Assembly (NCBI GenBank): GCA_051362555.1 | Contig: CM120646.1 | Location: forward strand, 10,416,001 to 10,480,000 | Length of the DNA: 64,000 bases | Reading direction: 5' to 3' | Source of the DNA: Lingula anatina | Lineage: Eukaryota > Animalia > Brachiopoda | Shown: positions 1-64,000 of the stretch, in pieces | Numbering within the stretch: position 1 is the first letter of the stretch | Layout: the number at the start of each line of letters is the position of its first letter | The notes under the pieces: generated by a model | The model's input: only the letters and a program-made list of their open reading frames with translations | Told to the model about the DNA's origin: nothing | Database searches by the model: none | Position numbers and translations under genes: made by a program

Positions 1-719
1 CACTGTACTATATACATATCAGGCTAACAGAAACATATCCTTTTAGTTCCTGATGGCATGCTCACAACATTTCAAGACTTGGTATATTATGGCATCATGC
101 ATTATTAAATAATACATATCATGAATGTTAAAGCTGTCAAGATATTTCCAAGATCTTTAAGAGAAAATTAATTCTTTGGTCATGTGAGGTACAAACATCA
201 TTTAAATTATTCTCTGAAGAGGTCCGTGCTGTCCATAAACACTTGGGGACTTTGTATCTGTCATGTATTGAACAACAAAATCAACTTTGTATAGATGTAT
301 TTGTATATATACATTAAAACATTGTGTAGGGATTTTCCTTTTTTCCTGGTATATTAATAGTAATTTTGTAATCATTATTAATTTTTATTCAGGCAGTGGA
401 GCACCTGTTGGAATATGGATTGGACAAAACACCAAAGATCTGCCAGCCAGACTTTTTAGTTCTTAGGCTAAATATAGCCATTCTGATTTTAAGAAATATT
501 GCTATGAATATGGAATTTAATTTTGTTCAAATAGTAATAATGAGACTTCAGATATTTTGATTTACAAGAAAGAGTTGGACGTTACTTTTAAAATACCAAA
601 ATTGTAATTCTAAGAAAGACGTAATGTGTATTATTATTTATTTTTAAGACATGCATTAATATTTAAATTTATGGATTAAGTTGGCAAATTCATTAAATTG
701 TTTAAAAGTTTACTGTTTG

Positions 720-912
720 ACCTTGAATAAAGGTCGAATGTCAAATCCAAGGGCATATTTGGAATCTCCACATATGACTTTTGGTCAGTCTTGTATAGTA
801 ATTTTTCCTGTAATTCCTTCGGTTTGGGAGATATTTAGCATTGAATGATCAAATATTTTGACAAGGGTGCGTTTCAAGGAGCGTCACATCCAGGCCAATG
901 TACCGACTGAGA

Positions 913-960
<48 letters not shown>

Positions 961-1135
961 GGGGTTCAAGTTGAGATTATATATGTGACCTAAATCCAAG
1001 AGATGGGGGCACAGGCCCTTGTGGTCTAGGAGGAGAAGCGGTCACGGTGACTTAATTGTATCCCAGGCTGGGAGCTGGCAGAGCTGTACGAGACTGGTCA
1101 GGACTAAAACCATGAGTACTGCCAGCGTACACGCT
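720..1135 (-). repeat. Interspersed repeat copy, inverted homolog of ~24900-25290
   Basis: 864-1131 is the reverse complement of ~24908-25140 (e.g. gtgacctaaatccaagagatgggg vs ccccatctcttggatttaggtcac). A short third piece lies at ~21550-21587. Boundaries approximate. Confidence 0.7.
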
Positions 1136-1337
1136 GATGGTACTAATAATTTAGAGTGTTTCCCCCATCTCTTAAGAGATTATGAGAGGTTAATCACCTG
1201 TGAAGACTGAATGTCACATATGGTTCAAGGGCAAGCACAGATTCTAGAATAATTGCAAGAACCACCATTTTGGTGGTAAAATAGAATGTATTATATTTAT
1301 CTGAGTTGTTTACAATGTATTCAATGTGAAATATTAA

Positions 1338-1380
<43 letters not shown>

Positions 1381-2982
1381 CTATATATTTATATGTAAAT
1401 AAGTATGTATGTGTAATATATCCCATGATGGAGATTTATTTAAACTTCCTTTATAAACTATATCTTTTTCCTTCTTCCTTTTTCTTCAAACTACTTTTTC
1501 TGTGGGTGACATGGTTATGCTAAAAGTATTATAAGACTTATGTGAATAAATATATTTTTGGTGTTTTTGGTACTACACTTTTTTAGTTTTTGCTATTATT
1601 TGGTAACCAACGACATTGCTTAAAAGCGGACATGCATGTGCAAAACTCCCGACCCAATGTTTCAAAGGTTTAAGGGATCTAGGATATTAACGAAAAACTC
1701 CAAAACTAATGCAGCTAATGAAATTTCCTATTAACTTAAAGATAAGGTCTAGCAAGCAAAACAATTTTTCAAAGTTTGTAGTCACAGTGTAACACTAGTG
1801 ACGTAATATCAGCGTTTTGAGGCTAAAATTGTCTTTTTTTTAATCAAGAATTTCTCTTAAACAAAAAGCCCTATTCATACGATTGAAATAGCTATCTAAA
1901 AGTTAGCACAAACTCCAGTGATCTCTGTCAGGATTTTCTCTTTTTATTTTTGCTTTTGATTTTATTTTGATAAAACGTGAATTTTACGAAATATATATGG
2001 ACCTTCCAATTTCAGTATTAATAACTTCAAAAATAAAAGGTCAATCCAAAAACCAAGACTCAGTCGACTAGATATTATACTGAAACAGAGACACATCAAA
2101 TTTCATGTCAATCTGACAGTTACAGAATGAGATATGGGTATTGAAGTTTAGACTATGTTATCAATCTTCAAAGCTGAGAAATCGCTCCTAAACCATTTTG
2201 CTCAGGTAATTGGGCTATTTAAGCAAAATAATTGCACCTCCACCTTACCTGTTATCATCTTGTTGATCGGGAAGGTCTATACACCATTACGTGTTAAAAT
2301 TGGGTTGTTTGTTTCTATCTAGATGCCAGAAAATCTTACTTTTGTACGCAAACTTATTCGTACCACGAAAGCCGCTCTTCCCTGAGAAATGATTGACAGC
2401 TGAGTAGGTCTACCTTCTCTCGTTTCACTGACGTAATTAATCATAATTGTGCCTGACGCAGTAGGAGTCTGTGCACTGTCTAGGAAGTGTCTAAGGAAGC
2501 GCTTACAAACAAAAAGAGGATTACTTGGTGTGCCAGCAGAGGACATTTGCCACCCGTCGTGCGTGGACGCCGCTCTACACACCAAGACGCGAAAATTGAG
2601 AAAGCAAAGCAAGATTTACTCCGAGAAATGGCCGAATGTGGGTACGCATATGCCATGATGCCACAGAGTGCCAAGACCGTAATATGCGAATTTGAAAATG
2701 TTTTGGGTGGCAATATTACTTAAAAACTTGCTTGCTATTACAATCTTTATTGTGCATAAAATGATTGCCTAACGATTTTTTTCTGACAACCCCAGACGTT
2801 GTGCGAATACTCAGCAGTTCAAGTGTGATCTCGAGTCTTTACCTACACGTGATTTAGACGCTATAGGAGAAAATTTAATATATCGTACACTCTCTTTCAA
2901 AATTCTCTTGCTTTCCTCGCTCATCCGTTTTCTCACGACTTTCTTTCTTCCCATGACTGTGTATATAACTGTGTTCTGCTTA

Positions 2983-5386
2983 AGGCTGGGTCACACTGCG
3001 CTTGCAACCTTTTGGCAACCTCTTTGCAACCTCAGTCGCAAGGAGGTTGCCATAGGTTTTAAAGTGGTCGCATTAGGTTGCAAACAGGTCGCCTGCGATC
3101 GTTGACACACGAAGGCCATTTTTTTGGCACCGACAACCAGTGCGACTGATAATGAAAACGATTGGTAACTGAGAGGTTGCCTATAGGTCTCCTCTTGGTT
3201 GCCAGTAGGTCGCTGTAACCAGACTAAAACCAGTCGCATACCACCTGTAACTGCACGGTCGATTGACGGTCTTTAGTCGCTTAGTTGCAAACAGGTTACT
3301 AACCGGTTGCAAGCGGTGGGCAGCAGGTCGCAAGGAGGTTGCAGTTGAAACTTCATGGTCGATTAACGGTCTTTAGTCGCTTGGTCTCTAACAGGTTTCT
3401 TACAGCTCGCATGCACTCGAAAACATGTCGCGAGAAGGTCGCAAGCAACCGTGATAAAATAAGCGTAGGATGGTGGCCACTAAATATATAAATATATTTT
3501 TCATTTATATCATGCCATTAAGGCTTTCTAAATACCTTGACAAAAATCGTTATTTCTCAATTAAAACGTAGATTGTATTTGTTGTCATCCTTTTAAATTT
3601 ATTTAGAAGGTTTTCATAAGTATTTTTTTTCAATAAAATAAATAAATGTATGAGTCCCTATCAGCCACCATACTTGACTAAAAGTGTTGTAAATAGAAGC
3701 CGCTGAGCCCGTGTCTTCAGTCCCCAGTATGTCATCCAACAGCGTGGGAAGGGTGGCCAGAATGTATTTTGAGAAAGCAAATGCCCGTGAAGAAAGTTCT
3801 TCACAAAGTTCCAACACAGACTCTGCTTCCCACGAAGAGGATCAACCGAAAGATGATGAACGCGGAGGAGACAGGGAGCCTAAATTTACTATTAAAGAGG
3901 AAGAAGAATTAGTTGATTTTTTTAAAGGTTTTTCTATAACCAACAATTGAAAGACTTTAAAAACAAATCAAATAAAGTGCCAAAACAATCAATAATGATT
4001 ATCACAATGTAAACGATAAACTGTTATCTTTTTATCCATTCCTATATCATGGCTAATTTTTGACAACTATTGTTGTCAAATCTACTGGAAACATTTTTAA
4101 TGACTAAAGCAGCCGGAAATATCTTACTTTTTAATTTGCCAAGTCATAATTTGCCAAGTCACAATGGAAGAAAAATTAAGCAAATAGGCGGGCGCAGAGA
4201 AAAAAGTAAATAGCAAAGTTTGATTCATACTTTTTACAATAAATTTAATTGTCAGGCATTTTTATAACAGTAAAACAGTGTCACCAATATAAAGAAGGTC
4301 AAATAAATACAAATTAACTTCCTCCCAGTACTTAGAATTCGTACCACAAGGACGGAAACAAATTGATGACGCGCAGGATCCTTCACTATTTAAAGATGTT
4401 GTATTGTAAGTGTAACGCTTGGGGCTACAAAGACAAAGGGAAAGCCACACAATCGGTCGCAAATCAGTTGCTAAGCAGTCGGCGACCTTTTAGCAACCGG
4501 TTGGATACCACAAATAGGCTTTTCGGTCGCCAGGAGGTTTTCGGTGCTGCACCGAAAACCGGCGCGACCGGATAGTAACCCAGCGTTCATTTGGAGACCA
4601 CTTTGCGAGTTGTTGCAACTTGTCGCCCACCTTTCTGCAACCGGTGACAGTTGCAAGTCGCAAGGAGGTTTTATGTTCAGTGTGACCGTAACTGCACAGG
4701 CCTTACGACCTCAAAGATACCAAGTATTGAAAAAAAAAACTATGCATGCCTATTATTACATTAATAAGGCTGAAAAAACATCCAAATATGTGTTTTATTA
4801 CACCACTGGTTTGATATAAATGCCAATATATAGTACAAATATATTTCTTATTTATTATTGTAAGTTTGACAATATTGGTAGTACAGAAATCGACTGTGAC
4901 GTTATAACAGAATCTCATAGCAGAATCATACTTTAATATTCAAAATATTAAATCATTTGAAGCTGCTACGGAACGGATCCAATCGTTGTATAATAATGTT
5001 TAAAATATTCCCTCTGTTGTCATCCGAGAGGGAAATTTACGAGAAGGTAGCTATCGTCACAACTTATAAAATATATATAGTCTGTGCAACCTTGCTGCTA
5101 CCAGTTGGCAAGCGATCGCTACAGTCCTGCAACCGGTTTTCAGTCTCCAAGTGGTTGCTGACAGGTTGTTTATCGCTCGCCTAACGGTGTGCGACTGGTA
5201 ACCTCTGACTTGAAGATTGTCTGTAAGAGGTTGCAGATACCATACTGTAACCTTGTTGCAACCGGTTAGCAACTGCTTGCCGATCAAAATATGCAAATTA
5301 GGTCGCAAAGTGATCGCAAGCGACCACCAGATTTTGTGGTTGCAAAGAGGTTGCCAAAAGGTTGCAAGCGCAGTGTGACCCAGCCT
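2983..5386. mobile_element. PIF/Harbinger deletion derivative
   Basis: ~49-bp TIR aggctgggtcacactgcgcttgcaaccttttggcaacctctttgcaacc. TTA TSD at 2980-2982 and 5387-5389. Dense subterminal gcaacc/ggtcgc motifs. Confidence 0.88.
3711..3975 (+). pseudogene. Relic of Harbinger Myb/SANT-like (MADF) DNA-binding ORF
   Basis: Reads FTIKEEEELVDFFK, then after a frameshift FYNQQLKDFKNKSNK, resembling the start of a MADF domain. Lies inside the Harbinger element. Confidence 0.55.
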
Positions 5387-5965
5387 TTAGCTGACGTAAG
5401 ACTTATGAGCTGCCAGGGCACGCGTAACAGCTTAAGAAGTTAGACAATCATTCTTGCACCGCCCCCCATAGTAACGGTGCTTGACAACGGAGGCGGAGCC
5501 TAAAGCCTGCCACCCGTACCAGTCAGGACAGGTAGAAAAACTCGTCCAAATGTATATTTTTAGTCCGTGTTTCACAAATATAACTTAATTGAGTATTAGA
5601 TACAAAATTGATTATTTCTAACGTATAAAAAACTAAAAATCGAGTTTTAGACGTATTTTTAATATCCTAGACCCCTTAAGCTCGGTGGATTACATATGTG
5701 CGGCTTAGTAAAACAGCGCGCAGTGAACAAATTATTCACTTCTACAATCCAAGTTACAGGATTCCTAACAAGAAAAAAAAACACCAAAACAAAATTGAAT
5801 TAACAAAAGAAGGAGAGTTTAAACAAAAGAAAAATATCCATCTACAACAAATATTTTTCATATCGAATCCCTGATTTTGATTAAACATTCATTTTATAAG
5901 TCCTAAGAGATTGCTAGGTATCTAGTACGAAAATTCAACATGCAGGTAACTTTACACATTGATAA

Positions 5966-6520
5966 TACCCCCGTCACACTAGAGGCGGAATGAGCAAGAA
6001 TGCCGTCGGAAAGACAATTCTTTGTGCGTTCCTGGATATTCGAAGAGCATTCTCAGGCCTACCCAACTACCAGACTCGGCACATAAGGATACTGAATTAA
6101 CCGGTATATCGGACCACACTACCCGTTTTCAAAGTGTGTGTCAGATCGCATTTCGGAGTATCAATCAGAGCACCGACAGGATGAGCCCGCGGTCGTCCTA
6201 CAAAACGGGTAGTGTGGTCCGATATACCGGTTAATTCAGGATCCTTATGTGCCGAAGTGTATTCTAAATATTCTGACTGCATTCTGACAGCATTGTTGAT
6301 ATTCCTAGTTTTCCAACTACATTCGAGCAGCAATACAGCCGAAATGTGCACGAATCATTCCAGGCGGATTCAAGCGCATTCTGAGTATCCCAACGGCATT
6401 CTTACAAGAATTTAGGCCAATTTGAAATTTCTTCCCGAATGTAGTACGAATTTTTAAATTTAGTCATTCCGGCTGGTTCTGCTTGATTCCTGCTGATTCC
6501 GAATAAGTGTGACGGGGGCT
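5966..6520. mobile_element. Harbinger-type MITE inserted in Gypsy pol
   Basis: TIR cccccgtcacact / agtgtgacggggg; TAA TSD at 5963-5965 and 6521-6523; internal ~55-bp inverted repeat (6076-6130 vs 6201-6255). Removing it restores the pol frame (HIDK|SVSP). Confidence 0.85.
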
Positions 6521-7321
6521 TAAGTCAGTATCACCTGTTGCTCGAAAACATTCAAGAATACCTTTTCATCTCAGAAGCAAATTTGATGAAGAACTGAAAC
6601 GTTTAGAAAACGAGGACATTATTGAACGTGTAACTGGACCGACAGAATGGATGTCAAGAGTGGTCATTGTTCCAAAACCGAGTAACCATGAGGAGATTAG
6701 AATGTGCATAGACATGAGAGAACCTAACAAAGCAACTTTTACGTACGTGGCACGTTACGCCTAAGATTGAAGAACTCATTGCAGATCTAAAGGGTATGAC
6801 AGTATATTCCCATATAGATCTAGCCCGTGGTTATCATCAGCTCGAATTACACCCGGACAGTTGATATATCACATCATTTTCCACGCACGATATGGCATAT
6901 TCAGGTACAAAAGACAGCTTTGGTATTAACTCAACTTCGGAAATTGTTCAATACACCATCCAATCTGCGTTACAGGGTGTTTCAGGAGCTAAAAATATCA
7001 GTGATGACATCATTGTACACGGAAAAACGCAAGAAGAACACGACAACGCACTACATGCGACGTTACGACGAGTGAGTGAGAAAGGATTAACTGTAAACGC
7101 TAAAAAGTCAAGTTTAATTGCAGAGAAATTTCGTTCTATGGACATGTATTTTCCGCTGAAAGACCAGTGATTTCACTTTACCCAGGTAAAGTGAAATCAC
7201 AGGTCGAAATGGAAAAAACCAACAAATGTGTCTGAACTTTGTTCATTGTTAGGCATGGCGCAATATTCGTTGAGATTTATAAACAATTTTGCAACTATTA
7301 CGGAGTCACTGAGACGACTTA

Positions 7322-8160
7322 GGGGAGACCGGGGCTAGTTGGACCCCGGGGTAAGTTGGCCCCCCGTCAATTTATGAAAAAGTAACTACGAGGTAAAAAA
7401 AATAATTGGCCACGGTACTCTTGTAAAGTGACCGTAGCCTACAATGCTAAAGAAGTGTCGGACGTCAAAAAGTTTTACTAAAGCGGCGAGTCGAAATAAA
7501 CGATTTTTGCTCCTAAAAGTAATTTAAAAATCTATTTTCATAGGCTTTTGATCGAATATAATATATGTATAGGGCATCAAACTGAAGCTCATTGATTCAA
7601 GTTTCACAGAGATGTATCATAGTTGCTCATTCTAGCACCATAAATGGCTACCATCCTTCAAAATAAAAAATGTGCATCCGGGGCTAGTTGCCCCCCTTGA
7701 CTCGGGGCAAGTTGGACTCTCATATTACCCACAAACCTTTGCGCGCAACAGAGCTAGAGACCATTGTTTAAACAAACTCAATGGTTTAAAAAATTTACTA
7801 TTCGTTTTCATTCATTAAAAATCTGCTTTATACCATTATTAATTTATTCTTAATTAAAACAAAAATTATATTTATAGATATTTTGGTTCTTGCAACACAT
7901 ACAACGTACGGAAACCCCAATAAATCTGCCTCATTTGAACTACTTATTCATCAAAAACTCTCAAAAATTAATTTAATAAATTAGAAATGTATAAAAATGT
8001 ATTTCAAGGCGTTTACATGGGATACTTACTTCATTTTCGTAAAGGGTGCCAACATGCCTCGACCCTGCCACGAGGCAAGTTGTCACCACTAACGTCTACT
8101 GCGTTTTTTGTCAAATTGTGAGCCATCTGGGATTATATATGAAAAATAATGAGGTTGCAT
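7322..8160. mobile_element. One-ended DNA transposon fragment interrupting Gypsy pol
   Basis: Starts TA|ggggagaccggggctagttgg with repeated ggggc(t/a)agttg motifs (7330, 7350, 7680, 7704, 8073). Pol homology resumes near 8200. Right end not identified. Confidence 0.55.
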
Positions 8161-8453
8161 ACGTAGCTTAGTTCATGGGGCTTACTTTGAAACCGGGTTT
8201 GTTGCTCTAACTCATTCCTATGATGTGAAAAAACCGGTAGAAATCTATGTAGATGCCAGTCCAGTTGGCATTGCAGGTATTTTAACGCAAGACAAAAAAC
8301 CGATATGCTACGCAAGCCGTCAGTTGACTGATGTAGAAAAGCGATACTCTCAGACAGAAAGAGAGGCATTGGCTATTGTGTGGGCATGCGAACAGTTCAA
8401 TCTTTACGTAAATGGCTCACAATTTTCCGTAATTACTGATCACAAGCCTTTAA

Positions 8454-8835
8454 AGGTACATACGAACCGAGCATTGGTGGAGTGTGAATTCTGAGTAACA
8501 CATGTAAACCACTTCTACTAGATTCTTATATGACTCAAATAAATTCGACATGCCAAGGGATAAACTGAATAGATCACTCGGTCAGCCATAAAAGACCTTT
8601 AGACTGCTCCTTTCTTTAAATTTATGGTTGTAAATTTAACCTACTTCCGTGACCTACTTTCCTGCCCCATTGACATACAGTACAGCTTAGAATGCCAGCA
8701 GAAAAATCTGTTCAAACATCATTTTCGGGTAAAATTAAACAATGCCTTTTGGTAATTCTCTTAGTTATACTACTTGAAACTATATGCTGGCATTTGGTTG
8801 GTTTTTGTGACAAAAAATTGACTTTGTATGCATCT
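8454..8835. mobile_element. TTAA-flanked MITE (Kolobok-like) in the Gypsy RNase H region
   Basis: TTAA at 8450-8453 and 8836-8839; imperfect TIR aggtacatac / gtatgcatct. Removal gives in-frame HKPLNIWKKTDPPLRIKRWGLR. Confidence 0.75.
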
Positions 8836-10119
8836 TTAAACATATGGAAAAAGACAGACCCTCCACTGAGAATTAAACGATGGGGACTTCGATTACTCCC
8901 ATATTCGTTTGACATTATATACCGAAAAGGCAAAGAAAATCCCGCAGATTACATGTCACGACATCCAGACTTGACGAGAAAATTATCCTCCCGTGAGAAG
9001 AAGATTAATTACTGAGGAATACGTTAACTTCCACGTAGAAGCAGCGTCGACAGCCGCAATTACGATACAGGACATCGTAAAAGCAACTGAAAAAGACAAA
9101 ACTTTACAAGCCATCATTGAACTGTCACGAAATAATAAATGGCACGAAATCAAGAAAATATTCAGAAAATGATGACATTGACATTTCAGCATTGCAAACC
9201 TTCCGAAACGTGAAGGAACAAATAACCGTTAGCGACGAAGGTATTGTTCTGAAGGATAGTCAGATTGTCACTCCGACAGTGCTACAACGCTTCCCTCTAC
9301 CAGGGCGAGTGATAGATTTTTTACAGATATTCACAGATATGCCTCTAGCTAGATAGATGGTCATTTAGGGCTGTTTGTTGGGATGTCACGCGGATTCTGG
9401 CGTTCATTCGAGACCAAAATAACTTCTGGCGCGAAAAGCCTGATGTAATACGCAGACGTAAGTTGCAAGTTTTTGTACAGTGCGTTGGATAACGAAAAGC
9501 CCAGAATAGCACACATGGTAGATATAAATGCATTTTGAGCAATAAGACGAATATATCTTATGAATCTTATATTATTGTTATGTAGTGTTGTTGTTGTCTG
9601 CTTTTCCCGCGGTTTTAAGTAGGTCACCAGAAACTATCGCTCGATATCGCGTGACTATGCCATGTCAGAGTGGGCTCCGTCAGTTAAAATCTCTTAAGAG
9701 ATTTGAACAAAACACCAAACGTTTAGAAAAAAAACCCTGGACTAACTTTGAATGCAGAAATGCATGGGGTCGCTGAACATTGGTAAGTACGGGAAAATTG
9801 CCGTTTACTCCAGGAAAATCCAATTTTTGGCCAAAATGAAGAGTTATTATGACTTTAATTTTTTCTTTAAATTCAGAAATGCTCCACGACTACTACAAAA
9901 CAAACAATGGATTTATCAGTGTCTTTGAACAAGCGCGTTTCTTTTCATAATGTTTTAAGTTAGATAATCCTTTAAATAAGTACTCTGTTTAACTTACTTG
10001 AACTCTGTTTGAAGAGAAAGAGAACAGTGCATCTCATCGATTGGACATCGAGAAAAAAAAAGAACTTTGGCTTACTTAAGAAAGGAACTTTTATTCGGAA
10101 AGTACTCACCTACAATTTA

Positions 10120-11719
10120 CAGGGTTACTACTTAATATGGAATATTTTTATCATTGTTATTTTTTAGGGTTGATTAAAACAAATTTGGCTTGATTCATCA
10201 AAAGAGTATGTAATTGTGTGATAAAAATATCCAGTCTTCTATTGTGCGATATTTTGGTCAATAATATCAAATACGACATAAGATGTCATTCAAAAGAAAG
10301 GAACACCCACAGAAAACCATATCAACAGTTTGATGTCAGTATTTTAGTTAAAACTTTAAGATAAGATATTAAAGAAAATGATAGCCTCCCGACAGTAGCG
10401 GGTATGACCTCCAGCAGCCGCTTGCAGCGCCCTCATCCTACATGGCATACCCTGTGAAATGTTTTTTAGAGTTTGGATGGGGATATCATTCCACGCAGTG
10501 ATATTTGCCTGTCGCAGTTCATCACTATTTACCGGCCGTTGACCATAGCTATTAATTCTGTGAGTTACTTCCGCCCACAGATTTTCAATTGGGTTCATAT
10601 CTGGGGAGTTTGCAGGCCAGGACATTTGCCGAACCCATTGGTTTCGAAGAAAAACAGTGATTCTGCGAGCTCGATGTGGGGTTGCGCAGTCGTCTTGGTA
10701 CACAAAGTTGTTCCTGAAGATGACTCTTACAAATCGAAGCATTGTTTGCTTTAGAATGTCCCTGTAGGAACCCTGGTTGAGGTTGCCTCCTAGAAAAACC
10801 AACTGTTTCTGGGCACCGGCATGAAATGCTCCCCAAACAGAGACGTTAACACCCTGTGCTTGTACCTTAGGCAGTACACAATTATCGTTTTATGCCTCCC
10901 GTACACGTCGGCGGACACGGATTCGACCGCCAATCCTAAAAACTCCATACCTGGCCTCATCACTGAACACGACGTGATTCCAGTGTTTTGGCTGCAAAGG
11001 CACGTGGTCCCCAGCCCATTGCAGACGTCACTGTATATGACGTACTGTTAACAGTGGATTCCCTACTGGCCTTCGTGCAAAATAACCGGCTTGCAGTAAT
11101 CTCTTGTTCACGAGGGACCTTGAAACGGGCGTTTGAATGACATTCTGCCACTCTTTTCTGAAGACACTGGTTTCCCATTCTACGACCAGCACGGCGCACT
11201 CTAAGGAGAAGGCGATCCCGTCTTTTTTGTGTGATACGCAGACACCCTGGTCGAGGTATTGGAGTAGGTGCCCCTGTTGTAGCATTTCTTTGGAGGACTT
11301 TACTAACGGTTCCTGATAAATGTTGCATTGCCTGGCAATGGCTGTCCGTTTCTGGCCATTTTCTCTGAGAGCAAGAATCCCATAGTAAGCTGCGAACCAT
11401 ATCTTCTCTAAGGTACCTGTCAAGTTTCAGAACGATTTCTTTGTTGCTTCTCTCAATACACCCCAAAGATTGGCCAAACCCATGCGTTTTTATACAAGGG
11501 CAAAAAATGGCCGAAAAGACCACCCCTCACATTTCTGACCACAGAAAATGCAACTGCATGCATCAATTGTTTCGACAGTTGTGTGGTAATTAGGTAACAC
11601 ACCTGGCTACACATGGGGTGACACCTCAGTTTTGGATTTAAAGTAGTTAGATAGAAAATAAATCTTCTGTAGAAAATTTACTCGCCAAATATAATATTCC
11701 ATATTAAGTAGTAACCCTG
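10120..11719 (-). mobile_element. Full-length (1600 bp) Tc1-family transposon
   Basis: Perfect 27-bp TIR cagggttactacttaatatggaatatt; TA TSD at 10118-10119 and 11720-11721. Confidence 0.93.
10390..11400 (-). pseudogene. Frameshifted Tc1 DD34E transposase
   Basis: YQDDCATPHRAR, WPANSPDMNPIENLW and AAGGHTRY motifs. The N-terminal HTH region is split over several frames (ORFs 10960-11523, 11028-11423, 10356-10802). Confidence 0.9.
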
Positions 11720-12642
11720 TAATTGTCATAGTTTTATTTTTAGATATAAATGTTTGTTTTTTTAAAATTTTTTTATTATTATTTGGTTAAAAAAAGGAGG
11801 GATGTAGTATCCTCATAAATATTCATGTGTATCATGTGACCCCAACGCTTACTATAAATGTCCACGTGTAGTGAAATAAAGTCAGTGTAAGTAAGCCTCC
11901 AGTGCATTAGCGTTCTCATTCATATCAAGAATATCACACATCTGAAGACGCATATTGGTCAGGTAAAGGTTCCCCTGGCAAACGGAGAGATATTCCAGCA
12001 AAGTATGTAACACGAATTTTGATAGAATACATAATATTGTATTTATTGGGAAAATTTTGTGGAGCAAATCAGTCTCACTCTTGGCAGCAATGAAAAAGTT
12101 AATGATATACTACAGCTAATTTTAAACATCTTAATTACCCTATTTTTATTTTACCTGCTATCTATACTATTTGTTTGTGTGATTGTTAGTTAGTTAGTTA
12201 GTTAGTTAGTTTTTTATTGTTAACTTTAAACAAATTTGACTTTGATAAAAGTGTATATATTCAGACCTTGTAACAACATGAGGGTGCATTTTGTTATAAC
12301 ATTTTTCAGAAAAACTGCTGAACTTCATATGAAGTAGTGAAAAAAATGTGCATAGTTTTGATAAACAGTTGAGAGTTGACACTGAAGAATTAGATATATC
12401 ATACCAGGATATGCATCCTTTTGATGTGTTTTATTCCTACAAACGCAGTTCTAATTTTGTCAGTTGGAGTAATTGTAACATTTACCAAGCTGAAGTCTAC
12501 AGCACATCACTAGTAAATTAATGGTGCAGGGATGAAAGAAAATTAGCTGGCTTCATTTTGACATCTTGACAGTGGGCATATAACAAAGTGATACATGCCT
12601 GGCATTTAATAACATTTGCACATTTAACATTCTAATCATACA

Positions 12643-12693
<51 letters not shown>

Positions 12694-13009
12694 ATTCATT
12701 TATTTTTTGTAGGGGGGGAGTCTCCTTTGATCTGACATTTTAAAGTTACATAAGTATATGGATGCTCTCTCAGTCTGCAATAACATGTAAGTGCGGTGAC
12801 GGCTTTAATGAAGACAAATACAACAGGGGATTGGTGTAGATGTCAGGAATTGGGACGTGATAAACAAATATTTTTAGCTTTGTTCTGGAGTTGTTATCTC
12901 ATCAATATCATTTGACCTACGTTTGACTATTTATCTGACTCTCTTTATGACACTTTTATCTCTGCAAGGTGATAGCTGTTAAAGCATGTGACCTAATAAT
13001 GTAAGTCTA

Positions 13010-14044
13010 AAGCACCCCGCGCACGATGAGCAATTGGCGCGCGCCACTTGCGCTGCGCCGTTTTCTGTCACCGTTTGCGGGGGTATTTTGGTGATATTTT
13101 TGCCTCTCGCGCAGCGCAAAATATCTCACGTGTTTGATATTTTTGGCCTCTTGAGGCAAATGGCTCAGCGTGTGCGTAATATCGTCAGCAGATCGTTCGC
13201 GATCCAAGCGAGACGAGAAGGCAATTTTCATATTTGTAGCGGACTCTGTTCGCGTAATATCGTCAGTGGGAGATCGTTTGCGATTCGAGCGAGACGAAAA
13301 GGCAATTTTCATATCTTCGGCGAGAGATCGTTCGCGATGTAAGCAAGAATAAAAATGCAATTTTCATATTAGTCCAAGGACTCAGGAACTTCGTGGAAAA
13401 TCGTCAGCGGGAGATCATTATTTAACCCCCCCCCCCTTTGAATTTTTTAAAATAATGTATATTTTTTCATCTTATCTTTAACCCCCCCCCTCCCTCGCTC
13501 ATATCTTCAGCGGAGAATCGTTCGCGTAATATCGTCAGGACTTTGTTAGCGTAAGATCATCAGAGGGAGATCGTTCGCGATCCGAGCTAGACGGGAAGGC
13601 AATTTTCATGTCTTCATCGGGAGATCGTTCGCGATGTAAGCAATAATAAAATGCAATTTTCATATTAGTTCAAGGGACTTAGGAACTTCGTTCGCAGTAG
13701 ATCGTCAGCGGAAGTTCATTATTAATATTTTAACCCCCCCCCCCTTTGAAAATTTAAAATAATATATATTTTTACATTTTATCTTTACCTCCTCCACCCC
13801 GCTCACGGCATATCTTCAGCGGAGAATCGTGTAGTATCGTCAGGACTTTGTTCGCGTAAGATCATCAGAGTAGGGAGATCGTTCGCGATCCGAGCGAGAC
13901 GACTCGACTTTGAAACAGCAATTTTCTTGTCTTCATCGGGAGATCGTTGGCGATGTAAGGAAGAATAAAATGCAATATTCATATTTGTTCAAGGGACTTA
14001 GGAACTTAGTTCGCGGAAAATCGTCAGTGGGAGATCATTATTTT

Positions 14045-14082
<38 letters not shown>

Positions 14083-14160
14083 TTTTAAAAAAATATATAG
14101 GCCTATTTTCATTTTATTTTTAACCCCCCCCCCCCCTCACCCGCTCACGACGCTTGGAAG
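13010..14160. repeat. Probable non-autonomous element with ~300-bp internal tandem units and many gatcgttcgcg motifs
   Basis: Begins TAA|agcaccccgcgcacg (Harbinger-like). About 3 degenerate units with poly-C tracts. No matching right TIR found. Confidence 0.6.
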
Positions 14161-15257
14161 AGTTGGACTCCCTGTAATATTTTAGGAAGTTACAGATGGC
14201 AATTTTAGAAGGTCTGACACCCAATCCTGGTAAAAGCCCTGCATGCAACAAACGTTGCCAAGTGCGTAATTTGTTACATAGGCCGCGTCCAGTAATGAGT
14301 TTATAATGCAAAGTTGCAATTAGGCTTATCTTGATCCCTCTCCTCTATCAGGAGGTATGTTTGTTACCGAAAAGACATCGAGATGCAATAATAAACAGAT
14401 TATTATTTACCACTAAAATGACTAAGGAAGTAGTGATAAATATCCAACAATATATGAGGAACAAGGATAAAAGCCGGTAAGGATAAAAGCCCTAAGGTCG
14501 GAGTTTTGACAATTTCGTCTTACCCAGGAGTCGGGGAGACATAATTTTGAAAAATTCGTCGGATTTACGCAAATGAAAGTTATAATTAATTTTTAAGCGA
14601 CGAAATTTTCAAGTTTTTACCGCACGTAAGCTTTTTAGATGAAGGCAATATTGTTGTAATATCAAAATAGGAAAATACATACTTTACTCTAGGTGACATA
14701 TTATTAACCTTGAAGTCTTGCTGTATACAGTGATGTTTTATCATTTAAAAAAAATGAATGCCTGTGTTGCTGAGATGTTTGTCTCTGTCATGATCTAACT
14801 TGTACTGAGAGATATGTAAAAGCTCTTGAGGGCTACAGATTTCTATGCTTTCTTATGTGCACTAACTAATAAATTGTCCTCACAAGTTGCAAGCAATGTA
14901 TATGGGTCAAGTTTAAGTTCTCCTAGATACAGTACTCTCACAGGGTTGTGTTAGTTATATATGGCATGACAGTACAGCTTTTCTGAGCCTTGAAGTCCTT
15001 AAGAAATTCTCTTAAATCAGAAGGCTTAGAACTATGATGCTCCATAAAGAGCAACAGAGTGCATACGGCCGTAAGCAGGATGAGTCACCTCTGCTCTATA
15101 TAAGAGGAAAAAGATAAGAAGTAGGTGTTTCAAATCACTTAGAAGTTGAGGCTTGGTGAATGTAAACAAACTCTACGTGACATGACGTGACGTTGATTTT
15201 TATGTGATCAGCTAATGTGGTTGCATCTTCTTTCTAGGGAGTTTCCACTGAAGAGCC

Positions 15258-15368
15258 ATGAATCAACAGACAGTTTTCCTGATAATTGTCTGCACTTGGT
15301 GCCAGTTGCAAGGTGGCTGTGCCCAGAGTTCAAGGCCACATATCATTGTAATATTGGCAGATGATTTG
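15258..15368 (+). CDS. ARSB: Arylsulfatase coding exon 1
   Basis: [23 protein letters not shown]|gtaagt. Confidence 0.9.
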
Positions 15369-15964
15369 GTAAGTTTACCCTTGAGATGTACTCATGTTAC
15401 TGTTTTAAAACTTACTGATGTTAGTACAGTGTCTCTCTGATATGACCTTATATTATACCAACTCTGCTATCCTTTATTGACTTTTCTAAACAAATTGAAT
15501 GTTTGAGAATTTTGAGGATGAACACACATTGAAGCTGCTAACACAGCAAGTACACATCAGAATCGTCAATAGGAGTGCTAACGCATGAATTTTCGTGCTA
15601 ACATTGAAGACCCATTGAATTATATTCAAACTGTCTTACTTCAGTGAATAGTCTTTTAAAAATTTTGTGAAGTTTTAACTTAAAATCTTTCAGCAAATTT
15701 AGCAGTAGTTGATTAATGTAACAGCATCATTTCTGTATATGACAGGTCCCTACACTGCACACGCATATGCTAACAGTTCCCCAGTTGGTTTTAATCACGG
15801 AATTATAAAACCTTGCCCAATTCACACACACATACATACACATGATGAAAATGTGTATTCACTAAATAGCATATTTCTATCCATATGCCAACATTATTTC
15901 CACATTATTTACAGAGATACAATTTAAAGGTTGTTGTTTGTGTTTATTTCAAATCGTATCCAAA

Positions 15965-16001
<37 letters not shown>

Positions 16002-16183
16002 GACAACAAGTTTCTCATATTTTAGGGCTGGAATGATGTCAGTTTCCATGGTTCTAACCAGATCCCTACCCCAGCTCTGGACACTTTGGCCTACACTGGG
16101 GTGATGCTGTCTAATTACTATGTCTCTCCAATCTGTACTCCCTCCAGGAGTGCCCTGTTGACAGGGAAACATCCTATTCATAC

Positions 16184-16217
<34 letters not shown>

Positions 16218-19200
16218 ACTACAGAGTTTGTACATCACCGTGTCTGTGCATGTCTTAGTGTGTGTGTGTGTGTGTGTGTGCATATGGCTCTATTCACAAC
16301 AGTGGATTAACAGATCCTCATATCAAATGTGACTTACCTGCTTGAATGCTTGTTGCATAATCTCCCATGGAATCTAATCATTGTCTATTCAGGATTTACA
16401 CGGCAAGCTTTTAACTGTGTCGCCATATTTGACCCGCAGATCTGTTAGTCCACTATTGTGAATGCAGCTTATGTGTGCTGCAGAGTGTGTACGCACAGTG
16501 TCTATGCACGTCTTAAGGCGTATTCCCAGAGCTTTTGGATCGATCTATCCCCGCGGGGAGTCTCACTTGATTACTGTCAGATAATCCAGCTTAAATGTCC
16601 ATCCCGCCTACTACAAGCTGTAAGGGGGTAATTAACTTTCGTGCCCGCTTGGCTGACAGCTATTTAGCGTGAACCCCCAGGGAGTTAGGTCGATCTAAAG
16701 TAGATCGATATAATCTCTGGGAATGGGGTCTTAGTATGTGTGTGTATGCCAGTGGTGTGTCATAGAGTGCATTCCCAGAGATTTAGATCGATCCATCCGG
16801 ATCGACTTAACTCCCTGGGGGTTCACGCTAAATTGCGCTCAGCCAAGCGCGCACTACAGTTAATTACCCCCTTATAGCTTTTAGTAGGCGGGACAGACGC
16901 TTAAGCCAGCTAAGCTGACAGTTATCTAGTGCAAGAAGTTATAATGAGAAGGAGTAGAAACAAGGGGTTTCCTTTCATCCTATCCTCGTAACGGGCTTAA
17001 TCCTAATAATTACCCAGCTTGTGGTCTTAGGGAGAGCTTGTGCCTAATACATATTCAAAAGACCGTTCACGTGGGTTGCTTCAGCCAATTGGGATAAAGC
17101 CTCGCGAAGTCTCTAATAATCTCACAGAGAAAACATGGTGGGATTACAGAAAGGTGTAGAGAGAGATTTCAAGCCTGGACTCAACCATTTCGGGAAATAA
17201 AACTCAAATCATGCGAGATACATCTTCATTTGTTCTAGAGCCGATCAGTTATACAAAAATTAGTTACACATCAAGAATGTATGAGAACAATTTCACAAAC
17301 CCACCTTCAACGCTAAAATTTGCACCTGTAGAAGTCTCATATTTATTTTAAATTATTTTTGTCGTGTAAAGGCGTGTAAAGGAAATTTACCTTCATCTAG
17401 GAATGACACATTGAATTCACAGCCGTGTGCACAAAACAGTAGTACTTGCAATTTCCGTATGCCAGCCTCGTTTCTTTCTTTTTTGGCACATTATTGCTTA
17501 TATACCAGGTAGAGCTTAAACAGGAAAATTGGGGAAATGAAAATAAGATATTGCACTTAGTACGATTCTAAATAAAATTTCATTATTACATATTTTTGTT
17601 TATATCTTTGTCTATTACATGAGGCCAACTAATAGTAGACTGATAGTTTAAATTCATTAGAAGAAAAAATCAAAGAAATATTTTTATTGATTGATATTGC
17701 TTTATTTCAACATTCGAGCAACTTGTATAATATCTAAAACAAAGTACCAGCAATGAAAATATTTCAATATTGTTACACCCAACAGTGATTAAAGCAATAC
17801 AAAAATGGTTAGTTTTTATTTTGATGTGATGACTATTTTATTTTATACTTTAGACAATTAGCCAGTGAACACTAAATTCCCTTTTAAAACTTGGACCACT
17901 AAATTCCCTTTTAAAACTTGCACCTCTTGTGCACTATAGTTTAATATTAGTGGTGGTAAGAAAACAGAGCCTTGTGCCTCATCAAGTTGCTGCTGGAAAC
18001 AATCATTTTGCCAGCAAAACTAAAGATCTTTCACCTGCATTCTCTTCAACCTGAAATGAGTAAGTGCGGAATTCATTACAAAATATAACTCTATATCCTA
18101 AACGAAACTCTGCAAACATCATATTGCAATAAAAAATTGAAAAAAAAATTCCGAGAGTTCCCTGTCATCAAATTTTGGACCCACCATTTTGAAAAAGTCC
18201 CATGAAAAGTTGTTTATTTGAAACGATGTTTTTCATCTAAAGGATTGATTCATTTAATACCAAAGTGATGTATTGTAATGATGCACGTCCTTAACTAACC
18301 AGAAAAACATAAATTATTTGCATACACCACGTTAAAATTACCAAAAATTGCCCCAAACTGTCACCCAACTGTCTCTAACCAATTTAGGGACCCGCCATTT
18401 TGAAAAAGTCGGATGAAAAGTTGTCTATTTGAAACGATGTTTTTCATCTAAAGGATTGACTCATTTAATATCACAATGATGTATTGTAATGGTGCACGTG
18501 CTTAACTAACCAGAAAAACATAAATTATATGCATACATCACGTTAAAATTACCAAAAATTGTCCCAAACTGTCACCCAACTGTCTCTTGTGACCCGCCAT
18601 TTTGAAAAAGTCGGATGAAAAGTTGTCTATTTGAAACGATGTTTTTCATCTAAAAGATTGATTCATTTAATACCAAAGTGATGTATTGTAATGATGCACG
18701 TGCTTAACTAACCAGAAAAACATAAATTATGTGCATACATCACGCACTTTAGAAGAAAAAAGTCCTAAACATGGAGGTCCCGCTGAATCGGCCTCAGATC
18801 TTCGAGCTAACGCTGCTTTCTGCACTGACAAATTTGACTGACAGCCACCGTATGAACATAAAACAATGCTCAAAGCAGATTATCAACTCTCACTCACCTT
18901 TATATCGCTCGACTTGGCGTTTTTCTAAGTATAACTTCCAAATATTCGCATTAAACATGAATAAATCAAGACGTATACGCACTGGTTCAGCTTCTCCGTC
19001 TTGAGTCACGCGGAGGCGAGCGGAGGATTAGACCAGTTACGAGGATCGAATTTCAAAGGACGCCGCTTTGAAAAGAATGCTGCGATCTGATTGGACGAGA
19101 GAGATAATTGATGTCCCGTTTCTACTCCTTCTCATTATAACTTCTTGTCTAGTGAGACTCCCCACAGGGATAGATCGATCTAAAATCTATGGAAATGGGG

Positions 19201-20860
19201 TCATGGTGCGTGTGTGTGTCACATAGCATGTGTTTTTGTCATAGTGTGAGTGCCACAGTGTGTGTATGTAGTGTGTCATTGTGTGTGTGTGTATTTTTTT
19301 TCTTGAAGTTATGATTTTTTTCTTTTTGTGAAATTTTTCACATTTTGGCATTTTCAAGGTGTGACTTTGAACTCTGATTGGATTAATATCCTTTTTTTTT
19401 TTTTTTTTTTTTTTGAAGTCATCCATTTTTTTACATTTTCCCAGTATGTCTGGTGATAATGCTGTTAAGCATTATATGATGTTGATTTTAAATTGACAAA
19501 AAATTGCTTATCACTTTTTCCTGCTTCGTCTGAACAACTGACAACTTTGTTGCCTTGTTTTATTCAGTAGGTTGAAATAGCCCAGTTTAAAAGGGACTTA
19601 CTGTTTATAATCAAAAATAATCTTATGCGACACAAATATGATTAACATTTTTGCTTCAAACCTACTCCTATACAATGGTCTAATGCATATTGTCTATCTT
19701 TAAATTGTGAGTCAATATCAAAAACATTACATTGAATTGAAATTCAGGTGGAATTTTTGATGATTTATCAAGAGCATCTGTAAAATAGCAGTTCCTTCTC
19801 GCTTTTCATCTTTGCAGTATTTATGTTATATACATGCATATGTTATTACAGCTAATATCTAATGTCATGTATTCTATAAATTAGATAGGCTGGTCACATT
19901 CAGACATGAAATAATTTCTGTGCACATGCATAGTGTGTATTTTTTGTAAGCAAAATAAATAAATAAGTAAAATATGAAAGAAAATAAAATAAATATTTTA
20001 AGCAAAAGTGTATATATTTTCAGGCCTCCAGCACGGTGTCTTGGCAGGTGCTGCCCCCTATGGTTTGGGACTGAATGAGACCATCATGCCTCAGTATCTG
20101 AAGCGGCTCGGTTATGAAACTCACATGGTGGGAAAGGTAATGAGGGAGGATTTTTACTTACAGACAAGTGTCTTTACATATTCTAACAAGAAAAGTATCT
20201 GTCAGTGGCCTCGCTGTCGCTGCCCGATGCATGACATTTGCCCCATAACCTCCAAACCATTTTTTTGTTTTACTTTAAAGTAACTGAGTGGCTTTGCTTG
20301 GTAAAGAGGCCGGGTGTTTTTAAAAATCGACATGATCTGTTGACATTTGCAGTAATTGTTCTGTTTTTTTTTTTATGTGATTTTTTCCTTTTTCACACAT
20401 AAGCATTTTCAGTGGCTTTTATATCCCATGGAACTAGGTTTTCAATGTCCATGTTACCTGTAGTACATCATGTAAGAGGATAAGAGTGATCATGCTGTTT
20501 TAAAGCATTATTGTATGTAACAGTGCACCAAAATTGGCCAAAACGTTATTCTTTGCATTTTTTCTGCGTAATGTCTGAATGTTTGACAGCTTTGCTGCCT
20601 GGTTATCTGCATGGCATCTGTATGTTTGTTAGCTTTGCTGTCTATTTTTAAATTGAAAATTAACTTGAATTAAGAATTGTCTTGACATTCACTGAGAAGA
20701 GAAAGGTTTATGGGAGATGTATGCACACCCCCATCATACTGCATATAGATAAAAGTAATCATGAAAAATAATAATATGTTAATAGAATTATTTGTCTCTA
20801 AAAGTTCTTCATGATACTAATGGTATTGGATAAGTTATGCATTTTGATATGAAAGCCACT

Positions 20861-20913
<53 letters not shown>

Positions 20914-22724
20914 CTCTCTTCATAATTATTTATCACAGTGGCACCTTGGGTTCTTCAAGAAGGAGTACACCCCGACTTTCCGAGGGTTTGACAGCCATTT
21001 TGGCTACTGGCTTGGCAAGGAGGGCTACAGCAATCACAAGGCTTTTGCATATGTATGTACCTCAACTAACTAATGAGTAATTTAAAAGATGCTAATTATA
21101 CTGATTTCAGTATTATGGTATGATGTACAATGTATGCCTTTTGCAGAAATTTCAAACTGTCTTTCATAATCTGTGCTTTTTTATATGGAGCAAACATAGC
21201 TTTTCATTTCATCACTCTGTTTGACACAAAAAGAAAGAAAAAAAGATTATTACAAAAATTTATAACATTCATCATGCTTTTCCAGCCAGGAGCTTATGGT
21301 CTTGATTTCCGCCGTGATATGGCTCTGCAGTCAAACTACAGTGGGAGATATTCAACAGAACTTTTCACTGAGGAAGCCACCAAAATAATTCAGAGACATG
21401 ACACCAACAAGGTAAATATTTGGAAATTGTTAACTATGGGTATTTTTTCATTTCACCACCAGCATAGGCATTGCCAATACACATGGTTTGAGTTCCGTCC
21501 ACTGACTCTGCAGCCACGTCACCCTCACTGCTGCTCCTCCCAGACATGAAGGGCCTGTGTCACCATCTCTTGGATATAGGTCACATACAAATTCAACTTT
21601 TGTCTGTTGTGATGATAAACCAAGAACCAATAATTAAAACTATCATCAAAACTATAGCCTGTGTACAATCATAACTCTTGCAGAGAAAACCATCTGTTCC
21701 AAAGAAATCACACATTAAATATTTCACAGTTGAATATACCCTTTACCCTGCTTCTGCCCATATAATACAGTGTACTACCACCACATTCACCCAACTCTAC
21801 TTCTCCACAACTAAGACCCATACATTCACACCTTCCTTAAAAATTTTATGCACTTACAATACCAGGACACGGTATCACCTCTCAGATTCTCTAAGTTAGT
21901 TATATATATATATATATATATATATACTTTAAAATATTAGAATTTTCAATTAAATTTTGAGTTATATAGCGTTCATGAAATTGACATCAGGTGGTATATA
22001 TAAGTTGCCTAGAAAGTTCAGTATTTTTCCAAACTATGCTGGTGAAATCAGTTGGTTAAGTAGTGATGTCATCATACAAGGAGCTTGCCAGAATTTATAG
22101 TTGTATCTGTAAATAATGCCTATAATGTATTGTTCTTTATTTCAGCCCCTGTTTCTCTATCTTCCACACCAAGCAGTCCACAGCGCCAATCCATGGGATC
22201 CACTTGAAGCACTGGACAAGTATTATAAACTGTTTCCTAACATTCATGATGAAAATAGGAGAAAGTTTGCAGGTAAATAATGCAGCCATGTCAAAACTGA
22301 AATGATTTTCTTTTTTGTTATTTTTAGGGTAAGGGGGAGTGTTTTGATGCCTATAATTTTTAAAGCTACTTAAATTGTCTTTTTGGTTATACTTACATCC
22401 AGTTTTGTTTGGCAAAATGGGAAAATCTTATCATAAATGTTGTATTTCATCAGTTTACTTCTGATCCCTCCCCCCCCCCCCCCCCCCCAAAAAAAAATCA
22501 CATCAAATGAAAAAATACATGTGGAGTTTGCAACAGTGCTTTGAAATCTCTGAATTCAAATATTTTGCAGCCATGGCAGCTGCCTTGGATGACTCGGTGA
22601 AGAATGTGACCAAAGCTCTGAATGAACGGGGCATGTTGAACAACTCTGTGATAGTGTTCAGCACAGATAATGGTGGTCCTGCTGCTGGATTTAATGCCAA
22701 CCATGCCTCCAACTGGCCACTGAG

Positions 22725-22772
<48 letters not shown>

Positions 22773-24042
22773 GTATTCACTCAACAAAACTTTTCCTCAG
22801 TAATATACTGCTGTACAGGTGTAGCAGCTAAATTTGGCAGTGTATTTGTATGGCCAACATCTTAACATAATATGTCCAAAATTGAGGAATTCTGTCATTT
22901 CTTTTTGAATGTCCCTGCATTGGCATTGTACGTACGTTATTGAGAAATTGAAAGAAATGTTGCTAATGAGCTTAATGTCTTATATTTCACTTCTGTACAT
23001 GTACCTTTCATATTTGTTTTCTAGAGGTGTGAAGACAACACTTTGGGAGGGAGGAGTGAGAGGTGCTGGCTTTATGTGGAGCCCTCTCATCAAAAATTCT
23101 GCCAGAAAACTTCCTGATCTCATGCACATCTGTGACTGGCTACCAACCCTGTATCATATTGCCGGAGGTGACTCATCCACACTAAAAAATCTTGACGGAT
23201 TCAATGTGTGGAATACTCTGTCACAGGATGCCCCCACCCCCAGAGTTGAATTGCTGCATAATATTGATCCCATGTTGAATTATTCAGCTGTAAGGGTTGG
23301 CGAGTACAAGCTTATCTTGGGTAATATTTTTGGTGGTACTTGGGATGGCTGGTATGCTCCCGAACAATACCATCTTCTAGATGAAACAGAGCTTGATAGA
23401 AACTCACTGCAGTACAAGACATGGCCAGACATTTCTCTAGATTCTGATACAGCAAAAAACATGGTGAAGATGACACAATCTGAGACAGGTAATAAGAAAA
23501 ATGACATATCACATGAAGTAAAGCCCAATGGAAGAATACTTCTAAAGAGGAGCATTGGATATTCAGACCAAAAGAGTGATTTCATGCCATTTTCTGATAA
23601 ATTGGCAGCACATTTTGGGATGTCTGCAATTAATTCTGGGAAGCATGCAATGGAATCTGGGAAATCTCTAAAAAATCATGGAATTGAAAATGACGTGGTG
23701 TTAGACAAAGAGCTTCTTGGCATTGTGTCCCGATATATTCCAGTAGATGTGGACACGTTTCACCTCACTGTGACTCCAGATGTGGTGACTTGTGGAGCCA
23801 AGCCTGCCAATGCTAGTACCAACTGTCAGCCCACCAATTCACCCTGTCTGTACCACATTGTGAAAGACCCTTGCGAGTACAACAATATAGCAAATGAAAA
23901 TCCACAACTCGTGGCAAAAATGTTGACAAGACTGAGGGAATTCAATGCTACTGCAGTGCCCCCTAGGAATAAACCACAGGACTTGAGAGGCCTCCCTATA
24001 TTCAATAATGGCGCCTGGGGACCATGGATGGATGGGCTATGA
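15258..24042 (+). CDS. ARSB: Arylsulfatase B-like sulfatase, 8 coding exons, ~640 aa
   Basis: join(15258-15368,16026-16185,20024-20136,20939-21052,21286-21411,22146-22272,22571-22724,23025-24042) = 1923 nt, all GT-AG with consistent phases. Signal peptide, [23 protein letters not shown] (FGly motif), [37 protein letters not shown] vs ARSI/J orthology not resolvable. Confidence 0.93.
16026..16185 (+). CDS. ARSB: Arylsulfatase coding exon 2 (catalytic CTPSR)
   Basis: tttag|[28 protein letters not shown]|gtgtgt. Confidence 0.93.
16286..16469. mobile_element. Small MITE in arylsulfatase intron 2
   Basis: TIR attcacaacagtggattaacagatc / gatctgttagtccactattgtgaat. Confidence 0.7.
16516..16730. 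mobile_element. MITE; an inverted sister copy at ~16765-19202 is split by the P-like element
   Basis: TIR attcccagag..gatcgatct / agatcgat..ctctgggaat. The body is the reverse complement of 16765-16931 plus 19155-19202. Confidence 0.75.
16932..19147. mobile_element. Non-autonomous P-superfamily-like DNA transposon (2216 bp)
   Basis: Perfect 30-bp TIR caagaagttataatgagaaggagtagaaac; 7-bp TSD tctagtg (16925-16931, 19148-19154); CA..TG termini; three ~205-bp internal tandem units (18177-18745); no transposase ORF seen. Confidence 0.85.
20024..20136 (+). CDS. ARSB: Arylsulfatase coding exon 3
   Basis: ttcag|..[23 protein letters not shown]|gtaatg. Confidence 0.92.
20939..21052 (+). CDS. ARSB: Arylsulfatase coding exon 4
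   Basis: cacag|[26 protein letters not shown]|gtatgt. Confidence 0.92.
21286..21411 (+). CDS. ARSB: Arylsulfatase coding exon 5
   Basis: tccag|[23 protein letters not shown]|gtaaat. Confidence 0.9.
22146..22272 (+). CDS. ARSB: Arylsulfatase coding exon 6
   Basis: ttcag|[20 protein letters not shown]|gtaaat. Confidence 0.9.
22571..22724 (+). CDS. ARSB: Arylsulfatase coding exon 7
   Basis: tgcag|..[23 protein letters not shown]|gtgctc. Confidence 0.9.
23025..24042 (+). CDS. ARSB: Arylsulfatase terminal coding exon
   Basis: tctag|[38 protein letters not shown]. Confidence 0.93.
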
Positions 24043-24899
24043 ATTTTCTATTTTGTATTCTTTCTGTTTCCCTATTTTTATCTCCTTTAACAGTTTGAAT
24101 TTTAATTGTTCACAGTCCTTTTGAAATGAAATGACATACTTTGCATGGGTGCTTGATGTTAATTTTTTTTCTGTCTTTTGTATTCTTTCTGTATCCCTAT
24201 TATTATCTCCTTTAACAGTTTGAACTTGAATTGTTCACAAATCGTCTTGAAATGAAATGATATTCTTTGCATTGGTGCTTGATGTTATAATTATGGATGA
24301 AAGCAATCTGAAAGTCTAATGCATTTCTTTTCTCCATCTCTATTATTGGTCTCTGGGTTTAATGTATGTACTGTGCTATTTCTTTCAATCTTGTATGTTT
24401 TAATGTATGTTTTCTCCAACTATTTGATCAAAACTGTTTTTGCTTATCATTTGTTAATGATTTTTTACTTAATTTACTGTAGCATAATTTTTCTATAATT
24501 GACTCAAAACAATAAAGACTGTCCTTTTGTTGTCAGATTTTAATTTGGTGGTTCTGGTCTGTACATTGTAGATGATGTACTCGGGGATTTTTACAATCCT
24601 TGGAAGAAAATCTTAGTTACCTGACACTTTAGGATTAGATGAGATCTGTTAACATGTGAAATAATAAGTTTATACCATAGAAAGCACTTGCCTTTTCTAT
24701 AAGTTTTCCAGATTTATTTCACTTTTGACTGCTGTCCCTGGAAAGTGGTTTTTGCTTCCTGAAAAAGGGGAAGGCATGTTTGTTATCTTCTATTTCCAAT
24801 TCCTCAAGCCATCCCTGCTCAATATGCTACATCAACTAAAATTACATATCAAAAATTAGTTCCTTTTTCTAAATGTCCTGGATCTGCCCTTATCAGTAT

Positions 24900-25290
24900 C
24901 ACCAGGGTGTACATTGGTGGTACTCATGGTTTTAGTCCCGACCAGTCTCATACAGCTCCCCCGGCTCCACGGGGTAGTGTGGGATACAAGTCACCGTTAC
25001 CTCTTCTCCTCCTAGACCGCAAGGACCTGTGTCCCCATCTCTTGGATTTAGGTCACAACTTGAACCGCCTGGTTTTTCTTTTAAATTTTGTCTCAGGTGG
25101 TGCATTGGCCTGGGCGTGACGCTTATTGAAATGCACCCTTGTCAAAATTTTTTTGAAAATTCAATGCTAAATATCTTCCAAACCAAAGGAAATATGGGAA
25201 AAATTACTACAGAAGTCAGATCGAAAGTCATATGTAGAGATTTCAAATATGACCTTGGATTTCAAGGTCAAATGGGCCAAATATTTTTTA
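24900..25290 (+). repeat. Interspersed repeat copy (homolog of 720-1135)
   Basis: Direct sequence comparison, inverted relative to the 0.7-1.1 kb copy. Confidence 0.7.
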
Positions 25291-28200
25291 AAATGGGTTT
25301 TTTTTGCAAAACAAAAATTATTTCTGCTGATTTTCAGAAAGTACACAGACCTAAGTAACCTAACCTATTACACTACAGTATGGGCAGGTGTTTCCCTTAA
25401 CATCATCTTTCATCTTCGTGAATTTGGGGTCAATGGGTGCATTTTCACAGGAGAAGTGGCCATTAGATGCCGAAACTGAAAACTCTCTCTAATATTCTAG
25501 AACTGTAAATGCTAGAGATCTCGTTTTTCGCATTTTATAGAGCTTGTCAAGTGCAACACTGAAAGCGGTGTCCATTTGTTTGTTTTCCATACAGATTCTG
25601 AGTTGTATTATATCAAAAGTACAGTACAACGTGGTGGTGAAAATGAAATGTTAAATACGGTAATTTCCTGTGAAATTTTGAAAGTCAGGAAAAGATAACA
25701 TAAGGCTTAGCAAGATACAGACAACTTCCGGTCAAAAATGACAGAATTTCATGAAATTCGAACATTTGGAATTTCTGAGCACCTCAAATTTCATGAATTT
25801 CAACCAAAACGATATTTTCTTTATTTCAATTAATTTCTCCTGTACGAAATTCATGGCGCATTACTGCAACTCCAAAATTAGAAAAGATACACCCATTTTA
25901 GCCCCTTCTACTACAGTATCTCCAAAACTGGCAGAGATAGGCCCATAGTTACAATTGAACTTGAATAGGATATTGAACGAACAACTTCAATAAATTAACC
26001 CAAGAATTTCAAGTCTTTGATTAAACCAGCCCGACTTATTCCACTATTAGTTTATTAATTTTTACACATTATTGAAATCTGGAGTTTTTTTATACTTATG
26101 AAGTACTAACAATATATCGTAGATTAAAGCTCAAAAGATTGTTCACGCATTGCAAAAATATGTTTTCAATTTTTATTTGGCAGTTTTAATTGTGTAGTTT
26201 ATTTAAAAACAACAGTTTTCACGCACGCACCTCTCAATATACAGCGACGGGCTACTTATTGCCCCGGCCCTTTATAAAGTACGAACAAAACCGGTACTTT
26301 TTATTTTACCTGGCCACTAACATCATTATCTCGGCATTTTTTCTCTCCGTAGCTCACGAAAAAAAAAAGACAAGGTTTTACTTTTTATACCATTCGTTTT
26401 TTAAAAATGATCCAAAAATATTCATTGGGTGTAAAAGAACAACGTTATACCATTCGTTTTTTAAAAATGATCCAAAAATATTCATTGGGTGTAAAAGAAT
26501 AACATTAATTCATGTATAGTCATTTTACATCATATCCAGAAAAAGAATGACAACTGATTTTTATCACAATTAAAAACGCCTGTGAAAGAACCCGGGACTC
26601 TTTCATGTTGTTAAATTTCAGTCTCTCGATTGAAATAAAGAACCCGACGTTTTTTTAGCGCTGCAAAAAGAAAAAGAAAATAAACTACCCCCTACCTCCA
26701 GAATGTTACGACGTATTTTTATAGACGGGTATGAATCAAATTCAAACAGGCTTATTCAACTTTGATGGAAGCTGTCAAGCGCACACGACTATGAATGACA
26801 GTTTTTTAAACAAACGTCAAACACAATTACTACACTCTTCTCTCCGAACATTTAAAATTCCAATATCCTTTGATTGACAAGATGACAATCAAATTCGTTA
26901 GTTTTGTTAGTTGTTGTCAAGTAATAACAGTTTGATTGGCAGGTTATATAAACAAACGTTAATTACAACCATTACACAGTGGAACACTATAGTCATCCAA
27001 CACGTTTAGTTCAAGCTTCCTGCATCCTTTGATTGACAAGGTGTCAATCAAATTCAGTTAGTTTTGATAGTTGCTGTCAAGTTATAACAGCTTGATTGAC
27101 AGGTTATATAAACAAACTGTGCTTTCTCTCGCTGTGAAACAGTGAGTACGCCGAAAGAGAGTGCTAAAATCTGAAGTTAGTAGTTAACTTGCAAAATATT
27201 TCAAGAGAATATATACAACATGTTTCCAAAACTAGTTTTCTTTCTGAACCCCGACACTCTAGATTACAAACTATTTTGTAAAAAGAATAAATTAAGCAAA
27301 AGAAACCACTTTAAAAATAGTTTCAAGTAAAGAAACATGACATTTGACGTTATTCTGGAGGTAGCGCATGGGTCATTTCAAAATTAGTACAACTATGTGC
27401 CCTAGTATGTGCGTGGAAGAAGGAAGAATAAATGTATTTGCATTATGTGTGGAATATTGGCAGATTCTTTTACTGTCAAAGTGTACTTTCTGCAAAATAA
27501 AGAAAGAAAGAAAGAAATAAAACGATACTAATTCATCCTCATTAAAGGTGACATTCGTGTTGTGGTTGAGGTAGGTGGTTTAATTTTTGCGAGGCTAAAT
27601 GTTAGCAAGGACCTATGATAATAAGTGGATGGGAAACAAAAATATAACTGTCAAAAAAAAACATTACTATCCTATTTAACAAACAAACCACTACTTCGCT
27701 CTGGTAACAATTTTGTTAGTTTATTTTACTGCAATAAAGCGTGGATAAAATAGTTCAAAACGCCATCACAATGCAGTTGTTTTAGCGACTTCAGCTGCTG
27801 GGGTTAGGTGAAGGGGCGAGGGCAGGGCGGATCCAGGATTATTAGAAGGGGGGGAGTCCGGAACGACAGGCTTCGGATGCGAAGCCCCTGACTTACTGGG
27901 CACATCAATTTGAAAGCACAAGATTTTTATTTAAAAGCAGCAGAAGAAAAGAAACTACAGATAAAAAGACATAAAAAACTATAATTCAAAATTTGGAAAT
28001 TCACAAAGTCGTACAACACTGTTGATGGGACAAAGAAAGCAAAAATAAAGGAAGTGGACCACACAGACATTGACCATCCTGTTTTGCCCTGCAAAGATTT
28101 TAATGTTCTAATCAAAGGACAAGAAACTCTGTATGAAGTATACACAACAGTAGGGGCGGATCCAGGATTATATGAAGGGGAAGGGGGGAGGGTCCGCGGA

Positions 28201-31165
28201 TGCGAAGCCGACCTCCCCCCCTCTTAATCTGCCATTGAACAGGAGAGATTTTGAGACACCAGTTTAAAGCAGAAGTGATATTAGACTTGTTTCATGTGAA
28301 CTTCATGAAAATTTACCACAAATAGTTTTATCCATGCAGAATCTCTTCAGTTGGACGTTTACCTCAATAATCCTCCAAAAGGTCTGCAGAAAGGTAGTGC
28401 TGAAAGCTACTGCATATCTTCTTTCTCAGGACATGGAAGTATATGTAGTTCCATGCTCAAAATGACCAATACTGTTGCATTATCACAATAATTATGGACA
28501 GGTGAGCGAACATTCTCTCTCTAAACCAATATCCTTCCCAAAGTGTTGACTGGACAATAGTATTAGGTCTTGGCGCATTTTGCAGTGGTTCTGGGAGGAG
28601 TCAGACACTAAAGGACGAATGGCTAAATGATATGTAGCAGTCAAAAGATCACAATTAATGTTTTAACAAATGGCAGAAACGTTTTACCATATAGACTCCC
28701 TGTTCTTTGTGGAAACTTTCAACAGCAACTCATCACTCAATATAGCCATATCTGTATGGAATTTGTTGGAATTTGCATAACGACAAGTCACTCAGCACAG
28801 CGCCAATTATCTTCTTGACTGGTCACTTGACAACTGGACCCTGTAAGAAGAGGACGCAGGACAGGTGTGGTGAAGTGGTGAAGAACAGATCATTCAAACA
28901 AAATTTCAGACCTATCATTCATTTCCAACTCAACATAATAAGATTTTTGACAGCCTTGGCAGTACATGTATGAAATCTCGTTAGATTAAATCGTTCTCTA
29001 AGCGACAACTGCTTTTTACATTCAAATTAAAAAAAGTTGATATCGCCCCTTGGCCTAACCTCAAGGGCAGTGAGCTCCAAAGACGAAGGTACGTTGAATA
29101 GAATGATCATTCTGACATTTTGTCACCTTTACACGCGTGACCTTTATACTTATAGTAATATGTACCCGGAATAACTACATTGCTTTCTTTGTCCCAGATG
29201 TGTCCATAAAATAAAGCACAGGCGCTAAGCTTATTTATGCCCCGTTCTGGTGAGTTTTTCTATGCATATAACACCAAAATGCCTAATGCATAGATAACAT
29301 TAGCCACGGACATGGTGCAATGAAATCGTATACGATTTTCCGTGCGATTTTTATGGCACAGTAAGTGCTTCGCAGACTACGACTACGGCGAGTACGTTTA
29401 CAATGCGGGTGTCGTGCGTGTCATTTTGTCGACATGACCTTGAGGTCATAAAGGGAAAATTCGGTTTGTCGGTTGAAAAATGATCGTATGGAGCCTTTTC
29501 AGTCTCAGAGCGGTTGCCGTACCCTTCCGTGCGACATACTTGAAGATCGACTTGTTATCGCGGCAGACCCCTACTGACTTTAGCACCCATGTGATCTGAA
29601 TAACAAAATGCGCAGCTTTTAAATTCGTGCGAGTGAATTACACCTTTAAACAATATTTATATTTTTACACCTCCTAAAACCAGAAAAGTGGGAGGAAAAG
29701 AGACCAACAATAGGTTCAAGCGTTATCACGATCACCGCAAGTCTCCCGAACAATGCCGAAACTGTGCCATGCCATCTACAATAATACTAAGGCCTACGGG
29801 CTTATGATTTTCAAAATTTGTCAAAAGTTTTAGCTTGACAAAATCGGAGAGGCTATGGAGGCCGTAAATCCGTACTTTTACGTTTTTTTTTTTTTTTTTT
29901 GTTTTTTTTTTTTTTTTTTTTGTTTTTGTTTTTTTGCGAGTGTAAATAGTGATTAACAAAAAATCTTGCGGTTGTAAACGAATACCACAAATGCACGTTA
30001 TTTGGAATTTATTTAAACATATCTGTTTTTTCCGTGGTGAAAATTGGCAATTTTCTTGAAAATTATCTTCTAAAAACATTATCCAATGCTGTCTGATATT
30101 ATCAGTTTCTTTATTTCGTGCAGTATTGCGATGATCAGGAGAAAACGACTCAATGGGTGGTACCCGGAACTTAGCATCTCAGCCAGCACTGTTATTAATA
30201 TCCTATTACCCTATCGACAGCACAGCTCACATTTACTTCCATCTTTGTACCCTGTAGCTGAGGATGCGACTCCCCACGAGATGACGACTCTACTTCAGTA
30301 TAGCCTTGTTAATTAGATTTTCGCCAATTGTCTTAAGTTGTTCAGTTTTAATTTCTAAGTCCATATATTTTTCAGTCTCTCCATTTTCCTTGTAAATAAT
30401 CTTTTCTATGATCTGAAGGGATGTTTAGCCATAAAATCGTGATATTTATTTTATTTTTTTAAACACTTTCTCAATAGTTGGACTATAAGCGTGACTTGGG
30501 TTTTGTAATCGCAGGGCATTTCTAAATGGACTTCTAAATGGGTAAATATAAAAATGCTTCTTTTCATAATCTATTTCATTACACCCGATACACGAACGGA
30601 CCCTCAGAGAGTATAAGGTATTTCAAGGAAGGGGGTATACAGTGAAATACATTTACTTAGCATTATATTGTAGGAGCCCCAGGGTAAAGCCTGTGGTTAT
30701 AAAAGGCCCAATCCCCATTAATATTAACTACCAGGGTTCAGACATCTCTGGCTAACTCCTGGTAGACCGCAAAGACGGAAAGAGATTGTCACGGTATCAG
30801 GAGACGTGGTCCAATTCCAATGAACAGTGACGGAAGCGAATTTTAAATTCCGATTGGAAAGTACAGTAATAGCCGTGGCAGATGCAGTAAAATTGAAGTC
30901 ATTAAAGGTCCCGTTTTACAATAACAATATTTCGTACTAAAATTTTGTTTGCTATTCAGTGTGTTTGCTGTGAAAGATAGAGCTCGTGTCTAAAACTAAT
31001 ACTGATATAATAGTTAAATAATTAATATAATGTTTAAAATTAATATGATAGTTTGATTGCCACGGTTATTCATAGATGAAGTTATGGCTGCCAGAATGGT
31101 GACGGTAGCTCGAAGGAAATGCCCTTATGGAATTATCTTTTCTTAAAAGTCACAGAACCACGCAA

Positions 31166-31223
<58 letters not shown>

Positions 31224-31414
31224 GTGCATGTATAAACTCGTTAAAATGATTGCGGTTAAAACAACTTGATAAATAGGGACCCATATTTACAGCGATGTTT
31301 ACTTTGTATTAAAAAGTGCTACGAAAAACCACCAATTTTGCATAATTATATGTTGCAAGACACAAATGGACCGTTTTCCCCAAAAAATTACGTTAGACAA
31401 GCAACGCCAAAAGC

Positions 31415-31448
31415 TATAAAAACGAAGAAAAAATTCTCAATGTTCATT
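31415..31448 (+). promoter_or_regulatory. TATA box plus initiator of the Tyr-rich protein gene
   Basis: TATAAAA at 31415; TCATT initiator with A at 31446 (31-nt spacing), 45 nt before ATG 31491. Confidence 0.7.
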
Positions 31449-31490
31449 ACATCAACACCAATTTCACTAGCGTCAAATGAGAGCAGCAAG

Positions 31491-31799
31491 ATGTGGAAGC
31501 AAACGCTGGTACTTGTGTTAATCGTTGCCGTGGTTTGCGCTACACAGACGTCTTACAACAGATATCCGTACAAAAAAGGCTACAGCGGTTACCGTGGCAA
31601 CCAGCTTGGCGGTTACCACGGTGGTAAATTTTTGAGCAACAGATACAAAGGTTACCATGGTGGCTATGGTGGGTTATACAGTTACTATGGTAACTACCGC
31701 AGCCGTACACGTTACGGCAGAAAATATCGCAGACCAAGCTACAATTTTAAACGAAAACCAACTTGGTACACGAAAAAGTACAGACACCCGTATTACTGA
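31491..31799 (+). CDS. Secreted Tyr/Gly/Lys/Arg-rich low-complexity protein, 102 aa
   Basis: MWKQTLVLVLIVAVVCA signal peptide. Mature ~85 aa has 20 Tyr, 20 Lys+Arg, 14 Gly and no Asp/Glu. Good start context aagATG; TATA/Inr upstream. Confidence 0.88.
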   Translation: MWKQTLVLVLIVAVVCATQTSYNRYPYKKGYSGYRGNQLGGYHGGKFLSNRYKGYHGGYGGLYSYYGNYRSRTRYGRKYRRPSYNFKRKPTWYTKKYRHPYY

Positions 31800-31842
31800 G
31801 CAGTTGAGAGAAATGAGTTTAGATTTTCGGCGCAAATAGAAG

Positions 31843-32274
31843 GTAAGTATTTTTTACTACTTTGTTAATGTAGAGAATACTATTACTAAGAATCTGGTTC
31901 TCAGTTAAGTACTGGGCATTCGCACAGTATGGCCTGTTACAAAGATTGATGAAAGACGACCCCAGTGGTAAGAGTAATTGAAGCCTGCTTCATACTTTCG
32001 CTGCAATGGTGATGAATGGAGAAGTCTTATTTCGTGGTATTTGAAACGCGTCACTTCTTTAGCAATGAAATTTTTTAATGAATAGTCATAGTAACATTTG
32101 GTGTAATCAGCATTTTACAGGTGTCACGTTAATTACACATACATTACAGAGTTAAAATATCATTTTTCAACAAGCCGAAGCCTACATGTACATTAAATAT
32201 AAATCGACCGATGATCCCTTGTAGGGCATAACGCATATATTGTGGTGCATTTTAAAGCCCTTTTCTGGCTGATC

Positions 32275-32310
<36 letters not shown>

Positions 32311-32395
32311 GGTTTAACCCTTGGCATGTCGACATTATTTGAGTCGTATAACGCTCGCTGTAAGTAATTTAAACATTTTTGTTTGCTCGTTTCAG
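31843..32395 (+). other. Predicted 3' UTR intron of the Tyr-rich gene
   Basis: aag|gtaagt donor 43 nt after the stop; polypyrimidine tract and tttcag| acceptor at 32395; ATTAAA at ~32720. Confidence 0.6.
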
Positions 32396-32942
32396 GTTGA
32401 AGGCGTTAGTCTCGTGACATAGCTGAAGCAGTATCTCTGATATTTGGCTGTCATTTTATCAATCTTTATTCAATATTCAACGTTGATGCGGTTACGTCCA
32501 ATCTTGAAGGGCATCGGAAACGTAGATTCAGTTTGAGAGTAAGGCTGGAAAAAGAAGTTCTTGGCTGGAATTTGCTTGAAAAAAGATGCAGCTCGTTTCA
32601 CCGATACCACAAGGGTGTCCTTAAACTGGACGGAAAAGTAGAGACAATTTACGGACCTCTATAGTTATCATTTTCACATACATTCGTGCAGGACTCCGTT
32701 TAACATAGATCTTCAGTCAATTAAAATGAAGCACGCTTTTATCTCTACCTCATCTTAGTGTGCGCCATTTGTTTTTCTTTTAACGGAAAAAGCTTCTTTG
32801 TGTGCTAGCGTAATACTATTACAATGATTTATCTATCACCCAAAGTACTTAATATTTACGGTTTCACAAGTTGAGGCAAGTTTTTAATTTTAGGTCTCAT
32901 AAGTTGAAGCAAGTTTCTATTTTAAAAGTAGGCCCCCGATCT

Positions 32943-33610
32943 GCACTTAAAGGGATAATTGGTCTTGCATTTTTACATTTTTCATATTCAGCAAAAGAGG
33001 TTGAAAACCCGAGATTTCCCCCAATATACTTTGATGCGTCTTCAAATAAAGGCAAATAAATCATTGATTTCTGTCCTATCCTTTGTTGCCTTTGCCTTGG
33101 ACTAGTCAAACGATGGGTCCGACATGCTACCAACATTACCTTGTTCATTCAAAACAACATTAAAAAGTTCATTTCTTTAACTTTTGCAAATTTATTTGGT
33201 ACAAACAAAATTCACCTTCGTTTTCCCCACCTGCGAGCTCGTCTTGTCAGTGACGCGGAATTTACAATTTTTTATACGGGCCAGCTGCTAATGTCATACA
33301 CATTACGTACTTCATCGTATCAGACTAATCACATCCGTCTTAGTCTGATACCACATTTGAATATTCTGTCGTATGTAACAGAAATTTTGTAGGAACTCCA
33401 TGAAGTAGATCATTCATCAAATGTTCTAAATAAGTTATTCATAAACTAAATTACTACCACCCTTGTTAACAAAAAAGAAGTCTGTTTACTGACAACAATT
33501 ATCAAATAAATCAAAACTTTCAATTTTATTAAGATTTGTTATATTCATCATACTAAGTATGTAACATTTATATAAACAAGGCAGCAAAGCTGTCAAATGT
33601 ACAGACAAAA
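32943..33610 (+). repeat. Near-identical direct duplicate of 61253-61912
   Basis: Sequences align almost base for base; the ORF track shows the same translations at both places. Confidence 0.92.
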
Positions 33611-34830
33611 AACAGAAAATAAAGATGCAAAATAGGTCATTTTGTCAATTTTGATGCAATAATAAATAATGCTTATAATAGCACTGTCAGTCAACACTGA
33701 ATTTTAATCATGCACAACAGGTAACATGGTCAATAACAGGAGTGGACCCAGAGATATTGCAAAATTTACCTGCATAATTATCACTGCTTCCTTATTATTA
33801 ATCTAGCAGACTGGCTTAATCTTTGGGAGTTTACAGGGAAATATCAACAACTGTGCTTTATGTAATCTCATTTAATAACCTATTAATTAGGCAAATGACT
33901 TTATAACTCTGAACTTAGCTTAGTGATACCAAGGGAAATTTACAGACTGACCCTCTCAAAGGTCTTTCAGGCCCATAAGTCACATCTTAAGAAAAGCACA
34001 AAGTAATAATGCACAAAATAGGATGCTGTCAATTCTGATGCAATAATATATTACGCTTAACTGCAAAGTCAACATCAAATTTAAATTATGCAAAACAGGT
34101 AATACCGATGAAAGTAAAAGCAGGCCCATGAGAGTTCAAGTTCATACTTAGAAAATGCCAGAATGAGAAAAATGAGAATTTCACAAAAAGTTGCGTTAAT
34201 TCAATAAAAAATGATAATCCAATAGAGCTGGTTTTCTTATTTGAGCTGTATGTCAATCCTAAGAATCATTCTTTTAAGCTAAAAAAATAATAAGTAACAC
34301 AGTTTGCTTTTTATCATAACGTTTGTGATGACAGTGCACGAAGTTGGCTTTTTGTCAATTTTGATGCAATATTACATAATGATTAACTATAATTACCACC
34401 ATTTATTTTTATTAATAACGTGGTCATTTAGAAAATTTGATTACCACTGGGCTTCATGACCATGGGAGTTCCAAGTCCCACATTGAAAATGCCAATATAT
34501 GAAAGATAACAACTTCACAAACATGTACAACAGAAAAAGAAACCAATTAGATTGCTTTTCCAACACAGGCTGCATTTTAGACCTGTGTTTCTTTCCTGTA
34601 AGTTTTAAGAAGAGTAAGTAACATGGTTTTTCTTTAATGGTCACTATAAAAGCAGTGTCCAAAATAGAGGTTTCTTCATTTTCGTTGCAATATTACATAA
34701 TGCATAATGACCATCAATTTTAATAATGAAATAAAATTATCATGGATATTCAGTCTAGCAAAGGTCTTCAAACCCATGGAAGTTCAAAGTCACACCATGA
34801 AAATGTCGATATGTGAAAAATTTAAGGATG
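33575..34830 (-). mobile_element. Truncated Helentron-associated (HINE/DINE-1-like) element
   Basis: Same terminus aacaaggcagcaaagctgtcaaatgtacagac as 57487 and 61879; interior modules match 57.5-59.3 kb. Confidence 0.7.
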
Positions 34831-35813
34831 AGTGCAGATAACCATTGGCAAAGTGTCCATCGTCAATTTTTTAAAATAATTTGCTATTATAAAGTTTATG
34901 CATATATTTGTTGTGTGAAAAAATATTATTTGGTTTGAGGCATCGTTTGAGGCATCGTATTTTTAATGAGTAATATGTGGGGGTGGAGGTAACCAGATTT
35001 ACCTGTTGTATGCAGTCTAATATGAATCAGAGCAAGTTATTTCAGCATATATATTGCATAAATAATTTTTTCTAATGAAACTTGTCTTGTGGTGAAAATA
35101 AGAGTTATATGTTAAATAATTGCGATGTGGCACAAGTAAATGGGAAAGTAATTGTTTTTTTTTGTTTGTTTGTTTGTTTTTTTTTAATCCTAGAGAAGAG
35201 AGGGAGGGGTGGTGTATTACAATATTTTCTCACAGAAACCATCACTGATTTCACTTAACTGTATAAAAGTCTTGTAACTAGAAAAACTTGTATCAGCGTA
35301 TTTATTAATTTTATATAACTTTTCTCACAGACCAGCATTTGTTGGTCTAAATAATTATTTTGTTAACCAATACACATTTTGTACAAAGCCCTATAGAATA
35401 GTAAAAAATGCTAAAAGCAAAAGGCTGTTACAGTAACACAAAAAAAATCATGTGTTAAAGCACTCTAAACACCTATTTGGAATGTTTCCATTAACCATAC
35501 AATAAACAAGGTATAAATTGTACCAAAATAATGATAAGGTAAAAGTAAAAACTAAATGAAAATATAGTACACATAATAACAGTAATGGCCAATAATCTGT
35601 ATGACAATGAAAATAAATCACCTAAAAGTACTTCATATCTGATAATGTATGTGATAAAGACCTTGTATAGAAAGCAATGCAAGAGTTATTTTATACAAAA
35701 TATATAAATATGAGAATAAAAAATGTATAATAAACAATAGATAATTAATCAGATGTGCTGTCTGAAACACTTTCTGCCTCGCTAATACTCTCACCACTTG
35801 ATGTTGGTAAATG

Positions 35814-35848
35814 CAAGAAGTTATAATGAGACTCTTTATAACTTCTTG
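35814..35848. mobile_element. 35-bp remnant of the P-like family: probable excision footprint
   Basis: gtaaatg|caagaagttataatgag-a-ctctttataacttcttg|gtaaatg: 7-bp TSD around 17(+1) nt of the left TIR and 17 nt of the right TIR. Confidence 0.85.
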
Positions 35849-37944
35849 GTAAATGTGAGGCATCCTACCTCCCTACCTCCCCCCCCCCCACGCACACACA
35901 CACAAACACACACGCGAAAGTTTTTTTAAACCATGCCAGTTCTGCACTGTGAATAGGGGAACTATGGGTCGCTGCATGCCATCTTCTTTCAAGCAAATCA
36001 AAGAAATGTTAAAATATTTAAGCAATTATAAATAGTAACTAAAACATTTTAATTTAAAAATCACACCAAGCATATTATCTTTTCGTTATCCTTTCTCCTT
36101 GCAAAATCAAAGCAACCAAAAAAACTGGACAACTCCACATAAATATTAATAGCAAAAATGTATTATCACTTTATCTTTATTGTCATCATCTGTGAAACAA
36201 GATATGAAATGAAATTTTCTTCAAAGTGCATTGTGGATCAGTGTATATTGTGGATAAGTGTTCCAGTGTACGCGGACAAGGTCGTTCAATGGCGGCCTGG
36301 GGCAGGTTAGTAAACTTCAAGTTGATATCATGTCAACAAGATGCAAGGACACTGTCAATTACAATTAGGGGAGAGGCATGCGTGGTTTCCCTTCAAAAAC
36401 TATTATAGCCTAACATTGATTCTTCCCTCCGAAGTAATTGTGTGGTTTTTTTCTTTTTAAACAAAAAAGTTAAGGTATGAAAACGCTGAATGTATTTCAA
36501 ACGTAGGTGTATATACAATACAAATAATGAAATCTGTGTCTCACTCTCACACGACACCCCCGCGTCCAAACTGACAGGATGGTGGCGACAGCAACGCCCC
36601 CAGTCGACAATCTAAGATTGGAAGTCTATGAGCGATAGACTAATTAATGCCAAATTTCCGCATGACAACGATTTATAGACTCCCGGGAATTATTTTCCCT
36701 CAACGCTCTTTGTCGCGCTGGCGGTCAATGCAGCATTTATTTCAAAACAAGTTGACCGCAAATTAAGCACGATTTTGCACCTTCAAGTTCCGTGTCACGT
36801 TTTCATATCATGCATCTTTTATTTCTACAAGTATTCTCTGCCCAAAATGCGTAAAAAAAGAGAGTTATCTTACCAGGTTGTTTAGAAAACTTATTTTTCC
36901 TCCGACTACACGTCTTCTCTCCCGTTCACCTCCAGGTTAAAATGACCACTCAGCTTCGCTTCTAACACCACTACACGTCACTTCCGGGCACAATCAGTCT
37001 TCTCCGATTCCCTTTATTAACACACGTAGGAACTGCAAGTCTTCAAAATGGTTGAATAAGTTTAAATCAGTGAAAAGGGATCCAAAAAATATTTTTTCAT
37101 TTTAATACTTATCATTCATCAGCTTTTGCATTTTCCATCTATTTTATCTCAGCTGCTTATGATAAGTGTTTAAATCATCAATTAATTCTCGTAAAATATA
37201 AATAGTTTAAGTCATGAATAATCCTTAGATATACACCCAATGCATATTTTCAAAGATGCCAGTGTGTTATTGTGATGTTATACAAGTTGTTATTATTTTA
37301 ACAAAAGTTAAAAGAAAATGATAAAAAAAAAACACCAGACTAAGATATGGGTCCCGTGACAATCTTCCTTCTACAATTTAAGTGTGAATTACTAGAAACT
37401 ATGAAAACAGGAACTCACAAACAATATTACAATCACCATTTACCGAATCTGTATTAATTATTACTTTCAACCTTAAAACATTTAAGTCAACCATGAAACA
37501 ATCTATAAGAGAATTGAATTGTGTTAATGGTATGGCAACTCCTGAGAACATCTTCAGTTATAATATAATGGCAGTGTTCCAAATTAAAACCACGATACAT
37601 ATTAAATACAGGCTTGCTTAAATCTTAAACGGAAAGGAAGTATTATCAAGTGTTGCACCTGCTCAGCAAAGCTGCAAATTTTATTTTGCAGCATCACAAT
37701 TTCACTAGCACAAATCAGTAATAATTGTTAGTATATTTGTAACATATTTAATATTCGTCATTTGCCTCTAATCTTCGCTTAACATTATTAAAATATTACC
37801 ACACATATTTGTGATAAATGTATGCATATTTGTAATAACTAAATTTTGTCATTTGCTACGGGAATGGGGGGGGGGGGTCTTAAAAATAAAAATTTTGGGC
37901 CGCAATTCCCACAGCAAATATGAAGGAGTACCAGTAGATAAGGC

Positions 37945-38106
37945 CGGTGCCATGAAACTGAGGGTCCGTGTGACAGAAAGTCCGTCCTCCATATAGTTAG
38001 GGTTAGTTTGACCTAAGTAGGTCAAAATCTAGGGCGAGGCTCACTTGTACAAATGAATGGGAAGCGGACTCTCTGTCATGGGGGACTTTCTGGTACATGT
38101 CACCGG
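37945..38106. mobile_element. Short CCGG-ended MITE inserted in one unit of a 3-copy local repeat (37860-38490)
   Basis: ccggtgccatg..cagaaagtcc / ggactttctg..catgtcaccgg. It interrupts the agtagataagg..atggcaca motif seen intact at 38300 and 38436. Confidence 0.55.
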
Positions 38107-38652
38107 TGATGGCACAGAAATGGGAAAATTCTTGGTTTTGTCTAGTTTTTCTTGCATTATACATAATATAAATATATATAAAATCTGATTCTCAAAATAA
38201 ATGCAATCGGCAAGTATTTTGCTACAGGGATGGGAGTGAGGTGTTCTTAAGAATAAAAAAATTGGGCCTTAATTCCCTCAGAAAATATAAAATAGTGCCA
38301 GTAGATAAGGACAATAATGGCACAAGGATGGAAAAAATCTTGGTTTTGTCTAGTTTTGCTTGCTATATGCATTTATATAAAAAATTGGGCCTCAATTCCC
38401 ACAGCAAAAAAAAAAAAAAAAAAAAAAATAGTGCCAGTAGATAAGGATAACAATGGCACAGGAATGGGAAAAACTAGTTTTTTTCTCGTTTTACTTGTGT
38501 TATAGTCAAGAACATATACATTTATACACAATGTACCCCTTCGTTAACATTAAGAGGTGTTGGGTTCTTAAATCTACAGTGGGATTTATTTAAGTAAGAT
38601 AGTTACTTCTCTAATTTGACTCAGGAAAGTCTAGGTAACGGCTCAAGGTATT

Positions 38653-38808
38653 CCTGGGGCTCCGTAACTTAAAAGCATCGCGTATTGCGAACGGCTATAT
38701 CACATAGAGGCTACAGTGTATTACATGGGGCGAGCATGGGCAAGTAATGGAATCGAGACGCTTGCGCTCGGTCGCAATGCGCGCTGCTTTCGAGTTACGG
38801 GGCCCGGG
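38653..38808. mobile_element. MITE
   Basis: ~37-bp imperfect TIR cctggggctccgtaacttaaaagcatcgcgtattgcga / tcgcaatgcgcgctgctttcgagttacggggcccggg. Confidence 0.65.
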
Positions 38809-41800
38809 AGAGCAAAGTAACGCAGCACCACAGCTTTGTATCCAAAAACCAAAATTCAACTCATTACCTGGACATCGGCTAGTTTCATGGTAGAAATTGG
38901 AGTGACAGAAATAGTGACGAGATTGTAAAAGTTTAAGTGAGAGGCGAAAGAGGATAATTTCTACTAATGATTAAACGAGCATACATGCGAGTCCATTTAA
39001 ATTTATTTGCAAGTCTCGCTTTTTTTTAGCGATCTGTACACGACCACTTTTTTTACAAAAAAAAAAGAAAGAAAGAAAATTATAGAATATTTTTTATTCA
39101 ACTATTATGTACAATTTTGAATATTTACAGTTGATTTAAAAAGGACTAATAATCAGTAATGAACTACGTAAACGCAATGAATTAATACATAGCAGTATTA
39201 TCAAAAGTTGCAAGATTTTCCATCGTCTTCATCCAGCGTCGGAACGCACACAGTCCGATAATGCAGGTCTTGTGGTCGAAAACTGGTACCAGATGCTCTC
39301 GGGCCGTGGGGAAAAACCCGTCTAAACCCTTTGTGGGGAATGCCGGGAAAGTGCCCACGCCCGGATAATTCGGTCCTTATAACATGACAAAATCGGTTTC
39401 TATTGGCACGGCGCTGCGTACAGTTCAAGAATCGTCCCGTTTTAGACAGCATTGTGTGACGGAATAACCTTTGTGTTGACTAACTATTCTATATATATAC
39501 TATACACGAGGTGAAGCATAAAAACTTATTAAAGTAATTCTTACAGAAAAAGGCACTGAAGCCAATAAAAAACTAACAAGAGACATAACAATTAAACAGA
39601 ATCATTTTGACTTTATCTTGGAGAATTAAAACCATAAATAAAGTTAATCATTTTACAACTGCAAGCATCTTTCAAAACTTGATTATAGTTCTCTTTATGA
39701 TAAAATGCAAACAGATTCAAGTAATATGATTATAACTCGGGAATATCAATGATTTCAACTAAACTTTGATATATAATTCGACTAAAAATACCAGGTTTCT
39801 AAAATGTAACTTTGCACTGAAATCGCAACTACCTGCATGATACAAGTACAGAATAAAGCAAGCTTGCTTCAAAATATTTCGGATCTCACATTACACTGTA
39901 TGACCGCCCATGTAAATTTCAATCTGAATTTTTTTGATCCGGAGAAAAGGTGCATATGTGATGAAGTGGATGTATTTGTCAAGTATAACACTTGAGAAAA
40001 TCTGAATATTAGTAATGTGATCTCTATCTTGAGAGATGACAGCATCTCTCAAGAAGAGCAGACTGTACAAAAAATATAATGAAATATTTTCTCACACGTA
40101 AAATATTTCATTACAATGTAAAATCTCTTCATGTAAAAGCGTTTACATGAAGTCAGATTTTACAAAGATGTGAGGTTTGTTAGTAAGGTTAGTGTGCAGG
40201 TTAAGACCTTTTCAAATGCCATACTGACAAACAACTCCACATCATCAAAAGCACAAATTTGAAAAATGACCATCTCAGATTGAAACAAAACACAGACGAC
40301 CACAAGTGGTGGGAATGTTTTTGTGAGCAAAAAACTATCTGCATTCAGAATGTGGATAAAGCAACTCTATATTCAAATTTATTAATATAATAATTATAGC
40401 AACTGTAGAGGTAGACTTTTCCTACAGAAGCACACATCTTATACAATTGATCTTGTATGGAATGAAGAATTATCTTGAACCTCAGTTTTCTCTTCTGTTA
40501 TTGAAATAAAATGGTTCACTGCATAAGGCATAAAATACAAATGAAATTTGATGCAATTTCACCTTGACATGTTTGTGACCCATGAACCCCAAATATTCTC
40601 AGCATCCAAAAGACTGATACATTATTAGACTGTATTCCCACTACATTCAGTACTGTATATTGCCTTCATTACCATTCCACATTCTTTATATTTGTTTGCA
40701 GAACAAGCCGTGTCCTTCAACACCAAAACTCGTGGGATGTCCGAGCATCCATGAAAGTGTCCACAGGGCTCCTTGCTAACGCTGTACAGTGTTCAACATC
40801 TTGGACATTTGGTCTTGGGTCGACGTTATCTGACATCATGCAGGCGTAATTATTGGAAAACTCCCAATTCGTAGCCTACAAATGAAATCCAACTTTTACT
40901 CAAAAGTATGAAAAGCTATATCGAAAGCTTGCAGTAACTGCAACAAAGAAAGTATATCACTGATATTTACACACCGTTAACATTAATGAAAAGCTTGGTT
41001 CTTAAAATGATCAGAGCGTTATTTCCAAATGTACAGTGAAATATGCTTCCTTTATTGAAATATATATATCAACTTTTTAGAGTAAGTAGACAGCAGTCTT
41101 CAAAAAATAAATTATTTCAAACATTTGACAAAAAAGTAAGAAAAGATGTTGCTATATTGAATATTGTAATGTTAGCCTACATGTTAAATTGTTGACTGTC
41201 TGTGCTACTTCTAATTCTACTGTTTGTTTACATAGGATGTAGTTTTTGATCACTGTCAATAATAAGAAATGCCATAATACACCAATAATAATACTTAAAA
41301 AATTCAGAACCACTTTTCTTAAGTTGTTGATCCCCAATAACTTACAAAGTTATCTGTATAAAGATCCCTCAGTCCTGAAGAAGTGTTTCATCTGGAGGTT
41401 TGGTAGTTGCAATCTTCATTTTTAGAATCCACCACTTTTGGTAGCCTGCAAATTTAAATTATTACTTCAAAATGTAATAAAAGTCAACCATTTGTATATG
41501 AAATGTGTTTGTAAAGTTTCAGCAGTTTGATGGGAAATAAATATAAAAAGCACTTTTGTCACAAACTTGGAAAAAACATTCAAGCGAAATATTTTGACAT
41601 GCCACTGGCGACCTTCAGACTTAATGTCACAATGGGGTATTGCACAAATTAGTTTTAACGAAGGAAAAGGAACACTAACAGCATTTAAACGACTCTACTC
41701 AAAGACAAGTTTAAGTAAAGCCTGAACAATCTAGATCCAGCGGGAGGAGTGTACTAGTATTCCATCAAGTGTTTAATTTGTGAAGGATTTATATGGGAGA

Positions 41801-42084
41801 GACAAAGAGAAAGTTGAACGTTAGAGTTAAAGAACACGGGAAGGAATAAGAAAGGGTACCCGAAGAGGGAAAAATACACTACAGCCCAAGGTAGCCTTCT
41901 GCTACAACGAACCATCACAAAAAAACATTGATTGGGAGAGTGCCAAGATTCTACAAAAAGAAAGTGACTGGAGAACAAGAGGCTTAAAGGGAGGCATATA
42001 AACCAGGAAAATGCCTAACAATCTGAACAATATAGAGAGATGGAAATAAATACTCACTTCTACGGTGGCCTTTTATTACCACAA

Positions 42085-42494
42085 CCACAGCACTGGAGGT
42101 GGGGGTGGTAGCTGCTAGTATACAATTTCTGGACCAGTGACAACGTCCCGGAGTCACATTGGTGGTGGGTGGTGGGGGCGGTAGCTCCAAGTAATCTGGA
42201 CCACTGACCACGCCTCGGAGTCACATTGTTGGTGGTGGGTGGTGGGGGCGGTAGCTCCAAGTAATCTGGTCCACTGACCACGCCTCGGAGTCACATTGTT
42301 GGTGGTGGGTGGTGGGGGCTGTAGCTCCAAGTAATCTGGACCAGTGACCACGCCCCGGAGTCACATTGGTGGCGGTGGGTGGTGGGGGCGGTAGCTCCAA
42401 GTAATCTGGACCAGTGACCACACCTCGGAGTCACATTGGTGGTGGTGGGTGGTGGGGGCGGTAGCTCCAAGTTATCTGGACCAGTGACAACGTC
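42085..42494. repeat. 70-bp minisatellite, ~6 copies, G-rich on + strand
   Basis: ggagtcacatt at 42150, 42217, 42287, 42357 and 42427. Confidence 0.95.
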
Positions 42495-43953
42495 CTGCAG
42501 AATATTGAGACTGTTGAGGATCTGAAAGTTGACGAATGGCATGTCAAAATATTTTGCATGAATGATAAGGTTTTTCCACATCTGTGACAAATTAAAAGAG
42601 CTTTTTACCTGTGAAAAATGAGCATTGAATTTGCTAGAGTAAATTGTAAATAGAAAACAAATGCCTGCACCGAGTGACAGGTCCCAAACATTCTTAAAAC
42701 AATTGTCTAAGACCTTGCACAAAATGCTCAGTTTGTTGGAGTTGCACTGATAAAAGATTTGTATTATCTATACAATGAATGACAATCTAGTTCATTTACC
42801 CTTATCCTGTCCCATAACTTACCTTGAATGCTCTCTAATCACAACTACTGAAGGGCTCTTGAAACACTATACGATATAGCTGACATGGCTTTCTCCATTT
42901 TAGCCTTGTTAACCTTGTTAAAATGGACCGTCATCAGGACAGGCGCTCGCCAATGCTATCTGCCTCAACTACAAAATAAAAAATTTTAAGTCAAAAGTTT
43001 CCCTCTTTACTTCTCCCACCCAAATCCAATCTACTAACCATAAATATCTTAATCCTAGGAGTGGGTCATGGGTAAAAGACATTGCCTTCTAAATGTGAGC
43101 TGTCAAATTAATGTGGCTAACGGTTTTTAGTTTTTCAAGGTATGAAAAATCACTTAAGTGTTTTGTTTCCCCCAAAAAACATGAGTGATATGTACCTTTT
43201 AAGGCTTGATAGGTTTCCATCTCTGTGAAACGCCATATGCTTCTGATGCTCCCCCATGCAGCCCCCTAACATACAGACCATGGAAGGACTCAACCATGCA
43301 CCAAGGATTGAATGTGACCCTCTTCTTGCACCTCTTTCAAAAAAGCGGGACTTTATCAGGAATTGCCCTAATTGAGTTCTGTAAATAGAAAGGAAAATTT
43401 GATTAGTTTTCAAAAATTGTATATCAAAAGCAGTCTGCAGCCAGAAAAATTGTTGGAATCGGTAGATTTCCAGAATGTGTCAATTTGGTGACATGGCTGT
43501 TAGATTTTTTCTATAAGTATGAAGAAGAGCTTTTGATTTATTTTAAATGTAACTGTTACATCATGATTCGAGAAAAATGTCCAGGTCTTGTTAATACAAA
43601 TATTAATGCAATCCAGTCTAGTCCTATTGAACTTTGTATTCGAACCAGTGAATCAAGATTCAGACATCTATATCTAGTTTTTAGGAAAGAAGGTGGACTG
43701 AATGGCCAGTAGGGTGAAAAGTTTATGGCACAGACTGCTGCTGAAAAATTAATTTTAGTGTATTGTTCTCGCCAGTAACACGGGTTACCTTGCAGGTTTT
43801 TCTGCCTCAGTGAAACACCATATGCTTCAGACGCTTCTCCAATGCAGCCTCTTCAACAGACCGTGGCAGGACTCACTGGCACCAAGGATTGAGGGATGTA
43901 TCGGAAGTGTGCACGTGTCCCTCTTCTCCTTGCAGTTGCCATGAAACGTTGGA

Positions 43954-44385
43954 CAGGACTCGCTGGACGCTTCCTAGTGCAGCCACCTCGTAGACAGACC
44001 ATGGCAGGACTCGCTGGACGCTTCCCCAGTGCAGCCACCTCGTAGACGGACCATGGCAGGACTCGCTGGACGCTTCCCCAGTGCAGCCACCTCGTAGACG
44101 GACCATGGCAGGACTCGCTGGACGCTTCCCCAGTGCAGCCACCTCGCAGATAGACCATGGCAGGACTCGCTGGACGCTTCCCCAGTGCAGCCACCTCGCA
44201 GATAGACCATGGCAGGACTCGCTGGACGCTTCCCCAGTGCAGCCACCTCGCAGATAGACCATGGCACGACTCGCCGGACGCTTCCTTAATGCAGCCACCT
44301 TGTAGACAGGCCATGACAGGACTCGCTGGACGCTTCCCCAGTGCAGCCACATCAAAGAGACAGACCATTGCAGGACTCGCTGGCA
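43954..44385. repeat. 52-bp minisatellite array 1, ~8 copies
   Basis: Unit ggcaggactcgctggacgcttccccagtgcagccacctcgtagacagaccat. Confidence 0.95.
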
Positions 44386-44549
44386 CCAAGGAATGGTCAA
44401 AGTAGCTTAAGTGTAGATGTGGGACGTCTCCTTGCAGTTGTGTTCTGTCAACAGAAAGAAAAATGAATTAATGACTTTTCATACTATGTCAGCACTCTGC
44501 AGTCAGGCTTACCTTTAAGTGGTTTCCATCTCATTGAAACACCATATGA

Positions 44550-44875
44550 CAAGACTCGCTGGACGCTTCCCCAGTGCAGCCACCTCGTAGACAGACCATG
44601 GCAGGACTCGCTGGACGCTTCCCCAGTGAAGCCACCTCGTAGAGAGACCATGGCAGGACTCGCTGGACGCTTCCCCAGTGAAGCCACCTCGTAGACAGGC
44701 CATGGCAGGACTCGCTGGACGCTTCCCCAGTGAAGCCACCTCGTAGACAGGCCATGGCAGGACTCGCTGGACGCTTCCCCAGTGCAGCCACCTCGTAGAC
44801 AGGCCATGGCAGGACTCGCTGGACGCTTCCCCAGTGAAGCCACCTCGTAGAGAGACCATGGCAGGACTCGCTGGC
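44550..44875. repeat. 52-bp minisatellite array 2, ~6 copies
   Basis: Same unit, with array-specific variants (gtgaagcc, acaggcc). Confidence 0.95.
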
Positions 44876-44932
44876 TCCAAGGGATGGTCGAAGTAGCTTA
44901 AGTGTAGATGTGGGGTGTCTCCTTGCAGTTGT

Positions 44933-46107
44933 GTCCTGTAAACAGAAATAAAAACGAGATTAGATTTCTTTCATTTCTCAAACTTCCCTTCCAAAAAGAA
45001 AAAAATATTACATACCTTAAGGAGTGTAGTCGAAGTCCCACAGGTGGCGCCCATCATCTTCTATGTCCTGTAAACAGAAATAAAAACGAGATTAGATTTC
45101 TTTCACTTCTCAAACTCCCCTTCCAAAAAGAAAAAAAGATTACATACCTTAAGGAATGTAGTCGAAGTCCCACAGGTGGCGCCCATCATCTTCTATGTCC
45201 TGTAAACAGAAATAAAAACGAGATTAGATTTCTTTCATTTCTCAAACTCCCCTTCCAAAAAGAAAAATAGATTACATACCTTAAGGAGTGTAGTCGAAGT
45301 CCCACAGGTGGCGCCCATCATCTTCTATGTCCTGTAAACAGAAATAAAAACGAGATTAGATTTCTTTCATTTCTCAAACTCCCCTTCCAAAAAGAAAAAA
45401 AGATTACATACCTTAAGGAGTGTAGTCGAAGTCCCACAGGTGGCGTCCATCATCTTCTATGTCCTGTAAACAGAAATAAAAACGAGATTAGATTTCTTTC
45501 ATTTCTCAAACTCCCCTTCCAAAAAGAAAAAAATATTACATACCTTAAGGAGTGTAGTCGAAGTCCCACAGGTGGCGCCCATCATCTATGTCCTGTAAAC
45601 AGAAATAAAAACGAGATTGGATTTCTTTCATTTCTCAAACTCCCCTTCCAAAAAGAAAAAAAGATTACATACCTTAAGGAGTGTAGTCGAAGTCCCACAG
45701 GTGGCGCCCATCATCTTCTATGTCCTGTAAACAGAAATAAAAACGAGATTAGATTTCTTTCATTTCTCGAACCCCCCTTCCAAAAAGAAAAAAAGATTAC
45801 ATACCTTAAGGAGTGTAGTCGAAGTCCCACAGGTGGCGCCCATCATCTTCTATGTCCTGTAAACAGAAATAAAAACGAGATTAGATTTCTTTCATTTCTC
45901 AAACTCCCCTTCCAAAAAGAAAAAAGATTACATACCTTAAGGAGTGTAGTCCAAGTCCCACAGGTGGCGCCCATCATCTTCTATGTCCTGTAAACAGAAA
46001 TAAAAACGAGATTAGATTTCTTTCATTTCTCAAACCCCCCTTCCAAAAAGAAAAAAAAGATTACATACCTTAAGGAGTGTAGTCGAAGTCCCACAGGTGG
46101 CGCCCAC
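44933..46107. repeat. 132-bp tandem repeat, ~9 copies (exon+intron unit on - strand)
   Basis: cttaagg anchors at 45016, 45148, 45280, 45412, 45544, 45673, 45805, 45936 and 46069. Confidence 0.96.
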
Positions 46108-46459
46108 CAGTTTGCAGTCTTCTTCCTGGACCTGTAATAAAAAGAAACCTGGAAAGCATGGGAATATGCAATGACACTACGACTCCAGCCCACGACAGCA
46201 AAAAGGTGAAGTATCCTGATGACCGAGCGACGATTCCTCGTGGGGAGAAGCGAAGATTTTAGCTGGCCAGCTAAGAGAAACGCCGAATCCACCGTCTAGA
46301 CGTCTGCGTGTGCAGGGAACAATATGTCGAAGAGCGATGCGTTGACGTAGGATGAGTAGAAGATTCGGAGAAATGGGAGTCGACTCCCGTGTCCTTTGTG
46401 CTTGATACAGGGCGCAGCACATGGCATCCGTCCTGTTGCTCTAGATCTGTCCGCTGTTG

Positions 46460-46518
46460 AGTGAACGCACTTTTAAAATTTTGCGCTTTTATACCTTTGT
46501 TGACGTATAGTCACATGA
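46460..46518 (-). promoter_or_regulatory. TATA plus initiator core promoter with upstream CRE half-site and E-box
   Basis: Minus-strand TATAAAA at 46493-46487; TCACT initiator A at 46462 (31-nt spacing); TGACGT at 46501; TCACATGA at 46511. Confidence 0.6.
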
Positions 46519-47056
46519 TGGCGTTCTTGTTGTCACCAATGGTCAACTTGTTCAAAGGGGATGGCCTTTGATAGTGATGCGCAAAGTTGGTAATAATATC
46601 TTATCAACATATACATTTTCTTTTATATTTTATATTTTGATTATTCTGCCTGTCAGTTTGTTTATAATAAGAGTAATAAGTTCTAAGCAATGTCTGTGAA
46701 ATGTGCAGGCAAATTTGATGAAAATTTCTGAGCAACATACCTTCTCCCTAAAATTTTTATAGGTACGATGTCCGTTAAGCTGGTAGCTGTGAACTTCTCG
46801 CAGGCTACTTTAGTGTGCGGGTATTTGAACACTGATCCAAAATGTGGATAATGTAATTTGGCGTAGGGTACGTGACTGCATTTTTGAGGCAGCCTGAGGG
46901 AGTATGGTTGTTCTGATTGTAGTGAATTGTAGAGAGACAATTGGAAGTACACTGGACTTAGCATGTTCAGTCACCCAAGTACTCTGAAACACATTTTGTA
47001 ATCAGCTGACTTGTTACTCTGAAAAATGAAAAAACAAATTATATTGATTTACAAAA

Positions 47057-47353
47057 CTGGAAGATAGAAGCAGTGGATCATATTACTTATGCCAGGCAGA
47101 AGAAACGACTGAATGTATATTTTTATATTCAAAACGTCTACTGATTTAGGTAATAATTAATAGCCTGGAAGATAGCAGCAGTGGATCATATTACTAATGC
47201 AAGGCAGAAGAAACGAGTGAATGTATATTTTTATATTCAAAACGTCTACTGATTTAGGTAATAATTAATAGCCTGGAAAATATGCAAGGCAGAAGAAACG
47301 AGTGAATGTATATGTCTATATTCAAAACGTCTACTGATTTAGGTAATAATTAA
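47057..47353. repeat. ~108-bp tandem repeat, ~3 copies
   Basis: aggcagaagaaacga..aaaacgtctactgatttaggtaataattaa repeated three times. Confidence 0.85.
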
Positions 47354-50300
47354 CAACTGACGTCTCCCTTCATGGCGTCGGGTTATCAGTACTCCCACAC
47401 CAGTAACATGAGTTATGAGTTGAGCAGAAACAGAAAAAGATTTTTTATAAAGATAATACAAGTATATGTGTAGGCCCATTTACCTTTTTTTATATTACTA
47501 AACGTAAGAATTGTTTGTCCAAGTGAAACTTTACTTACATCAGCCTAGCAACTAAATCTGACGTTTAAACGTCTCCGAAAATAACTAGAATTTTTTGAAT
47601 AACTCAATAATGCGGCCACCTTCGAGGTGTCGCCCGGTTTTTAAAAATTGAAAAAAGAAACTTTTCGGGGCGTCTTTTGTCGCTGGTCATTATTTTCAGT
47701 TGTTTGATGTTTTTTTGTAATATTTTAGCCATTGATAGAATCTATAATTTATAGTTACATATAGTTACATCCACGATTAGCTAGACGAAATGGTGACAGG
47801 GAAAAGTCAAATTTTTTAAACGGCAAAAACTGCATTCTCTTAGAAAGCAATTAGCAAACATTCATTACTGTGAAAAATTCAACCGAAGTTGAAGACAAAA
47901 TGTGTCAAAAATAAACGTGCATGTCGTAATACCTATTTAAAGCAGTCTAATTTTTTTTAGTATTAAAAACGTGTAAATATTATCCACATAGGATATTTTT
48001 AAAGCCTTCGATATTTAAAATATTTAAACTTCCCATACTTTGAGGCATGCATGAGTCGGAAAATGTTTGCATAATTACATAAAAAACTAGAATTATCTCT
48101 TTATGTGACCACAGTTTACTCATGTGCCTTACATCATTCCCTTAAACCCTTTCCCAATATCGATTTCAGATATTTTTGACACATTTTGTCTCCATCTGAA
48201 TCACGTGAACGTTATCAAGTGTCATAAGGCGTACATTACGAAAATATTTAGGTCTTGGAACGTGATTTGATGACTTTTTTAAATGCATATATATACAATT
48301 ATAAATTTATAATTAAGTTATTTAATATCAAATTATAAGTTCTGACCGAGTTTTAAAATTTATTTTAGGAGGGGTAAAAAACCCCAACCCCATCTAATAT
48401 ATATTTGATACATCCGTAGGCTTATGTCCTTAGAACTAGGCGTACAAAATGTGTCTTCTAGCTAAAGTTATTATTATGGTGTATGTGTAATTAAAAAAAA
48501 AAACTACGTAAGAGTGGCAATAGGTCATGTGTTTCGAATGCACCCCCACTCTCCGATCAGACATTACTTTTGTATAATTCACAGTCCATCTTCGTTGTAG
48601 TTTGTGACTTTACGTCATTTCTTAGTGAAGCGGTGTTGTCCTCAATTTACCTTAAATGTCCAAATTACTAAGAAGAAACCACTTGCAAGAATTATAAGGT
48701 TTTTTATACTGCTAGGTCTATAGACGTGATACACACGATATTTGGCAACCCCACAAAATCTGTTTCTTAAAATTTTGGTTCCACCACAAAGCTTAGCACT
48801 ATCATTCTTTTTTGCTTTATTGATATATTTTCAGTACATAAATAACCATTGTCTGTTGCCCAATTTTGCACAAAATTAAGATAATCCCCAAAACCTCATT
48901 AATTGTGTTTCCTCCATCCCAAAAAATGTTAAAAATTTCTCCTCATAATTTAGTAGTGCACTGGCATCTACACAGTACATAAATGTATCATTATAATAAC
49001 ATCTTGTTCTTACTGATAACATAATCAGCTTAATTCCATAACAATTCTAAAATGTTAATAACAATGAAAATTCAAAGTAGATGGCAAGATTCTTATTGTG
49101 CTGATAAAGATAAAATATGTAAATTCAATACTGATTAGGTACTGTATACTGGCTCATTGAAAAAAAGGGAACCGTTTCACAAAAAAATTAAGCTTAGACT
49201 GCTAAATCTGGATAGCCAACTATACAAAGTCAACTTTGCGATATTGTCTTACAACTACAATTTTTTAAGAATGATTGGTCCACAGTTGATGAGTAGAATA
49301 TACATAAATGGGCTACTGACACCACTGCAAGTAAAATACTTGCCAAGACAATCAAAATGTAAATCAAAGGAAAGTAAAAAGAAAGTAAAAAGACTGGAAA
49401 AAATGAGGCAAAATTGATAACTTGGTTAATGAGCGAACAATACTCTAGTTTTGATTAAATCAGAACTTTTCTTGCACCTTTTCTTGGGGAATAGGGGATT
49501 GGTGTAGTGAAAGCCCAACCTTAACCTTTGGATGCTATTCTCATTAAACATATGCATAAAAGACAAAATTTAGACCACAAATAGATTCATGCAATCTACC
49601 AACCTTTTTTACAGTGAGTCATTGCAACTTATCAGTTATTTCTGGCCTAGGCTATCTGTAAGATTCTTACAACTGTGAAGTGCAACTTAGCCAGCTAAGT
49701 CTTTATAGGCTCAGATTTTAGACTACAAACCAGCTTCAAACATTTAGTAAAGCAAGTGCAAGGAATAGTTAGTTTGAAGGCTCTGCCTCCCCATAGGGTG
49801 AGAACAAACACAGTCACACTGTATGATACATTACAGAAAACATTGGTTAAAAATATACTCTGGAATTTTACATTTTCACTAGTATAGAATCAATTTGATT
49901 TCTAAAACTGACTTATTATAAAAATACTCCTGTCAATTTAAAACTTTTTCATAAAGCATATCTGAAATACACTGATAAAATGTTATTAAAAATATTAAAA
50001 TTTGATATTCACAGATAAAATAGGCTCAAGTCAAAATGATTAAGACAATTATTGAAGCATTATTCAAACCCCAATTTTGATTATTTTCATACAATTAGTG
50101 ATTCACAAGTTCTTTAACAGAGTTGTACCTAATCTGACTACATGATATCTATCAAAATCTCTCTAAAATCAAGTGACAAAAAATGCCCACAGTTTCAAGC
50201 ACCATAAAATATGGCTTAAGTAAGTAATATCCTCAATTGTTTCATAATAAACGTCATGTCACTTGAATGTACCATTCTCCAGAAAAAAAGATGAACTTGC

Positions 50301-50536
50301 AAGGTTTGATAAGTCTGCGTTTACAGGTAGATGTCATAGTTTAATATACATGAGGCAGCTTTATATCGTGGTCAACAATATTATATTATATTATATCAGT
50401 TTCTCTAGCCTCCATGTCTTATTCGTCATAATATTTTGATTTTCAAATTCAGGGTCCCCTAGTAAAAGATCTTGCATTTCCTCTTGATCACAGAAGAATC
50501 TGAGTTGAGAATACAGTTGAGAATACAGAGTTAAAA

Positions 50537-50601
50537 TTAGGCCTCTCCTCTCCACTCGGGGTCCTCTTGCAACTGAACCTGGCTGACATCCATGGTTACA
50601 T
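50537..50601 (-). CDS. MOV10: MOV10-like terminal coding exon
   Basis: ttcaag|DVTMDVSQVQLQEDPEWRGEA*. Confidence 0.8.
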
Positions 50602-50642
50602 CTTGAAAAATAATATATTCCCAAAAAAGTTTAAATGGTGCA

Positions 50643-50674
<32 letters not shown>

Positions 50675-53600
50675 TAAAATCAATAAATCTTGGACACATT
50701 ACTTGTCGTACGTCTGAATAACATGACAGACAAGAAGAAAATAGTTGCTCTTGAAAATGGACTTTAAGTAATGAAAATGCAAGATGACAGCTAGTAGATA
50801 GTACATGTGCATGCAATTTATTTGAAATTCTGACTTTTCAGTCCTAATGATTTAGATTATTTATAGCCAATAATCTGAGAAAATAAAATATTCAACAGAG
50901 AAATTGATTGCAATAAATCCTGCTCGTACCTGACTGCTTAATATTCACTGCAGCAAACCTCTCTACGACATCGTCGAGCTGATCAGTAGGGTCATCGTAA
51001 TCACATCCTGTGTACGCTTTTTTCTCGAGGCAGTACTTAAGGAAACTACACCAAAGAGAAGTTGAAAATAAAGAAAGAATTGCCTACTTTCTTTTGTCTT
51101 TCTGTATGGACTTTCATTCACAATAAAAGAAAGAATTGCCTAGTAGACACTATTTTGTCTGTCAGTTTGGAGTTTAATTTACATGTTTTTTAACTTTCCT
51201 TTTTTTTTCTATTTTTTTTTTCATTTAACAGTCTGTCTGAACTAAAATATGATAGCTTTCTCTTTTTAATCTTTCTATCCTCTGTTTTTTTTTTTTTGTC
51301 AGTCTGTCTGAACAAACATTAAAAATTTAATTTATGAACTTTATTAAATCCTTAACATTTCTTTTTTTGTTGGTATGTCTGTCTGTCTGAACAAGAGTTC
51401 TTAGAAACAATGAGATTAAATAAAGATTAAATAAAGGAAAAAAATTTTGAACCTAACATGGCTGATTTGTGTTTGGTTTGAAAAAGTCTTATAATTTGAT
51501 TGAACTTTTTTTGCTTACTGATCAAATAAATTAAAATAATTCACTTCACCTGTTCCAATGTTCATATTGCGAAAGAAGAAACGGATTCCTTACAACAATC
51601 AATAGGGCCTTTGCTCTTGTGATCGACACATTAAACCTCTGAAAAAAAAATTAATCCCACATGTAACTGTATGTGCGGGTGAACACTGAAGACAGTATAG
51701 TCTGAGACTAACTGTTCATATCTCTTCTGTGAATTCCGCATCACATGGCATAGTCTCTGCAGTGCCATAGTGGAAAGAAATGGTGATGAAAATAGTATGG
51801 ACTATAGCTGTTTAAATAACCTTACATTTCAAAATATGTGTGTGCACATCCACATGTACAAAGTCTTATGAATTATGTATTCACGCATGTACACATGCCA
51901 CAGCACAATCATGGTAATGACACTATCTTTTCAATGGGCAAAAATTATCAAACTTTCAAATGTATACCTTTATAAACACATAAAATATATAGTATTAGTG
52001 GTACTCTTACTGCACAGATTAGAACTATAGAGTAGCTTACTTTTTTATTCTGTTGTGACCATCCAATAGGAATTGGGTAGGAGTATCAAAATTTTAAAAA
52101 TTAATGGCCTAAAAAATACCGCATCTGTAAAATTCATGATTTCCCCCCCACTGAAAAAAATCAAGTTATTACCATATGCTGAGGTGGCACTAGCAATTTT
52201 TTCTAAAGCCAAATTACTACTTTTTCATCACTCTTTTCTCCAAAATGGTTTAAATTTGACTAAAATAAGTCAAATCAACCCTATTTTGTTTAGCCAATTG
52301 AAGTCAGTTTTAGCATTTGGCTTAACTGGGCAGTGTTAACTCTACCCCAGTTTGTGTGTCCACATGCATAAGTGTACAAATGACTGACCTTTGGGTTCTT
52401 TAAAAAGCCCAGCTTGAACTCTGCGTCCGGAGCCAGGTAATCGGGGTTACTCCTCACGGTGGACACCATGATGACCCGTCTCTCCTGACCCTGAAATTCC
52501 TCCACACTGCCCACCTTTATGTCCCGAAAGTTTTTCTTGAACAGCAGTTGCCTCAGTTTTTGAACCTGTGGAGAGAATAAAAAGGGATGTCTGTGCATTT
52601 ACAGGCCCGTAACCAGCAATTTCAAAAGGGGGGTTCTTTTTCTGAAAAAGTGGACCTTTTTCCATAAAAACTTCATGTACCTAGATCAAATTTTACCCAC
52701 AGTGGACCTTTTCCCAGCAAAAGTGGCAGTTCTTTAAAACCCCCGAACCCCCCCTGGCTACGTGCCTGATTTAATACTCATCCATTACATTCAGCATTTA
52801 CTTTATCTTATTTTACTAGTAGTTAGCCATAACTCTGAACAGGCAGCATATTGTTAGTACATTACATTATAACCAAGCTCAGGTGGATTAGTAATTGAAT
52901 TTGCCATGTGAGATGGGAGTGAGCAAATTCACCACAATTTTAATTTTAATTTTTTTAATTTTTCTTTATACTTTATCACATGTACACTTCTGTAGTTAAA
53001 GTAGGACTTTTCATAAGCCTAACAGTACCATATCTATAACATACTATTAACTCAGATGTATTGTGGCTGTACTTTAAGGTAAATGGAATGTTGGACCTTT
53101 AAAGAATGTTGACTACTGGCTCTTTAGAGCTACGCCACATTCTTAGAATCTATTGCCCTAACTCAACAAAAAGGCCCAGTTAATAATTGTAAACAAATTT
53201 GCAAAGTTTTACTAGGCAGCTTCAATTAATTGGCATTTGGCATGAAGCCCGATTTGATATTGCAAACTGTTGTTAGTAACTTGAAAAGGGAGAGGGACTG
53301 GGGAGGGGTTGCCTGTATTCATCATGGAATAAGCTCTGTCATATTTCCCTCACTTGTTTTCTGTAGGGGGAAATAATTCCAATTTCATTCTGCAAGACTC
53401 GGATGCCTCTGGCCTCCAGTAGCTTCTCCACATATCCCAACACAATAGTTGCTTCTTCTGGATTGAAGAATGATGGACTCCTTTCCTCCCTCATGTCCTC
53501 CCCAACCACTCCATGGAATACAAAGGGACACCCCATTTTTGGTAAATCTTCCCAGTTGCAGCGGGACTCCCTGGCAAGTCGGTCAGCACAGGCTTCTAGC

Positions 53601-53808
53601 TTGTTGTCGTAGAACTGTTCGTTTGGAAGCTTGAGGATAGCAGGACGTGATCTGTAGTTTTTGAGGAGTTTTGTAAGGAGGAATGGGTTGTAATGGCCTT
53701 GACGTTGGTACAGTACATCTTGATCGTCGTCATCTGAGCCAGGACTCGAACCACCCCTCTTCTTGTACACATCACAGTAGGTCATGTATCTTTCTAAGAG
53801 TGAGAGTC
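50537..53808 (-). CDS. MOV10: MOV10-like UPF1-family SF1 RNA helicase, last five coding exons (5' part not in window)
   Basis: complement join(53808-53354,52565-52389,51638-51550,51045-50930,50601-50537), phases consistent. SLLERYM, LLKNYRS, FHGVVGEDMREERSPSFFNPEEA, IGIISPYRKQV, KVGSVEEFQGQER, STVRS, LGFLKNPKRFNVSITRAKALLIVV, C-terminus EDPEWRGEA*. Confidence 0.93.
50930..51045 (-). CDS. MOV10: MOV10-like exon
   Basis: gtgtag|FLKYCLEKKAYTGCDY..IKQS|gtacga. Confidence 0.85.
51550..51638 (-). CDS. MOV10: MOV10-like exon (helicase motif VI)
   Basis: tttcag|RFNVSITRAKALLIVVRNPFLLSQYEHWN|gtgaag. Confidence 0.9.
52389..52565 (-). CDS. MOV10: MOV10-like exon
   Basis: ccacag|VQKLRQ..VEEFQGQER..FLKNPK|gtcagt. 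Confidence 0.93.
53354..53808 (-). CDS. MOV10: MOV10-like exon
   Basis: ttacag|GLSLLERYM..IISPYRKQ|gtgagg. Confidence 0.93.
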
Positions 53809-54569
53809 CTGTAAGACATTAAAATGATGAGACATTTCATATACATGTATAAATATATAAATGAAGTTATTCTTTATCAAAGAAACTAAATAACTATGAG
53901 GTTCAAAAGGTTTTAATTTCACCATTATATGTACAAAAGAGATGAAAGAGACATTTTGTCAATGCTTAAGTACAAAATCTCTACTACCACATGTAAAAGT
54001 ATTTCAGTGTTTGCAATTTTACCAGAGCTTATAGAACTACCAAAAAAAACTGATCCTTGTCAAAACCTAGTCCTAGTCAAAAGAAAGACTTTCTTTTGTC
54101 AAATTTAAAATTATTGAAGGAATAATTCTGGGCACATCCATAGCAGTAAAAATGTTTCATTAATTGCATTACCTTTTATTTTACTTAAATCTTAGAAGCA
54201 GAAATCACTGGTCAATAAAAAGCTTTTAGAATAAGTCCTACATGTATATGATTTTACCAGACTCTCAAACACCTTTGTAAATATTATAGTTAATCATAGT
54301 ACTTTTGTCCACAATTTTCAACTTCACTTTTCTTTTAGTCATAGTCTTATTTCATTTTTATTTAAGCCCGAGGTAGTAATGTAACTTCCCCTTTTAATGC
54401 ACTTCATAACACATACACTCACACACACTGGCAGATTAAAACTTTACTACTACTCATATTATCATTTTTATTATAATGGCTGTTGGGGGCATATTATTAT
54501 AATTAAATATATTAAAAACTATTATAATTATAATTATATATATTAAAAACTTATTTGCAATATAAAACA

Positions 54570-57500
54570 AAATTTACCTGCATAATTATCACTGCTTCCT
54601 TATTATTAATCCAGCAGAGAGCTTAACCTTTGGGAGTTTACAGGGAAATATCAACAAGTGTGCTTTATGTAATCTCATTTAATGGCCTATTAATTAGGCA
54701 AATGACTTTATAACTTTATAACTTAGCATATCTAATTTGTTCCATATTGAGACTGTTAACATGCCTAAGAATTAAATCTGAAGAAAAGCCACTTATATGC
54801 AAAAAGGCTAATAACTTCATCAAAACTTAACTGATCAAGCTTATTTTCAAACTTGATCTGTATATTAGTCAGACTGATCACTCCTGTAAGTTTCAAGACA
54901 AAAGGCTGATTGGTTTTCCTTAAAATGTGTTATCAGTGTTGCATATATGCTGAATAATGAAAAAAAAAACAGCATAACTTTAAATTTGTAAAAATAGTCC
55001 AATCAAGCCAATTTTCGAACTTGACCTGTGTATTATGAATGTTCATCAGTTCTGTAAGTTTCAAGCCAAAAGGTAAAATGGTTTTCTACTTATCGTGTTA
55101 TCAGTGCTGCATATATGCTGAGAAAATGCAGAAAATGGTTCATTTTGTTAATTTTGATGCAATAATAAATCATGCCTACAATAGCACTGTCAATCAACAC
55201 TGAATTTTAATCATGCACAACAGGTGACATCGTCAATAACAGGAGCGGATCCAGAGATATTTTCTGACAGTATTCCAAATTATCTGTTGATCCATCCTAC
55301 TGGGAAATCTCAACGTGTGTTTTATGTAATCTTATTTAATGGGCACTTGGAAATTAATTAGGCAAATGATTTTATAGCTCTGAATTTAGCTTGTGACTAC
55401 CCCAAGGGACAATTACCACCATCCATAAACAGTAGTCCCATATAGCACTCTATAGAGCTGCATTGCTTCAGAAAACAATCACTCTGATTTTCCAACACAA
55501 ACTGCACGTCAGTCTTACAAAACTTTTCAGTAAGTTTGAGTATCATAAGTAACATGGTTTTTCCTTAATGGTCATTCCGGCAGCCATTTCCAAAATAGGG
55601 TTTTCTTCAACTTTTATGCAATATAACATAATGACCATCAATTTTTAATAATAAAATAAAAGTATCATGGATATACAGAAAATGTGACATGGAAAGGTCT
55701 TCAAGGCCATGGAAGTTCAGAGTCACACTTTCAAAATGCCAAAATGTACCTGTATACAAGAGATAACTGTATTGAATTGATTTTCTTCCATTTTCAACAC
55801 CTTTTTTCATATAACAAAGTAATCAATTTACTGTCATTTTTAAATGAACAACTGAGAAAATTGTTGACATAGGAAAAATATCAATAGAACAATTTTAAAT
55901 GTCCAGTTTGCACCATTCTGAGATTCTGAACATGGTGAATGATTGAATCTGACAAACTGTAAAGATATGAGTTTATTATTATTTCCATTTTTTGACACTT
56001 TATTACACAATTACAGGTTTACCATCTTTTTTATATAATCAACTAACAATATTGTAAAGATGCAGAAAATGTCAAAAGAACACCTTTACATATCTAATTA
56101 GTTCACAGATGAGATTGTTAACATGCCTAAGAATTAAATCAAAGGAAAAAACACTTATATACAAAAAAGGCATAACTTCACCAGAACTGAACCAATGGAG
56201 CTTATTTTCAAACTCCATCTGTATTTCAGTAAGACTGATCACCCCTGTAAATTTCAAGACAATTGGCCAATTGATTTTCCTTGAAATGCGTTATCGGTAT
56301 TGCATACATGCTAAAAAAAGTGAAAAAACAGCAAAACTTCCATAAAATTGGTCCAATCACGCTGATTTTCAAACTTGACCTGTGTATTATGAATAGTCAT
56401 CAGTTCTGTAAGTTTCAAGCCAAAAGGTAAAACGGTTTTTCACTTATCGTGTTATCAGTGTTGCATATATGCTTTAAAAAATGAAAAAAGAGCATAACTT
56501 CCATAAAAATGGCCCGATCATGCTGATTTTCGAACTTGACCTGCGTATTATGTATATTCATTAGTTCCATAAGTTTCAAGCCAAAAGGTAAAAACGGTTT
56601 TTCACTTATCGTGTTATCGGTGTTGCATATATGCTGAAAAAAGTGAAAAAACAGCATAACTTCCATATAGATGGCCATATCATGCTGATTTTCGAACTTG
56701 ACCTGCATATTATGAAAGCTCATCAGTTCTGTAAGTTTCAAGCCAAAAGGTAAAACGGTTTTTCACTTATCATGTTATCGGTGGTCAAAGTGCACGGCGA
56801 CGACGACAGACGCAGGTGATGGCTATATGTACAGACACATCTGTGTCTGTACATAAAAATACAGAAAATGCACAGCACTTCTGGTGGATGGGAGTAAAAA
56901 ATCACACCTTGAAGATGCTAGTGTTTGAAAAATAATTTTAAAAAAATTTTAAATAAAACGTAAAAAATTCCAATAAAGCTGCTATTCAAACTTTTAATCT
57001 AGCTGTATTAACTTGATATTAATAACCCCACCAAGTTTGAGAAAAATAAAGCACTGTTATTCATCTATAGCATGTTGGCATAACACATTCTTTTTGTTGT
57101 AAATTTATTTGCAATGTTTAACACCATTTATCTGCACAATTATCACCAAATCCTAATTTTGTGACACAGTTAAAAGAGATAAACCTATGGGACTTTACAG
57201 GGAAATCTCAAGGAGTGTTTTATGTAATCTCATTTAATGGCCAATTGAAAATCAATGAGTAGGCAAATGACTTTATAGACTTAATTTAATTAGTGATCAC
57301 CCAAGGGACAATTTTATAGACTGCCATCCATACAGTACCATCATATAGCACAAAGGTGTTGCATACATGCTGAAAAAAGTGAAAAAACAGCATTACTTCC
57401 CTAAAAATGACCCGATCATGCTGATTTTCAAACTTGACCTGCGTATTACGAATATTCATCAGTTCTGTAAGTTTCAAGCCAAAAGAAACAAGGCAGCAAA

Positions 57501-60500
57501 GCTGTCAAATGTACAGACAAAAAAACAGAAAATAAAGATGCAAAAAAGGTCATTTTGTCAATTTTGATGCAATAATAAATAATGCTTATAATAGCACTGT
57601 CAGTCAACACTGAATTTTAATCATGCACAACAGGTAACATGGTCAATAACAGGAGCAGACCCTGAGATATTTTCTGACAGTATTCCAAAGTATCTATGTT
57701 GATCCATCCTCCATTTTGATGGTCTTCCAACAGAAAAAAATAGATACCAGTCAATATAAACTTAATAACCTGTCTTCCGAAAGACCCAGAAGATGGTCTC
57801 AATCCACCCCTTCAATAAGATTACAGTTTCAGGACCATGAGAGACCAATATCACATGATGAAAGTCTCAATATTTGAAATATGATGACAGTGCATAAAAT
57901 AATATTATATAATGTTTAAAGACATAAAAAACAATATAATTGCTTATGTGGAAATACAGAAAATGTGCAGAGCCTCGAGCGGATGAGAGTTAAAAGTCAC
58001 AAATGCAAGTGTTTGAGAAAAAATTGTAAAGGAAAACATAACAAAACTAGAAAACCACCGAGAGTGCAAACCTCTGCCAAGGCAGCAATTGTTGATTATT
58101 ATTGATTATTGATTGATTATTGAGCCAGACCACCACTAAAAACTAATCATTGTCCTCTTTGGCCCAATTCTGACAGTTCCTGAAAATTTCAGCAAAATCG
58201 GTCCATAACTTTTTGAGTTATGTTGATGACAGACAAACAGGGGTGAATATATATATATATATATAATAACCTGCATAATTATCACTGCTTCCTTATTATT
58301 AATCTAGCAGAGAGCTTAACTTTTGGGAGTTTACAAGGAAATATCAACAAGTGTGCTTTATGTAATCTCCTTTAATGGCCTATCAATTAGGCAAATGACT
58401 TTATAACTCAGAAATTAGCTAAGTGATACCCAAGGGATATTAACAGACTGACCATCTCAAAGGTCTTTCAGGCCCATAAGTCACATCTTAAGAAAAGCAC
58501 AAAACAATAATGCACAAAATAGGAGACTACCAATTCTGATGCAATAATACATTATGTTTTACTGCACAGTCAACATCAAATTTTAATTATGCACAACAGG
58601 TAACACCAACGAAAGGAAAAGCATAAGGCTTCAGGCTCATCAGAGTTCAAGTTTTTACTTAGAAAGTGCCAGAATGAGAAAAATGAAAATTTTACACAAA
58701 ATTGCATAAATTCAATAATAAATGATAACCCAATTGACCTGGCTTTCTAATTTGAACTGCATGCCAATCCTAAAAATCATACTTGTAAGTTAAAAATAAT
58801 AATAAGTAACACAGTTTTCTTTTCAGAATGTTTTGCAGTAGCAATGCAAAAATATTGTTGTCAATTTTGATGTAACATTACATAATAAATTATAGAATAA
58901 TTAGCACCAATTTTTGATTATTGACAATAAATAGCATGGACATGTAGAAAATTTGATCACCATTCGGCTTCATGTCCATGGGAGCTCCGAGTCCCACAAT
59001 GAATATGCCAAAAAGATAATGAATATTTCACTCAAATGTATAACTTCCAGAAAAAGAAGCCAATTAGACTGCTTTTCCAACTCATTCTGCATTTTAGTCC
59101 AGTGTTTCTTTTTTAAAGGTTTGACAGTCATAACACAGTTTTCCCATAATGGTCATCATGGCAGCACCACCAAAAATTGTGTTTTCTTCTATTTTGATGC
59201 AACATTACATAATGCTTAACAGTATAATGACCATCAATTTTTAATAATAGAATATTAGTAACATGGACATTCAGAAAACGTGACAAGCAAAGGTCTCAGG
59301 ATCTTGGAACTTCAAAGTCACACCTTGAAAATGCCAATAAGTGAAAAATTAAATTTTCACAAAAAACTGTTTAACTGCCAGAAAAAATTAACAAACAGAC
59401 TGCATTGCCTACTGAAGCTGTATTTTAGACCCATGTTTCTTTCCTGTAAGTTTGAGAACAGTAATTGACATGATTTTTGTTAAATGGTCATCATGAGAGC
59501 AGTGCCCAAAATAGGGGTTTCTTCAAATTTTGATGCAATTTTACATAATGTTTAACAGCATAATGACCATCAATTTTTAATTATGGGATATTAGTCACAT
59601 GAACATTCAGAAAACGTGACTAGCAAAGGTCTGCAGGCTCGTGGAACTTCAAAGTCACACCTTGAAAATGCCAATATGTGAAAAATTAAATTTTCACAAA
59701 AAACTGTTTAACTGCCAGAAAAAATTACCAAACAGACTGCATTGCCTACTGAAGCTGTATTTTAGCCCCATGTTTCTTTCCTGTAAGTTTGAAAACAGTA
59801 AGTGACATGGTTTTCCTTAAATGGTCATCATGGGAGCAGTGCCCAAAATAGGGGTTTCTTCAAATTTTGATGCAATATTACATAATGTTTAACAGCATAA
59901 TGACCATCAATTTTTAATAATGGGATATTAGTAACATGAACATTCAGAAAACGTGACTAGCAAAGGTCTGCAGGCTCATGGAACTTCAAAGTCACATCTT
60001 GAAAATGCCAAAATGTAAACAAGACAGCACTGTTCTGAAATGGGTTTATTTCCATTTTTAACATTTTTTTAACATAAAACAAAATAAACAGTTTGTTGCC
60101 ATTTTTATATGACCAACTGAGAAAATTGATGAGATGGGAAAAATATCAATAGAACAGTGTTAAATGTCCAATTTCCTCCATTATGAGATTCTGAACATAG
60201 TGGATGATTGATTCTGACAAACTGCAATGATGTGAGTTTATTTCCATTTTTGACACTATATTACACAATACATGATAACAAGTTTACCATCATTTTTACA
60301 TAATCAATTAACAATGTTGTAAAGATGCAGGAAATATCAAACAAACACTTCTACGTATCTTATTAGTTAAATAATGAGACTGTTAACATGCCTAAGAATT
60401 GAATCTGAGGAAATGTGAAAAAACAGCATAACTTCTAAAATAAAGACCCGATTATGCTGATTTTCGAACTCAACCTGCAATTTAGTTAGTTTGACCAATC

Positions 60501-62377
60501 CTGTGAGTATAATGACAATTGGCCTATCTGTTTTTCTTATATTGTGTTATCAGTGTTGCATATATGTTGAAAAAAGTGAAAAAACAGCATAACTTCCCTA
60601 AAAATGGCCTGATCATGCTGATTTTCGAACTTGACCTGCATATTATGAATATTCATCAGTTTTATAAATTTGAATACAAAATGTAAAACGGTATTCCACT
60701 TATCGTGTTATCGCTGAGTGCACAGCGACGACGGCGACGACAGACGCAGATGATGGCTATATGTACAGACACATCTGTGTCTGTACATAAAAAGTTTTCC
60801 ACTTATCGTGTTATCGGTAAAAGTGCAAGGCGACGGCAGCGACGAAGGCGACAGTGACGACAGACGCAGATGATGGCTATATGTTCAGACACATCTGTGT
60901 CTGTACATAAAAAGACAATCTTTTAAAAAAATTCTACAACAGTTGAGAAATACCCAATGTGCCGGGTATCTGGTTTACCCCAGCAGCAGAAATAAAAACA
61001 ACAAATAGGAGCATACTTTCATAACACCTTGAGAAGGTTCTGTACAAGATTTGCTTACCAATAACATTAATATATAAAACTCTTTAGCACTTAAAGGGAT
61101 AATTGGTCTTGCATTTTACATTTTTCATATTCAGCAGAAATAAAAACAACAAATAGGAGCATACTTTCATAACACCTTGAGAAGGTTCTGTACAAGATTT
61201 GCTTACCAATAACATTAATATATAAAACTCTTTAGTTTTATATATTAATATAGCACTTAAAGGGATAATTGGTCTTGCATTTTTACATTTTTCATATTCA
61301 GCAAAAGAGGTTGAAAACCCGAGATTTCCCCCAATATACTTTGATGCGCCTTCAAATAAAGGCAAATAAATAATTGATTTCTGTCCTATCCTTTGTTGCC
61401 TTTGCCTTGGACTAGTCAAACGATGGGTCCGACATGCTACCAACATTACCTTGTTCATTCAAAACAACATTAAAAAGTTCATTTCTTTAACTTTTGCAAA
61501 TTTATTTGGTACAAACAAAATTCACCTTCGTCTTCCCCACCTGCGAGCTCGTCTTGTCAGTGACGCGGAATTTACAATTTTTTTATACGGGCCAGCTGCT
61601 AATGTCATACACATTACGTACTGTATCGTATCAGACTAATCACATCCGTTTTAGTCTGATACCACATTTGAATATTCTGTCGTATGTAACAGAAATTTTG
61701 TAGGACGTAGATCATTCATCAAATGTCCTAAATAAGTTATTCATAAACTAAATTACTACCACCCTTGTTAACAAAAAAAAGAAGTCTGTTTACTGACAAC
61801 AATTATCAAATAAATCAAAACTTTCAATTTTATTCAGATTTGTTATATTCATTATACTAAATATGTAACATTTATATAAACAAGGCAGCAACGCTGTCAA
61901 ATGTACAGACAAAAGCCAGAAAATAAAAATGCAGAAAATAGGATACTGTCAATTCTGATGCACTAATGTATTATGCTTACTGTAACTGCATAGCCAACTT
62001 AAAATATAATTCTCCATATCAGTGGATTAGGATGAAAGTAAAATGTGTAACAAGCATTTGACTGAGTTCCCATACCTAGATCATTCTAACAGGATCAATC
62101 CAACTCCAAGGGGTTTCTCACTAATTTGCTTTCAGCTTAAGTGGCTTAGGACTCTGGCATGCCAGTTTCAGTAGGCATGACAGACAGCTAAGCCACTTAC
62201 ATTGATTGCAATTTAGCGAAAATTCCCTTGGAGATAGATCGATCCACAGTTAGCGTGATAGGGTCTGGAAATAGTCCCTAAGGCTTCAGGCTGATAAGAG
62301 TTAAACTTTGGAAATGCCAGAATGAGATAAAGTGAAAATTTCACAAACATAAAAAATTGCTTAAACTCAATTTAAAA

Positions 62378-62424
<47 letters not shown>

Positions 62425-64000
62425 AATAGAGCTGTTTTTCTAATTTGGGCTGTATGTCAATCCTAAGAATCATTCTTGTATAGAAAATGTTACAAAGTAA
62501 CAGTACAGGGCTCCTGGTGGATGGGAGTGATAAGTCACATATTGAAAATGCCAGTTTGAAAAATGAAAAATTAAAAAAGAAAAACTTACAAAAATATTCC
62601 ACTAAAGCTGCCATTCAGTCTAGCTGCATTACCATGATATGAATCATCCAACTTGAGTTTAAACAGTGTAAACAACTCACAGAAATATAATATATTTTGT
62701 TTTACCACAAAAAGGGCAGTCATAGCTATTATTCTGATATCTGAACTTGTCATCAGACCATGTGACCTCCATAGATGGCTATACTTTGTAATAATTTCTT
62801 AAGAGATTATAACAAAAAAAAAAAAAAAAAAAAAAAAAAAAACACTTTTAAGAAAAAAAATTAATTATTTGCCAAAAAGAACAGTTATTATCCCTTTAAC
62901 TGCAAAGTCAAGTTGCAAATATTGCACAACAGGTATTATCAATAAAAGTGAACTGTTACATGCCCTTGGGAGTTATAAGTCCCACATTGAAAATGCCAGT
63001 ATGTGAAGGATAAAAATCTCACAAAATGTACAACAGAATAACATGGTCAATAAGATTACAGTTTCAGGACCATATGTCAGAGTTCAAATTCACATAATGA
63101 AAATCCGAATATGTGAAAAATGATGACAGTGCATAAAATAATATATATCACACAATGTTTAAAGACATAAAAACCAACACAACTGCTAATGTGGAAAAAC
63201 AGAAAATACACAGTGCTTCTGGTAGATGGGAGTTGAAAGTGACATCTTGAAGATGCTAGTGTTTGAAAAATAATTAAAAGAAAATGTAATAAATAAATAA
63301 ATAAAGCTACTATTCATACTTTTGATCTAGCTGTATAATTACTGACATGATATGAATAACCCTATTGAGTTTGAGAATTTAATAATGCACTGTTATTCAT
63401 CTTTAGCATTAATGTAAGCCTTATACAAAGTTTTTCTTTTGTAAAATTATTTTCAATATTAAATAACATTTACCTGCATAATAATCATCAATTACTAATT
63501 ATGTGACACAGTTAAGAGAGCTAAACCTATGGGACTTTACAATGAAATCTCAACGTGTGTTTATGTAATCTCATTTAATGGCCACTTGAAAATAAATTAA
63601 GCAAAGTACTTTATAACCCTAAAATTACTTGAAAATTAATTAAGCAAATTAGTTTATAACCCTGCTGGCTATCCATATACATTTATTGCACCATATAGCA
63701 CTCTGTAGAACTGCATTGCTTCCAAAACAGAAAACAATCACACTGGTTTTCCAACACAAGCTGCACTTCAGTCTTATTAAACTTTTCAGTAAGTTTGAGT
63801 ATCATAAGTAATATGGTTTTCTCTTAATCGCTATCCTGGCAGTAGTGTCCAAAATAGGGTTTTCTTGAACTTTCATGCAATATAACATAATACTTAACAG
63901 CATAATGACCATCAATTAAAAAAAAAGTATCATGGATATTCAGAAAATGTGATATGGGAAGGTCTTCAAGGCCATGGAAGTTCAGAGTCACACTTTCAAA
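54570..64000 (-). repeat. Cluster of nested/tandem Helentron-associated (HINE-like) elements with shuffled internal modules
   Basis: Hairpin end atgtacagacacatctgtgtctgtacat at 56827, 60761 and 60881, preceded by (gac)n. Opposite end aacaaggcagcaaagctgtcaaatgtacagac at 57487 and 61879. Internal ~180-bp and ~355-bp tandem units. Confidence 0.75.
57487..60910 (-). mobile_element. Apparently two-ended HINE-like element (~3.4 kb)
   Basis: Subterminal inverted repeat atgtacagac/gtctgtacat at both ends, short stem-loop ggcagcaaagctgtc at one end, palindrome and microsatellite at the other, A/T-run flanks, no TSD. Confidence 0.65.

What the first reader, a model, noticed from the sequence alone, without database searches (positions are those of the whole stretch)
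40360..47620. Candidate repeat-built multi-exon lncRNA downstream of MOV10
Seen: at least 17 minus-strand segments bounded by strong splice signals, e.g. 47018-46741, 46131-46069, 8 repeated mini-exons, 44935-44513, 44444-43789, 43378-43196, 42968-42823, 42494-42058, 41445-41346, and a last exon from 40875 to an AATAAA near 40380. There is a TATA/Inr promoter at 46493/46462. GC-rich sequence is confined to the predicted exons and AT-rich sequence to the introns. The 52-mer and 70-mer arrays lie wholly inside exons and have periods not divisible by 3, and the joined exons carry stops. Established: Xist, Rsx and Firre are lncRNAs built from tandem-repeat modules. Inference: an undescribed modular scaffold lncRNA or small-RNA precursor. 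Alternatively a transcript carried by a large transposon, or a decayed gene.
Basis: partly seen in the sequence, partly recalled or inferred. Interest (0 to 1): 0.82.

Follow-up and report, generated by a model that had tools for sequence, protein, structure and literature searches.

The report
Repeat-built noncoding RNA family in brachiopod
A lamp shell (Lingula) transcribes a stop-riddled RNA whose exons arose by repeated copying of modules; RNA reads confirm its strand, start and several splices but show its block of eight mini-exons mostly unspliced, related sequence sits in three database gene models, and it is likely a nucleus-retained non-coding RNA that would offer many copies of the same protein-binding site, though no function is shown.

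Summary
Real, with corrections. The window is Lingula DNA. Stranded RNA reads show a minus-strand transcript starting near 46460, below the TATA at 46493. It is spliced at 42058>41445, 41346>40875, mini-exon>mini-exon and onto exon 44935. No splice to 46131 was seen. Four middle junctions were not tested. The 80-nt mini-introns are mostly retained (intron/exon depth 0.77-0.93). Coding is unlikely: mini-exons stop all frames, exon-1 reads carry frameshifting indels, and the longest ORF (171 aa) has 28 upstream ATGs. It is a family: three L. anatina 'uncharacterized proteins' on scaffolds of different length translate the same module, no other species matched, and exon-1 reads vary at 16 sites per 100 nt. 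No Rfam match, hairpin or snoRNA box; not part of MOV10. Best reading: a Lingula-specific, Firre-like-in-layout lncRNA family, likely nuclear (0.4). A near-neutral duplicating transcription unit is almost as likely (0.35).

The parts
46462..46540 (-). Pol II-type promoter: reverse CCAAT 46540, ACGTCA 46506, TATAAA 46493, start near 46462 (motif names recalled)
   Evidence: motifs; sense depth falls to 0-4 above 46447 in X1-X3
46069..46462 (-). Exon 1 (394 nt); all three ATG frames (43, 81, 29 aa) stop inside it; the internal AG at 46131 was not seen used; reads show many diverged haplotypes and frameshifting indels
44932..46106 (-). 132-bp exon+intron array: mini-exons 45987-45936, 45856-45805, 45724-45673, 45592-45544, 45463-45412, 45331-45280, 45199-45148, 45067-45016 with 79-81-nt introns; stops in all three frames; spliced in a minority of reads
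44513..44935 (-). Module exon A with six 52-nt units; acceptor use seen (8 loose ends in X2); donor untested
43789..44444 (-). Module exon B (head 91% identical to A's head) with seven 52-nt units and a second module copy at its tail; junctions untested
43196..43378 (-). Module exon C, one diverged unit (75% identical to B's tail); junctions untested
42823..42968 (-). Predicted exon D, possibly a more diverged module (36 of 54 to B's tail, p 0.005); untested by reads
42058..42494 (-). Exon E with the C-rich 70-nt array (5.3 copies); donor confirmed, acceptor untested
41565..42057 (-). Read-through into the intron after exon E (depth 17-36 in X1, 6-27 in X3, near 0 in X4 and X7), fading near 41600: likely alternative 3' end or partial retention
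41544..42607 (.). Inverted repeat pair (41544-41619 / 42521-42607, 87 columns, 75%) flanking exon E; possibly a decayed terminal-repeat element
41346..41445 (-). Exon F, both junctions confirmed
40360..40875 (-). Last exon; acceptor confirmed; AATAAA at 40383 but no sharp read end seen
46690..47056 (+).
50537..53809 (-). Context only: last five exons of a MOV10 copy ending at its own stop; not part of the transcript

Best explanation
This is one locus of a likely Lingula-specific family of spliced, very likely non-coding RNAs built by tandem copying of exon modules; it is transcribed on the minus strand from near 46460, mostly keeps its mini-introns, and likely stays in the nucleus, where its repeats would offer many copies of the same protein-binding site, as Firre's exonic repeats do. 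Shown: strand, start region, splicing at four kinds of junction, majority retention of the 80-nt introns (summed over family members), module homology among exons A-C, and related gene models on three other scaffolds. Inferred: (1) non-coding status, because exon-1 frames stop inside exon 1 and mini-exons close all frames; (2) spliced, exported copies would be removed by nonsense-mediated decay, since stops lie far upstream of many junctions (established rule, recalled), leaving unspliced nuclear RNA as the main form; (3) unequal crossing-over changes the number of 132-, 52- and 70-nt units per locus; (4) the units act as repeated binding sites rather than folded RNAs, since none folds better than shuffles.
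For: Sense share 0.97-1.00 over 46040-46447 in X1-X3 and GT..AG joints. Own TATA/CCAAT promoter, with reads ending there. Intron/exon depth 0.93, 0.89, 0.86, 0.77 at the array donor; in human and mouse cells splicing efficiency is the main predictor of nuclear versus cytoplasmic location (PMC6467007, passages). Exons richer in GC than introns, as reported for multi-exon lncRNAs (PMC4338330, abstract). No Pfam family for the three database models. P0088 reads homologous module ends in two different frames and runs through what resembles the 68-nt intron. Exon-1 reads carry indels of 7, 1, 5 and 2 nt. Family: LOC106164805, LOC106153014 and LOC106173768 on contigs of 36, 346 and 687 kb; 27 listed variant sites in 166 nt of exon 1 against 1.6% published heterozygosity.
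Against: No test of location, binding or function was possible. Expression is low (tens of reads in about 1.7 Gb; X4 laid only 8 reads). No relative outside L. anatina was found, so there is no conservation argument. Paralogs differ in unit number and the 3' exon in P0087/P0088 has no match in the window, which fits free turnover. Firre-type local repeats are confined to one locus, whereas these are not. Retention is summed over all copies, so some unspliced reads may come from other loci. Exon-1 diversity could partly reflect pooled individuals, and some scaffolds may be uncollapsed alleles.
Confidence: 0.4

Rival explanations
1. A near-neutral transcription unit: a promoter plus exon 1 plus module exons that spreads by segmental duplication or as a non-autonomous transposon, picks up local 3' exons, and accumulates tandem repeats without any RNA function.
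For: Diverged reads extend upstream of the start (46806-46826) and beyond the AATAAA (40207-40367). Exon-1 reads are mostly diverged (21 of 248 at 99%+ in X1) while 3' reads are often near-identical (67 of 150), though the likeness cut-offs differed, 86 and 88, and the first stretch also collects array reads. The paralog models end in an exon absent here. The neighbouring MOV10 looks like a decaying partial duplicate. Exon E lies between 75%-identical inverted repeats. Recent repeat expansions are reported in this species (PMC13121700, passage).
Against: No transposase ORF in the locus; no target-site duplication seen at the inverted repeats; no second copy in the window. Several diverged copies are all still expressed from the same start region, and duplicated module exons keep canonical splice sites.
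Confidence: 0.35
2. A transcribed pseudogene family: an old repetitive protein gene whose exons kept their GC and splice sites after the frame broke.
For: Exon GC of 0.44-0.59 in the 5' and middle exons resembles MOV10 exons (0.39-0.51). The three database models share one frame across a module junction, where this locus has a stop.
Against: No non-Lingula homolog or Pfam family above cut-off. Unit lengths 52 and 70 rotate the frame. Other hits are repetitive or otherwise unrelated proteins at 24-31% identity.
Confidence: 0.12
3. A small-RNA precursor (piRNA, endo-siRNA, miRNA or mirtron cluster), with the repeats supplying identical guides.
For: Poor splicing, multi-copy state and some opposite-strand RNA.
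Against: No Rfam match at gathering score in the window or at E up to 1 in 40000-47700. Nine segments fold at z -0.94 to +2.17. Of 405 windows, 49 were single hairpins, and the 8 lowest in energy had best z -1.51; no box C in six introns. piRNA production needs no structure and was not testable.
Confidence: 0.08
4. A real small-protein gene family, as the three RefSeq models claim.
For: ORFs of 110-171 aa exist; P0087 and P0088 are 88% identical over 95% of P0087 with the same C-terminus.
Against: The 52-nt unit is stop-free in all three frames (18% of shuffles are too), so such ORFs come free; 28 ATGs precede the longest ORF; homologous sequence is read in different frames within one model.
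Confidence: 0.05

Closest known systems
Firre/FIRRE lncRNA (exonic local repeat RRD; PMC4820808, passages)
   Same: Multi-exon non-coding RNA in which one repeated module makes up many exons (RRD: 7 of 13 human, 11 of 23 mouse exons); lineage-restricted sequence.
   Different: No sequence relation found. Here the module occurs at several loci, whole exon+intron units are amplified head to tail, and most mini-introns are retained. Nuclear retention and hnRNPU binding are shown for Firre and untested here.
Xist and Rsx (PMC6316617, abstract and section 6; PMC6633197, listing only)
   Same: Several distinct tandem arrays in one non-coding transcript.
   Different: About 3-4 kb rather than 17 kb for Xist, low abundance, multi-locus; no evidence on sex linkage, chromosome coating or silencing.
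Ordinary multi-exonic lincRNAs (PMC4338330, abstract; PMC6467007, passages)
   Same: GC-rich exons, own promoter, low expression, inefficient splicing.
   Different: Unusually modular, with a 97%-identical array of splice cassettes and expressed paralogs.
RefSeq L. anatina LOC106164805, LOC106153014, LOC106173768 ('uncharacterized protein')
   Same: Translate the same 52-nt unit and module ends.
   Different: Annotated as proteins; fewer 52-nt units; P0087 and P0088 have another last exon. Probably the same RNA family mis-called as coding.

Membership tests
multi-exonic lincRNA | transcribed and spliced | tested here: met
multi-exonic lincRNA | own promoter, not part of the neighbouring gene | tested here: met
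   sense depth ends near 46460 and is 0 at 46992-47056 in 4 of 4 runs; MOV10 frame ends at 50537; 22 loose-end rows were not shown
multi-exonic lincRNA | no conserved reading frame | tested here: met
multi-exonic lincRNA | not translated | not testable with these tools
   needs Ribo-seq or proteomics
Firre-type local-repeat lncRNA | one repeated module forms many exons | tested here: met
   A, B, C share 72-91%; eight mini-exons; mini-to-A exon-only similarity borderline, p 0.07
Firre-type local-repeat lncRNA | repeats confined to one locus | tested here: not met
   same module in models on three other scaffolds and many read haplotypes
Firre-type local-repeat lncRNA | nuclear retention through repeat-bound hnRNPU | not testable with these tools
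   only intron retention as a proxy
Xist/Rsx | match to described family models | tested here: not met
   no Rfam match
Xist/Rsx | sex-limited expression and cis coating of a chromosome | not testable with these tools
   run metadata are coded; no imaging
spliced-leader RNA gene array | capped mini-exon without upstream acceptor, trans-spliced to many mRNAs (recalled) | tested here: not met
   each mini-exon has an acceptor; listed loose ends at the donor lead to mini-exons or exon 44935; exon depth barely exceeds intron depth
miRNA or snoRNA host gene | pre-miRNA hairpin or box C/D RNA | tested here: not met
   H/ACA boxes were not scanned beyond Rfam
non-autonomous transposon | dispersed copies | tested here: met
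   (few copies known; count not measurable)
non-autonomous transposon | shared termini and target-site duplications | tested here: inconclusive
   no genome held; no termini enclosing the locus

The most novel reading that the evidence does not exclude
An invertebrate, multi-locus Firre-like lncRNA family in which an array of identical splice cassettes acts as a dial: retention keeps the RNA nuclear as a multivalent scaffold loaded with splicing factors, while splicing sends stop-filled copies to decay, so splicing of the array sets how much scaffold exists.
Probability: 0.15. Interest if true: 0.8.

Novelty: new variant of a known kind. Interest (0 to 1): 0.42.

Why it matters
Functional repeat-built lncRNAs are known mainly from mammals and flies (recalled; mammalian cases). 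An expressed family of this layout in a brachiopod, with copies differing in unit number, would let one test directly whether tandem expansion gives lncRNAs function or merely happens to them. It also shows that three database 'proteins' are probably translations of a non-coding family. If neutral, it is still a clear example of exon-intron units amplifying like a minisatellite while staying spliceable.

Tried and rejected
No genome is held, so copy number, termini and synteny could not be measured. The run search listed no RNA holder; this is no evidence either way, and raw-read runs were laid instead. Both lays avoided the arrays, so four middle junctions are untested; 6 of 9 runs were laid (X1-X4, X7, X8), and only X1 and X3 on both stretches. 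MOV10 C-terminal extension: rejected, its frame is complete at 50537. Spliced-leader array: rejected. Rfam, tRNA, folding, hairpin and box C/D scans were blank. One 35-nt pattern of the 52-mer found nothing in metagenome contigs (uninformative for an animal). Seven of the ten hits other than P0087 and P0092 plus one more (8 in all) were judged spurious from their sequences. The Pfam DotD hit is below cut-off with no passing stretch. The bacterial promoter scan does not apply. A CTCF-like look of the mini-exon and a tRNA-box look were recalled resemblances, not tested, and are not claimed. The 50:50 test is inflated by overlapping mates and cannot exclude pooled samples. Literature: searches listed no paper on this RNA by title or abstract start; the three gene ids and accessions occur in 0 papers; 'lncRNA' and 'non-coding' occur 0 times in the main texts searched (PMC13121700 both terms, PMC4595640 'non-coding'). 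Their supplements were not read and may list these loci. No structure prediction was run.
Full report
Setting. The largest helicase exon is 94% identical to Lingula anatina MOV10 and at most 64% to the other 85 hits, so the window is Lingula DNA. No genome is held. The last five MOV10 exons map at 53809-50540 and end at their own stop, 3.5 kb before the finding, so the finding is not MOV10 coding sequence.

Sequence check. All 17 segments have AG and the 16 internal ends have GT where stated. Arrays: 132 bp x 8.9 (44932-46106, 97%), 52 bp (43954-44874, in two blocks) and 70 bp x 5.3 (42128-42492). The 132-bp unit is a whole 52-nt exon plus an 80-nt intron. TATAAA is at 46493, with a reverse CCAAT at 46540 and ACGTCA at 46506; AATAAA is at 40383. 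Exon GC is 0.37-0.59 and intron GC 0.26-0.37. Sites of this strength occur at 0.8-1.9 per kb in flanking DNA, so sequence alone was not proof.

RNA, 3' part (40200-42120; X1, X4, X7, X3; 150, 8, 63, 140 reads laid). Two joints match the prediction, with GT..AG on the minus strand: 41346>40875 (16, 0, 0, 3 reads) and 42058>41445 (6, 0, 2, 5). A third joint in X7 (67 nt, 3 reads) has non-canonical ends. In X1 and X3 most first mates lie on +, as do the spliced reads, so the RNA is minus-strand. Reads also cover 41630-42020 in X1 and X3 and fade near 41600, likely an alternative end; part of this may be duplicate molecules. No sharp end is seen at 40380, and reads beyond it carry several mismatches.

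RNA, 5' part (46040-47056; X1, X2, X3, X8; 248, 309, 178, 37 reads). Sense depth drops to 0-4 above 46447, placing the start near 46460. Exon 1 is therefore 46462-46069. Mini-exons are spliced to each other (3, 16, 7, 11 reads) and a donor joins exon 44935 (8 loose ends in X2). Unspliced reads dominate: 72, 113, 62 and 15 loose ends whose consensus runs into the upstream intron, and intron/exon depth of 0.93, 0.89, 0.86 and 0.77 (edge effects apply, and all copies are summed).

Coding. The three ATG frames of exon 1 (43, 81, 29 aa) all stop inside it, and a mini-exon closes all three frames (two internal stops; the third just before the donor, read). The longest ORF of the spliced model is 171 aa, lies in the 52-mer array and has 28 upstream ATGs; the unit is stop-free in all frames, as are 18% of shuffles. 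Exon-1 reads carry indels of 7, 1, 5 and 2 nt.

Family. That ORF finds two L. anatina 'uncharacterized proteins', the representative search adds a third, and a profile finds only these three (only about 8,000 top candidates scored). They lie on contigs of 36, 346 and 687 kb, while reference MOV10 lies on one of 1.67 Mb. They translate the same unit and module ends with fewer units; P0088 reads homologous module ends in two frames and passes through a stretch resembling the 68-nt intron. None has a Pfam family. Exon-1 reads show 27 listed variant sites in 166 nt at many frequencies, against 1.6% heterozygosity (PMC4595640, passage). Paralogs are the simplest reading; pooled samples and uncollapsed alleles could inflate it. 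Within the locus, exons A, B and C share 72-91%; the link from mini-exons to A beyond the shared acceptor is borderline (p 0.07).

Other RNA classes. No Rfam match, no tRNA, no fold better than shuffles in nine segments, best z -1.51 among the 8 lowest-energy of 49 single hairpins in 405 windows, and no box C in six introns. A spliced-leader array is excluded by cis-splicing and the lack of excess exon depth.

Mechanism. Shown: a TATA-driven, low-level, partly spliced RNA of repeated modules with diverged relatives. Inferred: it is non-coding; spliced copies would be decay substrates (recalled rule); unspliced copies likely stay nuclear, as poor splicing predicts in mammalian cells (PMC6467007, passages); repeats would multiply protein-binding sites, the model given for Xist and Firre (PMC6316617, section 6; PMC4820808, passages). 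I give this 0.4. A near-neutral duplicating unit or transposon cargo gets 0.35, because copies seem to share the 5' part and differ at the 3' end, unit numbers vary, expression is low, and no other species matched. Decayed gene 0.12, small-RNA precursor 0.08, real peptides 0.05.

Comparison and novelty. It is laid out like Firre but is not a member: no family match, and the repeats are not confined to one locus. Nothing supports or excludes an Xist/Rsx role. Searches listed no paper on it; supplements were not read. The scan had no note on look-alike DNA. Its other notes on this genome describe tandem exon duplication in coding genes (unchecked), which suggests the process is common here and tempers surprise. 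Verdict: a real, apparently undescribed RNA family, a new variant of a known kind, function not shown; interest 0.42.

Noticed in passing
window 50537-53809 (-): The MOV10 copy matches only residues 813-1112 of P0001, with no further exon up to 64000. It has Arg where 79 of 79 pattern-matched homologs have His and where 64 of 64 have Gly (86 examined): likely a decaying partial duplicate, unless a long intron precedes it.
   Followed up: partly
window 31491-31799 (+): ORF of 102 aa with a hydrophobic N-terminus followed by a Gly/Tyr/Arg/Lys-rich basic body; no Pfam family. Resembles adhesive or shell-matrix proteins (recalled).
   Followed up: partly
window 46690-47056 (+): Low opposite-strand RNA upstream of the promoter, with diverged haplotypes; likely divergent transcription.
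   Followed up: partly
window 39308-39356 (-): Three NF-kB-like sites (motif recalled) in a GC-richer patch about 1 kb downstream of the last exon.
   Followed up: no
window 16000-24042 (+): Multi-exon arylsulfatase-like gene (translations; Sulfatase_C below cut-off).
   Followed up: partly
window 6500-11526: Broken LTR-retrotransposon pol pieces (RT_RNaseH at 8153-8491) and a Tc1-type DDE_3 transposase remnant (10359-10889).
   Followed up: partly
window 32897-33392 and 61084-61703: Two near-identical copies of a repeat giving the same spurious ORFs.
   Followed up: no
window 47057-47353: 108-bp and 85-bp tandem duplications just upstream of the rejected exon.
   Followed up: no
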